Part shown: positions 1 through 64,000 of the stretch, in pieces
Numbering within the stretch: position 1 is the stretch's first letter
Layout: each line of letters opens with the position of its first letter
Program-made: the position numbers and the translations under genes
The notes under the pieces: model-generated
Database searches by the model: none
Told to the model about the DNA's origin: nothing
What the model saw: only the letters and a program-made list of their open reading frames with translations
Assembly (NCBI GenBank): GCA_964036045.1
Contig: OZ038378.1
Coordinates: 7,192,001 to 7,256,000 of the forward strand
Length of the DNA stretch: 64,000 nucleotides
Direction of reading: 5' to 3'
Origin: Eutreptiella sp. 'Long Island Sound 2002'
Lineage: Eukaryota > Protista > Euglenida

Positions 1-945
1 TGTTCATATGTTGTCCTCTTAGGTTGCTGGTTCCTATAGACTGCAAACACACGACCTTTGCACAGCACTACAGAGTTGGGGGAAGACGGCAAACAAGAAA
101 TTTTCGTGGCAAGGGGCCGCAAGCATGAGCCACCAGGGGGGGGGGGGGGGCATCATGCCCTGAGGGATGGTGCCACAGGTAAATTTGGAGGGCTGCGCCC
201 CCGGTTCGTAGCTTGGGTGATTTCCATCAACCGGGGGCGACACCCTGCAGGGCAGGGCCCCAAGGTGCGTGTCGCACCAACAAGCCCTCAAGCAACTGCA
301 CGAGTCAGGTACGCTATTGTAAACTACCTGGCCCCTTAGATCAGCCCTAATTTTCCGTCACTCATGATTCATTCACCTTGGGGTCAGCCCACACCCTCTG
401 TGTAGCTCACCACCTATCTCTCTCCGAGGTGATTGACAACAGAAACGTACTAAACTGCGGTCTGCCACCCTACAAGGCCTGAGAGCGAGGTGTTGGTCCT
501 GTGCAGGCCCGAGGGCACCGCAGCACGCGGGGGGGGGGGGGGGGTCAGGTTGGCCGCCCCTGCACAGGGCCTGCACGCCGCAGCAACGTAAAGTGGGAAA
601 GTCAAGGGAGCCGCCACAGCGGTGGCTGGGTCCCATGCACTATTGTAGGTTTTTCCGGAAGGTGCCTCCTCCTCGGCCCCTTTTCACCTACCGTGTTGGT
701 CGCCAAAAGATTTGGATTTATTGTTGTGCAATAGTTCTCAGTTCTTAGCACGCAGGCACTTCAATTTTTGTTTTATCTGTTGTGATACTTTGTTTCACTT
801 GTGGTATACCCATCTCCATATTTTCCTTATGCTTTCTGCATGCTAGTTGGATTGCACAACAAAAGACTGCTTTCCATCCTTTTCCATGTTCCTTGCCATC
901 TTTGCAGAGGAGGGCTCGGTTAAGGAAAGACAAGTGTGGGTATTG

Positions 946-1052
946 GCATGAGTATGGACATGGGTATGGGTATGGGTATGGCAACGGGTTGGGGTAGGAG
1001 TACGGATTTAGGTATGGCTATGGCTATGGGTATGGGTATGGATACGGGGATG
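946..1052. repeat. Degenerate (GGTATG)n hexamer tract
   Basis: Seen: runs of atgggt/atggct, e.g. tgggtatgggtatgggtatg at 961-980. Confidence 0.7.
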
Positions 1053-1084
1053 CTTTGGGAGTCGAGAAAGTTGCAATCGATTTT

Positions 1085-1491
1085 GGAAATACCAAGAGCA
1101 AGGTGCAGTGATTCGAGCGTGCAGGCTGAAGTGTGCAACGTGTGTAATGTGCAAAGTGTGGAGTGCTCGAAATGCAAAGTGCCCAGTGTGGAATGCACCA
1201 AGTATGTATTATACCGTGTGCCAAGTGCAAAAAGTGCAGTCAGTAGAGTGCATGGTATGCAGTATCCAAACTCGTATCATGCAATGAGCAAAGTGTGCAG
1301 TGTGCAGTGCAGTGCACAGACTGCATAATGTGTAGAACATAGAGTGTGCGACACGTAAGACGTGTAGTGTGCACAGTGTGCACTGCATATTGCACCAGGT
1401 GCATAAAGTGAAGTGTGCGCAGTGCCGCAGTGTGCAATGTCCAAAATGTGTTGTTTGTGCAATGGGCACCGCGAAGTGTGCAATGTGCGTG
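1085..1491. repeat. TGTGCA-rich low-complexity tract, left half; it resumes at ~15470-15720 beyond the LINE
   Basis: Seen: recurrent gtgtgca/agtgca words on both sides of the 14-kb element. Inference: one tract split by the insertion. Confidence 0.6.
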
Positions 1492-2384
1492 ACCCCCACT
1501 GCTGCCCAGGGGCGCGTGACCTCACCGTGGTGTGGGGGTGAAACCGGGGGGGGGGTCCCCCAGGCTAACACGCAATCTGGGGGGTGACCAGGTCCAGCCG
1601 CGGCGGCCTGGTCACGGGATCCCGCGCCCCACCCCTCGCCGGCCACCGTGGGACAGCCACGATGGCACAGGGCGGGCTCCACCGGGGGGTGGCGGTATGC
1701 AAGAGAGCCCCGGGTCTCCCTGTGGCCCAGCCCTCTCCAGGGCTCATGTGTTTCCCCCTCTCGCCCCCACCCACGGCGCCGTGTGTCTTTGCACAGGTAC
1801 ATCATGGGTGGGGACCGAGTACAGGAACGCCATACCGGGCCTGGGGTTAAACTCCATGCCTCGGACGGCTGCTACGAGGAATTTTGCGCACCGAGACCGG
1901 GGGAGGGTCCCGCGCCTACCGCTACGGTGCTCACTGCGCCGGGGCTAGGGTACCTTCCTATGGTTTCGGCTGCGACATGGAAGAAGGGGTGGCCCCCCGG
2001 TTTTGAATCGCGGAGGGGCGCCATCCCCTCCCAGTGGCCTGAGCGAAGGGGAGGCCCCCCGAGGCCCTGTTTCGCTGTGGAGGAAGTGTGAAATAAGGGG
2101 TGGCCCCCCTGTTCCAGGAACCGCGTCCGTGGGGAGCGCCGCCGTAGGCGCAGCCACATTGGAGGAAGTTTGAAAGAAGGGGAGGCCCCCCGAGACCGTC
2201 CCGTGGGTAACGCCAACGAAGGCGTTACCACTTTACCCGTCTTTGGAAGCAGGGGGGGCGCCATCCCCCCCAGGAGCTGTTATGACTTCGATGTGTATGT
2301 ATCAAGTAATGTAAGTACGTCAATGAAAGAACCTCAGTATTGTATAATGTACGCCTCCGGCCAACAGCAGAGAGGGCCGGAGGT

Positions 2385-2833
2385 CCGGGTAAAAGCCCCG
2401 GACCCCCCAAAGGCAGCCCCAAAGGTGAGTGCACCACTGGACGGGGCATGTCTGCGGGGTAAGAACATGCGCTGCGTAAACAAATAACTTAATAAATAGT
2501 GCTTATTGCTATAAGTAATGCTTAAACGGGTAAATGCCCCCCCCCCCCGGGGCCAGTTTAGTGCGCACCCCCCAGAGCCGGACTCGACCGGCCGTGCTGA
2601 GGCGAGCCCAGCAATGGGTATGACAGGCCAGACTTTAAGTGCTGGTAGCCACGCCTCAGCACACTCCGTGGGCTTATAAGGCCCACGGGGGCCCCAAATA
2701 CCGTTTCGTTCGGGAGTTAAGCCCCGGCGGAATTTGGGGTTGTTCGTGGTTAAGAGGACTCACGTTGAGTCCCAGCTACTGCTACCCCGGAGTTATGATC
2801 TCCGGTACTGCCTGCCTACTTGCCTGCTGCTGC
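2385..2833 (+). ncRNA. Unclassified structured RNA module in the LINE 5' region (copy A)
   Basis: Seen: homologous to 31969-32415 (-), with compensatory changes in three helices and a GCAA/GAAA tetraloop swap. Confidence 0.6.
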
Positions 2834-3069
2834 TAAGAGGTAGAAACCGGGTAGGACTACCCCCCCCCCCAACCCCCAAGCCTGCACGGCACCGGGGGAC
2901 CCCCACAGCGGCCGCAAGGGCTACGCGTGGGCGGCTCCTGGTTTCTGTCGCAGTGCAGAAAAGGTAGTTACCACGACCCCCCGAAAGCCCGCGGGGTCTG
3001 TGGTACCCCGTTCCCCCGGGCCCCACAAGGGACGCGCGGAGACGGGGTGGGCCCGTAGGGGTCGGGGGG

Positions 3070-5520
3070 AACCCTCCCCCACACAGCGGCGGGCACACCC
3101 GAGCCCCTCCGGTCCTGCCCGGGCCGCGGAGGGATAGGGACGCCCCGTGGGGGTTTTGAGTACGCACGAAGGGCTCCCTCCCCCACACAGCGGCGGTGAC
3201 ACCCGAGTCCCTCCGGTCCTGCCTGGGCCGCGGAGGGATAGGGACGTCCTCTGGGGTTTTGGGGGCGCACGGAGAGGTCCCTCCCCCACACAGCGGCGGT
3301 TACACCCGAGTCCCTCCGGTCCTGCCTGGGCCGCGGAGGGATAGGGACGCCCCGTGGGGGTTTTGGGGGCGCACGGAGAGGTCCCTCCCCCACACAGCGG
3401 CGGTTACACCCGAGTCCCTCCGGTCCTGCCTGGGCCGCGGAGGGATAGGGACGCCCCGTGGGGGCTTTGGGGGCGCACGGAGAGGTCCCTCCCCCACACA
3501 GCGGCGGTTACACCCGAGTCCCTCCGGTCCTGCCTGGGCCGCGGAGGGATAGGGACGCCCCGTGGGGGTTTTTGGGCGCACGGAGAGGTCCCTCCCCCAC
3601 ACAGCGGCGGTTACACCCGAGTCCCTCCGGTCCTATCCGGGCCGCGGAGGGATAGGGACGCCCCGTGGGGGTTTTGAGGACACACGAAGGACTCCATCCC
3701 CCACACAGCGGCGGTTACACCCGAGCCCCTCCGGTCCTGCCTGGGCCGCGGAGGGATAGGGACGCCCCGTGGGGGTTTTGGGGGCGCACGGAGAGGTCCC
3801 TCCCCCACACAGCGGCGGTTACACCCGAGTCCCTCCGGTCCTGCCTGGGCCGCGGAGGGATAGGGACGCCCCGTGGGGGTTTTGGGGGCGCACGGAGAGG
3901 TCCCTCCCCCACACAGCGGCGGTTACACCCGAGTCCCTCCGGTCCTGCCTGGGCCGCGGAGGGATAGGGACGCCCCGTGGGGGCTTTGGGGGCGCACGGA
4001 GAGGTCCCTCCCCCACACAGCGGCGGTTACACCCGAGTCCCTCCGGTCCTGCCTGGGCCGCGGAGGGATAGGGACGCCCCGTGGGGGTTTTTGGGCGCAC
4101 GGAGAGGTCCCTCCCCCACACAGCGGCGGTTACACCCGAGTCCCTCCGGTCCTATCCGGGCCGCGGAGGGATAGGGACGCCCCGTGGGGGTTTGGGGGCG
4201 CACGGAGTGGTTCCTCCCCCACACAGCGGCGGTGACACCCGAGTCCCTCCGGTCCTGCCCGGACCGCGGGGGGATAGGGACGCCCCGTGGGGGTTTGAGG
4301 GCACACGAAAGGTTCCCTCCCCCACACAGCGGCGGTTACACCCGAGCCCCTCCGGTCCTGCCTGGGCCGCGGAGGGATAGGGACGCCCCGTGGGGGTTTG
4401 GGGGCGCACGGAGTGGTTCCTCCCCCACACAGCGGCGGTGACACCCGAGTCCCTCCGGTCCTGCCTGGGCCGCGGGGGGATAGGGACGCCCCGTGGGGGT
4501 TCGAGGGCACACGAAAGGTTCCCTCCCCCACACAGCGGCGGTTACACCCGAGTCCCTCCGGTCCTGCCTGGGCCGCGGAGCGATAGGGACGCCCCGTGGA
4601 GGTTTGGGGACGCACGGAGTGGTTCCCCCCCCACACAACGGCGGTTACACCCGGGTCCCTCCGGTCCTGCCTGGGCCGTGGAGGAATAGGGACGCCCGCG
4701 GGGGTATCAAGGCGCGCGTATGAGTTCTTCCCCCACACAGCGGCGGTTACACCCTAGCCTCTCCGGTCGTGCCTGGGCCGCGGAGGGATAGGGACGCCCC
4801 GTGGGGGTTTGGGGGCGCACGGAGTGGTTCCTCCCCCACACAGCGGCGGTGACACCCGAGTCCCTCCGGTCCTGCCCGGGCCGCGGGGGGGTAGGGACGC
4901 CCCGTGGGGGTTCAGGGACACGCGGAGAGGTCCCCCCCTCGCACAGCGGCGGTTCCACCCGAGCCCCTCCGGTCCGGACGGGGCCGCGGAGGGGTAGGGA
5001 AGCCCCGTGGGGGTCGTGGGGGCACGCGTATGAGTCCCCCCCCCCACACAGCGGCGGCTACACCCGAGTCCCCGGTCCTGCCTGGACCAGGGAGGGATAG
5101 GGACGCCCCGTGGGGGTTGTGAGGGCACACGGAGGGGTCCATCCCCCACACAACGGCGGTCATGCCCGGTCCCTCTGGTCTTGCCCGGACCACGAAGGGA
5201 TAGGGACACCCCAAGGGCCGAGGACAGCACGCGAGGAGTCTCTTCCACACAACGGCGGTTGCACCCGAGTCCCTCCGGTCCTGCCGGAGCCGCGGAGGGA
5301 TATGGACACCCTGTGGGAGTTCGGGCACGCGGAGAGGTCCACCACCCACACAGCGGCGGGCACACTCGGGTCCCTCCGATCCCGCCGGGGCCGCGGAGGG
5401 GTAGGGACCCCCCTCGGGGGTTTGGGGACTCTCGGAGAGGGCTTGCCCCCACACAGCGGCGATCGCACCCGGGCCCCCCCCAGCCCTGCTTGAGCCGGGG
5501 AGGGATAGGGGCTCCCCGTG
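3070..5520 (+). repeat. Tandem array of ~23 GC-rich 104-bp monomers (LINE 5' UTR)
   Basis: Seen: unit ccctcccccacacagcggcggttacacccgagtccctccggtcctgcctgggccgcggagggatagggacgccccgtgggggttttgggggcgcacggagaggt. ORF starts recur at 103-104 bp spacing (3354, 3458, 3562, 3665, 3769, 3873). Terminal units are diverged. Confidence 0.95.
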
Positions 5521-5633
5521 GGGGGTCTGAAGGGCACTCCCAATTTGCGTTCTGTCCTGCCGCCCTCCATCGCGGAGGGAGGGGTGCGGGGTGCTGAGGT
5601 ACCCCCGTCTTTGCAGGACACAGAGAACGCAAA

Positions 5634-8600
5634 ATGAGTGGCCCTATCGACCTGGCTTTTCCCGGCGAACCCGACCACCGGGACTCCCCATTACTGGTTG
5701 CCATCCGGCAGGGGTCTTCGGCGGCGCACGGCCGCCTGAGGGATAGCTGGTCAGTGGCCAGTGACAAGGCGCTACTACAGGCCGCCGCGGATTCCCTCCC
5801 GGAGGTCGCCCGGGGGCGCCCGGAGGAGGTGCCGGACGCCCTACGCTGGGCCCGGCGCGTGGGGGTGATCACCGCCATTACGTCCATGGGGGTTATCTTG
5901 ACACCACGGGGGCTGTGCCTCACGGCCACGGTTACTGGGTCATACGACGCCCAGACTTTCGTCTCCCAGGACGTCCCCCTTATGGTGGAGGCTGGGGGAC
6001 CTCTGGTCGAGTACCTGGGGAATACGATACATCCCCGTCATCTGGATTTAGCCCGTCGGGTCATCTCGGGGTGCGCCCCTTTCGACACCCTACGGCTACG
6101 GAAGCGCTTGGCGCGGATCCTGAAGGTGGATGACGCCCTAGCCGAATCCGCCAGCGCACCGCAGGTGCACCACAGCACAGCCAACGCGGCTTTACGTCCA
6201 ATCGCTCCCTTTCTCTCCCCCGGCTGTCAAGCTGATTGGGGTCGTTTGGGGGCCAAGGACCAAGTGCGAATCCTTTGGGCTCTGCCCAAGCGGCCCACTG
6301 AGGTCTTACCTCACATCTCCGGCACGGGGAACGAGCTCTGGGCGGGATTAATGGTGTGGGCCTCCCGTCAAGTGGGGGGCGCCAGCGCGGGGGTACCGGT
6401 GACCCCGCTACCGAGGGGGTTACCTGAAATCCGGGATTGGCCCCTGGACGTTCTCCGGGGTGCCTTTGAGGCTTCCACCCTACCGATTACCACGGTGGAA
6501 GCACTGGGGGAGCTGCTAGGCGATATTACGCCATCTTGGGCCTCAGCCCCCGTTTTGGCGTTGCTTGCCTCTCGGGGTGCCGAAGCCCCTCTCAGCGCGG
6601 CGTCCTGGACGCGGGTATCCTCCCGCACCGGGGGTGGCACAGCCGCCGTGGACCTTCCCGTCCCGGCGGGCGCTAGGGCCTCGCCGGTTGTGGACGCAGA
6701 CGCAGCCGGGGATGACGATCCCACGCAACCGTACGTGAACGTGGACGGTGTAGATCCGACGGTCTCCGACCCTTGGCGGTTACTTGAGCCCTGTGCGGGG
6801 GCTACAACCGGCGCGACCCCTGCCGCGGGGGGCGACGCGGTCCCTCGAGGGGCACGTGACCCCGTGGGGGAATCCCCCTCCGACCCGACGGGGGTCAGCC
6901 GCGAAATAAAGTTTGGGGGCACCTCCATTTATGAGTTTGACGCGGAATCCCCAATAGGGGAGCGTGTGGAAGACTCTCCCACCCCACTGGCGATCCCTTG
7001 CCCTGCTGGCTCGGATCTCGGGGGCGGCTCCGGGCCGGCAGTTCGCCGCACCTCCCACGCGGTCGACAATCGGCTTGCGCCGTCCGACGGGGGCTGCGCT
7101 TTGGTGGCTGCCCATCGCGCGGCCCAATCGGGGTTTCCCCCGCCCATCTCTAATGCCCCTGGGGTCCTTGCCGGGGGCTTTGCCGGGGGCTCACACGCGG
7201 GGCCGGCACCTGCGACTCCGCAAGCGCCCGCGCCCGTGAGGGGCGGGGTGCATGTATCTCTTGGTGACGGGACTGGCCTCTTGTACCCACCGGGCACCAC
7301 GGCGGGCGAGCCCCGCCGGGGCGGCGTGCCCGACGTGAGCCCGGGTGAACGTTGGTGCCCGGAGTCCCCGGGGGCAGGGAGACGCCCCCCCATGGATGCG
7401 GGGCGCCGTCCCCCTCAGTGGGAGTCCCGTCTCCAGGACCTGGAGCGTGACCTAGAAGACGCCCAGGCCACGTGCCAGGCCCTGTCCTCCGAACAGGACC
7501 GCCGCCTGCAGGAGCTGCAGAGGGTCCGCGCGGACCTGCACCGCTCCGAGGGAGAGTTGGCGTCCATGCGGCGTGACCACGCCACGGTCAGCGGGGAACT
7601 GGTGCGGCAGCGCTCCCGCACGAGGTCCCTCGAGGAGGAGGGCAGCGGCCTCCGCCGACAGCTCGCTGACGCCCAGCGGGCGGCACGCGATGTCGCGGGG
7701 GCGGTGGACGAGCGCCTCAGCCGGCACCTCCCCGCCATCCTCGAGGCTGTGCAGATTGTTCGGGACGAACACATCTCACAGCCCGCGGTGGAGCGGGCGC
7801 TGCGGGGCTGGGTGCCCGCGGGGTAAGGGCCGCCCTCCACGGCGAACCCGAATTTCCGGGAGATCTGCGCGACTCTGGTCTGCGCAGCGGTCCTTCGGGT
7901 GGATCCCCCCCCGTCCCCGGAGCAGCTCTCTCGTCGCTTGCGGGTCCCGGTCTAGCCTGTCCTGCACTTCCCGACGGAGGCCGTAGGACAGGGACCGCTA
8001 TTGGGGATGTCCGCGGATACCCGCCCGATGGGCAGGGCCCCGGCACCGCACGAAGGGCCAGAGACCTCCCCGGTGGTCCGCTTAGCCGGAAAGCCCGGCG
8101 TCGAGGTCACCCCCGGGAACCGCTCCGGGGGGGACATCACTCCCACGACCACGGGTGCGGCCGGTGCGGCAGCCCCCACTCCGGGGCGGGACGAACTCTG
8201 CGCCCTCCTGGTGTACCTCAATGAGGTACCACCGGACTCGCAGACGGGGGAGGCCCAGAAGCTGCATCTGCACCTGGCTACCAGGCTGGACCTCCCCCCG
8301 GAGTTCCCCCAAAGCAACCTGCGGGCCCAGTACACGGCCCTGGGCAGGCTCCTGCCCACGCGGCCCGAGTTGGGCCACCTAGTCGGAGAGTTCGTCCGGG
8401 ACCGCCGGGCGGAGCCCTCCGGGTCTCAGACCCCGGTCCCTGACTCCCAGGGGGCGGCCAAGGTAGCGGCAGCGTCCCGGGCCAACCAGGCCGGAGGGAG
8501 CGGCAAGTCCCCTGGCAGGGGCAAAGGCGGGTCGGACCACGACACGTACTCCGTGGCCGTCATGGTCCGGTGGCGCGTCAACCCGCGCGACACCCCGGAG

Positions 8601-9605
8601 GCCATCTAACCCCTGTCCCCGGGGCGGTTGGGCATGGTCTTGAAGAAGGCCTTCGGGGACTTCCGTGTGTCCTACATCAAGGACGAAGGGCAGCTATGCC
8701 ACACGGAGGATGGAGGTTGGGCACTCGTGGGCGTGCGGCCCGAGGCTGCCTCCGCCTTGGAGGGGGGCGGGGGTGACGCCGACAAACAGTTCACCTACGA
8801 GTGGGCCAAGGCCAACAAACAACCGTATTCCGGCGGGCTGCTGCGGGCCCACCACGTGGAAAAGAGCAATGCTGTGCTCCAGCGGATGCGTAGTGGGGAC
8901 CTTATGGCAGGACCCAAAGGCTTGATCCGGGCTCGTGATCGGGACGGGGCCGGGGACGAGGGCCGGAAGCGGCGCCGGTCCCCCTCTTGGTCCCCCCCGC
9001 GGTCCTCCCATCGGTCGGAGGGAGACTACACCCCGCGACGGGGGAGCAGGTACCCCTCGCCGGAGGACGACTACCGTCGAGGAGGCTCGCGGCATACCCC
9101 CCAGTCGGTGGGGGGCCCGTGGGATGGGCGCTACGACTACCGTGCGCCGTCGCGGAGCGAGCAACCTCGCCAGCCACCACAATGGCTCCCCCGGGACGAC
9201 GGCTGGGGACAGGACTATCGGTCTTACGACCCCCCCACGAGTTACGGGGAACGCTCCCCCTACCCTCGGCCGGAGATGCACCCCATGGCTCCGCCTCATC
9301 AGGCGGCGGCGGCCAGCCCTCCGACCGCCGCCGTTTGGGGAGCGCCGCCCGTGGATCCCCGCTACCCGGGGGACGGCCGTGCGCCCCACTACGGGGCGGC
9401 CATGCCCCCGCAGGGGTTGGGCGTCCCGCAGGCGCCGTATCAGCACCAGCCATACGGACCACCGGCCCCGACCGCGGACGCGCCAGCGCCCCCCTCGGGG
9501 TACGCGGGGCCCTGGTACGGGGAAACAGTCCCAGCTCCCGCTGCCACAGCCCCGCCCGGCCCGGTTCACCCGGTGGCGCCCCCCACTTGGGGACCCAGCC
9601 CGTAA
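5634..9605 (+). CDS. LINE ORF1 reading frame (~1320 codons) broken by three in-frame stops; coiled coil, RRM-like and RS/Pro-rich segments
   Basis: Seen: ORFs 5634-7826, 8001-8609 and 8628-9605 share one frame, separated by TAA 7824, TAG 7953 and TAA 8607. Heptad-like LQDLERDLEDAQ...LRRQLADAQR at ~7420-7740. The RRM-like pattern YSVAVMVRW...VLKKAFGDFRV...GWALVGV...AASAL...FTYEWAK at ~8545-8815 is inference. Confidence 0.7.
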
Positions 9606-12600
9606 GGGGCGTTCCAGACGAACTCCCCCTCCCCGCGCCGGTCACGCTGGGGTGGGACGCCGGGGACGTGTTCTCTCCGGGGGCCGTGGCCCACGACCAG
9701 CTCAAGCTCCTGGCCCGGGACTCTGTGTGTCCGGGGCGCCCCTCTGCCCAGTGGGGAATTGTTCTCGGCATTTCTGGCGCCGTGTGCGGCGTGCGGGACG
9801 TGGCCACGGCGCTGGAGTGCTTACCGGGCCTCCACCCCGCGTTGGGGCACGTGTCCCTTTTCCAGGGAGACTGGCGCCTTCCCGCCATCCTTCAGCAGTG
9901 GGCGGCCCACATGGCCGTGTACCAAGTCTCGGGCGGCCATTCGGTGCAGGTGTACAGCGGTGGGGGGGGTGTCACCCACCCGCCCGGGGCTGAGGGATCC
10001 GTGACGTGGGTGCCCAGGTCCACGTACAGTCGCGGCCGGGTGGTGTTCAAAGCTGCGTCCAGCAGCTCCACCGCCTACGTGGCGGCCAACGTCGACGCGC
10101 GGGCACTGGGGCGGTATTTGCGGCGATCCACAGCGCTAGAGCTCCCCACCAAGGTCCGACAGGCCGTCCTCCGCCGCTTGGAACACACGACGGGTCCCAC
10201 TGGCCGGGGGGCGCTCGACGCCCTCTCTGGGGGCACCTCCAGCGGCCACCGCGGACTCGGGGACTTTCGGGCTATCACCCTGAACCTACAGAGAGGCCTA
10301 ATGGGCAAGATGCCAGCCCTGGGGTCTTGTCTGCGCGGGTGGGGTTGTCCGGATCTGGTGGGGCTGCAGGAAGTGGGCAAGATGCCCGCCAACATTGTGG
10401 CCCATGCCATGTACTGGGCCACATTCACCCCCGCGGCGCATCCGGCGGCCGGGGTGGGGCTGCTGGTGCGGTGGCATCCCACCTTTCGGGAGGTCTGGCG
10501 GGACATACACTCCAGCGGGCGCGGCGTTGCCCTGGAATACCACTGTCGGGGGGGACACATCCTGGCGGTGGTGGTGTATTTCCCGGCCGACCACGACTTG
10601 GACGTGGTGCGGAGCATCTTGTCGTGGGCCCTGGGCGTCATGGCCCCCCGTCGTGGGGTTTATACCCTGATGATGGGGGATCTCAACGCCAACCCGGGAT
10701 GGGCGACAGGCTTCCGGCAGGCCCCGGCTGCCCTCACCGTCCTTTGGGAGGAGTTTGTCCAGGACACTGGCCTGGTCCGCTGTTGCCCCACCTCCGAGGC
10801 GCCCACGTGGACCGACGGGCGGGGGTGCGTGGGGGTGATTGACCACGTGCTACAAGGCCCTGCCCCAAAGGAGGGACGTTTGTGGGTGGACGAGGCCTCC
10901 CCCTTCCCCTCTGACCACCGCCCGGTGGTGTGGGACGCCCGGGATTGCCAGGACCCTGAAGACAGGTCCCCGGTGCGGCTGCGCGCCAGGCACTTTCAGA
11001 TACGTGACCCAGGCATCACGGGCAGCTACCATGCGGCCTTGTCAGCGGCCCGCCGGGAGGAGGGTTTGCGACCCGATAGTCTGGCGGCCCTCTACGAGTA
11101 TTTCCTTTCCTCCACCATACGAGCGGTGGAGAGGGCCCATGGCCCCCCTCGTGAATTCGGGGAGCTCCCGGGGCGTGTGGACCAGGTCCACCGTCAGCTC
11201 CAGGCACACGCTAAGCGGTGCCCGCGGTGGTGGGAGTCACTGGACACGCTCAAAGAGCGTTTGGATCTCCGCCAGGACCTGGCGGAAGCCTGGGAGGTGG
11301 GGAATCTGCAGCGGTATCTCTCCCATCTCCCGGAGGTGGCCCCCTTCTCCAGACCATCCCGCGGGGCATTCCGCCACCTGTATGGGCCCGCTCGCACGCC
11401 GCCGGTCCAACCGCGGTTCTGCGCTCAAGTGGACGTGGCGCCGCGTGCCAGGGCCAAGGTGGCCCTGGACCAGGTGCGTCACCGACACCAGAAGACGCTG
11501 AGGGAGCTAACGCCGGGGGACGTCCGGGCCCTCACGGGTTGGATCACGCCCACACAGCTGCTGGGGTTGCCCACGGCTACGGTCCCCCACCTCCGCCGCA
11601 TACTTCAGCGCACCGGCAACACGGCCCCGGCTCGCGACCAGTTGCAGTACTGGATGTTGCGGGAGATGGACGACGACGGTCTTGCCATTGTGTGCGAGAT
11701 CGTCAACCGCTACATGCGGGGGGAGCGCCTGGAGGCCCTCTCGCACGGGGACCTCCACCTCCTCCCTAAGAAAGCTCCCCACGGCGTTGGGGCCAACGAC
11801 CGCCCACTCACCAACCTAGTCCTCCTGCGCAAGGTGGTGGGTCTGGTGGTGAAGGAAGAGGAGCAGCCCTGGCTTCGGGAGCACGGGTTCCTCCCCCCCA
11901 GCCAATTCGCCCTCTGGCCGGGAACGTCCATATGGGACTTCCTCAGGGTACTGCACGATTATTTCTGGTACCGCTGGGGCTCCGGGGGCGAAGCCTGGCC
12001 CGTCCTCGACGACGCCCGTCACGCTTTCGGTTCCCCAGACCACGTGTCCCGGGACTCTGTACACCGGGTGCTGGGTTACGGCCCGGAGCTGTGCCACCTG
12101 CACCGCTCCCTGGTGGAGGACATGCGCCTGGACATGGGCGGCACGGATGATGTCGACCATGCCGAGGGGTGGTTAGATGCAGGGTCCGGACAGGGCTGCC
12201 CTTTGTCCCCGCTAGATTACGCGCCCATGGGGGAGGTGAGGGCGAAGATGGTGTCCCGTGAATACCCCGGGGTGCTCACCCCAGCAGGCCTTTTACACAG
12301 TCTGGCCTGGGCCGACGATACGGTCTGGCTCGGGGGCTCCCCGGAGGATGTGTCCGCCATCGCCGGGGCCCTCCCCGCCGCAGAAGACGCGGTGGCTCTG
12401 GGATCCGACGTGTCGAAAATGCACGTCCTACGGACCTGGATGGACGGGCAGCGCGTACGGTACGGGGTTCCCTCGGTTCTGATGAACGGGGTTCGGCTGC
12501 CCGTGCCGTCAGAGAAGGATTACATCCGCTCCCTGGGGCGGCACGCCCTCCCACACACGTATCACAGGGAGGATTTCCGGAAGTTCATGATGGCGGCGCG

Positions 12601-14377
12601 GCGTGCTTCCGCGGTTATCCCCATCAAGTCCTTGCGGGCGCAATACCCCCCGGCCATGTACAACCCGAAGGCGGGCGGCATGGCGCGTTTCCAGGCCGGG
12701 GTTCGGCCCCCCCCGGTCCGGGTATGGCACCTCGCGGGCTACCCCGCCATCTCCGCCCTCCGGGCGATTGTGGGGGAAAACCTGCCAGCGCACCGTCTGC
12801 TCGGGCCTGTGCAAGCGGGGCTCTCCGGCATTCGCCCTCTGGGTCCGGACGTGTTGACCACGTTTGTGCTCAACTACGCCCGTCAGCGGAATCACCCCAA
12901 TCCCCTGACCCGGGCTTCCGCCCGGTGGGGGCACATGTGCGCCCTTTGGCGGTTCCACCCGGACATGCCCTGCATACACCAGGGCCTGGCGGACTGCGAT
13001 TGCCACCCCACGGACCATGACCGTTTCGTGCGCTATACGTGGCTCATGGAAATCCGGGTCTGGCCCGCTCCGGGGAGCCACGCCGTGGAGGTGAGCAAAC
13101 ACCCACTGGGCGCGGCGACGACCATCGACGAGGCGAATGACGGCCACGCGGCTTTGGCGGCCGGTTATCGGGACTGGTCCAGCACCCGCAGGGCGGGTTG
13201 GCCATCACGGTTTCGTGGGCCGGATACCCTCCCCCCGTGGCCCCGCTGCGTGCGATGGGCCCAGGAGGTACACTCCGAGGGGGTCACCCTGCAGAGCGTG
13301 CCTGCGGAGGCGGTTTTCGTGCAGGATGCCTCCTGGTATCCCAACCACACGGCCGGGGGCGGGCTGGTGGTGGCGGACCCCACGACAGGCTGGCACCGGA
13401 TCTACCGGATCCCCATCCTAGTCCACGTAGACGGGTCCTACCAGGCGGAACTCTACGTGGCCTGGGAGGTTTTGCGGGCACGGGGCGCCCACCGGGTGGT
13501 GTGGGGCACCCGAGGCCGGCAATGGTCCTTCCACGATAGCAAGGGCTATATAGACGCCGTCCAGTCCCGCAACCCCGGATCCTCCCCGCTGTCGGACGAC
13601 TTGCTGCGGGCGTGCCGGGGTTTGCTGTCCGAGGGGTTCAGTGCGCCTCAGCACCTGTACTCCCACAGAGTCGGCACCTTCCTGGACACCCTGCTGGACA
13701 TAGCCGACGGGGAAGCCAAGAAGCAGGCTTCCGGGGCCCGCCCCGAGGTGGGGTGGATCCGGGGGCTTCAAACACCCCAGGTCTGTTTCACCCACAACGA
13801 CGTCCAGGTGCACAACCTGGACCGTCTGGTCGAGACGTCGTCGCGCCGTCTGTGGGATCTTCATATGGAGGCCCCCGAGCGCGGGGAGCGCCAATCCCTG
13901 GGGGTTTACTCCGCCGTTACTGAGCGGGGTTTAATCCGGTGGGGGGCACACCTCCGCACGATGGCACGCCGGGACGGGCTGGGGTTCGCCGGGGACGAAC
14001 GCCCCTGCCCCGCTTGTGGCCAGACAGTGGGAGCGCGCCATTGGGTTTCCACTTGCCCGTGGCGCCACCTCTTTCGGTTGGCGATCCACACGCAACTGCA
14101 CATACGCCTGGACACGCTCTGTGCACGTTGGCAGCGCCGCGCAGTGTCCCCATGGGGGATTGTGGTCCTGTACGGGCCCGATGCCTTCGCCCTCAGCGTG
14201 GGCTCACCGGGGGACGACGACCCCCATCCCGGGGCGGGGGTACGCACGTTGTATATCGATCCCTACGGGGAATGGGAACCTGGGGACGTACGGTACCTGT
14301 ATGACAGGGGATTAGTGGTGGGCGCAGCCCAGCGGGTGCTGGCCACGGTCGTCAACTTTTGGGACGCCCTGGACTGA
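8987..14377 (+). CDS. LINE ORF2: APE endonuclease, reverse transcriptase, RNase H, CCHC knuckle (true start probably at or after ~9606; first ATG after ORF1 is 9911)
   Basis: Seen: APE motifs ITLNLQ, GLQE, MGDLNA, PTW, IDHVL, SDHRPV (~10265-10935). RT motifs RPLTN, GSGQGCPLSP, WADD (12308-12319). RNase H motifs FVQDAS, QAELY, FHDSK, IAD (~13310-13720). CPAC-x7-H-x4-C at ~14003-14060. Confidence 0.95.
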   Translation: MVPPAVLPSVGGRLHPATGEQVPLAGGRLPSRRLAAYPPVGGGPVGWALRLPCAVAERATSPATTMAPPGRRLGTGLSVLRPPHELRGTLPLPSAGDAPHGSASSGGGGQPSDRRRLGSAARGSPLPGGRPCAPLRGGHAPAGVGRPAGAVSAPAIRTTGPDRGRASAPLGVRGALVRGNSPSSRCHSPARPGSPGGAPHLGTQPVRGVPDELPLPAPVTLGWDAGDVFSPGAVAHDQLKLLARDSVCPGRPSAQWGIVLGISGAVCGVRDVATALECLPGLHPALGHVSLFQGDWRLPAILQQWAAHMAVYQVSGGHSVQVYSGGGGVTHPPGAEGSVTWVPRSTYSRGRVVFKAASSSSTAYVAANVDARALGRYLRRSTALELPTKVRQAVLRRLEHTTGPTGRGALDALSGGTSSGHRGLGDFRAITLNLQRGLMGKMPALGSCLRGWGCPDLVGLQEVGKMPANIVAHAMYWATFTPAAHPAAGVGLLVRWHPTFREVWRDIHSSGRGVALEYHCRGGHILAVVVYFPADHDLDVVRSILSWALGVMAPRRGVYTLMMGDLNANPGWATGFRQAPAALTVLWEEFVQDTGLVRCCPTSEAPTWTDGRGCVGVIDHVLQGPAPKEGRLWVDEASPFPSDHRPVVWDARDCQDPEDRSPVRLRARHFQIRDPGITGSYHAALSAARREEGLRPDSLAALYEYFLSSTIRAVERAHGPPREFGELPGRVDQVHRQLQAHAKRCPRWWESLDTLKERLDLRQDLAEAWEVGNLQRYLSHLPEVAPFSRPSRGAFRHLYGPARTPPVQPRFCAQVDVAPRARAKVALDQVRHRHQKTLRELTPGDVRALTGWITPTQLLGLPTATVPHLRRILQRTGNTAPARDQLQYWMLREMDDDGLAIVCEIVNRYMRGERLEALSHGDLHLLPKKAPHGVGANDRPLTNLVLLRKVVGLVVKEEEQPWLREHGFLPPSQFALWPGTSIWDFLRVLHDYFWYRWGSGGEAWPVLDDARHAFGSPDHVSRDSVHRVLGYGPELCHLHRSLVEDMRLDMGGTDDVDHAEGWLDAGSGQGCPLSPLDYAPMGEVRAKMVSREYPGVLTPAGLLHSLAWADDTVWLGGSPEDVSAIAGALPAAEDAVALGSDVSKMHVLRTWMDGQRVRYGVPSVLMNGVRLPVPSEKDYIRSLGRHALPHTYHREDFRKFMMAARRASAVIPIKSLRAQYPPAMYNPKAGGMARFQAGVRPPPVRVWHLAGYPAISALRAIVGENLPAHRLLGPVQAGLSGIRPLGPDVLTTFVLNYARQRNHPNPLTRASARWGHMCALWRFHPDMPCIHQGLADCDCHPTDHDRFVRYTWLMEIRVWPAPGSHAVEVSKHPLGAATTIDEANDGHAALAAGYRDWSSTRRAGWPSRFRGPDTLPPWPRCVRWAQEVHSEGVTLQSVPAEAVFVQDASWYPNHTAGGGLVVADPTTGWHRIYRIPILVHVDGSYQAELYVAWEVLRARGAHRVVWGTRGRQWSFHDSKGYIDAVQSRNPGSSPLSDDLLRACRGLLSEGFSAPQHLYSHRVGTFLDTLLDIADGEAKKQASGARPEVGWIRGLQTPQVCFTHNDVQVHNLDRLVETSSRRLWDLHMEAPERGERQSLGVYSAVTERGLIRWGAHLRTMARRDGLGFAGDERPCPACGQTVGARHWVSTCPWRHLFRLAIHTQLHIRLDTLCARWQRRAVSPWGIVVLYGPDAFALSVGSPGDDDPHPGAGVRTLYIDPYGEWEPGDVRYLYDRGLVVGAAQRVLATVVNFWDALD

Positions 14378-14386
14378 AAGCGGGAG

Positions 14387-14929
14387 ATGCCCATCGTCCC
14401 GGCAGCCAGGGAGGTCTATTACCGGGACGAGGACGGTCACACGTGGGACCTGGCGACCCGGGTACCAGCACGCTTCGACCCGACCTCCCACGAGTGGGGA
14501 AGCCGGCCGGCGATGGCCGGGCTGTGGCCGGGGGCGAGTCTGCTGTGGCCCGTGTGCGAGCGCGGACAGCTGTCTGCCGTTCTGCCCCCCGGGCAGGACT
14601 GGCCCCCACGCTGGGGCGGGACCCAGAGGGTCCTCTGGTATTCGGACCGGCCTCTGCCCAAAAGCTTGGGGCGTTGGCCCCGGGAGGTCCGCGATGCGGA
14701 TTTGGTCATCATTGATGGGCCGGGCGGCCTGCCGCCGCGGCGGTTAGCCTGGCTCCTTTCGTACGGGCCACCCTCCCGTTATATGGGCTTGTACGAGGCG
14801 CGGGAGGCACATGACCGTCGCCAAGTGCGCCGGTTGCGCGATATGCTGATGGCCACCTTGCGCATGGCAGGTTATCAGCCCAGGGTCTCTTACCAGTTGC
14901 TGGGGTTGGCTTTGCGGCAACCCCGGTGA
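14387..14929 (+). CDS. 180-aa orphan ORF in frame with ORF2, four codons after its TGA
   Basis: Seen: GAC TGA AAG CGG GAG ATG at 14372-14389; the sequence has globular-protein composition. No family recognised. Confidence 0.5.
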   Translation: MPIVPAAREVYYRDEDGHTWDLATRVPARFDPTSHEWGSRPAMAGLWPGASLLWPVCERGQLSAVLPPGQDWPPRWGGTQRVLWYSDRPLPKSLGRWPREVRDADLVIIDGPGGLPPRRLAWLLSYGPPSRYMGLYEAREAHDRRQVRRLRDMLMATLRMAGYQPRVSYQLLGLALRQPR

Positions 14930-17900
14930 TCCCCTCGCTACGCCTGGACCCAGGTGTGTTCCAGGGGTGCAAACCGGGGGGACGGGGTCAGGGACAGGGT
15001 CGGCAGGTTGGTGGAGGGCCCCGCGCACGGGCGCCTTCGGCAGAAGTGCCGTGCGCGGGGGAGGGTGGGGGGATCGGGCCACGGACCAAGCCCCCGTGTT
15101 CCGCCGGCTAAACGCCGCCCAGTCGGTAGTACCTGGCGGCTAAGGGCCCACACCCGTGAGACTGCGTCCCCCTTCCCTTGGGGGGGTGGTGGAACGTGCC
15201 GGAAGTGGAGCCGGCGCTCCGCCTCGCCCCCTGTTCCGTGCCCCTGGGTGGTGATCCGGCTACGTGTAGGGCAGGGGTGCATGCGCGTGGTGCGGACCGG
15301 GGGACAAGAGGAGGAGACGAAGAGGAGAGCCGCCGCCATGATGCTTAGCCGGACGGGTTGGGATGTAACCCCCCTCCCGGTCGCGCGCCAGACCGTGGAG
15401 GGCCGGCGGGCACCATGGGGATGTGCCGCGGGGGCGCCCTACCGGGGGACCGCATCTCCTCCTCCTCCTGCGTGTGCCACTGTGCACACTGTCTAGTGTG
15501 TAAACTGTAACATTCCGGATGCTGTGCGGTGTGCAGAGTGCACTGTGTTTGAAGAATTTGTCCTCAGCAATGTATAAAAAGCAGCATGCACTGTGCTGTT
15601 CACAATGTTCAACGTGTGCAATGCAGTTTGGAACAGCTGGATATTGTGCAGCGTACAAGGTGCGTGTTGTGCAGTGAGCGGAGTGCGCTTTGTGCCTTGT
15701 GCAATGTTCCCTTCCCCACCAGCCCAGCCCCAATACCTCGTGTTGATTAGGGTGTGGGTTGCAACGCCCCCTTGTAGTAGAGCACCCTCAAAATTGGACA
15801 ATTGGGATTTCTGGGCCAGTTCCCAGCAAAAGTGCACGTGGCTTCCCAAAACTGTCAACACTGGCAAAAAAAAATGGTGCTAATCGGGGCATGCCAGATA
15901 GGGTGTACGTGGTGCTATTTGCATTGAAACCATTGTGGATGATGCAAAATGGGTTAGGGTACTGTCTGGTCGCTTTTCTAGCCAAATAGCGGCCTCAATG
16001 GACCCCCTTTTGGAACCAGGGTGAACAACACGGTCGAGAAGCGCTGGAAAGGTGCAATATGTGATGTGTTTGTATCGTTGTTGGGGGTTTACGCTTTCGT
16101 TGTGCAGTACACGTATCATGGTCATCCCAGTACGTGGGCGCGCTAGCCGAGCACAGAGTTTCTTGTTGGGCAATCAGGTTCGCCATCAAGTTGGGTTGCA
16201 AGTGGGCGATGGTGTCCGATGAGTCGGAGGTAGTGGCATGGTGGGTGCCTAGGCTATGGGGCACAATGAAATGGTGTAGACAGCAACAGCTTTTGTGTTG
16301 ACTTGTCTTGCAATCGGGCATTGTTGTGCATGTGGCCTGGGACTCAAGAAGCACCAGCAAACCGGCCTAGCAGGCTTGCTACCTGTCTATCGTCCATGGA
16401 CAAATTCACAGTTTTGGCTCATCGTCGTTGGGGTACGCAATTGAGTTACTACCCCTTGTCATGGGTTGTGAGCTGTTTGTGGGCCTGATTGGAAGCAGAA
16501 ACGGGCCTGAGTACCAGAGTTGGATTTCAAAATTACCTACGCGCTTGCCACTTGGACACTTTTGTTCACATATTCCTTTCATTCTCCTCTCCACGCATTG
16601 TGCCAATTGTCTACGCCCACCTCTCCCCAAATACCTGCATTGCCTACTACCGGGGGGTGTTTTTGCATTTAAATGACTCACCTCACCTCAACGGCGTTGA
16701 AGGCTCGGTTTGCACTCTTGTGTTGCAAGTCAGCGAGAGCTTGGGGGTCTTTGCAGCTCACACGCCGTGGAAGAAGTGGTGAATGCCGTGCTGAATATTG
16801 ATGAAGAGTTGGAAAGCTATGCAGTCACAGTGTATGGACTGGATGAGGCGGATTATTTTATTTTTTAAGGCCAGTCAGCGCACAAGCCTACTGAGCGGAC
16901 AAAAGGAGCACAGAGAGGAAAAAGGAAAAGGAGAGGATGCCACTGTACGAGAAGATGGGTACTCTCAGGAAGGGGACTCTGGTCAGTGCGTTGTTAACGA
17001 TGCAAAACAAAACACACTCGCACCCATACCCATACCCATACCCACACACATTTCGACACAGTCAGAACCATCACCGTTACCACTGAACACCTTGTCAGCG
17101 TTTACTGCCCCAGGCGTCTGCAAATGTAGTGCAAGCCACAATGCCTCAGACCAGTCCCCCGTTTGGCGAAGTCTTGACTCATATAAGGCGGCTGGTATGA
17201 TTTGAAGGCCTGGGCCTGGGCGAGCATGCGACAGGGCTGTGTTGGAGTGGTGTCAATGTACAGCGGTGTGCGAGGGATGAGGGATTGGCCAGATGCATTG
17301 TGTGGCGTACCCCAGGGTATGAATGGCACGTGTGGCTTTTTGTGAAATCATTTTGGGAGACAAAATTATTCCCCAAATGAATTTTTCGAATTTGACCCCT
17401 CAGACCCCCCCCCCCCAACCACCAAGGCCTTGTGCCAACCCCCCCCCCCCCCTCACAGCTGGGTGCCGTTTTTTTTGGTGGGGGGGGGGGGCTCAAAAAT
17501 TGGTTGGCCTATTGCGGCAACTGCACGTCGATGCAGACCTAGGTCCCATTGAAATTTTTTCTTCTATGTGAACCCCCCAACCAATGGCTTGGATCCCGGG
17601 GTTCTATCTCTGGGTACCCAGGATCGGTCCCCCTGTGGGGCTCCACCGGTGAGCCATTGGCCGTTTTTCATTTGGTGACAATGGCAGCAGACATAAACCC
17701 AGTGCGGGGCATATAGCTCCATGAGGCCACCTGTTGGTGTACATCGGCCCCTAAAATTCCACAATGCAGCCGCTCAATGGCACCTTAAGAGGGGGGGCCT
17801 CACGACTCCCTCTGCTCCTCGAAGTGCCTTGCCGAAGGACAATAGAATTTTCGTCTTTTCTGGCCATTCGTCATCGAGGATTGTCACAGTTCATTAGACT

Positions 17901-20132
17901 GTGCTCCCAGGGCCCAAGTTGCTGTGGTCAGCCGACGTTTTCTATCTGTGCAACGCGTGTGGGCTTTCCCTCGGCCCTGAGATCCTCCACCCAGACCCCC
18001 TACCTCATGGGCTAGTGCGCAAGGCATTGCTTGAGGAACGAGGAGAGTGAATTGGGTTCAGAGGCTTTTGTGAGGGGGTGCCTTTGCAGCACCGCATAGC
18101 ACACCGCGCCACCACCGCACACCGCAACGCACGGCTGCACACCTCAGCACCGCCGCACACCAGCAAACCGCGGCACGACGCAGCACACCGCACCACAGCA
18201 CAGCACACTGCAGGGGACGAGCCCCAGGACGAAAGAGGAAACAGAACGGAGGGACCCGAGGAGGTGGTTGACATTGGGATCTGTTTCGGGCCCCTTGTCC
18301 AACGTCGACACTTCATCCTGCGGCTTCTGCAAGGCGCGCCTGCGGCAGATAGCACACCGAGTGTCAGCACGCGGACAATGGCGATGGTCCGTGGTCCCAT
18401 GATCTGACCAAGAAGAAGTATTAGACCACAAAACACGGGCAATGTTCTGTAGGTGCGGGACTGACAGGTTCACAAAGGGGATGCAGGCTTCCACGGGCCT
18501 TCATAATGTCTTTTCTCGGCAGCTGGTACCGACGCATTTGCCCCAAAAAGGGGGGGGGTCGTGGACCTGGCGGCACACCTGTCAAGCGGCACAAAGTTGC
18601 TCAATGGCTGTATTCTTGCGGAGGGGCCTGGGCCCCCTGTGGGCAGTCACAAGGGCAAGAAGACGCCTCCCGAGCCGACACACTTCTTGCGGGCACTTGG
18701 ACCTCCCAGAGTTGGTGTGCACCGGTGGTTAGTGGGAACTGACAGGGCGTGTGACTGATTTTTTTTTGTTGTTGGAAGAAGCCAAAAAGCAAATGCCTGG
18801 CGTACACAACGCAACAGTGCTTGGGTTTGGTGTCCTCCTCCGCAGCACATTTGGCCTGATGGCGAAGTTTGGGAAATATTTGAGGGCGCTGGGGCAGCAC
18901 AACAAGCAAAGGCCAGGAGATGCGTGCCCATGGCGCCCAAAGGGACTGAAGGGGGTCCGGGGTAGGGGCGGGACTCCGGGGGGCTCCTTGTGGTCAATAT
19001 GCAGGGCCAAGAGTCTAAATGGGCGCAATGAATCATTGCTCGTCTCAGCCCAATGTGTTGTGCAGTGCTCTGTCTGTTTCATACGCTGACGTGCGTTCAT
19101 TTGCCTCTTCTGCTTTGTGGTATTGCGCGGCCAAAGTGCATTTGTTCTCCCCCCACTGACACCCCAATTTCCTCTATCTGGCTCAGAGGCCTCCTCCCGT
19201 CGACCCATTGCCCTACAACCACTTCTCTAATTCTTGGCTCCGCAGCCCTGTGTGCGCCATGTCCTCCAACTGTGCCCTCTGCGCGCGTCTCGTGTGTGGC
19301 ATACTGGGGCAAGTAAGTGCCAGATCAGTAGATCAGGGACCGCAGCTGAGCTGCGTCCTGTGAGGCCCGTGCTGCTTCCCACGCCGGTGTTTCTTTCAGA
19401 AGCATGAAAAAGAGAAGGCGTTGCATTGTGCTGCTCCGGCGGCCCCTGCTGCAGTGCCTTGTCATATGGCCATGCCGGTTCGGGTGTGTCACTGCTGTGT
19501 GCCCCTTTCTGCCCCTGTGGACTGCTGTGGGTCTGTCTGTGCCCCATGGGCGCACTGTCCTTAGCATTGTACCAAGTCGTTATGCACCAAGCCTCCTTCT
19601 GCCCCAAGGGAATCCCGTGTTCCCATGCGTGCCCCGAATTGCCCCTTTCTGCCCCATGTGGTTGTGTGTGTGTCTGTATGTCCAATCTGGGATTAGGGCT
19701 GGTCGTAGGAATGTCGCTGCAGGGCCAGGGCTGGGCTGGAATTGGTCAGGCTGTTGGCATGGGCTGTGGCGGCACCTCGGCGGCACAGATGAAGTACAAA
19801 GCAGAGGGACAGATTGTCACAAGCTTTTCTCAAAAGGTTGGTGGTATTTGCTCCCATGCTCCTTTACCCGACAACGCTTTTTGGTACATTGGTGCGACAT
19901 CCGTGACATGTGTCCCCCGTTTCAGAGTGCTGCCCAGTCCAGGCTCGGACAGACAGCTCATGCTCCCTGCTCCCTGGCCTAGTATGCATAATGCAGACTG
20001 TGCTGCCTGCTACTCCACCTTTATGGTTCAGCCCCCCCAACTGTGCTACATCATGCAGTTCACACAAGATACATGCAATGCCAGACGTTGGGGTTTGATT
20101 CAGGTATGGGACTCCCCCCCTCTAGCTGTATC

Positions 20133-20170
20133 CTGAGTGTCTATTTTTTTCAAGTGTCTATTTTTTTTTG
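20133..20170 (+). other. Two tandem relics of the euglenid spliced leader
   Basis: Seen: ctgagtgtctattttttt-ca-agtgtctatttttttttg. Established, recalled from memory: the euglenid SL exon ends CTGAGTGTCTATTTTTTTTCG. Confidence 0.75.
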
Positions 20171-20299
20171 CTGCCATCCATACAATGTCTCCCCCACACC
20201 CACCATGGGGTCCAGGTGTGAAACACGAGTCCAGGTGTGGGACACAAGTATCGGGGCAACCCCTCCCCTAGGCACTGCTGTTGTAGTACAACCGTCTAA

Positions 20300-23000
20300 G
20301 ACCTGTGATATTGACTTCTGAGTTTGCAAGTTTTGCAGAGCAGTGGGACTCATATTCCACCTTCTGCAGAACCTGCTAGAACCTACTGACACCCGAGGTT
20401 GAATCCATCATTTTAGCTGCTTGTAGCATCTCTGGCATTGCCGTGTGTGAGACGGCGAGCACAAATGACACAGTGGCCTCGTCGGCTACCCAGACGTGCT
20501 GGGGCAGCTCTAGGTCTTGGACTGCAAAGACTGATGCCATGTTGAAGTCTTTGCATGCTAGATCCGCCACTTGGAACCACTTCTGGTTGGAGAAGTTGCG
20601 TGGCCTGCACGGTAGCAGGATTGCCTCTTTTGTTGTGGCATGCACATGTTGATCTGCAAAGTATTGTAGATCCTTCGCCATTTGAGAAGCACTCGCGATC
20701 AAGTTCAGATTGTTCTAGTTCAGGGATTGCCTGTGAAATCCTAATGTAGAAGCTCAAGATGCACGGTTTGCGATGCAAAAGTGTCGTTACTTGATATACA
20801 AGCAATATAAAGGGGTAGACCCAACGATTATCGTGATCGCATGAAATGAAATGAAGCTATGGGAGGGAGCCAAGTTCCTATGTGACAAGCTGGGTATGGT
20901 GATTGGTGCAATTTCATAGGCGGGTAGAACGTGGGGCCTACGCTTAGGGGGTCGTCGATATGCATGGGTGCAGAACTCAATGCATGAAGTCCAAAACGCA
21001 ACGAACTTCCAACAACCACGGCGGATGATCATTGCGCTTCTAATGCGGGAGTAGACCCCGGCAAAAAATGTCAAGAAGAGAGGAGCAATATCAATCATCA
21101 ACAAGCAAGTGGATGAAGTGTTGAACGACTCACATATTTCAGAAGATCAAGTCGCGATAGTTCCCGTCCCACATCCGACGCTCATATCATGGATCATCCT
21201 GCCGGTGCCATCAAAAGAAATGATGAAGCAATTCGAAAGTGGTTTGACAAAGAGAATTACTCCGTGGTATCTCTAGCCACACAACAAGGAAACCTCCCTC
21301 AATGCAAAGCGATCACCAAAGTCGATAAGGGAAAGAGAGAGATAAGATTCAAAAACCATGGCAGTTTTACGGCCCATGGACAAGTTTGAGCAAACACTAC
21401 AGTCTCAATACGAGGCTTCAAACAAAATCAGGTTGGGCTTCAGGCATCAATTCATAAAGCATGCACTACCCGGCTTGAAGGAGCCGGGATATAGCTTCAA
21501 AATGCCGTGAACCAACGACGAATTCGGGTATGCAAATCATGAGACATAAAGTGTAAGCAGTCAATCGATCACAAGATCTTGGTCCTTGGTTGGCAATAAG
21601 AAGCCATGGAGAAGGGACCACGTGGTATTTGTGGATTTGCCCGAGTTTCTACCACGAAAGCTGCTGTGGGAAGTCGTACAACAAGCATTGAAGACATTCA
21701 CGAAGCTACAATGGAGCATGCCAAGCATCAAGCAGCCCAACTAGCTGCGGGCTATGCGAGGGGTTTCTAAAATTGTAGGAGCGACCCCAAACACACACAA
21801 ACACAGGCTCGTCGCACACAAGCACATTCGCACTACATAGAGACAGACCGACAGACATGATCGCAGTGGACAGAGACACAAAACACACACCACAAACACT
21901 TGCCTTGATGGATGAGGACGTGTCTTTGTCTCCAAGTCAAGGTATTGTGGGGGTGGGATGAATTACCACCTTGTACTTTTCCACAAGAAGAGGTATCCCT
22001 CCTCATCACAGCTTTGACCTCAATGTAGCAGTCCGCTATGCTACAACATCCACAAGTGCTCTCACAGACCCAAACAACCCCCAAATTATGCTTTCCATCG
22101 AGGAAGAGGAAAAAGAAGAATGAACACGCAAACACAATACACACAGAACATGAGTGCACAGTTAGTGTATACCATGAAAGACAATGGACCATAGTATACT
22201 CGGACTCCATCCCCTCCATCAACTGGTGGTGGGAAGGTTGGGGGGATATGGACTATTTGTTGGAGTTGAAAGGGCCACCGGAAGAGGACCTGGCAAATAT
22301 CACTGGTGAGTTGAGAGCATTCCTCTACGCGTTGGAAGGTCACAAACCAGGTGAACAATCGCACATATGCCTGACTACCCATGAATCGTGTAAGGGGTGC
22401 TAGGATGGACATAGAGATGGCGAAGGCACAACTGGAGCAATGCCAGGGGCCCATCAAGCATCGATATTTGTGGGAAGCCATTGTCACACTCACAGAACGG
22501 TGGGGTAAACAAATCAAATGCTACACATCGCATATTGATATCCCAAGCTACACTAGAGCAGATCATCTAGCGGATGTAGAGACGTGAAGATCTCCCTTGC
22601 AGTATGGCCAAATATTAGCACGCCTTGAAAGGTGGAGCCACAGGGCTGAGAGCATTGGGAGCTTGTAGAGGAACGAGAACACCTAGAAATGAGCCCTCCA
22701 CACACAACTGCTACAACCACAAGGAATGTCACAACGACCGGCAACACATCAGCACATGGGGCCGACGCCGGCGTGGGACACTCCTTCCCCACTGTGGGAC
22801 ATTGCGGTATGTGATGTACATCTGTGCCAATCGCCAAACAGTAAAGACTGTACACACCATTGCATCCATCGTTGGTAAGGTTCCCTTGACCGTAGAGGGG
22901 CGAGGTGACTCTACACACACTAGTTGCCACAGGGACGCCATACTTTGTGGGCTCGGTGCGTAATACCTTCCAAACCCCTCAGCCACGGTCATCAATGTCT
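20300..23000 (+). mobile_element. Heavily decayed LINE (possible RT remnant, Cys/His cluster, RNase H)
   Basis: The RNase H remnant at 22182-22587 is clear. The TTADDHC candidate RT core near 21010-21030 and L*PQCSSPLCYNIH near 22010-22055 are weak. Confidence 0.45.
22182..22587 (+). pseudogene. RNase HI-type domain remnant, frameshifted
   Basis: Seen: QWTIVYSDS...LKGPPEEDLANITGELRAFLYALE...ICLTTHES, then GPIKHRYLWEAIVTL...SHIDIPSYTRADHLAD. This matches the YTDGS / NNRGEL / TDS / LW / SH..GNERAD layout of RNase HI. Confidence 0.7.
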
Positions 23001-23492
23001 CCCAAGTGTCGTTGAACTTGCTAAACTCCATAAACCTGGCTTTGATGAACGATACTGGAGGGATGTCCTCTGTTGACAATTCCCTACGCTCTGGCCCCTC
23101 AACACCCTCGACAGTGTCTACAGTAACCTATAGTATAGAGGGTATAGAATGTTTTTCTCTCCGTCACACTGCAGCTAGTGGCAATGGAGGAAATACTGAC
23201 CGGCTTAATGCGATAGTCGCTCTGAAGCACCTCCCAGCAAGCAGTCCCCCCCCCCTTCCTTTGTATGTTGTATGTAGGTAACCACCTAAGCAAACAGCTT
23301 ATCCCCAGTGGGTTTTCAACGTAAGGACTACACAGAAGCCCCAAGCTTGACCAGGGTGGGCCGAATGGGGCCGGCAATGCAAGTCCAGATCAGGAGTGAC
23401 CCACTACAGTCCAAGCAGCCGCAACCATTTAGGGAGGGAGCAGGCCAGAACACATCAGTGGACCTGAGTGAACTAGCAGCGACCAGCGCAGA

Positions 23493-23550
23493 CAGTGGGC
23501 GATGAAAGCTTCAGTGGGCGATGAAAGCTTCAGTGGGCGATGAAAGCTTC
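23493..23550. repeat. Three copies of a 19-bp tandem repeat
   Basis: Seen: (cagtgggcgatgaaagctt)x3. Confidence 0.9.
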
Positions 23551-24889
23551 GGGAAGCAGACATGGCCAGAGCCTAATGTGGACACTGCAACCGGACCATT
23601 GAGGCCCTCTAGCTGTATCTTGAGGGGAGGGGGTGGCATCAGGAAATGCTGCTTCAAAAGGGATTGCTCACTAACAAAAGGATTTGGTGGTTTCTAGCTC
23701 ACCAACCAAAGAAGGCAACCAACCAATGAAGACCAGTCCTACAGGGCACTGGGATAGCCGACCTCGTGTCGCAGCGATGCTTGCGCTGTCAGTATTGCGT
23801 TGTTGTGATTTTGTTGTGAGCAGTGGTGATACAGCAACTGCCCCTAACAAGCAACAAGCATGTTCAATGGAGTTGAGACCGAAATTGTTGTGGCCCACCG
23901 TCGTATATTGACAATTCCGGTGGTGTAATGTGCAAACCCGTGTCATGGGTCAATTCAGAACCAAAAAGGCACAAGCATTGGGAAAAAATTGGCGTGGGTG
24001 GAGTGAAGTCTGAGCTTCAAATATTCTCCGGCAAATATCCTTATCAAAGGGGCGATGTGTTGTGTGTCCATATGACTAACAGCGGATAGCGGTGGCCGCG
24101 TCTATTGATCATAAATGTCAGTAAAGCGAGCGTTGCATCACTTGCAGCTGCATTGTATTGCAGTGTGGAAAGAAGGAGGGGTGTTTGGACTTGGAAGGGC
24201 TGGGAAACACTTGTGCCCATCTGTTTGGGAGTGGGTGTGGAGATATATGTGCCCTAGTTGTGTAATGGATTGATGTGCAGGCACTTGCATGCAGACGCGC
24301 TTTGTGTGACGTCTCTTTCCCTTTCTTGCAGCGCTGATGACGCTCCGCCATTCCAGCTGACCTCTGAAGGTTCAGGGTGAGGGGTCTGCTGAGTGAAGGT
24401 AGTCCACTATTGATGAAGTGTCTCATCATCCATCAGTTCCGCTCATCATCCACACACTGCGGTGACAATCTAATACTGGGCTTGAAGCTTAGAGGGTGCT
24501 CACCAAGGGCCAGGTGGCTTGTGTAACACAGCACTGGGGGTGCCGCCTCACCAAATATTACCATTCGTGATGTGCTGCATGACAAAGGCAGTCGTTGTTC
24601 ATTCTCAAGTCCCACATGGCGCTACAAGACAGGTCAGGGGGGTGGGGAATGACCAGTCACCAGTTTGTGCCCCTTCCAGAGTGTCGCAGAGATGCAAAGG
24701 TGGTCCGATCATATGCGCACGCACACGACAACCAGAACGAATGGCTCTTCAAAAGTTTTGTGTTCAAGCGTTCTACAAGTGGAAGGAATCGCAGATGGGG
24801 ATAGTGCGTCCAGCTCACTACTGCATGTACTGTGATGCCAAACTAGATGCGAGGGTCAGGCGGCTTTTAAGGTCCTGTACGCTCATGTG

Positions 24890-25424
<535 letters not shown>

Positions 25425-25729
25425 CGAAGGCGCTGTTACCAAAGGGCAAAGGCCGGGATGTCTACCCACGGGTAAAGGTAAACGGGCTGGGCTGTGTGTG
25501 TTGTGTGCGCGCTGTGTGTAAGTGTGTTGTGGCATAGCCGGACCAGTGCACTCTCGCACTTGGCCGACACTGCCTTGCCGACGCCTGCGCGCAGTCACAC
25601 GGGGTCTCATTTGCCCACTGCACCCTGCGTGCCGCGCTGCACCACCAGTGCCTTCTCTGTGGTGCCGCATTGCTTGGCGCTCGGCACCACACTGCCTGTG
25701 TGTGCCCTGCTGCTCCGTTGTTGTGGGCA

Positions 25730-26290
25730 GGGGGCAGTGGGCAGTGTTACGCACCGCCTGGGGGCTGTGGGCAATGGAAATAGCGCTTCGCACTGCCTCA
25801 CTGCCTGGGGGCGGTGGGCAGTGCAACTCCTGCAATCCGCTGCCTCACTGCCCGGGGGCAGTGGGCAGTGCAACTCCTGCAATGCACTGCCTCAGTGCCC
25901 TGGGGCAGTGGGCAGTGCATCTCCTGCAACGCACCGCCTCACTGCCTGGGGGCAGTGGAGGGCGCAACTCCCGCAATGCACTGCCGCACTGCCTGGGGGC
26001 AGTGGGCAGTGCAACTCCTGCAATGCACTGCCTCACTGCCCTGGGGCAGTGGGCAGTGGAACTCCTGCAATGCACTGCCTCACTGCCTGGGGGCAGCGGA
26101 CAGTGCAACTCCTGCAATGCACTGTCTCACTGCCCTGGGGCAGTGGGCAGTGGAACTTCTGCAATGCACTGCCTCACTGCCTGGGGGCAGTGGGCAGTGC
26201 AACTCCTGCAATGCACTGTCTCACTGCCCCGGGGCAGTGGGCAGTGCAACTCCTGCAATGCACGACCTCACTGCCTGGGCGCAGTGGCCG
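25730..26290. repeat. ~47-bp minisatellite, ~12 units, each an imperfect palindrome
   Basis: Seen: ggggcagtgggcagtgcaactcctgcaatgcactgcctcactgcct; aactcc recurs at 25825 and 25872. Confidence 0.9.
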
Positions 26291-29200
26291 CACTCCTGCG
26301 GGAAGAGGCAGCGAACATGGCAACAGGGCTGGGGGCGAACTGTGTCACGTAGGCACTGGTCACACCGTTCACGGCGAATGGGTCGGCAATGTGGGATGCC
26401 CAGTTCTCAACAGGGCCCTCACCAGTCACGATGGCCCGCACGTAGTAGCCGAACATCGAGAACATAGCAAGACGGCCGTTCTTGATCTCCTTCACCTTCA
26501 ACTCAGCGAACGTGTCAGGGTCGTCAGCCAATCCCAGAGGATCGAAGGCTTCACCAGGGTGCAGCTTATCCAATCCCTCACCCAATGGGCCAGACTCAGC
26601 TGCACGGTAAGCCTCAACGGCTCCCACCAACAGAACCTGGCAGGCCAGGATGGCCAGGATGGATTGGGCGTGGACCAGCTGAGGCTCACCCAAGTAGTTG
26701 ATACCACCCTCACTGAAGATGGCGGCACCAGCCTTGAACCAGACAGCGGAGTCCCCGGCGAAGGAGATGCCTCCTCCGTACTTGGCAAGGAACTCTGGGG
26801 TGATGCACCCCAAAGTGCCCAACATGGCCCAACGGGCATGGATCAGCTCGGCCTCACGGTACTTCTCCAAAGTGGTGGGGTCAGCACCCAGTCCAGCAGT
26901 GTCCCAACCGTAATCACCAGGCAGCTCACCAGTCAGGTATGCAGGCACGTTCTGGGTGTAGGGGCCCAACCACAGGTTCCGGTCAGGGCCGTACCAGAGG
27001 TCAAGAGGGGTGACGGACTTCTGGAAACTTGCGGCCAGACACAGCGAACATGGCAACAGGGCTGGGGGCGAACTGCGTCACGTAGGCACTGGTCAAACCG
27101 TTCACGGCGAATGGGTCGGCAATGTGGGATGCCCAGTTCTCAACAGGGCCCTCACCAGTCACGATGGCCTGCACGTAGTAGCCGAACATCGAGAACATGG
27201 CAAGACGGCCGTGCTTGATCTCCTTCACCTTCAACTCAGCGAACGTGTCAGGGTCGTCAGCCAATCCCAGAGGATCGAAAGCTTCACCAGGGTGCAGCAG
27301 ATCCAAATCCTCACCCAGAGGACCTCCGTTCACACGGTAAGCCTCAACGGCACCCATCAGCACAACCTGGCAGGCCAGGATGGCAAGGATGGACTGGGCG
27401 TGCACCAAATGGTCGCTGCCAAGGTAGTCCAGACCGCCCTCAGAGAAGATCTGAGCACCAGCCTTGAACCAAACGGACTCGCCGAAGGGCACACCGGCGT
27501 ACTTGGCCAACAGCTCAGGGGTCAAGCAGCCCAAAGTACCCAACATGGCCCAACGAGCGTGGATCAGCTCAGCCTCGCGGTAGGCAGCGAAGGTGGTAGG
27601 GTCGGCGGCAAGACCAGCAGTGTCCCAGCCGTAGTCACCAGGGTACTCACCAGTCAGGTATGCAGGGGTGGCACCCTCGGAGAACGGGCCCAACCACTTG
27701 TTGCGGTCGGGGCCGTACCAGGCAGAGGAGGGGACACTGGCCGTACTCCTGCGGGAAGAGGCAGCGAACATGGCAACAGGGCTGGGGGCGAACTGTGCAG
27801 CGTACACAGCGGTCAAACCGTTCACGGCGAATGGGTCGGCAATGTGGGATGCCCAGTTCTCAACAGGGCCCTCACCAGTCTCGATGGCCTGCACGTAGTA
27901 GCCGAACATCGAGAACATGGCAAGACGGCCGTTCTTGATCTCCTTCACCTTCAACTCAGCGAACGTGTCAGGGTCGCCAGCCAATCCCAGAGGATCGAAG
28001 GCTTCACCAGGGTGCAGCTTATCCAATCCCTCACCCAATGGGCCAGACTCAGCTGCACGGTAAGCCTCAACGGCTCCCACCAACAGAACCTGGCAGGCCA
28101 GGATGGCCAGGATGGATTGGGCGTGGACCAGCTGAGGCTCACCCAAGTAGTTGATACCACCCTCACTGAAGATGGCGGCACCAGCCTTGAACCAGACAGC
28201 GGAGTCCCCGGCGAAGGAGATGCCTCCTCCGTACTTGGCAAGGAACTCTGGGGTGATGCACCCCAAAGTGCCCAACATGGCCCAACGGGCATGGATCAGC
28301 TCGGCCTCACGGTACTTCTCCAAAGTGGTGGGGTCAGCACCCAGTCCAGCAGTGTCCCAACCGTAATCACCAGGCAGCTCACCAGTCAGGTATGCAGGCA
28401 CGTTCTGGGTGTAGGGGCCCAACCACAGGTTCCGGTCAGGGCCGTACCAGAGGTCAAGAGGGGTGACGGACTTCTGGAACTTGCGGCCAGACACAGCGAA
28501 CATGGCAACAGGGCTGGGGGCGAACTGCGTCACGTAGGCACTGGTCAAACCGTTCACGGCGAATGGGTCGGCAATGTGGGATGCCCAGTTCTCAACAGGG
28601 CCCTCACCAGTCACGATGGCCTGCACGTAGTAGTCGAACATCGAGAACATGGCAAGACGGCCGTTCTTGATCTCCGTCACCTTCAACTCAGCGAACGTGT
28701 CAGGGTCGTCAGCCAATCCCAGAGGATCGAAAGCTTCACCAGGGTGCAGCAAATCCAAATCCTCACCCAGAGGACCTCCGTTCACACGGTAAGCCTCAAC
28801 GGCACCCATCAGCACAACCTGGCAGGCCAGGATGGCAAGGATGGACTGGGCGTGCACCAAGTTGGAGCTGCCAAGGTAGTCCAGACCGCCCTCAGAGAAG
28901 ATCGAGCACCAGCCTTGAACCACACAGGCTCGCCAAAGGACACACCGGCGTACTTGGCCAACAGCTCAGGGGTCAAGCAGCCCAAAGTACCCAACATGGC
29001 CCAACGAGCGTGGATCAGCTCAGCCTCACGGTAGGCAGCGAAGGTGGTTGGGTCGGCGGCAAGACCAGCAGTGTCCCAGCCGTAGTCACCAGGGTACTCA
29101 CCAGTCAGGTAGTCAGGGGTGGAGGCACCAGAGAATGGTCCCAACCACTTGTTCCCCTCAGGGCCATACCAGGCCGCCAGAGTGTCAGAGACACGGCCAG

Positions 29201-30530
29201 ACGCAGCGAACATGGCAACAGGGCTGGGGGCGAACTGTGCAGCGTACACAGCGGTCAAACCGTTCACGGCGAATGGGTCGGCAATGTGGGATGCCCAGTT
29301 CTCAACAGGGCCCTCACCAGTCTCGATGGCCCGCACGTAGTAGCCGAACATCGAGAACATGGCAAGACGGCCGTGCTTGATCTCCTTCACCTTCAACTCA
29401 GCGAACGTGTCAGGGTCGTAAGCCAATCCCAGAGGATCGAAGGCTTCACCAGGGTGCAGCTTATCCAATCCCTCACCCAATGGGCCAGACTCAGCTGCAC
29501 GGTAAGCCTCAACGGCTCCCACCAACAGAACCTGGCAGGCCAGGATGGCCAGGATGGATTGGGCGTGGACCAGCTGAGGCTCACCCAAGTAGTTGATACC
29601 ACCCTCACTGAAGATGGCGGCACCAGCCTTGAACCAGACAGCGGAGTCCCCGGCGAAGGAGATGCCTCCTCCGTACTTGGCAAGGAACTCTGGGGTGATG
29701 CACCCCAAAGTGCCCAACATGGCCCAACGGGCATGGATCAGCTCGGCCTCACGGTACTTCTCCAAAGTGGTAGGGTCAGCACCCAGTCCAGCAGTGTCCC
29801 AACCGTAATCACCAGGCAGCTCACCAGTCAGGTATGCAGGCACGTTCTGGGTGTAGGGGCCCAACCACAGGTTCCGGTCAGGGCCGTACTAGAGGTCAAG
29901 AGGGGTGACGGACTTCTGGAAACTTGCGGCCAGACACAGCGAACATGGCAACAGGGCTGGGGGCGAACTGCGTCACGTAGGCACTGGTCAAACCGTTCAC
30001 GGCGAATGGGTCGGCAATGTGGGATGCCCAGTTCTCAACAGGGCCCTCACCAGTCACGATGGCCTGCACGTAGTAGCCGAACATCGAGAACATGGCAAGA
30101 CGGCCGTTCTTGATATCCTCTACCCTCAACTCAGCGAACGTGTCAGGGTCGTCAGCCAATCCCAGAGGATCGAAAGCTTCACCAGGGTGCAGCAGATCCA
30201 AATCCTCACCCAGAGGACCTCCGTTCACACGGTAAGCCTCAACGGCACCCATCAGCACAACCTGGCAGGCCAGGATGGCAAGGATGGACTGGGCGTGCAC
30301 CAAATGGTCGCTGCCAAGGTAGTCCAGACCGCCCTCAGAGAAGATCTGAGCACCAGCCTTGAACCAAACGGACTCGCCGAAGGGCACACCGGCGTACTTG
30401 GCCAACAGCTCAGGGGTCAAGCAGCCCAAAGTACCCAACATGGCCCAACGAGCGTGGATCAGCTCAGCCTCGCGGTAGGCAGCGAAGGTGGTAGGGTCGG
30501 CGGCAAGACCAGCAGTGTCCCAGCCGTAGT
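26290..30530 (-). pseudogene. Lhcbm: Intronless fragment of an LHCII (Lhcbm) polyprotein: six units (A partial, B, A', B, A, B) joined by short linkers; disabled
   Basis: Seen: repeated [32 protein letters not shown] and EIKNGRLAM motifs with linkers SPVAMFA(A/V)S(S/G)R. Lesions: TGG>TAG at ~29890, +1 frameshifts at 29920-29922 and 27025-27027, and a 1-nt deletion at ~28903. No transit peptide and no introns. Established: euglenids encode LHC as linker-joined polyproteins. Confidence 0.92.
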
Positions 30531-30672
30531 CTGCCCAGGGGGCGTCCGGAGTCTCCTGCCAGGCCAGAGGGGGGTCTTCTTCTTCAGGGAACCGGGCGCA
30601 CCGGCCCGGGGGGGACGGGGTGTCCTGCCCAGGGGGTGTTCGGAGTCTCCTGCCAGGCCAATGGGGGGCCAT
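29896..30672 (-). CDS. Chimeric ORF (258 aa): ~47 repeat-encoded residues fused in frame to most of one LHCII unit
   Basis: Seen: MAPHWPG...ETPDAPWA|DYGWDTAG..., terminated by the +1 frameshift after the linker. Expression unknown. Confidence 0.3.
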
Positions 30673-31968
30673 CTTCTTTAGGGAACCGGGCGCACCGGCC
30701 CGGGGGGGACGGGGAGTCCTGCCCAGGGGGTGTTCGGAGTCTCCTGCCAGGCCAATGGGGGGTCATCTTCTTCAGGGAACCGGGCGCACCGGCCCGGGGG
30801 GGACGGGGAGTCCTGCCCAGGGGGTGTTCGGAGTCTCCTGCCAGGCCAATGGGGGGCCATCTTCTTCAGGGAACCGGGCGCACCGGCCCGGGGGGGACAG
30901 GGAGTCCTGCCCAGGGGGTGTTCGGAGTCTCCTGCCAGGCCAATGGGGGGTCATCTTCTTCAGGGAACCGGGCGCACCGGCCCGGGGGGGACAGGGAGTC
31001 CTGCCCAGGGGGTGTTCGGAGTCTCCTGCCAGGCCAAATGGGGGGCCATCTTCTTTAGGGAACCAGGCGCACCGGCCCGGGGGGGACGGGGAGTCCTGCC
31101 CAGGGGGTGTTCGGAGTCTCCTGCCAGGCCAATGGGGGGTCATCTTCTTCAGGGAACCGGGCGCACCGGCCTAGGGGGGACGGGGAGTCCTGCCCAGGGG
31201 GTGTTCGGAGTCTCCTGCCAGGCCAATGGGGGGCCATCTTCTTCAGGGAACCGGGCGCACCGGCCCGGGGGGGACAGGGAGTCCTGCCCAGGGGGTGTTC
31301 GGAGTCTCCTGCCAGGCCAATGGGGGGTCATCTTCTTCAGGGAACCGGGCGCACCGGCCCGGGGGGGACAGGGAGTCTTGCCCAGGGGGTGTTCGGAGTC
31401 TCCTGCCAGGCCAAATGGGGGGCCATCTTCTTTAGGGAACCGGGCGCACCGGCCCGGGGGGGACAGGGAGTCCTGCCCAGGGGGTGTTCGGAGTCTCCTG
31501 CCAGGCCAATGGGGGGTCATCTTCTTCAGGGAACCGGGCGCACCGGCCTGGGGGGGACGGGGAGTCCTGCCCAGGGGGTGTTCGGAGTCTCCTGCCAGGC
31601 CAATGGGGGGCCATCTTCTTTAGGGAACCGGGCGCACCGGCCCGGGGGGGACAGGGAGTCCTGCCCAGGGGGTGTTCGGAGTCTCCTGTCAGGCTAATGG
31701 GGGGCCATCTTCTTTAGAGAACCGGGCGCACCGGCCCGGGGGGGGCGGGGAGTCCTGCCCAGGGGGTGTTCGGAGTCTGCTGCCAGGCCAATGGGGGGCC
31801 ATCTTCTTCAGGGAACCGGGCGCACCGGCCCGGGGGGGACGGGGAGTCCTGCCCAGGGGGTGTTCGGAGTCTCCTGCCAGGCCAAGGGGGGGCCATCTTC
31901 TTTAGGGAACCGGGCGCACCGGCCTGGGGGGGACGGGGAGCCCAGCCCAGGGGGTGTTCGGAGTCTCC
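30531..31968 (-). repeat. Tandem array of ~15 GC-rich 94-bp monomers
   Basis: Seen: + strand unit gggtcatcttcttcagggaaccgggcgcaccggcccggggggggacggggagtcctgcccagggggtgttcggagtctcctgccaggccaatgggg. ORF starts recur at 94-bp spacing (30584, 30678, 30772). Confidence 0.95.
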
Positions 31969-32415
31969 CAGCAGCAGCAGGCAAGTAAGCAGGCAGTACC
32001 GGGGGTCATAACCCCGGGGTAACAGTATCTGGGACTCAACGTGAGTCCTCTTAACCAGGAACAACCCCAAACACCGCCGGGGCTTAACTCCCGAACGTAA
32101 CGGTGTTTGGGGCCCCCGTGGGCCTTATGAGCCCACGGAGTGTACTGAGGCGTGGCTACCAGCTGGACTGTGGCCTGCCATACCCATTTCTGGGCTCGCC
32201 TCAGTACGGCCGGTCGAGTCCGGCTCTGGGGGTTGCGCACTAAATTGGCCCCGGGGGGGGGGCCATTTACCCTGTTAAGCATTAGTTACGGCAGTAGGCA
32301 CTATTCATTACGTTAGGGAATTACTCAGCGCTGTTGTTTACCCCGCAGACATGCCCCTTCCAGTGGTGCGCTCACCTTTGGGGCTGCCTTTGGGGGATCG
32401 GGGGCTGTTACCCCT
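31969..32415 (-). ncRNA. Structured RNA module, copy B (inverted homolog of 2385-2833)
   Basis: Seen: the reverse complement aligns colinearly with copy A from gggtaa..gcccc..cccccaaaggcagccccaaagg through tgcctgctgctgct. Confidence 0.6.
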
Positions 32416-33347
32416 CCCGGACGCCCTCCCTGGTGTTGGCGCCGGGGTGGTGGCCGGGGGGCCTTATACCGTACCTAAAGGATGTCGGATACCGATACCA
32501 GGGTGTCCAACCGGACGGGGACAGGGGCGGCGTCTCCGGGCTTTGTCATCTGGCCCACAATCGACTGACCCACTGGACTGCTCCACTCCAGTCCTCAGGC
32601 CAGCTTTATATCCCTCCTCGCACCCTCGCACATGTTACAGGGCGGGGGGTCGTTGTCGGGGCCCCCCGCGCATGTCCGCGCCACCGGCCATCCCCTCCTC
32701 CCAGGCACCGCGCCTCTGCTAGGGCGGGGGCCCCTCACATGCACCCTTCAGGGCCCTTTCCACCTGCACACCTGGACGCTTGCCATGAAGACCCCGTATT
32801 GGAGGCTCCTCGTCGGCGCGCCCGGGTCCAGATTGTTCACGCGGCCGGCCGCCGATGCGGGGCCCTGGAGGCGCGCCGCACAGGCGCTGCCAGCCTGCGA
32901 GAGGGGCAAGGGCGGGAGAAGGGGGTGGGGGGAGGGGCAGTGGGCAGGGGAGGCGGCACGGAGTGGCTGCGGGAGGTAGTGCATGGGGGGCACCGAGAGC
33001 TGCATGGGGGTGTGTGGGACGGAGTTGGGGCAGAGGGCCCTGTGGGTGGGGCAAAGGCGCGGGGGGGGCGCATGTCCGGGCTCCTGCGTGGGCTGGCGCG
33101 TGGGCGGGCGCGTAGGGGAAGAGAGGAGGGGGAGGCTTGGTCAGCCGTCCTCTACGGAGGGTCGCTGACCGTTCCCAGGGCCAAGGCGGCCGGTACTAGG
33201 GGCCGCGGGGTCCCTGGGGATGGTGCTTGGCACTGGGACGTGCGCGCACCCGACACTGTTAGTACACCGCCTATTGGCAGTGCCCGGGCCCTGTCGTCGG
33301 GGGCTTCGCACCCGGCACCCAGCCCGTGAGTAGAGCTGGGGAGTACT

Positions 33348-37340
<3,993 letters not shown>

Positions 37341-39319
37341 TTCTCAAGAAAAGCCCCTAACAAATACCCCAAGCTAGAGTGGGCTTGTGCACGGATGTGC
37401 ACTGATGCATGCTAGTGTGCACAAATGTGCACACTTTAAAGGGTAGGCCACGCGTGGTGCCCATGGCAACGCAAAAAGCGCGCAATAAACCTTGTTTAGG
37501 CTACTTGGGGCTCCACCCCACGTTCTAGAAGAGAACGGGTGGAGTCGTTAGCGCTTGCTTGCTTGTTGCTTGGTTTTGCTGACCTCTTGGGAGGGTGGAG
37601 CTAGGAACCGGATATTCTGGGGGGCCTCACTTTGATTGGCCACTAAGTAAAACCAAGTCATCCGCCTTTGCTTTATAGGTGGGTCAGGTCAAGGTGAATT
37701 GGTGCATAAGTCCTCCAGCCAAACAAGGAGGCGCTACTTAAGCTAAAAAAAAATTTAGATGATTACATGGCCTTGTGGGGGCCCGCCACACCCACAGACA
37801 AGTTTGACAAGCATTTCTGCACGGTGAGCACACTCCTTCCCTCCAAGCCCTTGCAGCGAAACACGTTGAGGCGTCCTTGTCAGGCCAAGGTTGCATATCA
37901 GCGCCCCGTTCTCTTGTATATCTCACCGGAGGGCCAATAGGGCCGGTGATCTCATTGACATGGCAACGCCCAGTAGAGCGTGTAGGTGTTAGGGGTGGTA
38001 GGCCTGGACATGTGTCCTTCGAAGGCCGGTGCCACCGATAGTGAGTGTAGTGTAGCGGTGTTTCCTGTCCCGCATGCTTTTCCGTGCGGGCCGGGAAGTG
38101 TGTTAGTTTTTGGCCATTAGAAAAACGGGCATTTTTATACCTATAGCATACTCGGCCACCCCCTCCCCTTCGTACGTAGGGCTTTTGCCGTTCCCTCCTA
38201 TAGGAGCCGCCAGCACAGAAATTGGGCGCCCTAGGAGAGGCCATAGTAGGTGGCTGGGACCTACGGTCTAACACCAATGAAGGCATTGCGCAGCCTCGCC
38301 CGGGGAGTGTGAGTGAGACACATACATCACAGACATAGCACACTTAGGGGTATGTATTGTAAGGTACCCCCTTCGTGGCTCAAGGTATATTAGGATAGAA
38401 CACCGTGGGATACAGACCCACTGATATCAACATGGAGGGTTAGAACCCCACGGGCCTGGACCAGTCAGGGGTCCTAACTGTGGGCACGCTTGTCCCCAAG
38501 GTGGGTCACCACACCTTGCCTATCATCACCTTGCTTGTTACCCCCCCCCTGGTATAGGAGGCCACTGCTACGCGTTGGCTCCCCGCAGGTTATCACACCA
38601 AGGCATGTACTCATGCGCCACGTGGTCAACAAGGCGAAACCACTCTCACAATGTTGGTAACCACAAGCATGAGTAGTGCAAGGCACACACTGATGAGGCC
38701 TACACTATGAGTGCACACCGCCCTTGGGAGGTTAGGCCAATAGAGGGGGGTTGCGAGTAAAGGGCCTCACAGGTTAGTGCCACTCCACTTAGGACCTGCC
38801 CCAGAGCAAACCCTGCTGACGTAGGCCAGCATCTTCAAGGGATCGGCGTTTGAGATGGTCGTATGGAGGCGGGAATCCACGAGTGAACCGCCCCCAAGGG
38901 TACCTAGTTCAGCGCGTGGGCGCGTTCTTGGTACTACACAGTGCAGGGTGATGGCACTGTGGGAGGCTGAGGTAGTAGGGCCCACTGACCATGGCTGCAA
39001 TCTAGATAAGCGGCCATGGTATTCCGATGACCCCCAGTGTTACTTCCCTCGGTGGGGGGGAAGCACACCTCTAGGGGGAGCCAATACGCCTGCAGGCGTG
39101 GCCCAAAGGAGACTCCTAACGGGAGGAGGGGATGTCCCGGTAGTGCCACCGCCTCCTGAAGCTCGCAATCTCTCTCTCTCTCTTTGGTTAGGATACCCAG
39201 AAAGGTAGGGTTAGGGAAATTGCTTTTTCTTCTTACGCTGGGACAACGTCTCAACGTGGGTTAGGAGCTGACTCTCGTTGCTCTCAACGAGATAGGAACG
39301 GCAAATGGGATTGATAGTC

Positions 39320-39450
39320 ACATGAGGTTGTACAAAGGCTGACATGGGCTCCCAAGTCGCCTTAGCGAGGCCATAGCCTTCCCACAAGGTGAGGAATTTT
39401 CAACCCTATTTATACTCGTGGCAAGCAATACCTACAACCACGTAGTGACC
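39320..39450 (-). pseudogene. Chromodomain at the integrase C-terminus
   Basis: Seen: HYVVVGIACHEYK*G*KFLTLWEGYGLAKATWEPMSAF, matching the chromo pattern Y.V..I...F.V.W.GY....TWEP. Confidence 0.8.
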
Positions 39451-42399
39451 ATCCATTGCCATCTCATCAGTAGTCATTTCCTCGAGTTTGTCTGCCTCCT
39501 TAGGTGTGGCAGCGTTCTCTTGGTCGATTTTCTCGACCTCTTTATCACTCAGACACCACTCATCGCATGCCAGGTCATCGGGAGAGTGGAAGTGCCTCAA
39601 ATGTTTAAGGGCACACAGCAGTTCCTCACTAGACAGGGACTACATCACACATGGATCCTGGGTCCATTTATCTTTATTATGTGGTAGAGTTCAAAATAGG
39701 GGTCTTGCACACAGTCGCGGGGCCATGAGGGCTATCACAAATGGTGCACAAGCACCAGTTCACCTACTCTGAAGGTAGCGGGACGCCTGAGGCGATTCCG
39801 CCTGGTCAACTTACGTTCACCTACGTGTTTGAGGTCATTGGCCAAATTGGCCAAATCCTGTTTGTGTTCCAACCAATCCCCTACAAGGCTCTTGTCCTCA
39901 AGAAAGGGGGTTTTGCAAAACCAAGCAGGACGCCCCCAATGGAACAATTCGTGGGGGCTGAAACTCGTAGAGGAACTCCGTTGGGAGTTCATGGTTAGCA
40001 CTGCCCAAGGTAACAGGCACACCCAATCTTTGGTGTGTTCCTATTTCATCACATCTCTCAGCTTCTCTTCAACCACACCATTTTTGTCTCTCACACAGAG
40101 GGTTAGAAGTGTGGGTATAGGGCACACATGTGGTTACTTGGACGTTCAGTGTGTCCAACACTCGCTTGTACCACCCAGTATCGCTCCGGATGCGTACATC
40201 CTCATCTGAGTGCACCTCCTCGGTCTCTAGAGTCACTTTGATTGCTGGCGCGACAGCCACAAGCGTCCACAATGGACTGCATACGCGACTTGAGCTCAGA
40301 GTGGGTTAGTCGGGAGAAAAAACACTCCGTGAAGAAATCCGTTGAACAGTTACAGCCTCTGTGTCCTGAACTGGGATGAGCCCAATGTAGGCAACCATCG
40401 AGTCGTGCCTCAGGCACAACTATCGGGTCCTCAAAATAGAGGTACTGGTTGTCTTTATAGCATCAGTCACCGTCTATAAGACGGCCTCTAGGCCATCACT
40501 GAGGGTTCGGAGTACACACCGGTACTCCTGTTGGTAGTCCTTCAGACTCCAGCCCTCTAGGACTCTAGCAGTGCGCATGGACATGTCCAGCTGGACATCC
40601 ATACGCTGGAACGCCACTTTAGCAAGCAACTCGGAGCTCTCACCCAGGAGGGCATCAAAGTTGTTTCGCGAAATATAGTCAGCCAATTCGTTTTTTATAC
40701 CTTGTATGTGGTGGACACTCAATCTGAACTGATTGAGGTAGGTCCACCATCGCTTCAGCTTAGCCTTCTCAACAAGGGGACCCTTTTGAAAGGTTTTTAC
40801 TGGTTCTTGGTCACCAAGCCACACAATAGGGTTAGTCCCAAGGAGGCGAGACTAGGAAGAGAGCACGAGCATCCCAGCCAGGAGTTCTTGGTCGTGGGTG
40901 TTGTAGTTGGATTGTGCTTGATTCCATTTCCAGTTCCAGTGCCCCGGGGGGACTAGACGCCATTCATTGGCAGGGTAGTCATGCTTCAGGGACCCGTCAT
41001 GGTTCCAACCAGAAGTGTGGAAGTGGCAGTGAGACAACTCAGTCGGGTTGAGCTCCTGCCATTGGTATAGGGTACCCCGCCCCCCTACATCACAGGCATA
41101 TGTGATGAGTACAATCTTGCCCTTAGGGCGAGGTACCCGCAGGCAATTGGTAGAAGAAGTATTCTTCTTCAGTTCCTGGAAATAGGCTTCTTCCTTGGCG
41201 GTCCATCGCTAGGGGTTGCTGTTTTTTATGAGGTGAGTCACGGGGGCTGATAAATAGGTAAAATTGTGTATGTGGTGTCCGTAACAATTACATGCCCCAA
41301 TAAAATTGCGGACATCGTGTAAACCCTTCTTAGAGTCATCACGGATTTTCATGTCCAGTAGGGGTTGCATCTTCGATGCAGCTGGTTTCCACCAGCCATA
41401 TCCCACATCAAAACCTAAGTGCTCCATCTCTTCTCGCATGAACTCGCATTTCTCGATTTTACTGTGGAGATGCTTTTCCTAGCAGACAGTGAAAAGTTCT
41501 TGTAGGAGGAGGATATGATCCTCCTGGGTATAAGGACAAGCTGACATCATCGATGTGTGCCTCCATTTCAGCCCCGCGGGAAACGAGCTCCTACATCAAG
41601 GTTCTTCGTCTCAGGATATATAAGATTTTCTTCATTAGCTCCTGAAAAAGAGCAGGAGCATTAGCAACACCGAAGGGCATGACCTTCCAGCGGAAGACAC
41701 GGCCTTCAGGCGCCACAAATGCGAGCAACTCTTGAGCTGCTCGGGTCAAGCCAACCTGCCAGAATCCACTGCGCTTGTCCATTTTATTTTTATAACAACA
41801 ATTAGCCATACATTCCAGGGTGTTCTCCATGTTGGGATACTCCCTGAGTGATTCTCGGTCTTCTTATTGACAGATAGAATATATATATATATATAGAACA
41901 TATAGAAACAGGCATGTTGTTGGGAGAGGGTTTAGCGCCAAGAACCTTACCTATTGGGCTATCAAAGAGCCGCATTGACAGAACAATATGGTCGTAAGAC
42001 ATAGCACTGGTGGATTCGAGGTCCACCTCTTCTAGGAGCAGTTGTGCCAGGAAGGCACTGTGCTTCAAGTTTAACACCTCCGAGTCGACCGGTGGTATCG
42101 CGATGGCGATCTCACTTAGGTGGTCGTCAGCATCAGCCATCGGAGGAGAGATTGCAGCAGTCTCCACTTCATCGTAGCTCTCGTTACTCGTAGTAGTGAC
42201 CCAAGGGTACTCAGATGATCTCTTCTTGAGGTCATGCAGGGTAAGGCCACGGTTTTTGGCCATCAACTCCTTGAGTACTTCCTGGTCAAGGTCACTCACG
42301 AGTACGGGGTTCAAAGAGCCATCAACGGTGGACACGAAACTACCCCATTCAGGGGCAGGCATAGTCTCCTGAGGGTCTTGAGGAACATATGCAAGGGCT

Positions 42400-42740
42400 G
42401 CTGGGAAGTTCAGTCCTCCCCACAGTCATACGGTCCAATAGCCGCCTCCAGTAGGCGTGTTCCCTTGTAGTACCCCAATCAGGGGTGCACAATACCACTC
42501 TCGCTCCTTCAAGCGATCTTAGTTAAGACCTTGGCAAGCTAGGAGAATGGGGGGTTAGCATAGCACAACCCGAGAACTCTTCAGGAGGAACGATAGGCAT
42601 TGTTGAGGTTCTGCGAACAGTAGAGCCACATCAAATGCTACTCCTTGCTCGCGAACACTTCCACCTGAAGGTCATTCAGGTCCACCTGTAGGGCGGCCAA
42701 TCCATTCTCGAGGACTGACCGAACCAATTGATAGTAGGAC
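42400..42740 (-). pseudogene. Dam-like DNA N6-adenine methyltransferase domain within the gypsy pol
   Basis: Seen: QVEVFASKE*HLMWLYCSQNLNNAYRSS*RVLGLCYANPPFS*LAKVLTKIA/EGARVVLCTPDWGTTREHAYWRRLLDRM, with NPPF at 42545-42556. Established: DLFAS-like and NPP(Y/F) motifs mark amino-methyltransferases of the phage Dam type. Confidence 0.75.
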
Positions 42741-45700
42741 CGGTTCACGTAGCGTAGACCGGATTCTTTCCATCCTGACAGCTCCAGAGGGACAGAGAAG
42801 AGGCCACTGCCAAAGTCGCAGTGTAGGGCGCAGGGGCGTTGCAGAGACAACAACTTCACCTAGGGGTTTCGGCGCAGAAAATCTGTGCCAATGACAATGT
42901 CAAAGGCGTCTGTATCCGGCACTCTGCAGTGCTGGGTCACCTGTTCATGCATTGCCCTGACGTGCTGTCACATCAACCCCACCCAGAGAGTGTATAGTCC
43001 TGCCATCCCCTACCCTTATGGCCACTGTTTTGGTTTTCTGGATCTTGGCGGGTTTTAGCAATCAGCTGGCCACGATAGACATTGTGGGTCCTGCGTCTAA
43101 GACTGCCTTGAAAACCTGATCGCCAATCTTTACCATGATCCAAAAAACCAAATCATCTTCCTCAGAGCCGCCCCCCTATCCCTCTTCAGGGAACTTCACC
43201 TCCACCCCGGCCTTCATGAGGCTCTTGGCCATCCAGTTGAGACGGCGCTTCTTGGTGTTGGCTCCATTACCCTGGCTGCTTCTGCTAGCCGCTGGGGTTG
43301 AGGGGGGTGCTACACGCTTCTCACCCTGCTGCTCTTTGCGAGGGGCAGGGTTAGAGTTACCTCCACTACTTGTGGGGGGGGGCTGATGACCGCCATCCTC
43401 CTCCCGCCTTGTTCGTGCAAGGGCTTGAAAATGACCCCTACACGTTTGCCACTAGTGTGCAGCACCGTGGCCACATGTGAGCGCTCCTCGAAGAGCGCCT
43501 TAAAGGTGTGCTTCCCCACTCCCCACGCAATGTTAATAGGGGGGGGGGAGGGCAATGAGGGGAAAGGAGGAGGGGGGGGGGGGACTAGTCTTGCCGCATC
43601 ACACCATCTTCTTCCTCTGCCCCTCACTCGATAGCAACACCACGGGATCCAGGGTGCAGCACAAGTGGACCGGCTGCTCCCCCTCGGGTGGCGGGCGTGC
43701 AGCCTGCAGCGGAACCTGCAGGGGCTAGGATGTAATTCTATATGGCCTGGTTCAAAGACAGGGGCCGCGGACATTTGGGCCGGCCAGCCACTTTGTCACC
43801 AGGAGCAGTTTTGTGGATGACAATTGTTGTTTGTTTGACAAAGACTTTTGCCCAGCGCAGGCCATAGACCATTGGGGGAGTGTTGTAGTGGCAAACCTCC
43901 TCCCATCCACCAAAATCACCCTTCCCCCACCCCCCACACCCGTCTCCTTCTTTACAATTCTCCCATCAGCGCCTGTCCATCTGAGCCAGCAGCTTCCACC
44001 ACTGGCTCTTCAATTTCCAAGTGTGCACGGTTCACAAAACTTGACCGAATATCCCACGTGTGCCCATTCAAACTGAGCCGCATCATACTAATCAAAAGCC
44101 AAACAAGTGTCCATGCATGTAACCCGGATAATCCTTATCCCAAAATCTGAGATCTGTGGCACACAAATGCTCCTCCTCTAGATCTGCAAGTCCCCAGATG
44201 CCGTCTGTTGTATCTGTCCCATGTTGTCCTGATATCCTGTACCTGCAACAAAGATGGGCGCCTTCAGCCCTCTTGGGCACGACTGTGCTTCCCATTTTGG
44301 TGGCCTTTTTCTTCCTACTGAGCACAGCTTTGGTTGTCAGTTGCAGAACTGCCAATGAGTGATTGCAGTTGATGACCAGACAGCAGAAGATGATGCTTCA
44401 CTGATGGTGATTTGGCGCTGGCATTGGAGGTGGTAGTGACTGTGTAACGGTTCATGGTTTTTGTTCTTTGACAACAGCAGCCCGTCTTGGGGTTCCCGAG
44501 TTTGAAACATTTTGGGTTTATCTCTGGTAGCATCTCCCATGCTTACTCGGGGTTGTCCAAAGATTTGGCTGCTGGAAGCAGCTGCAAGTCTTGCAGCTAC
44601 TCAAATGACTGTTTCTGCACTATTGTGATTGGTTCGTTGATGCTATGGGCAGCAAGAAGGGGTTCAAGTAACGGGTCATCCAAGAATCCAAGACCATTCC
44701 AGAAAATTGGAGTGTATGATTTTGAATTTGAGGGCTTTGGGTAAATTGTTGTTGATGTCAATACCCACCCAGCATTGTTGAAAGACAGGAATCACTTCAG
44801 ATATCAATACCCACACCGAAATCTTCTCAGTGGACCAAAAACAACACCCCATTGCATTTTGCTACATGTGCTTCATTCCCATGTTCACACATTCTCCTCT
44901 AGTGCATAAGTTTGAATTTTGAACTTTAGTGCAGCCGCGGGTGTGCAGCCTTCGCAACGCTTCCCCTTTTGTTTTGTTTGGTGTCTGCCACTAGCGGGAA
45001 GGGGGCATTTCCGATAGGTTTTCCTGGGTGTCTCCCTCACGGCTAGTCCTCCCATTTTCCCCTAGGGCCTGACCGGTGGCGCGTTCCCCTGGGAGATGCC
45101 CTCACGGCTCTGGCCCTTTGGTTCTTTTTTCAAAGATTCCTCTGGCCCACCCCTAACCCTGGTACAGCTTTTTGGGCACCTACAAGCAGGCTTTGTGCGG
45201 AGAGCTTCACCGACAACAAAGCATTTTCATCAACCGCCTTCAACCACTTCCCATCCTTCATAGGTATGTAGTACCCACTCGGCTCGTGGGTGTATTGGGT
45301 TGTCGTCTACCCATGGCTGGAGGCCAAGGGGCGAGCTCCGCGTGTCCAGATCCGTCATGGTTGTCTTTGTACGTGGAGGCCATTGACCCAAGGATCTTAG
45401 GGTTCCGCTATCTTTTTCTTGTGGTCAGGACACCCAAGGAGGGCCTGTGGTTCCCCACACCAAGGCAATGCCGATTGTTTGGGGTGTGTTGGTGTTTCTT
45501 CTGCCAATCTTATCTCACCCAGCACCCAAACTCATTTTGCCCAGGTGGATTTTCAAGGTCCTGTGCAACCGCTTCTTAACCGTACGATTGCACAGCAGTC
45601 GAACAACCATTTGACCTACAGGAAATTTAAAAATGAACAATTGCAGGATGGCACCAACTGCCACCAGAATTGGGACTACAAATCTGGGTTGACCATCACA

Positions 45701-45959
45701 ACAACATCGGAATTAGGTTTTATTTCATCAAAAGCGGACGTAGTAGGCGAGAGATATGAGATGGAAACGTTTTTGGGCAGCTGCACAGCCGCTAGAGCTG
45801 CCGGAACCTCTACGTAGAAGGTTGGATATTGAGCTTCTCCGGTGCGTTTGCTGGCTGGCCAGGGTGGTATTGGTGGTGCATTGCTGTGCATTTGAGGTTT
45901 CCTGCATCCGGTGGATCCACTGTACCAGGTATCACACATAATACTTCAGTTTTTCGTAG

Positions 45960-46200
45960 TTTTAGTCCTGGATTAGGCAGAAAGACAAGGTACCACGACA
46001 TGGAATGAAAGCTTTGTGCATGGATTGTAGCAAGAAGGAATAAGCGGGTCATTGTGACCAAGGAGATGTGCTTGGCTTTGAAGAAATGAGACAGTGCATC
46101 AGACACTGAGATTGTGTGGGGCAGAAAGTGCGCTTGGTGTATGGGGATTGCAGATGTTTTTGCCAACGGAAAATTGTATTTCATGCGCGATGTTCCTGAG
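45960..46200 (+). mobile_element. Possible pogo/CENP-B-type HTH transposase remnant
   Basis: Seen: GRKTRYHDME*KLCAWIVARRNKRVIVTKEM. Inference: resembles GRK.KY..LE..L..WI...R....VT..M of Tc5/CENP-B HTH domains. No DDE domain or TIRs seen. Confidence 0.4.
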
Positions 46201-49200
46201 GCAGACTGCCTGCCACAGGGGCTGGAGCCCCCTGCCAAGCCCCCTGCCAAGCCTGCACCCAAAGCTGCCAAACTTCATGCCAAACCCTCAACTAAGAGTG
46301 CAGCCAAACATGCTGCCCAGGTGGCAGCCCAGCCTGCAGCTGGAGACCCCTGTTGAGCATGTGCAGCTCTTCAGAGTCAAATACTTCCGCCAGAAAAAGT
46401 GGCACACAGAGCCTGTCTCTCAGTAGAGCTGAACACGTATCCCAATAGGCAGTTTCTGGCTCATTTTGTGGTTCATCTGCCCTCGTGTCTGCATGTTATG
46501 TTTCGTGTTGTGGGGGCGAGGCATCCGTCACTCGGGGTATGTTCCCTCGGGGGTGCGAGGATACCGTCACGCGTCGGAGATTACTGTGCAACGGGGAGGG
46601 GGGGGGGTAAGCTATTTGTCATCAACAATTGCCGTCTGATGTTTGATGCTCGATAGATTTGCAGCATCACAAACACACATGCCACAGGCCCAATACAAAT
46701 GACACATGAGGCAGGGAGGGAACAGACACCATGCACCGAACAATTTGCAGACAAACACACACACGCACACACACTCACACACGAACATAGAATGCAATGC
46801 AATGCGTTCGTTGTGGTTGTCGGTGTCATCGTGATGATTGGCAGCGGCTCTTTGGCTTGGCTCTTCTTTCGTTTTGCTGCTGCGTCTCACATTCTGGTGG
46901 CTAGCGGATTTCAAACTCAAACGTGGGCAAAATTTGAAATTCTTCCACACTTTTAAAACCATATGGAGCCATTGTCATGATTTTCAGGATTACCCCATGA
47001 AATGCCGGCTTATGCTGTGCCAGCGCCAAGGGCACCTACTTCAGGGAGGATTTCACAAATTTCGGGCAGTACCATTTTCAAAATCATTTCGGGCAATGCA
47101 ATTTGTATTCAGGACCTCAGGGTAGATGGCATGACGGAGGGCCTATCTCAACAACCGGTCACTGGATTGCATACAAACATTCATAGATGCATACATGGAT
47201 GCATACATGTATGTATGCATGTGTGCAGGTATGTATGTTTGTAAGGATGTTATGTGTGTATGTATGGTTGTACTGGTATATGCTAATTTCTACATAGTTG
47301 GGAAAACCAGCGACATTCTTTACATAGACAAGGAATACGGTTGCATACAGCAATGTACAGCTAGTGTACATAGTATACAGTAGTATACAAAAGTATGGTA
47401 TACTTCACCTACAGCGAATACAGCAGTATATAGTATATAGTATACAGCATGGTATACAGCACACATACAGCAAGAATACTGCAAGCATACTGCAGTATAC
47501 CAGGTATACTTGTCGGCACGTTGGACCACGTTTTGGGGTACACTTGGTATGCAGTCACCCTTCTGCAACCCCATGGGCAGTTAGTAGTATAATTTGTTTC
47601 TCAGTTTTTGTTGTTTGCGAGGTAACTTCATGCACCCCGTGTGCTTTGTCTTTGGGGAGCTGAGTTGTGTAGTTGCATGGGGAAGGACAGCATGGACTCT
47701 TGTGCGCGTGTGTGTACACGCTTCACCCTTTCCTCCTCAACGGAGGCAATAACAAATGGTCTAATTTGTGTTCTCTTTCAACTTGTGCGTGTTTCAGTCC
47801 GTGGAGGATTTGATCCGGGCTGACCAGCAAGGACACCCCCAATCTCAGTCTCCCATTGCATTCTGGTTGTTTCCGAGATCTGCTGCAATAGGGGCGGACG
47901 CAACCTGCAGCATGCTTTTTTTTTATACATGCGGACATTTTTGTGTCAATGCCAACACATACCGTTGTTGCACATAGGGTTATGTATATTTTTTGAAAGG
48001 GTAACAAAAATTTGCATGCACTCACACTATTTTCTGCCCTATTTTGTGGAATTCAACGCTGAAACAGGCACAACAAGAATAGACGAATTTACGCAACGAA
48101 GATAATGTGTTGAAAAGAGTTATACGATTCTCGCATTACGGCATCAGCTTCAATTTCTCAAGATTTTTCTAATTTTCTTTATCATCGCTACCTAAAATGG
48201 CCACGCGGCGACAGATCGCTTGCACCAGATTATGCAAATAACCTTGTGTACGGCGAAGAGAATGTTTTGATGGCATGGCGTTAGGGTAATCCAGCTTGTT
48301 TGGTATTTCAACATTGGATGTTTTGTTTTTTAAGGTTAGTGGAATGCGCAATGGCTAGCATACCAAGGTTTTGCAACATTACAACTTCCAAACTCTACGT
48401 TAAGTGCCAAACGATGGTAATAGGTGTCCAACCAGTTCATTAAGGACTGAAACTAGTAGCTACTGCAACTCTGTTGAGTACGGAGGGATTCATGGGTTAA
48501 CATGCAACACAGCACATACCATTGTGCAAATTTAGACCTTAGCATCAAACACCCATTGCTTAAAGCCACCAAAACAATACGTTTCACCATTCTTTTGTGC
48601 GGAAAAAAGGTTCTGTTGCACATTCGTTGCGTGATGTGCATACACTATGTAGTATTGTGTGTAACGTAGGTTGTCTTTGGACAATCCACAATTGTAGAAA
48701 ATGTCAATCAATCACACTTTGCCTCGTCAAAGATGTTGTACGATGATGTCGATGTGCTCAAAAAAACCTCAAAAAAGGTTTCATCACAGGTGCATTCAAA
48801 GAAGCTTCCACAAAAGCAAATAAACATTGGGGCATCCAACGTAGCAAATGTACTTTTCTGCTTTCAAGCAATATCACATAAGTGCTTCACAACGTGTTCT
48901 CTGGGAACTACATTCCGTTTCATGCACTATGGAATTGAGAGTCGGAGCTCTTATTAAGCAAGGCCTTGAGCCCTCAACCCTCATTTAAGAATAATGAAAC
49001 ACATACTTTTAACGAAGGAATTATATCTGAAGGTCATCCACATCATAAATGCCTCTCGTTGTCTGATTGATCACATTATTTACAACCATGCCACGGAGCT
49101 ATGAAATAGGACATGTCTTGCCCTTTACGTTTTGCAATCATTCGCCCATAAAAGCAAAATCGCTAGTTGTCCCGAGTTGGATTCATCCTCTACCAATTTG

Positions 49201-52200
49201 TTTAACTGCGGGCGTCTTATGGCCCATACATTGCAACCGGACTTTTTGGCCCAAGATGGTGAGAGACATTGATACTGCGAACCTAAAGAGGTGCTCATAT
49301 CTTTTCAAGTCAAAGAGTGCCATGATTGGGTATGATAGACCTACCACCATCTAGGTAGAACGTAACCTACAGTTTTAAAAGAGAATGTGCCTCCTACCAG
49401 AGCCCGTATTGGCAACATAAATAGACCATATGCCGATCATTTGTTGCAAAGCAACCATGTCTCTCAAAAAAAAGGGTAACACATGCACCACTTGCCGGCC
49501 TTCGAGCTTGGGGGGTCTCAGATATTGTTAAACGTTGTTGTGTTGCCTGACAAAGAATGCTGTGCCTTACATTTGGTGTTGGATGACCGCCCCGAGAAGT
49601 CGACATCCACCAAAGTCGTGCAACATGTGTTTTGACGTTGCAATGCAAAAGCTTCATTCCAAAAAAGGCAATTGCCTTATGCCTCAGCATTTTCATCGAA
49701 AATCAAAGAAGATTACAAAACATTCCTTGACTTTGTGATGCAAAATAACACTCTGAAAAGAGGTTTCGAATATCAAATGCCATGACTTTCAGCGCTCCCA
49801 GTAGATGGCTTGATGGTTCACAGCTTTGAACCCTCTTTTGTTTGCATGCACCTATGTATGCTGATTCATAATGTAGCTCTCTCTTTGCATTTTTTGATGT
49901 GTTCATCTAGATTCCTCTTTTGTAGACCACATGGAGAACAAATAGTCATTTTCAAGCGTCATGTGGATGGTGTTACCAATTTTCTTGTACTGTGAATGCC
50001 TATATGGGGTGATACCATATAAATTTTGGAAACTTGAAATTTTGAAATCAGCCAAATTTATACAAATTTGTACACCTTCCCACCGGCGCTTCAACTATTT
50101 TGTGCGACCTTCATCTTGGCAACAGAGCGTTAATTTGAAGAGCACTGTCTTTGGAGACACATCTGTAGCTATATGGGCCAGACCGTTGCAAAAAACGGCC
50201 CTCTAACTTGATGAACACATGAGCTTCCTCTATTTCAATGTCCTGGACACATCCTGGGCTATCATCATTGATAAACCATATCCTATATGAATCCAATCAA
50301 TCTGTTGTCTGGTTGAAAAACACTACATTCTACTCAGCGGCCAAAACATATCCATTCCCATCCTTGTGGCAAAACCAAAATGTCATGTGTTAGGGCATTA
50401 TTCTTCAATGAAAAATTATTTGTGTTGTAGAATACCACAGTTTGATGCAACTTCAGATCTTGAAAACCAAGTACCCCCTTTGTAATAGCTACCGAAAAAT
50501 CCCAAATTAATACGGCCCCTACACCTACTGTAGCTTAGACACAGCCGTAGCTTGCGCGTCCCACATACATGGGGAGCTGATACATACATGCGGTGCTGGT
50601 GCGAGAAAAGGGAATATAATGCAGAAACAAACAAATATCCCGAAAATCAGACCTACGCGGTTCAACTGGGTGAACACTCACAGCAAATGTATCCAGGGCC
50701 CTATGTAACTGGCAAATTTGTCACCAAACCCATGTCTTATGTGGCTGCACTACATTTGTACCGAATAAAATTAGGTGCCAAATTAATACAGTCCCTACGC
50801 ACACTGTGGCTTGGACCGGGGCATAGTTTTCACAGGGGGGGGGTGGGGGGTGAGAGCGGTCACAAAAACCCATCACGAATGGCACAAATACAAAGTAATG
50901 CTGCACAAAGAACACCATTGGCGTGTGAACATCCGTCAAGGAATGAAGATTGTGCACACAACAATTGCACATCTGAAAGCATTGAAGTTTGTAATCAGCA
51001 CCGAGTGTAGCCTTCTTTGGTAGAGATTGGTTTAACCTTGGTACATGCACAGGTACTAAAACACAAAAAAATTCTTCCTTAGCAGATCAATGAGAAAAGA
51101 AATCAATTTAAGCCGCATCAAATCAACATGAGCGCTGGGGGGATATGTCTCTCAAGCAAGCAAAGCAACAGGGCCAAGGTTTCGGGTAGGGGGGGGGGGG
51201 GGAGGCCTGAATCGTTCTGGGTGTTTCTCAACATGCGTTTTTATTTGGCCCCTTTTACTGGTGTACCTGAGGTTCCATCCCCCCCCCCCCCCCCGCAACT
51301 CAGTCCCAATATTCAGTCTTGATTACGACTAGGCTTAGGGTTGGGGTGGCTGTAGCGTCAGAGTTCGGGTTAAGGATGGTGTTGGGGTGCAAAGAGAACA
51401 AAAACTTCCTTTGAGCACCTTTGATGCCCGTGGAGCCTCAGGGCCTTTGGATCCCATGGAGTCCTGAGGCCAGTACCTTTGGGAACTAACTGGTGGCCGG
51501 AGGCCCCCTTGGTGCAGTCCCAGTGTGTGCCCAAATATTCCGGCCATCTATCCCAATGCTTTACCCTGTCAAACCCAGCTTGGGGTGCCCTTTTCAAAAT
51601 TGCAAAAGCACAATTCATTCATGCATGATTGGAAGAAGTGGTCACGAGGGAGTAAAATGGAATGAAAATTGGAAGAAGTGGTCGCGAGGAAAATATTATC
51701 CGCTCTTGGAATCATTGCTTGCTCTCTTGGGCACTACAATGAGTGCCCAAATCCTATTGTGCTAGGCGAGGTCAGAAAATCCCATACAGATACATACCCC
51801 CAAAATGGTTGAAGGGGGGACAGTGGCCATTGAAACTTTGCCCGGCGCGCCCAGCGCGCTAACGTTCCCTCTTAGTACCCGCGGAGCCGGCAACCCAACA
51901 TGGCTCCCACTCTACAGGGGCTGTATGAATGAAAAATGCTTTTTGGGAATAAAGTTATTGGGTAATGCCAGAGCATCACTTCATGCAGCAAAATATGGAA
52001 GCTGCCACAGAGCAATATTGCCGTCCCGAATACTGCAAGGCGATAGAGTCACATTTGGAAAAAGATTCTTGGTGACCAATATGGTCATGGGACCTGATAC
52101 CATACAGCCAACAAGAATACTGTTCAATATAAGCCACAGCACACTGGGAGAACAGGTGCACGGTGCGCGCACGGTGCGCACCGTTTTGGGCAATCACACA

Positions 52201-52929
52201 GCTTTCACCCCCCAACCCTCATTTGCACTGCTGCGGTTGTGGAAACAGGGGTACCGGCGCAAACTCAAAACAATGACATTGTGTTGCTGAGCTATAGCCC
52301 AAGGAATAGCATGTACAATGCAGACCTCATGGCATGTAGGGTGAAAGGGGGTACCAGCTCAGCAACACAGCACCTCACAAGGGCAACAATAAAGCAGAAC
52401 AATGGTGTCATGATGTGCATCACGGTGTGCACACGGCGCGTCCCGTTCTCCCAGTAACCCAGTGCACCCCTTTTGCTCCACCTGACTTGACTGTTGAAGT
52501 GGCGAGGCAGCTATGTTGACCATATCCACGTGCAAACCACTGCAAACAGTGTGTTTGTCCGTTTGAAGATATGATGGTGTAGTAGGGACCTGAATGGTGC
52601 AACCAGGTTTGTTCCCCATCAATGGTAAGGCAAACATTATCTGAACAACCTCTGCCACTGCGACACAGAATCGAGAGGCAAACAATGTGCACTTAACCGA
52701 GCCATCTTGGGGTCTCCAAAATTGAGAGGACTGAAAAGGGCTTCAAAAGCTCTGCTGTCTCGAGCAGGAAGCAGGGAGGACTGAAATTCCCGTGTCCCAA
52801 AAAACACCCTACACAAACTGCAAACCCCCTGCACATGCAGTCCCAACCCTCCCTTAAGAGAAAAAACAAAGTGTTCCAAAACGGCAGTTTTGCAAAAAGA
52901 CCGCGTGTAGCTCATATGTTCAACCATGG

Positions 52930-53094
52930 TGGCGATTGGCGGTTGGTGATTGGCAGTTTGCGGTTGGCAGTTGGTAGCAGTTGGCGGCGGTTGGCGGTTG
53001 GTGGGGGTCGATGGTTGGCGGTTGGTGGTCTCTGGGGGCAGTCCTTAAGGGCGGTCCTTAAAAAAAAATGGGGTTCCTTAAGGACCGCACTGCC
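52930..53094. repeat. (GGCGGTT)n-like tract followed by a nested inverted repeat
   Basis: Seen: ggcagt (53037-53042)/actgcc (53089-53094) enclosing gcggtcctta (53051-53060)/taaggaccgc (53079-53088). Confidence 0.6.
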
Positions 53095-53877
53095 TCCCAT
53101 AATTGGTCAATGTGGCTCAAAATAAATGGGGACGTAATTCACACCAAAGTGCCCCACTTTGTGTGGTTTCTAGTATTCAAAATGGATCAAAAGTACACCT
53201 GGGAGCCGATACAGTTGAGGCTAGGACCAGGATAGAGGTTAGACGGCTCTCGGTCAACCATATGTCTTTTCAAGGATCTATGCGGAGAGGTTGAGTGACT
53301 CAAGAAGGATTCATTTGCCGGTGTGGCTCATTCAAGCTCTTGTTTCTGACCCTCAACATGGGTTTCATGACAGATTCCATGTCCCACCCTCGTGAGGTGG
53401 TGGAGGAGGCTGGAGAGGGAGAGAAACTTGTTGAAAAATGTTTCAAGTCTCAAGAAGCCAGGAAGCTTGAACCGCCCATGCTCTAATCATTGTGAAAAAA
53501 GCCACATCAATGATGTGGCTCTCTGCACGCCGCGCAGGCCGCTCAGGGTTCGAAAGCCTCTATCAACTGCCATGCACACCAGCAACTATGACTGGATATG
53601 GCACACCTAGAGGAAGCCTGGAAGTGTTAAAGAACGCCTGTGCTTCTGCAAAATCCTTTGCGTCCGGACGTTCTTTCTGTGCTTCGCGTTTACATCTCCC
53701 AAAAGCCCATTTCAAGGACGTTTCAGACAGGCATGACACACGCTTCTTAGGACCTTGGGAACACAACCCCATTCCATTGGCAAAAGGGTGAACTTGAAAA
53801 ATCACCATGAAAACCAGTGCCCAGCCCTTTCTGCAGGCACGTTCATCAACTCCAGGTATCCTGTCCACATGAATGCC

Positions 53878-53989
53878 TCATAGGGACATGGTGCGCAGGA
53901 ATTCGTTGTGGCTGATCTTGCCCGCAAAATTGCAATCAAACAGCTGCACAATGGCCTGAATTTCGTTCTCTGAGGCCCTGAGGCCCCAC
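53878..53989 (-). CDS. Downstream (possibly last) coding exon of a host EF-hand Ca-binding protein
   Basis: Seen: acceptor tcccctcag|g, then WGLRASENEIQAIVQLFDCNFAGKISHNEFLRTMSL*. EF loop DCNFAGKISHNE. The phase matches exon 62427-62601. Confidence 0.7.
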
Positions 53990-54889
53990 CTGAGGGGACA
54001 GTTGACAGAGTGCAGTGGAGTAGTAACACAGCATTATGCAATGCAACACAATTGCACATCGCTGGGGAATGCAATGCTCCACAGTTCATTCACTCATTCA
54101 TTGTCCAGAAACTGCCTGGGTACTGCAAAGCTCCACAATGCAGTATGAAAAAATATAACGCAGAGCAGAGCAGTGCAGTGCGGAGCAGTACAAAGCTGTA
54201 GATTGCAAGAGAGAGAAACCATGCAGCCATAGTTGTGGGATTGGCGCAGCGAGGGCTTATTGCTGTCATTTTTCTGCTGTGTTGGGGGCTGGGGGCTTCA
54301 TGATCCCCTGCAATGCAATGCATTGCAGTGCCATGGACAGGCATGGAGGCTCCACAAACATGGGGTGTGCCCTGTATCATGTGAGAGCGTTTCACACAGT
54401 GCACTACAAATTGAAGGAAGGAAGATCACCGAAATGAAGGCAGGTCAAAAGGTGAAGGGCGGGCAGTGAAATACCCATCAGTGTTAATTGTTCAATGTGC
54501 CCATGAAGCAGGAAAAGCAGCTGAAAAGCAGAGCAGGATGCAAGGCGAAACATTTGTATGGTACTGCCATCCACCACATTGCAGCGTGCTGTGTAGTGGA
54601 AGAATGTCATTTCTGTGCAGAGTGCATTCAATCGATGATGTGAAAGACATTCATGTCCACACCAGAGCCGTCTTGTACCCTCATGGCACCCCAAGCCCTG
54701 GGTGCACCACAAGAAACTCTCAACAGACGCTACCACAAACACCCTGTTGGTTCATTTCTTGCAGCACTGCCCTTCTGTTTGGTTGCTCAAGTTTTGGTTT
54801 GTGCGTGTATGTATGTGAGTGGATGTATGAGTGGGTGAAAAACAATATTAAAGAGGGAGACCCACATGGGTCCAAGGCCCCCTTGGTCA

Positions 54890-56420
54890 CCCGAGGCGCC
54901 ACCAAAATCAGTTCAACGTACAGTGACTGCGCCGTCCTGTCGGGCGGCCGCCCGGGTCGCGTCTGGGGGCCTTGCCTGGGCCAGACCTCTGGCGGGGTGG
55001 GGCTTAAGTGACCTCCATTCCTGCACGCCCATGCCTGGCCGCGTCGTGCAGCTCCACTCGTGCCCGCTTCGGGGGGGGGGGGGGGGTCAGGATGCCCCGT
55101 GTCCTCTTGAAGGTCAGGCCCCGGCTTGCCGGTGCTTGCCGGTGACGCTTGGACCGCTTAGCTGAGGGGGTCCCCCCCCTTCCCAGGGTGCGCGGCCCCG
55201 CCACCCTCACTCTGCCCTGTGTCCCAGGCGGTGCCGGTAGGGGGGGGTGTCCTATGTGGCGCGTGGCGCAGTAGTGCCGCACCCCCCTGCCCACCGCCGC
55301 GCATGTAGAGCATTGTTTGTGGTTGTGTGCGACGCAAAGCCACAACCATGGGCGCCGCGGCCGAGTTTCCGGGCGCCTAGCCTTGGCGCACTGCTGGGGT
55401 GGTGTGAAGAGCACGGCCCCTCCCCCTGGCGCAGGTGTTGCTGCGCCTCCATTGGGTTCCTCCACTCTGCACTACACGCCTCTGCGCGCCCCTTCCGGCA
55501 CGACTGGCCCTGCATAGAAATCGCTGGCATACGCCTTGGCTGCTTTTTTTCCCCCTCCTTTGCCTGGGCATCGCTCCCGTTGCTGCGCGTTGGCGTTCTG
55601 CACGTCGGCCGTTTTTCCTAGGGTGTGTCTCCGCTTCTGGCGCTGTTTCACCACTCCCGATTGCTGCTGTTGTGCCCACTGTTCGGAGTTGTACCGCTGC
55701 AGGCGCTTCAAATGGTGCCATACCGCCATGGGTCTTGTGAAAAGGGGGCGCCCCTTCACCCCTACCACCGGGCCTGCCCCGAGCAGCACCAACGAGCGGC
55801 AGTGATTGGTAATCGGGGCCGGGAGAACGGACTCCCTCCCCGCCGCCTTGCCCATCAGGGTTACTGCCAGTCGCACCACCCTGCCCTTCTCCTGTAGCGA
55901 GAGCTCCGTGCCCGCAAATCTGGACTGCGGGATGGGCGGCAGAGGCCTTCCCGCTTGGGACTCGAAGTCCAGGGCCAGCTCCATGAAAAATACATGCCCG
56001 TGTCCGTGTGGCAGGGTGTCATCCGCCGCGAGCCATTCCAGATCCTGCAACCACGCGTTCATCGCCGGCGGGAAGTCTTCTCCCCATTTCCAATCTCAAG
56101 GCAGGGCCCCCATGGCCGGCAGGGTGGTTCGCTGAGCCTTGGGCCTAGGGGGCTGCAGCTGGTGCCAAGGGTAATCCTCCCGCGGCACTTTGCGCAGTTG
56201 AGTCGGGAAGAGGAGGCTTTGCTCTTCTTCCTGTTGCATTCGGGCCCGCAGCACTGCTCTGAACATGCCGTGCAGCTTGTGAATGAATTGCTCCAGCGGG
56301 TTGTTGCCTTCCTCCGCCCACTGTTGTCCTGCCAGGGCGAGCTCACCTCTCTGTCGCCCCGGCTCCAAATCATCGTCCTCCGAGTCCGGCACTTGTTGTC
56401 GCGATATTTTGTTTAACTCC
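54890..56420 (-). mobile_element. 3' fragment of a family-2 LINE
   Basis: Seen: VFFMELALDFESQAGRPLP (ORF 55472-56062, homologous to 34511-34942), followed in frame after one stop by LCVAHNHKQCSTCAAVGRGVRHYCATRHIGHP (55245-55339). Confidence 0.65.
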
Positions 56421-56549
56421 CTGCATCTTTTCGTCCATCCCGGGCCCTGCGCCAGCCCGCTTCGAGCGACCTTCGCGCTTCGGGCGCATGTGCGTGGATG
56501 TCCGGAGGGGAGGTTATTCGGAGGAGGGCACGTGCCGTTTTGGGTCCTG

Positions 56550-57020
56550 GGCGTGTACGCAAAGGGGACGGGAGAGGGGTTAGCAGCTCAAAGCCTCCCT
56601 GTAGCCTGCCCTAGCCCTCCCCCGTCCGCAAAGGTGTATCTTGGGGTAACAAAAGGACCAGGTCCACCGCGTCAAGTGGGGTCTTTGAAGGAGCGTCCAT
56701 GCTCAGACTGCAGGCTGTGTGCCTCCTCGCCATTGCCTGAGGGCATGGCCGCCGCTGGGCGCACCCCTGTGGGTGCACTTGCAAGGTGAAGCCCAGCCCC
56801 AAGAGGCCCCACCCTCCGGTCAGCTGTGAGGCTGAGCCCCACACTGAGCACCGTGCTCTGTGCTCTCCATGCCACCGTGGACAGCAAAACATACCCTCTT
56901 CTGTCCCATGCACAGCGGACGTGCAAGCGCATCATGTGCCTTGCCCCTGCTCAGCATGGGAGATCTCTAACACGCCGTTCCCCGGCCCGTTGTGCTGCTG
57001 CTAACCGCCACTTTGCCACA
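56550..57020 (-). mobile_element. Additional short family-2 LINE 3' fragment
   Basis: Seen: MFCCPRWHGEH (~56865-56895) and a terminal segment at 56570-56630 similar to 24895-24960. Confidence 0.4.
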
Positions 57021-57699
57021 CGGCACCAACAATGACTAGGGGGCGGGGGGGGGGGGGGGGGGCATGGCCCCTCTCCCTATCCCTGCCCCTTGCCCTACCC
57101 TTGACAGCCTATGGGCATGCCCCCTTGGCTGACCCCTAATCCTGACAATCACCCTTAGTGTTTGGCAGAGCCGTCGGCTAAGGGGAAGGGGAGGGCACTC
57201 CATGTCCCCACTAGTCACCCCCGGTGCCTTGCAATGTTGTCAGCCAAGGGGAGGAGGGGAGTGCACCTTGCACCCCTTGCACTTGTCTCTCGCCTTGACA
57301 GTCGCCCTCGGTGCCTCGCAGGGCTATCGGCTGAGGATAAGAGGGATTGGAGGGGCCCTGTTTGCCTCCCTGCCTAGGGTGAGGGTGACGGCCGGGGCGG
57401 GTGGGGGCTTGCCGCCCCACCCTAGCACTGCCACTCGTTGCCCCACCCCCCTACAATGGCCATGCTGCAGAGCGTAGTCGAGATGGAATCAAATATGTCC
57501 ATAAGCCCTACCCCTCCGCTTGGGGGGATCCAACAATTGGTCCCTTACTGGAGCGGGCAACAGGAGGGGTACCCGTAGGCTAACGCCTATGAAAGCATGC
57601 TTGGCCCCATCAGACTTTCCGCCCAAGGTGGTGCACGCCCCCGAAGCTGCGAGGGTGGTGGTGCTGGTTGGGGGTGGGGGGTAGCTTGGAGCTGCCAAG

Positions 57700-58400
57700 G
57701 GGGGGGTCCCAGATGCAATCCCATGCCCAATGATCATTCCACCTTTTTAGGTCTTGGGCACTTGCACAAAAGTGCGGGAGGGTGGGTAGTGGGTTCGGGC
57801 TGGCCTGTGGCCTGCTCAATTCCACCCCAAACCCCTGTGCCTTGCATCCCGTCAAAAGGGCCCGGTCCCTCACGATCATGTTGGGTCCTCTTGTGGACCT
57901 GTTATCCCCGTCCCCTCTCTTCCCCACCCTAGGGCAAGGGGTCCTCTATTGCCGCAGTTGGTCAGCGAAACCCATACCCAACAGGCTACCTCCCAAAATG
58001 TTGCCTTATGAAGCCGCCCCCCATGCGTCCCATGTCGTGATGTGCACCTCATAGTCCACGTGCTGGCACAGGTAGCAATGCTTACCCCCTTGTGCTTTGC
58101 GCACCCCAAGCACGTTGCTCTTCGTTGTTTAAGCAAGAAGCGTCGTTTGCGCACCTCTCCAAGGATAGCCGCCCAGCGGCGCTCCTAGTTGCCGCAATGA
58201 AGAGCCCCCGGGTGCCTCGCACTAGGGGTAAATCCATTGATGGAGGGCATGCTTCTCATAGCGTGAGGGTGATGCACTTGAAGACAATGCTTGATGACAA
58301 AGGGGGGGGGGAGCACCCCTTGCTGAATCCCCCCGAATTCCAACGGAAAGAGGGCTACCAAAACACTCCCAACAAAATCATGTAGGCCCCTAGGCAAGTC
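57700..58400 (-). mobile_element. Probable LINE C-terminal remnant
   Basis: Seen: KHCYLCQHVDYEVHITTW (~58030-58085), a CxxC-x7-H knuckle-like pattern. The rest is decayed. Confidence 0.3.
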
Positions 58401-59680
58401 ATTTGCACTGTGATGTCACCCCATCCCATTGGATAGGAAGCCCAACCCCATGAGACTCTCCACGTGCATGGGCTACCCTTCCAGCTGATTGTTGGCCTAG
58501 CTACCCCACCCCACCCCCACTATGGAGCGAGCCTTGCCTATCGCGCTAACGGACTTGGAGCCCTCGGAAGCAAGCCGCCACGTGGGCCCAAGCACGACAT
58601 GGGCACTGCCGCTTCCACCAATGTGGCCTTGAGTCTGTGGATGGCTCCACCATGTGCGCGAAGGCAGCCCAACAAGCTACACATATTGTTGGAGTCAATT
58701 GAGGGCCTTAAGCAAAGGGCCAATGGGACACGGCTTTGGGCACACTCCAGGCACGGAGGCTCAACACCTGCAGCAGGTTGGAGTGGTGCACTGGGCCGCT
58801 TGCTAGCATTGGTAGACTATGGCGGGCTCTTTGAAGGAGCTCTCCTTAGCGCACATGCTCCTCTTGAGCGCCACTTGGACGGCTTCACCGGGAGGGACAC
58901 AGAATCTTGACAGGGGGGACCTATATACCCTTTTGCAATGGGCAGCTTGAGATAGAAGTGCACCCGCTCCATGGCTATCTAGCATGGCATACCCAGCGCA
59001 TGCAATGGCTGCTACAAGAGGGGGGGGGGGGTTTGTGCGCGCCAAGTCGAATTCGCGGTGGTAAATTTCAGTGTGGAAAATTTTGCAAAGCCCCCTTGAT
59101 TTTGTGTGGTAAATTTTGCGGACACTCCCAGAAATGTTGAGGTGTGTAAGGTTTTGCGGGCTTGTGAAGCTTAGCCACATGTGCCACTCACAATGCACCA
59201 CCTCACAACCCCAGCGCTGCAAAGGAGGACGAGCCTAAGAACATGGACACGAGGATCCGCCGATGCCCAACCCGACCCTTCAAACCATGACAACCGCGAC
59301 AACCACGGTTTGCTGCAAGAGGCCCGCGAGTTGGGCAGCGACTGCGTCGGGCTCGCTCATTGCTCTGTGTGTGCGTCATGTAGCGCCGACCGCATGCACA
59401 GCGCGGAGTGGAGTTTAGTGAACATGTGCCATAAGCGAGCCTCAAATTGGGCAGCCAATGGGGCGGTCCGCGGCGAGGCTTGCGCTGGAGGGGAGCCGAG
59501 CAACCCTCGTGCAGCAGCAAGCAGGTGGTGCGCACCACGCATGGACCGCGGGCACCTCGTGGCCGCACGCAGAGCACGGGAAAAGACAACAACGTTGTGG
59601 TCCAGCTAGGCAACCTCACCACGCGCAAGCGCACAACAATATACCGCAACAACAACAATTTCGGGGCATTCGGAGGGGCC

Positions 59681-59930
59681 ATGGCCTAGGCTACATGGGC
59701 CTAGCGGCCACTACTTGAGTCCCCATGGGTGCTTATGCACCCGTATTGTCACCAAATAATCACCCAAACCCATCTTGAAGATTTTCCGGCGCCACTCAAA
59801 AGCCACAAGACAACGGCTATTTCACAACTTTTGGGGGAACCATGGCCTGGGCTACATGGCTCTAGCCGCCACTACGTGGGTACCCATGCGTGCTCAAGGA
59901 TCCGTATTGTCACCAAATCATCACCCAAAC
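59681..59930. repeat. Diverged ~90-bp direct repeat at 160-bp spacing
   Basis: Seen: catggcct(a/g)ggctacatgg...ccgtattgtcaccaaat(a/c)atcacccaaacc at 59681 and 59841. Confidence 0.8.
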
Positions 59931-61604
59931 CCTTCCCGGGGGCGACGGAACGGTTTAAGCAAAAGAAGAATTTTCGAAATTCGATTGCCTTTGGCAAGTC
60001 CACCACCAAGAGAATCTTCCTTCAGCAATCAACACCCCAATAGGGTGAAAAACACACACACACACACACACACACTACGTGAAGGAGATCAAGAACCCCG
60101 AACCCACTGTCGATAGCAGGCAAACAGGGCACTTGTCAAAACAACTCGTCAAGCCACAACAAAAAACAGCGTCATTGAGGCTAGGCGCCTTTCTGAGGGA
60201 TAGCAAGGACGGGGATGGCAGTGTTCTTCCACCTCAGCAGAGTCACATCAACCCCCCTGTAGTATTGTTGCCCCTAGCTCTAAGGAGAGGAGGACGTTGT
60301 ATACCTTGCAACATTGCTTACATGCTCCTGGTCCGCACATGCAACATGCAGGGTGGGGGAAGTGGAGTTGTTCGGCATCGACTGCGCGTAGCCGCGCGAT
60401 CACACACACACATGTCCTAGCCGTTTAGCTGAGACCCAATGTTGGTAGAGGGACTCGTAGTCCATACACCAATCCCCTGTAGTTCCCGCTGGCGCCATCG
60501 TTGGCGGGAGGACCCACGTGGCATACCTCTGTCCCGCCCAATGCGCCCGCTTCCTAACCCATGACAGGGCCTGATGCAAAATGCAACAGCGCAGTAGGGG
60601 GAGGTGGGGGATTATGGAGTGGATGAACTGCACAATGAAGGACTGTTTGTGGCCTGATGTGGCTAGTCCCCGTGCGATTGCTGCGTGCATGGAGCGTCGC
60701 AAGACCCTCGGTTCATACCGTGACAGCAACCCTACTTGGCAGCAAGCGGCTGCTGTTATCATCTGTGCCAGGGTGGAGCGGCTCCATGGTATGCTGCTGG
60801 CCATCACCGTGTATATGGAAGGCAGGTACTGGGGGGGTGCAGTTGGAGGCGAAACTAGGGGGGGTCCCATCTTGAGGTTCCAGTTGGTATCCAGGGAGCT
60901 GGGGTGGGCATAGGCGGTATTTATCTCTGTGGACCCACCCACCAAAGTGTATCCCATGGCTGTTACGGAATTTGTGAGGCATGTCCGCAGACACAACTCA
61001 TCACATGGACAAAGAACTTGCAAATCCCAGCACTAATTCAAAATTTTGCAGACACGCTGCACAATGCCGATAGAGGGCGAGTCGGCGACACTGATGTGCA
61101 GGCACTCTTAGGGGTTGCAAAACACCCACTGTCATGAGTGATCAACAATCGATGGATGTGAAGGGGGAGGGCTTGCAAGGCAGACGGGAATTTTCTGGGA
61201 ATGGATGTAGCAGGCACTTGAGAGGAAGGACCTACGGGAGGGTGGGGAGGGCATGGTTCGACAACAACGGCACGAAACTAGTATGACAAGGGAAGGATGT
61301 GGCCATTAAGATATTATTCCGAAACTGGCAGAGGGTGAGGTGGCCCCACGGTGTTACCCAGCATACAAAACCGGCATCACTGATCCTGAGGTCCCCTAGG
61401 TCTCGGAACTTGCCTCTGCACGTGTACACGCCCCACTAACAATGCAGGTCTGCTGCCTGGGCTGAAAATGAACCCCCCATAGGTATGCAGCCTGTCCGTT
61501 GCCAGACTTTTCCCGCTGCTAAAACATAATTGTTGTTTTGAAGCTCGAAAGCTACGCTGCGTTTTGAAGCTCACACACATATATATTGCCTAAAACATGC
61601 TTTA

Positions 61605-62075
61605 CATAGCTTGGATGGTCATTATGAGTGGTCGCAACATCAGAAAAATGAGTTTCGCAGACTTGGATTTTTGAGCTGTACAGGGTGAAAAACTGCATGG
61701 ACCCCCCCCACCCCACCCACACACCCAATACCCAAATAGAGTGAAAAACACATAAGGACTGCCTAAGACATGCTCTACATAGCTTGGATGGTCATAGTGA
61801 GTGGTCACCAGAGTCAAAAAAAAAGTTTTGGAAACTTCAGTTTTGAGTTACACAGCGTGAAATACTGCGTGAGCAGGTTGTGTGCCAGTTCCTTGGGAGC
61901 CCCCCCCCCCCCCCGCCAAACACACCCAATGCCCAAATAGGGTGAAAACCACACAAATACTGCCTGAAATAGGCTTGACATAGCTTGGATGGCCATTGTG
62001 AGTGGCCATCATATCAAAAAAAAAGTTTTGCAAAACTTCAATTTTTGAGCTGTACAGGGCGAAAAACTGCATAAA
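61605..62075. repeat. Three diverged copies of a ~175-200-bp unit
   Basis: Seen: acatagcttggatgg(t/c)cat...gagtgg...ttttgag at 61605, ~61778 and 61979. Confidence 0.8.
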
Positions 62076-62426
62076 GCAGGCGGCGAACCAGGCCAAGCAC
62101 ACATGTAAGCCATTATTGGTGAAAACAGCGGTTTGGAGTCTTTCACATGGGCCATGCATGACCTGCCCTATGCACCGGTACAGACTGCAACGAAGTTCCT
62201 TCTGGATCCCAGTCAGCATATACAACATCGACTGCGACGACATCTTAAAATGCACCTCTTAGAGTCGGCACCGCGGGGTCACTAAGGTCGCCAAAAACAA
62301 AACATAGCAAAAATACCTGAAAATGCATAAACTGCAAAAACGGTCATTTTGCAGACGGCTTCGTTTCGAACATTTCGTACAACGTACAGCGCCCTCCCAG
62401 CCTTGTCAAGCCGTCTGCATGCACAC

Positions 62427-62601
62427 CTGTACAGAATTCCACGGAACTCTGGGACACCAATCCAGCCATCGCGATCCACGTCCAACTTCAAGAAGGCCTC
62501 CCTCATGCTCGTGAACTTCCGCTCTAATTTGGCTTTGAATTCACGCAGGTGCCGATACGAGAGGGCGGGATCCGCATATTCACTCACGTACTCTGATGTC
62601 C
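62427..62601 (-). CDS. Internal exon of a host EF-hand protein
   Basis: Seen: acceptor atgcag|gg, then TSEYVSEYADPALSYRHLREFKAKLERKFTSMREAFLKLDVDRDGWIGVPEFRGILY, then donor ag|gtgtgc. Canonical EF loop DVDRDGWIGVPE. Confidence 0.75.
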
Positions 62602-64000
62602 CTGCATGTTGACAAGGGCCTGAAAGCCAAGCAACACCGAGGTCCGTGCCACGAGGGTCTGTGCTAAAGAGGGATATGGTGCATGCGTCTACACTGTGGG
62701 TGCTTATGTGGTAGTGTCTATACTTTCATGGGTCTGTGCTTTTGGGGTCTGTGCTTTGGGGTCTTTGCCACAGGACGCATGGTGCAGGGTCAATGCTCCA
62801 GCAGCACGAGCCCCTGCAACAGAAAACTGTGTTGCACACACTCCTGCAGCATAGACCCTTGCCATGCAGCGTCTTGCAGTAGAGGTCTCTGTACCTTCAA
62901 CCCCTGGAGCCCCAGCTCTGATGCCATCCGCCCCTGTAGCAAAGAGCATAGGTCCCTGCAGCCAAAGCCCTCCAGCACAGACCCCTGGAGCACAGATGCC
63001 TGTAGCATGAAGTCAGCACTGATGAATGAGGCTGCCAAGCGGGTGTAATTTTACATTTGAGGACTGAAAGAGCCAGTCTTTGGGTATATGTATCAGTGGC
63101 GGCACATACAAGAGACACCCGTCAGAGAGGGCACCTCCGGGTAGCCCACTGACTGGAGTGCTAGGGGGGCTATGCTGCAGGGCCTGTGCTACAGGGCACA
63201 GTGGCTAGTGCTGCAGAAAGTGGCCTATCACAATGGAGGCTCCTCAACACCTTACAATACACACAAGCAAAAGCAGAGAAGTGGTCACTTCACCTTTTGG
63301 ACTGGGCCCTGTTGCAGACTGCAGGGGAATCTGTCGTGTCGAAGCAGATTGGGTTGGTGATACCTGCAGAGCACAGAACAAGACAACAGCAAATAATCAC
63401 AGAAAGGTTCAGAAGCCTGCAAAGCCCGACAAGACGTGCACTCTTTCAAAGGTCTGCAGGTGTTCACAAAACCCACACCAACAGACAGTTGGCCGGGTTC
63501 AAGGGTCGCAATACAAAGCATGCAATTGAGCTACACATCTTCGTTCCACAGAACCTTCATCTCAACTTGACACATGCAGTGGCTGATGGTTTCGTGACGA
63601 TTAGAACATACCACTGAACATATGGGTCCGGCTGCAGAGAAATCAACAATCCGCTCCACCCATCTTTTACTCCCCAAACCCAAGGCTTTGTGGAACTTTT
63701 GGAGGTCAGAACTAGCCAATACATGCCCAAGATGGGCTGCAAACACGGGTTTGAGCATCATGAGTGGGCGAGGAACAACTTCGGCAAAGCTCATCTTGAC
63801 CCACTTTTGACCAATGTTGGACCTCCCCCTCAACTTGGAGCCCCCAGGCCAGCAATGGGGAGCTTCTGGATCAATCTGGAAGACAGGCTATTTTGGGGCC
63901 CAAACAGCCTTGCAGCTAGCAAGGCACGGCGTTGGGCTTGTGATTAACAATATGGCTGGGTGAAATGTTGCCTGCTTGCTTGCTTGTGCCGGATTTACAT

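Follow-up and report, generated by a model that had tools for sequence, protein, structure and literature searches.

A candidate cis-acting RNA domain shared by the leaders of two otherwise different mobile-element families of a Eutreptiella species

Why should an autonomous LINE and a non-coding element, which resemble each other nowhere else, carry the same stretch of about 480 nucleotides in their leaders? The question is raised by a 64,000-nucleotide stretch of the genome of Eutreptiella sp. (contig OZ038378.1; below, the window), in which positions 2360-2845 of the forward strand and 32440-31970 of the reverse strand align as one block with 87.6% identity across 476 columns. Copy A (2360-2845, +; edges set by blastn and nhmmer) is situated in the 5' UTR of what we call the A-type LINE, and copy B (31970-32440, -) inside a non-autonomous B-type element, the size being about 480 nt in both. 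When the window sequence was compared, with the blastn and nhmmer boundaries for copy A, nothing alignable was found in the flanks beyond the block. The initial annotation of this DNA had described a module common to two otherwise different leaders, and it is indeed about 87% identical inside and bordered by unrelated flanks outside. The orientation of the block agrees with that of the LINE ORFs and of a light-harvesting complex (LHC) gene captured by the B-type element. We propose, with a probability of little more than one half (about 0.55), that the block is a selected, cis-acting, multi-hairpin RNA domain of a transcribed non-LTR leader, which has moved between element families.

Ten extra copies were obtained from one ENA assembly; all 12 copies represent one genome and are related by descent. 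Six of them (L001-L006) were found by means of the translated ORF crossing copy B, through a search of a protein collection and the contigs encoding the hits, and four (L007-L009 and the divergent L012) through homologs of the A-type ORF1 with the block upstream. Alignment A4 contains 11 copies (without L012) and alignment A5 all 12. In the tree of the block the B-type copies group in a single clade (support 100/100) and the A-type copies take a basal position; L012, whose block is 76% identical overall, occupies a long branch. Copy B is 99% identical to the block of L001 and 90-97% identical to the remaining B-type copies. A protein-coding reading was rejected: in the A-type copies and in L004-L006, stop codons and indels interrupt the 126-aa ORF that crosses copy B.

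The A-type LINE is about 14 kb long (1490-15469, +), and L007-L009 share exactly the same span. It consists of a 5' region, the block, an array of a 103-nt unit repeated 24 times (3072-5524), ORF1 (5634-7826, +), ORF2 (8987-14377, +) and a (CTC)n tail. An APE endonuclease (Pfam PF03372, match at 9977-11086) is the sole tool-confirmed domain of ORF2; the reverse transcriptase (RT) motifs GCPLSPL and WADD were spotted by eye in the translation, and no RT domain was found in this ORF by Pfam or PDB sequence search. At both junctions of the LINE there are microsatellites of the TG/GTGC type, as seen in three to four independent copies (window 1430-1500 and 15440-15560; L007 3010-3075 and 17815-17880; the 5' junctions of L008 and L009), and the element looks like an APE LINE targeting microsatellites. 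The approximately 870 nt upstream of the block, from about position 1490 of the window, are common to four A-type copies. Site-specific insertion of the LINE into a block-bearing multicopy target was considered and rejected, as the A-type flanks are unlike the B-type loci and four A-type copies carry the block internally.

Some further observations concern the surroundings of the A-type leader. Its 5' region (window 1900-2290) contains repeats about 80 nt long (such as 2078-2109 and 2160-2191), whose number differs among genomic copies, as judged from many joints in public sequencing runs that skip 135-230 nt. Estuary metatranscriptome and metagenome runs (X7, X8) yielded contigs with 0-2 differences from window 1912-2368 and 2715-2866; because these contigs include the family-specific flank and differ so little, the same or a very close organism was present in those samples. 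Upstream of the LINE in L007, a called gene (344-730) has a UvrD-helicase Pfam match; it may be a host gene or belong to a Helitron.

Copy B lies in a B-type element (25424-33557, -) with (CA)n on both sides. In element orientation this element comprises a 5' region of about 1.15 kb, the block, a 94-nt array (30531-31968, -), a 47-nt array, a 330-nt 3' region and (CA)n. Its members (copy B, L001 and L003-L006) are devoid of ORFs, apart from the captured LHC. The 5' end, CCTGAGTACTCCCC..., follows a (CA)n-type repeat, and the approximately 1.15 kb upstream of the block are common to five B-type copies. Only the block and a TATAA motif preceding it are common to the A-type and B-type elements; their 3' ends are unlike, and their orientations in the microsatellite are opposite.

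Between the 94-nt and 47-nt arrays of the window copy there is an LHCII polyprotein (26277-30618, -), also found in this place in L001 (5843-12200) and missing from the other B-type copies; it looks like a host mRNA that was captured in a mobile element and then copied or duplicated. B-type elements also occur head to tail with only (CA)n or (CACCA)n between them (L005 1-4650 and 4653-8995; upstream in L003), an arrangement suggesting that new elements repeatedly inserted into the microsatellite tail of one already present.

Two candidates for additional block-carrying LINEs were considered. That the B-type sequence is the leader of a second autonomous LINE finds no support, as the ORF1-like stretch of L005 is unique and lies beyond an interruption; the other B-type copies terminate in the 330-nt 3' region and (CA)n. 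The ORF in question (L005 9768-11704, downstream of the interrupted B-type element) is 33% identical to residues 20-311 of the A-type ORF1 and may belong to a distant LINE relative. Nor does L002 represent a third block-carrying family: since the second copy of its LINE, L010 (96% identical), starts at the 3' edge of the block and is without it, L002 is a nested insertion into a B-type fragment. This third LINE family (L002 6311-12426, L010 6841-10086, L011 8126-13024; 5' end TTACACAAAAAGCCCAGAC) shows a weak RVT_1 match (L002 10992-12101), and its proteins bear no relation to those of the A-type LINE; in L002 this third LINE was inserted within the CTG-rich 3' tract of the B-type block.

The block is far more abundant than the A-type sequences around it. 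Word depth in contigs from public runs on this organism amounts to 100,000-200,000 across 2390-2844, as compared with 500-4,000 in the upstream flank of the A-type and 5,000 immediately past 2844. This profile marks the block as a unit with sharp edges and a very high copy number. Some 1,500 variant contigs from these runs match the stretch, and the B-type sequence is their dominant downstream continuation. Two metatranscriptome libraries gave low-depth contigs over the block and the A-type flank, which are assembled contigs with possible DNA carry-over. Exact-pattern scans of JGI metagenome contigs revealed no copies elsewhere. On the 3' side, the edge is formed by a pyrimidine-rich CTG/CTGC tract ending in AAG-AG (2806-2852, +; defined from the alignment), and homology to the B-type copies stops between 2830 and 2852. 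The least conserved part is an A+T-rich stretch (2469-2530, +), where the alignments diverge and the read depth dips.

Such discrete edges, together with a word depth much above that of the A-type flanks, could indicate that the block is a functionless passenger, the relic of an independent short mobile element or of a captured host fragment which had arrived in the ancestors of both families, with its conservation due to youth and gene conversion. The patchwork of sequence states across the families (at the pair 2791/2801, and in L006, which resembles the A-type at 2620-2645) suggests conversion or recombination and would fit such an origin. The same can be said of L012, where the block (76%) is no better conserved than ORF1 (72-80%). 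However, in L008 and L009 the 3' part of the block is 95.0% and 92.8% identical to the window copy, as compared with 83-87% for ORF1 and ORF2, and no free-standing copy occurs among the 12. A tRNA-derived SINE head was likewise rejected: ARAGORN found no tRNA in the window, Rfam gave no tRNA, SRP or 5S match, and nothing resembling a 7SL head is present. In view of these facts, and of the contrast between shared and private substitutions described below, we regard the passenger origin as quite improbable.

Another possibility arises from the upstream edge. The TATAA motif (2342-2346, +) is located directly upstream of the block and is invariant in 12/12 copies, L012 included; homology between the families starts exactly there, and the spacing to a conserved GCCAAC is about 20 nt in the A-type and about 30 nt in the B-type. 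We infer a TATA box from this arrangement. A second invariant element is the 24-nt stretch GTTAAGAGGACTCACGTTGAGTCC (2750-2773, +), identical in 12/12 copies, again including the otherwise 76%-identical L012. Within it, 2756-2772 is predicted to form a 7-bp hairpin with a CGU loop, and as DNA it is an inverted repeat with an ACGT core, so that its role could be played at either the DNA or the RNA level. One might therefore regard the block as a DNA promoter or enhancer cassette picked up by recombination, in which transcription would start about 30 nt after TATAA, the ACGT-centred repeat would be a factor-binding site, and the hairpins would be palindromic sites or by-products, their compensatory changes stemming from template-switch mutation. 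Autonomous and non-coding elements both need transcription, and in trypanosomatid retroposons the Pr77 sequence already represents a promoter module of this shared kind (PMC1874656, PMC8190864). Against such a cassette speaks the fact that none of 11 copies, sampled regardless of their upstream sequence, begins at the presumed start site; hence the copied RNA begins 0.9-1.15 kb further upstream. The structural data presented below bear on the same question, and altogether we hold the cassette to be unlikely, though worth keeping in mind.

The initial annotation had proposed a covarying fold on the basis of copies A and B, and RNAalifold applied to these two copies recovers its helices. The three compensatory pairs and the GNRA hairpin on which that proposal was built were found where it had placed them: 2596/2660 is G-C in copy A and A-U in copy B, 2699/2732 is U-A and C-G, 2791/2801 is A-U and G-C, and the loop of the hairpin 2606-2619 reads GCAA and GAAA, respectively. 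A fourth pair, belonging to a short hairpin near 2386-2400 on the 5' side, distinguishes the two families, being C-G in that of copy A and G-C in that of copy B. When all 12 copies are considered, the pairs proposed originally are complementary in every copy or connected through G-U intermediates, and three new compensated pairs appear (2668/2686, 2669/2685 and 2698/2733). The best-supported helices are 2594-2604/2652-2662, 2664-2690, 2691-2704/2727-2740 and 2787-2805; the short 5' hairpin near 2386-2400 also counts among the supported ones.

From the 5' side (coordinates of copy A, + strand), the first prominent feature is S1, a long stem-loop (2405-2459) formed by CCCC...GGGG with an inner GGUG/CACU hairpin and predicted in every fold. 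It is nearly invariant, with 96-100% canonical cells, and all three changes in L012 keep the predicted pairing. Inside the helix 2594-2604/2652-2662 (element 2594-2662) lie the GNRA hairpin 2606-2619 and a second, small one at 2627-2646; pair 2596/2660 of the helix is G-C in four copies, G-U in one and A-U in seven, and the GNRA loop is GCAA or GAAA in 10 of the 12 copies. The hairpin 2664-2690 has a stem of 11-12 bp (2664-2675/2679-2690) with two compensated pairs: 2669/2685, mostly U-A, is C-G in L007 and L009, and 2668/2686, mostly G-C, is U-A in L009. In the same stem C2667U in L008 gives a U-G pair, and there is one internal U-G which never varies. The following helix, 2691-2704/2727-2740 (element 2691-2740), contains an inner hairpin at 2711-2726. 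Its pair 2699/2732 occurs in three Watson-Crick states (U-A in seven copies, C-G in four, G-C in one), 2698/2733 is mostly A-U and in L012 G-C, and three independent C-to-U changes in this helix yield U-G pairs. All cells are canonical in the hairpin CCGGRG/CYCCGG (2787-2792/2800-2805; element 2787-2805), where 2791/2801 is A-U (4), G-C (7) or G-U (1); because both Watson-Crick states occur in both families, several events or recombination must have taken place at this pair. One part of the original fold was not confirmed. The pseudoknot postulated between 2646-2651 and 2747-2752 is almost invariant, and its few changes, namely T2646C in L009 and the combination of G2748A and C2773T in L012, are compatible instead with local pairing of 2746-2749 with 2772-2775.

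Is the number of compensatory changes larger than one would expect in any set of related copies? To avoid circularity, the fold was fixed from the consensus alone, with a pair span of at most 80 nt, and the null distribution was obtained by shuffling whole column patterns among columns of the same consensus base, a procedure that keeps the phylogeny and the mutation spectrum. With 11 copies, eight pairs were compensated while 1.73 +/- 1.25 were expected, and 2 of 3000 shuffles reached eight. Compensated cells numbered 21 (2.6 expected; 0 of 3000 shuffles), and broken cells 108 instead of 139 (P = 0.008). When variants present in at least two copies were counted, there were six compensated pairs versus 0.69 +/- 0.81 expected (0 of 5000 shuffles). 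Addition of L012 weakens the excess of compensated pairs (10 versus 5.0 +/- 2.1; P = 0.02); broken cells in the 12 copies number 155, with 195 expected (P = 0.003). Collection and alignment of genomic copies had been suggested in the initial annotation as a check of its candidate RNA, and the 12 copies aligned here do show an excess of compensatory change, on an independently defined fold, as a structured cis-acting RNA should. The compensations fall on different branches of the copy tree; the covariation amounts to roughly 6-10 events, among copies of one genome that are related by descent.

Private substitutions behave differently. They occur at 0.135 per paired and 0.133 per unpaired column, and among the 39 that fall on pairs, 30 break the pair, eight produce a wobble and one is compensated. 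Selection on the lineages that propagate, followed by neutral decay after insertion, would leave shared variants compensated and private ones not, as is the case here. A functionless passenger does not predict shared variants to be compensated so far above expectation when private ones are not. It should be noted that template-switch mutation within DNA hairpins can generate compensatory pairs without selection, and that gene conversion, with thousands of copies taking part, could look like conservation. A DNA cassette is opposed by the compensation of at least five separate hairpins, with G-U intermediates and invariant internal G-U pairs that would be meaningless in duplex DNA.

As to the strand, it had been argued previously that G-U pairs fall on the sense strand of the element. 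This argument holds weakly: about seven G-U pairs in helices never vary, and two of them are internal. Two G-U/G-C alternations are shared between copies, and a shared A-C state was found nowhere in the well-supported helices. The folding energy is -132.6 kcal/mol for the sense strand (z = -4.7) and -125.8 kcal/mol for the antisense strand (z = -3.5). Taken together, the invariant internal G-U pairs, the shared alternations and the lower folding energy modestly favor the sense strand.

When a LINE leader contains a large, conserved RNA with several helices and a GNRA loop, a ribozyme comes to mind, the more so as HDV-like ribozymes are known from the 5' termini of R2 and L1Tc, related trypanosomatids being among the hosts (PMC3185411, PMC4035085). 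The block might be a self-cleaving ribozyme that processes the element RNA and either represents a new class or has diverged very far from the HDV-like type. We scanned the whole 64-kb window with cmscan against Rfam 15 at gathering thresholds and found no family; permissive scans (E up to 5-10) of 2200-3000, 31900-33600 and 1400-2400 gave chance-level matches only (12-23 bits, versus thresholds of 34-100). A search of Rfam had been proposed along with the original candidate, and for the block it gave nothing beyond chance level at either stringency. These scans produced no covariance-model match to hammerhead, twister, twister-sister, pistol, hatchet, hairpin, VS or GIR1, and none to the Rfam HDV, CPEB3 and drz models at E up to 10. 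Using our own approximate descriptor on seven copies, element 5' ends included, we found no HDV-like nested double pseudoknot (P1, P1.1, P2, P3 and P4, with the catalytic C in J4/2) conserved between copies; the descriptor matched 0-3 times per sequence, and 0-2 times in shuffled sequence. Moreover, the block does not lie at a 5' terminus: it begins about 870 nt (A-type) or 1,150 nt (B-type) past the shared element 5' ends, and since all full copies keep these 0.9-1.15 kb upstream, which cleavage during transcription would have cut away from the RNA that is copied, it is not a ribozyme of the R2 or L1Tc kind that releases the 5' end. With the proposed pseudoknot also unsupported, the suggestion of a ribozyme finds no support, no known self-cleaving core having been found in a block that is internal in both families, and we judge it highly improbable. 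The other suggestion made at that time, a cis-acting element, remains reasonable; the block is common to two leaders and its compensatory change is above chance.

A separate problem is whether the block might belong to an intron or outron that controls splicing or the addition of the spliced leader, its structure tuning the balance between unspliced template and processed mRNA. Motifs resembling a 5' splice site (AAG/GUGAG, 2425-2432) and a 3' splice site (branch-like CUUAC/CCUAC, a pyrimidine tract and an AG near 2848) are kept in nearly all copies. Nearly all Euglena mRNAs receive a spliced leader by trans-splicing, and mRNAs of the host group are trans-spliced. The same window, a piece of nuclear DNA, contains a spliced-leader relic, namely two tandem partial copies of the Euglena spliced leader (CTGAGTGTCTATTTTTTT) in genomic DNA at 20133-20170; the same leader sequence is used for E. 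gracilis and E. longa (PMC5654406, PMC6242988). Nevertheless, the motifs are short, every genomic copy retains the block, and a joint from 2427 to 2849 is absent among the 15 of 61 joints listed for the contigs of public runs. Involvement in splicing therefore appears very unlikely to us. A scan for promoters and terminators of the bacterial type found nothing; the host is a eukaryote.

How would a cis-acting RNA domain operate in such leaders? In the mechanism that we favor, the domain would sit 0.9-1.15 kb from the element 5' end, after TATAA and before the pyrimidine-rich tract and the family-specific arrays, and selection on base pairing in lineages that still propagate would keep it. Because the autonomous LINE and the non-coding element share only the block, it has probably passed from one family to another by recombination or template switching. 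The role of the domain may be host-facing: it might, for example, stabilize an RNA that receives no spliced leader, promote the export of this RNA from the nucleus or control its processing. Such a role is favored because the block persists in a non-coding element whose 3' end is unlike that of the LINE and whose mobilizing enzyme is presumably another one; serving a need common to retroelement RNAs through host machinery is thus more likely than binding of one family's own proteins. A purely translational role is disfavored since the non-coding B-type element keeps the block. The TATAA motif and the ACGT-centred inverted repeat may add a promoter or enhancer role at the DNA level. The copies with their boundaries and contexts, the surplus of compensatory change and the lack of any match to known RNA families are observations; we infer that the sense RNA is the selected molecule, just as we do the transfer between families and every specific function named here.

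Among known systems, the closest in distribution is Pr77/L1TcRz of L1Tc, NARTc, ingi, RIME, SIDER and DIRE, which is, like the block, a short module in the 5' region common to autonomous LINEs and non-autonomous elements, in hosts that are euglenozoans as well. Pr77 acts on two levels, as a DNA promoter and as a structured RNA (PMC3383444, PMC1874656, PMC4035085). When length, position, fold and sharing are compared, the differences are nevertheless considerable. Pr77 has 77 nt, occupies the very 5' end and forms an HDV-like ribozyme, whereas the block has about 480 nt, lies 0.9-1.15 kb inside the element, away from the first nucleotides, and yielded no HDV-like fold; unlike Pr77, it is carried by families with unrelated 3' ends. 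The 5' RNA of R2 offers a different parallel, being a folded RNA of several hundred nucleotides with compensatory change in a target-specific non-LTR element; its 5' pseudoknot region acts in cis and controls protein binding and second-strand cleavage (bioRxiv 10.1101/2023.04.07.536001). R2 RNA, however, binds R2's own protein and is family-specific, whereas the block is shared with a non-coding element and its pseudoknot is not supported.

The leaders of mammalian L1 elements, in which 5' UTRs are replaced and which in the mouse contain monomer arrays, consist of modules that are promoters at the DNA level. These exchangeable modules include a tandem monomer array comparable to the 103 nt x 24 array described here, and in both cases elements that are related may bear unrelated leaders, just as unrelated ones may have leader modules in common. 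We know of no covarying RNA fold reported as shared between families for the L1 modules. The constitutive transport element (CTE) of MPMV and the RTE of IAP are structured cis-acting RNAs of 150-250 nt that recruit host factors for unspliced retroelement RNA, and elements of this type occur in unrelated retroelements. They resemble the block in concept; Rfam scans detected no similarity in sequence or fold, and an export or stability role modeled on them is conjectural. It is also conceivable, albeit distinctly unlikely in our estimation, that the block represents a new class of functional RNA domain passed among retroelements, either a new ribozyme or a platform dedicated to host factors. If so, a platform of this kind would enable an RNA lacking a spliced leader to persist, to be exported from the nucleus or to undergo processing in an organism in which almost every mRNA receives one, and the block would be a euglenid counterpart of Pr77.

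Very little is known about the expression of retroelements in euglenids, whose mRNAs are trans-spliced and whose promoters are poorly defined. An abundant RNA domain of 480 nt would offer a concrete handle on this problem, amenable to probing and deletion and usable as a bait for host and element factors. Even if the block were merely a promoter cassette or a passenger, it would still document modular exchange of LINE leaders in a protist. It constitutes a candidate new RNA family for Rfam and, with Pr77 as the first, the second euglenozoan case of a leader module that different retroelement families have in common.

Follow-up and report, generated by a model that had tools for sequence, protein, structure and literature searches.

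In a 64,000-nucleotide stretch of contig OZ038378.1 of the euglenid Eutreptiella sp. 'Long Island Sound 2002' (the window), I found an LHCII-coding block that probably belongs to a decayed copy of a composite, non-autonomous LINE derivative, in which an LHC cDNA was captured once and then amplified recently. An earlier note on this DNA had read the locus as LHC sequence fused to a retroelement leader, and this fusion was confirmed. It had also been taken as a local one-off, which does not hold: the family numbers at least 55 copies, and each side of the element has an end of LINE type.

Structure of the window copy

The repeat unit occupies about 8 kb of the minus strand, from a (CA)n run (33551-33350) to a (CA)53 tail (25423-25318), with (CA)n runs on both flanks. 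The order of its parts on the minus strand is 5′ region, structured module, 94-bp monomers, LHCII units, 47-bp array, 3′ region, and (CA)53, as follows.

33350-33551, no strand assigned: (CA)n/(GT)n microsatellite, immediately preceding the element 5′ end (TRF: GT x101.5)
32481-33349, minus: non-coding 5′ region of 870 bp, 95-99% identity in 40 scored copies
31969-32480, minus: structured leader module of 512 bp, 99-100% identity in 40 scored copies
30531-31968, minus: 94-bp monomer array, 15.3 copies, 95% matches (TRF)
30525-30536, minus: 5′ junction of monomer and LHC, of type J1, either blunt or overlapping by 1 nt (direct sequence reading)
26285-30530, minus: six LHCII (Lhcbm-type) units without introns (three-frame translation, Pfam PF00504, PDB matches)
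26268-26300, minus: 3′ junction of the LHC inter-unit linker and the 47-bp array, crossover near 26285/26284
25790-26287, minus: tandem array of 47-bp units, 10.6 copies (TRF), within the 3′ UTR of the element
25424-25789, minus: unique 3′ region of the family (genome k-mer counts)
25318-25423, minus: (CA)53 tail, element end (TRF: TG x53)

The anatomy described in the earlier note is real, but the unit is wider than was described and its 3′ side had been missed; one point, an unbroken CDS, was wrong. On the missed side, the LHC block has no mRNA 3′ end and is joined, within an inter-unit linker, to the 47-bp array (25790-26287). The 3′ region and the (CA)53 tail come next and form the 3′ terminus of this same family of repeats. 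The (CA)n run at 33350-33551 is either the target or the tail of a preceding copy.

No Pfam domain above the cut-off was found in the ORFs of the 5′ region (32481-33349). The upstream block folds much better than its shuffles (477 nt, -221.5 kcal/mol, z = -4.86), which supports the structured module. The module is 87.6% identical to window positions 2360-2834, which belong to another LINE's leader, and an Rfam scan of 25000-34000 gave no family for it. The reported 15 or so monomers of 94 bp were recovered by TRF (15.3 copies, 30531-31968), and a pattern scan gave 14 monomer matches where none was expected by chance. The in-frame ATG attributed to the last monomers lies at 30672 and shares the frame of the first LHC unit (ORF 29896-30672, 258 aa). 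The direct join into the middle of an LHC unit was also read at 30531/30530, where ccccctgggcag is followed immediately by actacggctgg; the first LHC unit is truncated at DYGWDT.

The identity of the units is clear. PF00504 (Chloroa_b-bind) matched three stretches in 560 aa with an E value of 1.6e-115 (383.5 bits against a curated cut-off of 22.3), and the nearest PDB matches of the units are LHCII/LhcbM chains, with E values down to 1e-113. The unit types of the window copy are (B)ABABA, and LHC homology within the window is limited to 26297-30531. At the 3′ junction, the linker and the 47-bp unit have GCAGGAGT and CCA in common, as read by eye. The stop codon TGA at 26268-26270 falls within repeat sequence. 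Apart from PF00504, no Pfam domain was found in the ORFs of the element, in agreement with the earlier statement that it has no ORFs of its own. It had likewise been stated that no LHC N-terminus lies elsewhere in the window, and indeed no presequence homology was found anywhere in it.

The reading frame was said to be an uninterrupted polyprotein CDS of 4.2 kb. It is broken four times, and the longest open piece is 640 aa. The lesions are a +1 frameshift at 29920-29922 (TTT for TT), an in-frame TAG at 29889-29891, a -1 frameshift between 28904 and 28903, and another +1 frameshift at 27025-27027; all four (three frameshifts and one TAG) are private to the window copy. The two +1 frameshifts are identical and 2,895 bp apart. 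They might mark a recent internal duplication; their blocks differ at 22 of 1,337 positions and resemble each other no more than other block pairs do. Homopolymer assembly error might also account for them. Protein function of the window copy is not plausible.

The repeat family and its junctions

A 56-mer across the junction of the LHC sequence and the 47-bp array occurs 55 times in the genome (38 times exactly; 0 in the reversed control), giving at least 55 LHC-carrying copies. With the 4.2-kb block, 24 distinct loci were fetched. The part order is identical across all 24; the 94-bp array lies between the module and the LHC sequence in 21 of them and the 47-bp array follows the LHC units in 23. 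The composite copies are spread over more than 20 contigs with differing flanks. Two LHC copies break off at flanking sequence unrelated to the element, one copy is joined upstream of the module, and a tandem pair of LHC-bearing units lies on contig C25. In two LHC-bearing copies (C3:44.90 Mb and C3:149.72 Mb), about 12 kb separates the module from the LHC sequence.

Both ends belong to a larger family. A 53-mer of the module occurs 300 times and the 3′-terminal 58-mer 749 times; this excess of 3′ ends over modules is the 5′-truncation pattern of a LINE family. In each of the 40 scored copies, the 5′ region begins inside or after a (CA)n run, and none matches the flank beyond. On the other side, ten further copies match only as far as a point between 25319 and 25420, though those loci continue, and the flanks beyond the element ends are unrelated in the ten loci tested. 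Some head-to-tail copies linked through (CA)n were seen. A 60-mer at the 3′ boundary gave 66 matches; the LHC subfamily has a distinct variant, with 3 of the 60 positions unlike those of the non-LHC copies.

In four pairs, the module and the 3′ end are 21.6-26.5 kb apart by coordinates. To judge from these distances, such long copies would hold a reverse transcriptase between the monomers and the 3′ end. In a genome search with RVT_1, the best 150 of 61,141 candidates were other families, and none of the matches listed lay in the four long-copy intervals.

The composite copies are recent, and their evolution is neutral. A tree built from the last two units has a star-like shape and a median tip length of 0.0054, and the private substitutions fit the neutral expectation: singleton synonymous, nonsynonymous and stop changes number 121, 326 and 13, where 27, 70 and 3.4% are expected, and no purifying selection on the protein was observed. 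Since private divergence is only about 0.4%, 121 of the 151 units are still open.

Of the two junctions, one is constant and the other variable. The junction of the LHC sequence with the 47-bp array is the same in 55 loci; cargo and 3′ part were fused in a single event. At the other end, at least 13 types of monomer/LHC join were found in the 24 loci, several of them multi-copy themselves: J2 occurs at 11 loci, a join in the presequence at five or six, and the J1 40-mer is identical at three (C1, in the window; C19:3796733; C25:25224811). The unit strings of the copies are mostly suffixes of a CBABACBA core. Since the J1 40-mer recurs at three dispersed loci and the same architecture in the 24 fetched loci, misassembly of the join, which had been raised as a refutation, was rejected.

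By eye, the overlaps are 0-1 nt at J1, J2 and J3 and about 3 nt at the 3′ junction. The leader, the LHC sequence and the LINE 3′ UTR all lie on one strand, and the tail is (CA)n. As in a template-switch chimera, at least two RNAs are combined in the same direction, their joins are blunt or overlap briefly, and the 3′-most part supplies the tail. Template switching by reverse transcriptase is a plausible but unproven source of the joins, and DNA-level microhomology or end-joining deletions could equally have produced them.

Origin of the LHC cargo

The proposal that the LHC sequence derives from RNA is supported by the presequence region. A 268-base stretch of the presequence is contiguous in about six (5-6) retro-copies, while at C21:26930790-26933113 it is split into 57, 138 and 81 bases (26930790-846, 26930961-1098 and 26933033-113; 98-100% identity) by gaps of 114 and 1,934 bp. 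The earlier note had asked for a comparison with the introns of the source gene, and this is its outcome: interrupted at C21:26.93 Mb, uninterrupted in the retro-copies. Nonconventional introns are known from Lhcbm1 of E. gracilis, and the 4-nt overlaps seen at both breaks fit the 2-5-bp direct repeats that border them (PMC2920757). By match coordinates in the presequence region, C21:26.93 Mb is likely the intron-bearing parent. Intron loss is shown for the presequence region; for the mature units it rests on the literature (PMC2920757). The mRNA's own 3′ UTR and poly(A) were not found, the LHC part ending in an inter-unit linker. As for a 5′ spliced leader, no examined copy extends to the mRNA 5′ end, and the longest begins within the presequence.

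These observations are best put together as follows. Both ends of the composite belong to an abundant LINE-like family sitting in (CA)n microsatellites: its 5′ end is made up of 5′ region, structured module and 94-bp monomers, and its 3′ end of 47-bp array, 3′ region and (CA)n tail. The coding interior of the family has probably been swapped for an internal stretch, free of introns, from the mRNA of an Lhcbm (LHCII) polyprotein. A composite RNA may be produced from the leader, and the enzyme of the family may then reverse-transcribe it in trans, with (CA)n sites as targets and the common 3′ end as starting point. The 5′-truncated copies and the varied monomer/LHC joins may be due to early termination, or to the reverse transcriptase jumping out of the LHC array into the monomers.

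Could the composite have arisen at the DNA level? A rather unlikely course is that an LHC cDNA fragment was end-joined into the interior of a full-length LINE and that later deletions between monomers and LHC gave the short forms. The two LHC-bearing copies with about 12 kb between module and LHC sequence would suit this, as would joins that are blunt or overlap by 1-3 nt, but the long copies could just contain nested insertions. It is improbable that the spread itself bypassed RNA, with a satellite-flanked LHC gene fragment multiplied by segmental duplication or ectopic recombination. Unequal crossing-over can yield unit-number variation of the kind seen, and the LHC-bearing pair on C25 is in tandem. 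However, homology stops exactly at (CA)n runs, the termini are those of a 300- to 749-copy family with 5′ truncation, the cargo lacks the parent's intervening sequences, and the tree is star-like. Of all the alternatives, a single template switch between LHC mRNA and element RNA at this locus only is the hardest to credit. The local anatomy, with its direct join and lack of introns, does look like such a chimera, but the 3′ junction is common to at least 55 copies, the exact 5′ junction occurs at three loci, and the ends on both sides are of the family type; the differing flanks on more than 20 contigs also argue against assembly duplicates.

It is quite doubtful that the copies are working genes, that is, functional intronless Lhcbm polyprotein retrogenes under a repeat leader, with the window copy a dead member. 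Seven of the 24 copies are open throughout their units (in one case 12 units, 8.6 kb), the monomers offer an in-frame ATG, and five or six copies retain a partial presequence. Such open frames are, however, expected at the divergence given above, and the neutral private substitutions include 13 new stops. No copy was seen with a complete presequence; the window copy and most others lack a plastid-targeting presequence, and a copy on C25 begins inside the presequence and has a TGA there. Monomer sequence is almost missing from RNA-type contigs: in these runs its depth was 0-127, against thousands for LHC units, in short contigs. Among the rows listed, no piece of the short Logan contigs bridged either junction, and such contigs cannot show transcription, starts or strand.

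Comparison with known elements

The composite LINE derivative favored here has a close likeness in SVA_F1 (MAST2-SVA) of hominids, which reportedly gained spliced host sequence once. Both are non-autonomous, LINE-mobilized composites with internal tandem repeats and a single host-gene capture, forming a subfamily of tens of copies. SVA_F1 acquired a short piece of 5′ exon by splicing or 5′ transduction, whereas here 4-9 kb of internal coding sequence lies between a LINE leader and a LINE 3′ UTR, the tail is (CA)n instead of poly(A), and the host is a euglenid. The L1 template-switch chimeric retrogenes (U6-L1 and mRNA-L1) are said to show RNAs fused in the same orientation, blunt or short-overlap joins, a LINE 3′ part and no introns, as seen here. 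They are reportedly single-copy dead ends, in contrast to the present family, which has kept both LINE ends, has stayed mobile to reach at least 55 copies, and has had its 5′ join remade many times.

In trypanosomes, also Euglenozoa, RIME derives by simple deletion from ingi, its autonomous non-LTR partner. It is likewise non-autonomous, with both partner ends kept and the ORFs gone, but it is not known to have host cargo, monomer arrays or a microsatellite tail. The LINEs Mino, which is specific to (AC)n, Kibi, Koshi and Waldo reportedly insert into microsatellites; the same simple repeat on both sides, here (CA)n, and head-to-tail copies through it are shared features, although the target specificity proposed here comes from the flanks. 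Mouse L1 has monomeric 5′ UTRs with monomers of about 200 bp. The likeness lies in short tandem monomers in the leader of a LINE-type element, whereas the monomers here are 94 bp long and preceded by a structured RNA block, and their promoter role is putative.

The Lhcbm polyprotein genes of Euglena gracilis (Koziol and Durnford 2008; Muchhal and Schwartzbach 1994; both cited in PMC2920757) have the same protein units and linkers, with several unit types in tandem. They have nonconventional introns and a full tripartite presequence; in contrast, the window copy has neither and is frameshifted.

The earlier note had suggested a route for LHC polyprotein expansion, for which no support was found, the substitutions being neutral and most copies lacking a presequence. 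A related idea, to which I give little credence, is that copies with a partial presequence and long open frames, of up to 8.6 kb, form a mobile reservoir feeding units or genes into the Lhcbm polyprotein family, via gene conversion or by the occasional insertion of a copy downstream of a spliced-leader acceptor and targeting exon. If true, the reservoir would help explain the 'multifarious' character and the concerted evolution of that family.

One third of Euglena genome DNA is unclassified repeat (PMC11252322). The present family indicates that a LINE-type family in a euglenid can take up spliced coding sequence of its host, several kilobases long, between leader and 3′ end, and that the cargo-bearing family keeps moving, with at least 55 copies and internal joins remade along the way. 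It offers a dated, multi-copy natural series for studying reverse transcriptase jumping and the 3′-end requirements of a microsatellite-associated LINE. The near-identical intronless LHC units, at least several hundred and many of them open, will inflate LHC gene counts, and will confuse annotation, read mapping and expression estimates for a family that is among this alga's most studied.

Anatomy and lesions of the window copy

The element, a repeat unit of about 8 kb, reads on the minus strand, and its parts in the window are as follows.

Parts of the window copy, in 5′ to 3′ order of the element
33551-33350, minus: (CA)n run (TRF: GT x101.5)
Between the (CA)n run and the module, minus: non-coding 5′ region, about 870 bp
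32480-31969, minus: structured block (the module), 512 bp; fold against shuffled sequence, z = -4.86
31968-30531, minus: 94-bp tandem array (the monomers); TRF: 15.3 copies, 95% matches
30531/30530, minus: direct join of monomer to LHC, ...ccccctgggcag to actacggctgg..., read from the sequence
From 30530 to about 26285, minus: six LHC units
26287-25790, minus: 47-bp array, 10.6 copies (TRF)
Between the 47-bp array and the tail, minus: unique 3′ region, 366 bp
25423-25318, minus: (CA)53 tail

The module, the monomers and the direct join into LHC sequence had been described in an earlier note made from the sequence alone, and the fold score, TRF and the sequence at 30531/30530 bear this out. The 94-bp monomer pattern has 14 matches in the window against 0 expected. 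The last monomers do supply an ATG (at 30672) in the frame of the first LHC unit, as had been claimed. The note missed the downstream half of the element, which consists of the 47-bp array, the 366-bp region and the (CA)53 tail. The LHC block passes into the 47-bp array inside an inter-unit linker, not at an mRNA 3′ end.

Pfam assigns the LHC units to the chlorophyll a/b-binding domain (PF00504, 383.5 bits), and their closest chains are LHCII/LhcbM. No Pfam domain besides the LHC domain was found in the ORFs inside the element; the statement that it has no ORFs of its own stands to that extent, leaving the LHC ORF pieces. A search of the window for an LHC presequence gave no match, in agreement with the claim that no LHC N-terminus lies elsewhere in it. 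In contrast to the 4.2 kb of uninterrupted polyprotein CDS that had been reported, three-frame translation revealed four breaks, and the ORF list over the LHC block has four pieces (258, 351, 640 and 262 aa).

Frame breaks in the LHC block of the window copy (three-frame translation)
29920-29922, minus: +1 shift
29889-29891, minus: in-frame TAG
Between 28904 and 28903, minus: -1 shift
27025-27027, minus: +1 shift

Among the 24 copies compared, all four lesions are unique to the window copy, and the base absent at 28903 is present in contigs of other runs. One of the more damaged copies of the set, the window copy is a dead member of its family. Two of its lesions, at 29920-29922 and 27025-27027 and 2,895 bp apart, are the identical +1 change, with TTT for TT in ...GCAAGTTCCAG..., which was seen in 0 of the 23 other copies. 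The pair could have been produced by gene conversion within the array, by recurrent slippage or by a polishing error.

An abundant family with an LHC subfamily

The 4.2-kb LHC block served as a query against the genome from which the window comes (2.28 Gb). Near-full-length, gap-free matches were found on many contigs, and merging of overlaps gave 24 distinct loci, which were taken with 1.5-kb flanks. The order of the parts is alike in all 24. In 21 loci the LHC units follow a monomer array, 23 loci have the 47-bp array, and the number of LHC units ranges from 5 to 12. The module was seen in every locus whose flank extends to it, as were the 3′ region and the (CA)n tail wherever the flank is long enough. 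In ten loci whose sequence continues, the 3′ homology to the window ends at the tail, at positions from 25319 to 25420. On the 5′ side, each of the 40 genomic copies scored for the 5′ region starts inside or just after a (CA)n run, and none of these 40 matches the 443 bases upstream of the run in the window.

Exact patterns were then counted in the same genome with up to 3 mismatches; the reversed controls all gave 0 matches. The 58-mer that ends the 3′ region has 749 copies, a module 53-mer has 300, and a 56-mer spanning the junction of LHC and the 47-bp array has 55 (38 perfect). The two ends of the element therefore represent an abundant family with more 3′ than 5′ ends, of which the LHC form is a subfamily. 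A 60-mer taken where the 47-bp array meets the 3′ region has 66 matches. One variant is common to the LHC copies, while the non-LHC copies, which coincide with counted 3′ ends, have another that differs at 3 of the 60 positions. Thus, the LHC form is a separate lineage. In four non-LHC cases, a module and a 3′ end on the same strand are 21.6-26.5 kb apart, so that the full-length relatives are probably very long, judging from the match coordinates. The candidates, all on the minus strand, are C1:61807345-61831600, C1:107427817-107452400, C2:17101922-17129300 and C5:24889102-24911500. In the genome paper (PMC11252322), 32.7% of the genome is classed as unknown repeats.

Junctions, copying mode and a candidate parent gene

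All 55 copies have the same 3′ junction, located in the linker ...MFAASSRRS.... This linker has GCAGGAGT in common with the 47-bp unit, as well as CCA at the crossover near 26285/26284 (by eye). The 3′ join was thus formed where the two sequences are locally similar. The 5′ junction, on the other hand, has at least 13 forms in the 24 loci, whose positions differ in the monomer and the LHC unit alike. The form of the window is shared by three loci (C1, C19:3796733 and C25:25224811), a second form occurs at 11 loci, and a presequence-type junction at five or six. One copy has its 5′ join upstream of the module, and two end abruptly against an unrelated, CA-rich flank. Three 5′ joins checked by eye are blunt or have a one-base overlap. 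When 173 LHC units were typed into classes A-E, the arrays proved to be mostly suffixes of one core, CBABACBA, plus further gains and losses of units; the window copy is (B)ABABA. The last two units give a star-like tree with a median tip length of 0.0054.

The constant 3′ end, the variable 5′ extent, the sharp ends, the dispersal and the star-like tree together indicate copying from the 3′ end, in the manner of target-primed reverse transcription. Within one lineage, the internal 5′ join was remade again and again. From the sequences, the joins may have arisen by reverse-transcriptase jumps or by DNA-level deletion. The template switch proposed in the earlier note survives as one of these two mechanisms; its single-locus view gives way to a family of at least 55 copies.

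The longest copy (on contig C25) continues 5′ of the first mature unit for about 250 bases, which read as the distal part of a plastid-targeting presequence, with a hydrophobic segment and the mature-protein start ...AWYGPDR. A search with 268 presequence bases gave six contiguous matches in retro-copies. At one locus, C21:26930790-26933113, these bases lie in three separate pieces (1-57, 54-191 and 188-268 of the query; 98-100% identity), with gaps of 114 bp and 1,934 bp and a 4-nt overlap at each break. The introns of E. gracilis Lhcbm1 are described as having no consensus borders and 2-5-bp direct repeats at their flanks, according to a passage in PMC2920757 that cites Muchhal and Schwartzbach (1994). 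Given the split presequence and these intron borders, it is likely from the match coordinates that the C21 locus is the intron-bearing parent or a close paralogue and that the copies are spliced. Over the presequence region, these coordinates support the captured mRNA that the note had proposed from a source gene with introns.

Short contigs of public runs served as read evidence. In two RNA-type runs, the LHC units have depths in the thousands and the monomers 0-127; the 47-bp array has a depth of 5-8 in one of them. Among the short contigs listed, none bridges either junction, and a chimeric transcript is neither shown nor excluded. One RNA-run contig matches an LHC unit up to the MFA motif at window 27767 and then has 255 letters unlike the window. 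In sense orientation these begin TTAAGCC... and differ from the 3′ junction of the element; they may represent the C-terminus and 3′ UTR with which a real LHC mRNA naturally ends. Contigs of two runs of unrecorded type, in which the monomer array and the 47-bp array are both very deeply covered, match an LHC unit upward from 30063. Below this position they go into 120-255 letters of unrelated sequence (CATAAAGACAGACAGG...), and the break may mark an exon/intron border within a mature unit of a genuine Lhcbm gene.

Unusual copies and the meaning of the family

The module is 87.6% identical over 476 bp (31970-32440, minus) to window 2360-2834 (plus), which falls in the leader of a different LINE (1492-15468) with 103-bp monomers. 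The structured block is the sole part common to the two, which suggests that leader modules are exchanged between families. At another locus (C1:145830812-145837309, positions 150-700), the end of a related element lies upstream of the LHC copy. Its 3′ terminus resembles that of the present family, and its tail is (CACCT)n/(CACCA)n, not (CA)n; there may be sister families with different microsatellite tails.

Several LHC copies are unusual. In C3:44896214-44915557 (plus) and C3:149721358-149737932 (minus), the module and the first LHC unit are about 12 kb apart, against the usual 0.4-1.5 kb; these two copies either are capture intermediates with a LINE interior still in place or contain nested insertions. 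C25:6289052-6308549 (partly covered by loci L003 and L018) holds two LHC-bearing elements head to tail. Of the arrays seen with a presequence remnant, that of the downstream element is the longest (11 units), and its presequence contains a TGA. C21:19361452-19372280 (minus; loci L017 and L021) lacks the 47-bp array, and LHC is joined straight to the 3′ region at the equivalent of window 25798. Frameshifted unit pairs recur in this copy (BEABEA...), indicating duplication after damage.

Among 151 complete units, 121 are free of stops and frameshifts, and 7 of the 24 copies have an open frame through all their units, in one case over 12 units. Changes seen in single units comprise 121 synonymous, 326 non-synonymous and 13 stops, against a neutral expectation of 27%, 70% and 3.4%. 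The private divergence of the copies is about 0.4%. Because the private changes fit the neutral expectation and divergence is this low, the open frames reflect youth, not constraint; at the sequence level, the copies give no sign of protein function. The suggested route for LHC polyprotein expansion is unsupported, as private changes are neutral and the window copy and most others lack the plastid-targeting presequence.

No report of LHC retro-copies or of the present element in Euglena was found in the literature searched. The LHC-bearing element is best read as a non-autonomous LINE derivative that captured a spliced LHCII polyprotein cDNA once and was recently amplified to at least 55 copies. 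The finding holds more interest as a family than as a locus.

What the first reader, a model, noticed from the sequence alone, without database searches (positions are those of the whole stretch)
42400..42740. Ty3/gypsy chromovirus carrying a Dam-like N6-adenine methyltransferase between protease and RT
Seen: after the protease the pol frame reads EVFAS...LYCS...NAY...(W)...CYANPPFS..AKVLTKI...VVLCTPDW.....YWRRLL despite three stops and one frameshift, then continues to RT, RNase H, integrase and a chromodomain. Established: this motif set is that of phage Dam-type amino-methyltransferases, and a similar domain is known in DIRS retroelements. It is not part of the standard gypsy pol. Inference: an LTR element that could write 6mA (or 4mC) on its own cDNA or target while reading chromatin through its chromodomain.
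Basis: partly seen in the sequence, partly recalled or inferred. Interest (0 to 1): 0.85.

Follow-up and report, generated by a model that had tools for sequence, protein, structure and literature searches.

The report
Gypsy retrotransposon carrying adenine methyltransferase domain
A broken copy of a very abundant jumping gene, in what is likely a euglenoid alga, carries between its protease and reverse transcriptase a domain predicted to be an adenine methyltransferase of phage type; the feature is real, but this kind of element was described in a 2026 preprint, so it is a new example rather than a new thing.

Summary
On the minus strand a decayed, 5'-truncated Ty3/gypsy element (about 43380 to 37430) runs gag tail, protease, methyltransferase, acidic linker, RT, RNase H, integrase, chromodomain, then a probable LTR. 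The window piece hits Pfam Dam only weakly (E 0.011). However, 384 sister proteins match it, and two hold gag, protease, MTase and RT in one ORF, so it is not a nested DIRS fragment. A sister domain folds confidently (pLDDT 93) as an amino-methyltransferase, closest to phage N6-adenine MTases and to the RNA cap enzyme PCIF1. A neighbouring LHC polyprotein points to a euglenophyte host. A May 2026 preprint already describes such DAM-LTRs, including chromodomain-bearing ones in Euglena gracilis; its E. coli assay found no activity. No cytosine methyltransferase was found, so this is not an 'EpiLTR'. This copy cannot encode an enzyme. DNA 6mA writing by intact sisters is likely but unshown. Verdict: new member of a known kind.

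The parts
43152..43379 (-). Gag C-terminal remnant; the rest of gag, the PBS and the 5' LTR are missing (5' truncation)
   Evidence: tblastn match to P0018 starts at residue 297 = 43379; contig depth falls from 41,401 to 76 between the bins at 43124-43324 and 43325-43525
42874..43151 (-). Aspartic protease, broken by stops and a frameshift near 42950
   Evidence: Pfam gag-asp_proteas E 0.012 in the window, 9.4e-11 in sister P0005; collinear with sisters
42222..42760 (-). Dam-like (PF05869/TIGR01712) amino-methyltransferase domain: acidic EVFAS motif 42661-42647, NPPF 42556-42545; three stops, two frameshifts, one 4-codon deletion
41904..42221 (-). Acidic linker, first part
   Evidence: aligns to P0018 up to residue 789; no Pfam hit
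41871..41904 (-). Deletion junction: about 210 codons of linker and RT N-terminus (P0018 790-998) are absent; a TA microsatellite lies here
   Evidence: a contig of run X4 covers 41675-42133 with no differences or gaps, so it is not an assembly error
41407..41871 (-). Reverse transcriptase (HIDD at the active-site motif), frameshifted
   Evidence: RVT_1 E 6.7e-13; sister P0131 best PDB hits 8r0s, 4ol8 and 7q5b (Ty3-G Gag-Pol, E 4.7e-30)
40726..41205 (-). RNase H region
   Evidence: RT_RNaseH_2 E 1.5e-10, RT_RNaseH E 1.8e-7
39630..40444 (-). Integrase with GPY/F-type C-terminal part; about 73 codons of the core are deleted near 40220
   Evidence: sisters P0166, P0188, P0194 align with that gap; rve E 1.4e-5 in P0167; best PDB hit Ty3-G Gag-Pol E 3.8e-9
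39223..39435 (-). Chromodomain with Y/W/Y cage positions, and end of the pol frame
   Evidence: Pfam Chromo E 0.0051; CDYL2 E 1.3e-4 for a sister; cage kept in 18 of 23 parsed sisters, of 30 fetched
38551..39222 (-). 3' non-coding region shared with sisters; no DNMT detected
   Evidence: 0 Pfam families in six frames of 37799-39300; sister read-through tails align here in shifting frames
38541..38550 (-). Polypurine-tract-like run (A followed by nine G)
   Evidence: sequence; role inferred from position
37430..38540 (-). Probable 3' LTR, about 1.1 kb (inferred; no second copy in the window, and it starts TA rather than TG)
   Evidence: repeat-level depth down to the bin 37348-37611, and a unique contig covering 35500-37460 without differences; no partner by self-blastn

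Best explanation
This is a dead, 5'-truncated copy of a high-copy Ty3/gypsy family whose polyprotein carries a phage-type amino-methyltransferase domain between protease and RT, and in intact members that domain likely adds N6-methyl groups to adenines of the element's own new DNA. Shown: domain order, one ORF from gag to RT in sisters, kept motifs, and the decay of this copy. Predicted: the methyltransferase fold. Inferred: the domain is made and packaged with Pol, so it would meet the RNA:DNA hybrid and cDNA inside the particle and methylate them there; the cage-bearing chromodomain would then steer integration to methyl-lysine chromatin, and host AMT1 might maintain the mark (the preprint's model, untested here). 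Odds: architecture 0.97; domain catalytically active in intact members about 0.65; DNA (or hybrid) 6mA as the product about 0.5.
For: 384 of 421 candidate proteins match the window piece. P0018 (1221 aa) and P0130 (1149 aa) hold gag, protease, Dam and RT in one ORF. NPP[FYW] is intact in 94 of the 120 best-listed sisters. In a 51-row alignment reaching 30% identity, motif-IV Asn is kept in 46 of 51 and an acidic motif-I residue in 42 of 49 rows with a residue; 27 of 51 hit PF05869 at E<=0.1 against 1 of 51 for PCIF1. TIGR01712 hits 6 of 7 proteins sent, all but the window piece. AlphaFold model: pLDDT 93.2, pTM 0.89; named phage N6-adenine MTases match at E about 1e-6, TM 0.59-0.62. Protease-then-MTase recurs in families at 33-44% identity (P0222, P0245, P0258, P0261, P0339). 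Among 144 distant pairs (not independent) mean identity is 0.39 in the MTase against 0.33 in the protease region, which suggests long-term constraint. The preprint reports more 6mA on DAM-LTRs than on other LTRs, in E. gracilis too.
Against: No activity is shown. The preprint's E. coli assay of eukaryotic DAMs gave no 6mA increase. Iyer et al. judged DIRS-borne copies of this clade likely inactive (PMC4738411). The best solved-structure match is the RNA cap enzyme PCIF1/CAPAM (Foldseek E 5.7e-5, TM 0.52; Z 8.9, rmsd 3.5, 141 aligned), above T4 Dam (Z 6.4) and E. coli Dam (Z 6.3). Pfam scores are mostly below the cut-off: 2 of the 30 distant proteins scanned pass 28.1 bits, 0 of 7 close sisters. 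13 of 51 aligned rows carry R at the second proline. A sequence search of the PDB with the alignment found no methyltransferase. Sisters were collected with the MTase as query, so MTase-less family members would have been missed.
Confidence: 0.5

Rival explanations
1. The domain is an active enzyme but acts on RNA: like PCIF1 it would N6-methylate the cap-proximal or other adenosines of the element's own transcript or primer.
For: PCIF1/CAPAM is the top PDB match in both fold searches, followed by KsgA, DIMT1 and Erm RNA N6-adenine enzymes. Iyer et al. place DIRS MTases in the PCIF1 clade. It would explain the negative DNA assay in E. coli.
Against: Phage N6-adenine DNA MTases fit better than PCIF1 by TM (0.59-0.62 against 0.52) and by profile (27 of 51 against 1 of 51). 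The Z margin over the next row is only 1.2. The 184-residue domain aligns to part of a 482-residue PCIF1 chain only. The preprint finds 6mA on the DNA of such elements.
Confidence: 0.15
2. The domain is a pseudo-enzyme kept for binding: it would grip the RNA template, cDNA or host chromatin or RNA polymerase II machinery without transferring methyl groups.
For: Iyer et al. proposed this for DIRS copies; negative assay in the preprint; a related family with NPRF-type motif persists (P0200, P0202, P0211).
Against: The main families keep both the acidic motif-I residue and NPP[FW] across 30-40% identity, which a pure binder need not do.
Confidence: 0.3
3. The segment is a nested DIRS fragment or a chance motif match in a decayed element.
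For: The window piece alone is below the Pfam cut-off; the preprint notes mixed DIRS/LTR clades and possible nesting in E. gracilis.
Against: Unbroken sister ORFs run through both junctions; another genomic copy spans 42273-43331 in one contig; the same position recurs in distant families; no recombinase hit in the flanks scanned.
Confidence: 0.02

Closest known systems
[quoted passage not shown]
   Same: Ty3/gypsy element with a PF05869-type domain, Asn-Pro-Pro plus aromatic pocket, and a chromodomain; euglenid-type host.
   Different: The host is probably not E. gracilis (nearest named E. gracilis LHC is 62% identical; not decisive). The protease-MTase-RT order is not stated in the main text ('protease' 0 occurrences) but may be in its Fig. 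2B or supplements, which I could not see. Clade placement was not tested.
EpiLTRs (same preprint)
   Same: Chromodomain plus DAM in one LTR element.
   Different: No cytosine methyltransferase found: pol ends 54 residues after the chromodomain Trp in 15 of 23 parsed sisters, and Pfam found none downstream or in sisters.
DIRS-1 type tyrosine-recombinase retrotransposon MT domain
   Same: Same methyltransferase clade according to the preprint and PMC4738411.
   Different: Here the element has a protease, a DDE-type integrase and a chromodomain, and the MTase lies upstream of RT.
Phage N6-adenine methyltransferases (PF05869, TIGR01712, phrog_111)
   Same: Profile and fold match.
   Different: Sequence identity is low (9-21% in fold alignments; 24-28% by tblastn for a distant relative); scores are far below the TIGR01712 cut-off of 97 bits; fused inside a polyprotein; target unknown.
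PCIF1/CAPAM cap-specific adenosine methyltransferase
   Same: Best solved-structure match.
   Different: Much larger stand-alone RNA enzyme; 16-18% identity; profile hit in only 1 of 51 rows.

Membership tests
Ty3/gypsy LTR retrotransposon | Pol order protease, RT, RNase H, integrase | tested here: met
Ty3/gypsy LTR retrotransposon | RT and integrase most similar to Ty3-type enzymes | tested here: met
   Sister RT: Ty3-G Gag-Pol E 4.7e-30, among the top 3 PDB rows, far above retroviral RTs; the top row 8r0s is titled only 'Enzymatic polyprotein'. Integrase: Ty3-G best, E 3.8e-9. Similarity only, no tree.
Ty3/gypsy LTR retrotransposon | Two LTRs with TG...CA ends, PBS, PPT and target-site duplication | tested here: inconclusive
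   Only a 3' repeat of about 1.1 kb after a purine run; 5' end truncated
Chromovirus | Chromodomain at the integrase C-terminus | tested here: met
Chromovirus | Group I aromatic cage (Y24, W45, Y48 as defined in PMC3350952) | tested here: met
   18 of 23 parsed sisters; 7 of 30 were not parsed by the pattern; the window reads HYVV...LWEGY
Chromovirus | RT phylogeny inside the chromovirus clade | not tested
   No named reference RT set was in hand
DAM-LTR (2026 preprint) | DAM (PF05869) domain in an element with gypsy RT | tested here: met
   Close sisters E 1.8e-5 to 0.1, short of the preprint's 1e-5 screen; distant relatives reach 1.2e-6; the fold agrees
DAM-LTR (2026 preprint) | Asn-Pro-Pro plus aromatic catalytic pocket | tested here: met
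   NPPF in the window; 94 of 120 sisters
DAM-LTR (2026 preprint) | Placement in the eukaryotic DAM clade or the Euglena group | not testable with these tools
   The preprint's sequences and supplements were not available
DAM-LTR (2026 preprint) | 6mA enrichment on insertions and host AMT1 (associated traits) | not testable with these tools
   No whole genome and no modification data
EpiLTR | Cytosine DNA methyltransferase domain in the same element | tested here: not met
   No DNMT hit in window frames 36399-39300 and 43199-46100 or in 15 sister proteins; a separate ORF in a full-length copy cannot be excluded
DIRS retrotransposon | Tyrosine recombinase instead of integrase, and no protease | tested here: not met
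   Protease and rve integrase present; no recombinase hit

The most novel reading that the evidence does not exclude
A euglenophyte other than E. gracilis hosts a large radiation of protease-MTase-RT gypsy elements whose methyltransferase, closest among solved folds to PCIF1, methylates the element's own RNA or RNA:DNA intermediate inside the particle. That would make it a retroelement-encoded RNA or hybrid adenine writer and explain why such domains failed to methylate E. coli DNA.
Probability: 0.15. Interest if true: 0.7.

Novelty: new member of a known kind. Interest (0 to 1): 0.3.

Why it matters
The kind is already described, so the specialist surprise is low. What this adds is material: an abundant family with near-intact sister ORFs (P0018, P0130, P0131), a confident structural model, and probably a second euglenophyte host. 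The open question, whether these domains are active and on what, is unanswered in the preprint. The PCIF1-like fold gives a concrete alternative substrate (RNA or hybrid) to test.

Tried and rejected
No whole genome is held, so no full-length copy, LTR pair or dN/dS. The search for related loci with P0003 found no relative in metagenome or viral contigs. The ESM Atlas gave no answer. PHROGs: 0 hits for the window piece and P0003, phrog_111 for 5 of 5 distant relatives. PDB sequence searches found no methyltransferase. Expression: no RNA holder listed; three small possible RNA runs laid nothing; one 215-nt contig of run X6 (RNA only a guess) aligns over 42482-42633 with 27 differences; none of this is used as evidence. 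CpG observed/expected is 0.55 in the element against 0.49-0.60 in flanks, so no element-specific signal. Protease and MTase trees of 21 of 25 proteins (4 dropped for a short protease part) are mostly unresolved (2 and 0 starred branches) and show no co-evolution. The Pfam 'Deltameth_res' hit in RNase H (E 0.0014, below cut-off) was taken as spurious. Host species: LHC clusters carried no organism names; a guess at Eutreptiella is recalled and untested. Literature: five searches on this architecture returned the preprint and three papers seen as listings only and not read; subscription papers are not covered. No complex prediction was run, as no binding is claimed.

Full report
OBSERVATION. Read with X at stops, the piece hits Pfam Dam PF05869 at E 0.011, the only family hit, below the cut-off. 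Neighbouring pieces give protease, RT, RNase H and chromodomain; integrase is shown through sisters.

THE ELEMENT. It spans about 43380 to 37430. Contig depth is at repeat level over that range and single-copy outside it. Gag, PBS and 5' LTR are missing. About 210 codons before RT and 73 codons of integrase are deleted; the first deletion is bridged by an identical contig of another run. Against the related contigs of run X1, window A or T faces G or C at 278 places and the reverse at 161, which fits decay by cytosine deamination (inferred). A purine run at 38550-38541 precedes about 1.1 kb of repeat, taken as the 3' LTR. The copy cannot encode an enzyme.

NOT A NESTED FRAGMENT. 384 of 421 candidate proteins match the MTase piece, at 62-78% identity for the 120 listed, with clusters of up to 519 members. 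P0018 and P0130 carry gag, a CCHC knuckle (read by eye), protease, MTase, acidic linker and RT in one ORF. Two subfamilies (48 and 39 of the 120; 33 unassigned) are 68% identical in the MTase and 48% in the linker. An exhaustive search found 700 representatives at E<=0.001; of 30 distant ones scanned, 19 hit Dam at E<=0.01 and 5 have protease directly upstream of it. These carry no source information, so their hosts are unknown.

WHAT THE DOMAIN IS. Motif I reads (D/E)LFAS and motif IV ANPPF; counts are. The AlphaFold model of a sister domain (pLDDT 93.2) matches phage N6-adenine MTases (E about 1e-6, TM 0.59-0.62) and, among solved structures, PCIF1/CAPAM first (E 5.7e-5; Z 8.9, rmsd 3.5, 141 aligned), then KsgA-type RNA enzymes, with T4 and E. 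coli Dam lower (Z 6.4, 6.3). Profiles favour the phage family: 27 of 51 rows for PF05869, 1 of 51 for PCIF1. So it is an amino-methyltransferase fold of the PF05869/TIGR01712 family; substrate and target motif are unknown, and GATC specificity should not be assumed.

CHROMODOMAIN AND DNMT. The cage positions are aromatic in 18 of 23 parsed sisters (30 fetched), i.e. group I as defined in PMC3350952 (passages), where the MAGGY domain is reported to bind H3K9me2/3. Pol ends 54 residues after the cage Trp in 15 of 23. No DNMT was found downstream, upstream or in sisters.

HOST. At 26300-30500 an LHCII polyprotein has tandem units joined by linkers such as [10 protein letters not shown], like AMFAASGRK in E. 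gracilis LHCI-2. Decapeptide-linked LHC polyproteins are described for E. gracilis (PMC13076659, passage); polyproteins also occur in a dinoflagellate (PMC6242988, passage). The nearest named E. gracilis protein is 62% identical. A euglenophyte is likely, and a species other than E. gracilis is probable but not shown. Some sister proteins share longest-contig lengths with LHC proteins (e.g. P0102 and P0358; P0012 and P0506), which suggests one assembly.

WHAT IS KNOWN. I read the whole main text of bioRxiv 10.64898/2026.05.21.726589; figures and supplements were not seen and may show this very domain order or family. It reports five DAM-LTR lineages, including chromodomain-bearing ones and a Euglena group, a subset with DNMT (EpiLTRs), a kept Asn-Pro-Pro pocket, more 6mA on DAM-LTR insertions, and no activity in E. 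coli. PMC4738411 (passages) puts DIRS MTases in the PCIF1 clade and calls them likely inactive. PMC12577709 was seen as a search listing only. Earlier notes of this scan record three similar elements in other genomes; they are leads, not support.

MECHANISM. Most likely (0.5) the domain, made with Pol and carried in the particle, N6-methylates adenines in the new cDNA or hybrid, giving new insertions a permissive mark, while the chromodomain guides integration. Rivals: non-catalytic binder (0.3), RNA methylase (0.15), nested fragment (0.02). Only the anatomy is shown; every functional step is inferred.

VERDICT. Observation confirmed; interpretation partly supported; new member of a known kind; interest 0.3.

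Noticed in passing
window 26277-30531, minus strand: LHCII polyprotein gene of about six tandem units (710-733 nt period) with decapeptide linkers; one stretch is open for 654 codons, with no sign of introns there; frame changes occur between some units. Many similar polyproteins up to 2489 aa are in the protein collection.
   Followed up: partly
proteins P0200, P0202, P0208, P0211, P0286: A related family (32-47% identity) has NPRF-type or further altered motif IV in place of NPPF and, where scanned, no Pfam Dam hit: a possible inactive or re-specified branch.
   Followed up: partly
window 43400-46300: Single-copy DNA upstream of the truncation with no Pfam hit in six frames; a 324-nt contig of a possible RNA run matches 43994-44300 exactly. 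Possibly part of a host gene.
   Followed up: no
window 8939-14377 + and 5598-7826 +: Long open frames (1812 and 742 codons) in GC-rich DNA; no Pfam family except a sub-threshold coiled-coil hit.
   Followed up: partly
window 2940-5540 and 30437-32054: Tandem arrays of 103-104 nt and 94 nt units; flanking stretches 2360-2839 and 31965-32440 are inverted copies, 80-95% complementary, 29 kb apart.
   Followed up: no
protein P0183: A sister chromodomain joined to an endonuclease/exonuclease/phosphatase domain (E 1.4e-6), probably a LINE-LTR chimera or nested insertion.
   Followed up: no
window 62282-62725, minus strand: Weak EF-hand hit (E 1.2e-4, below cut-off).
   Followed up: no
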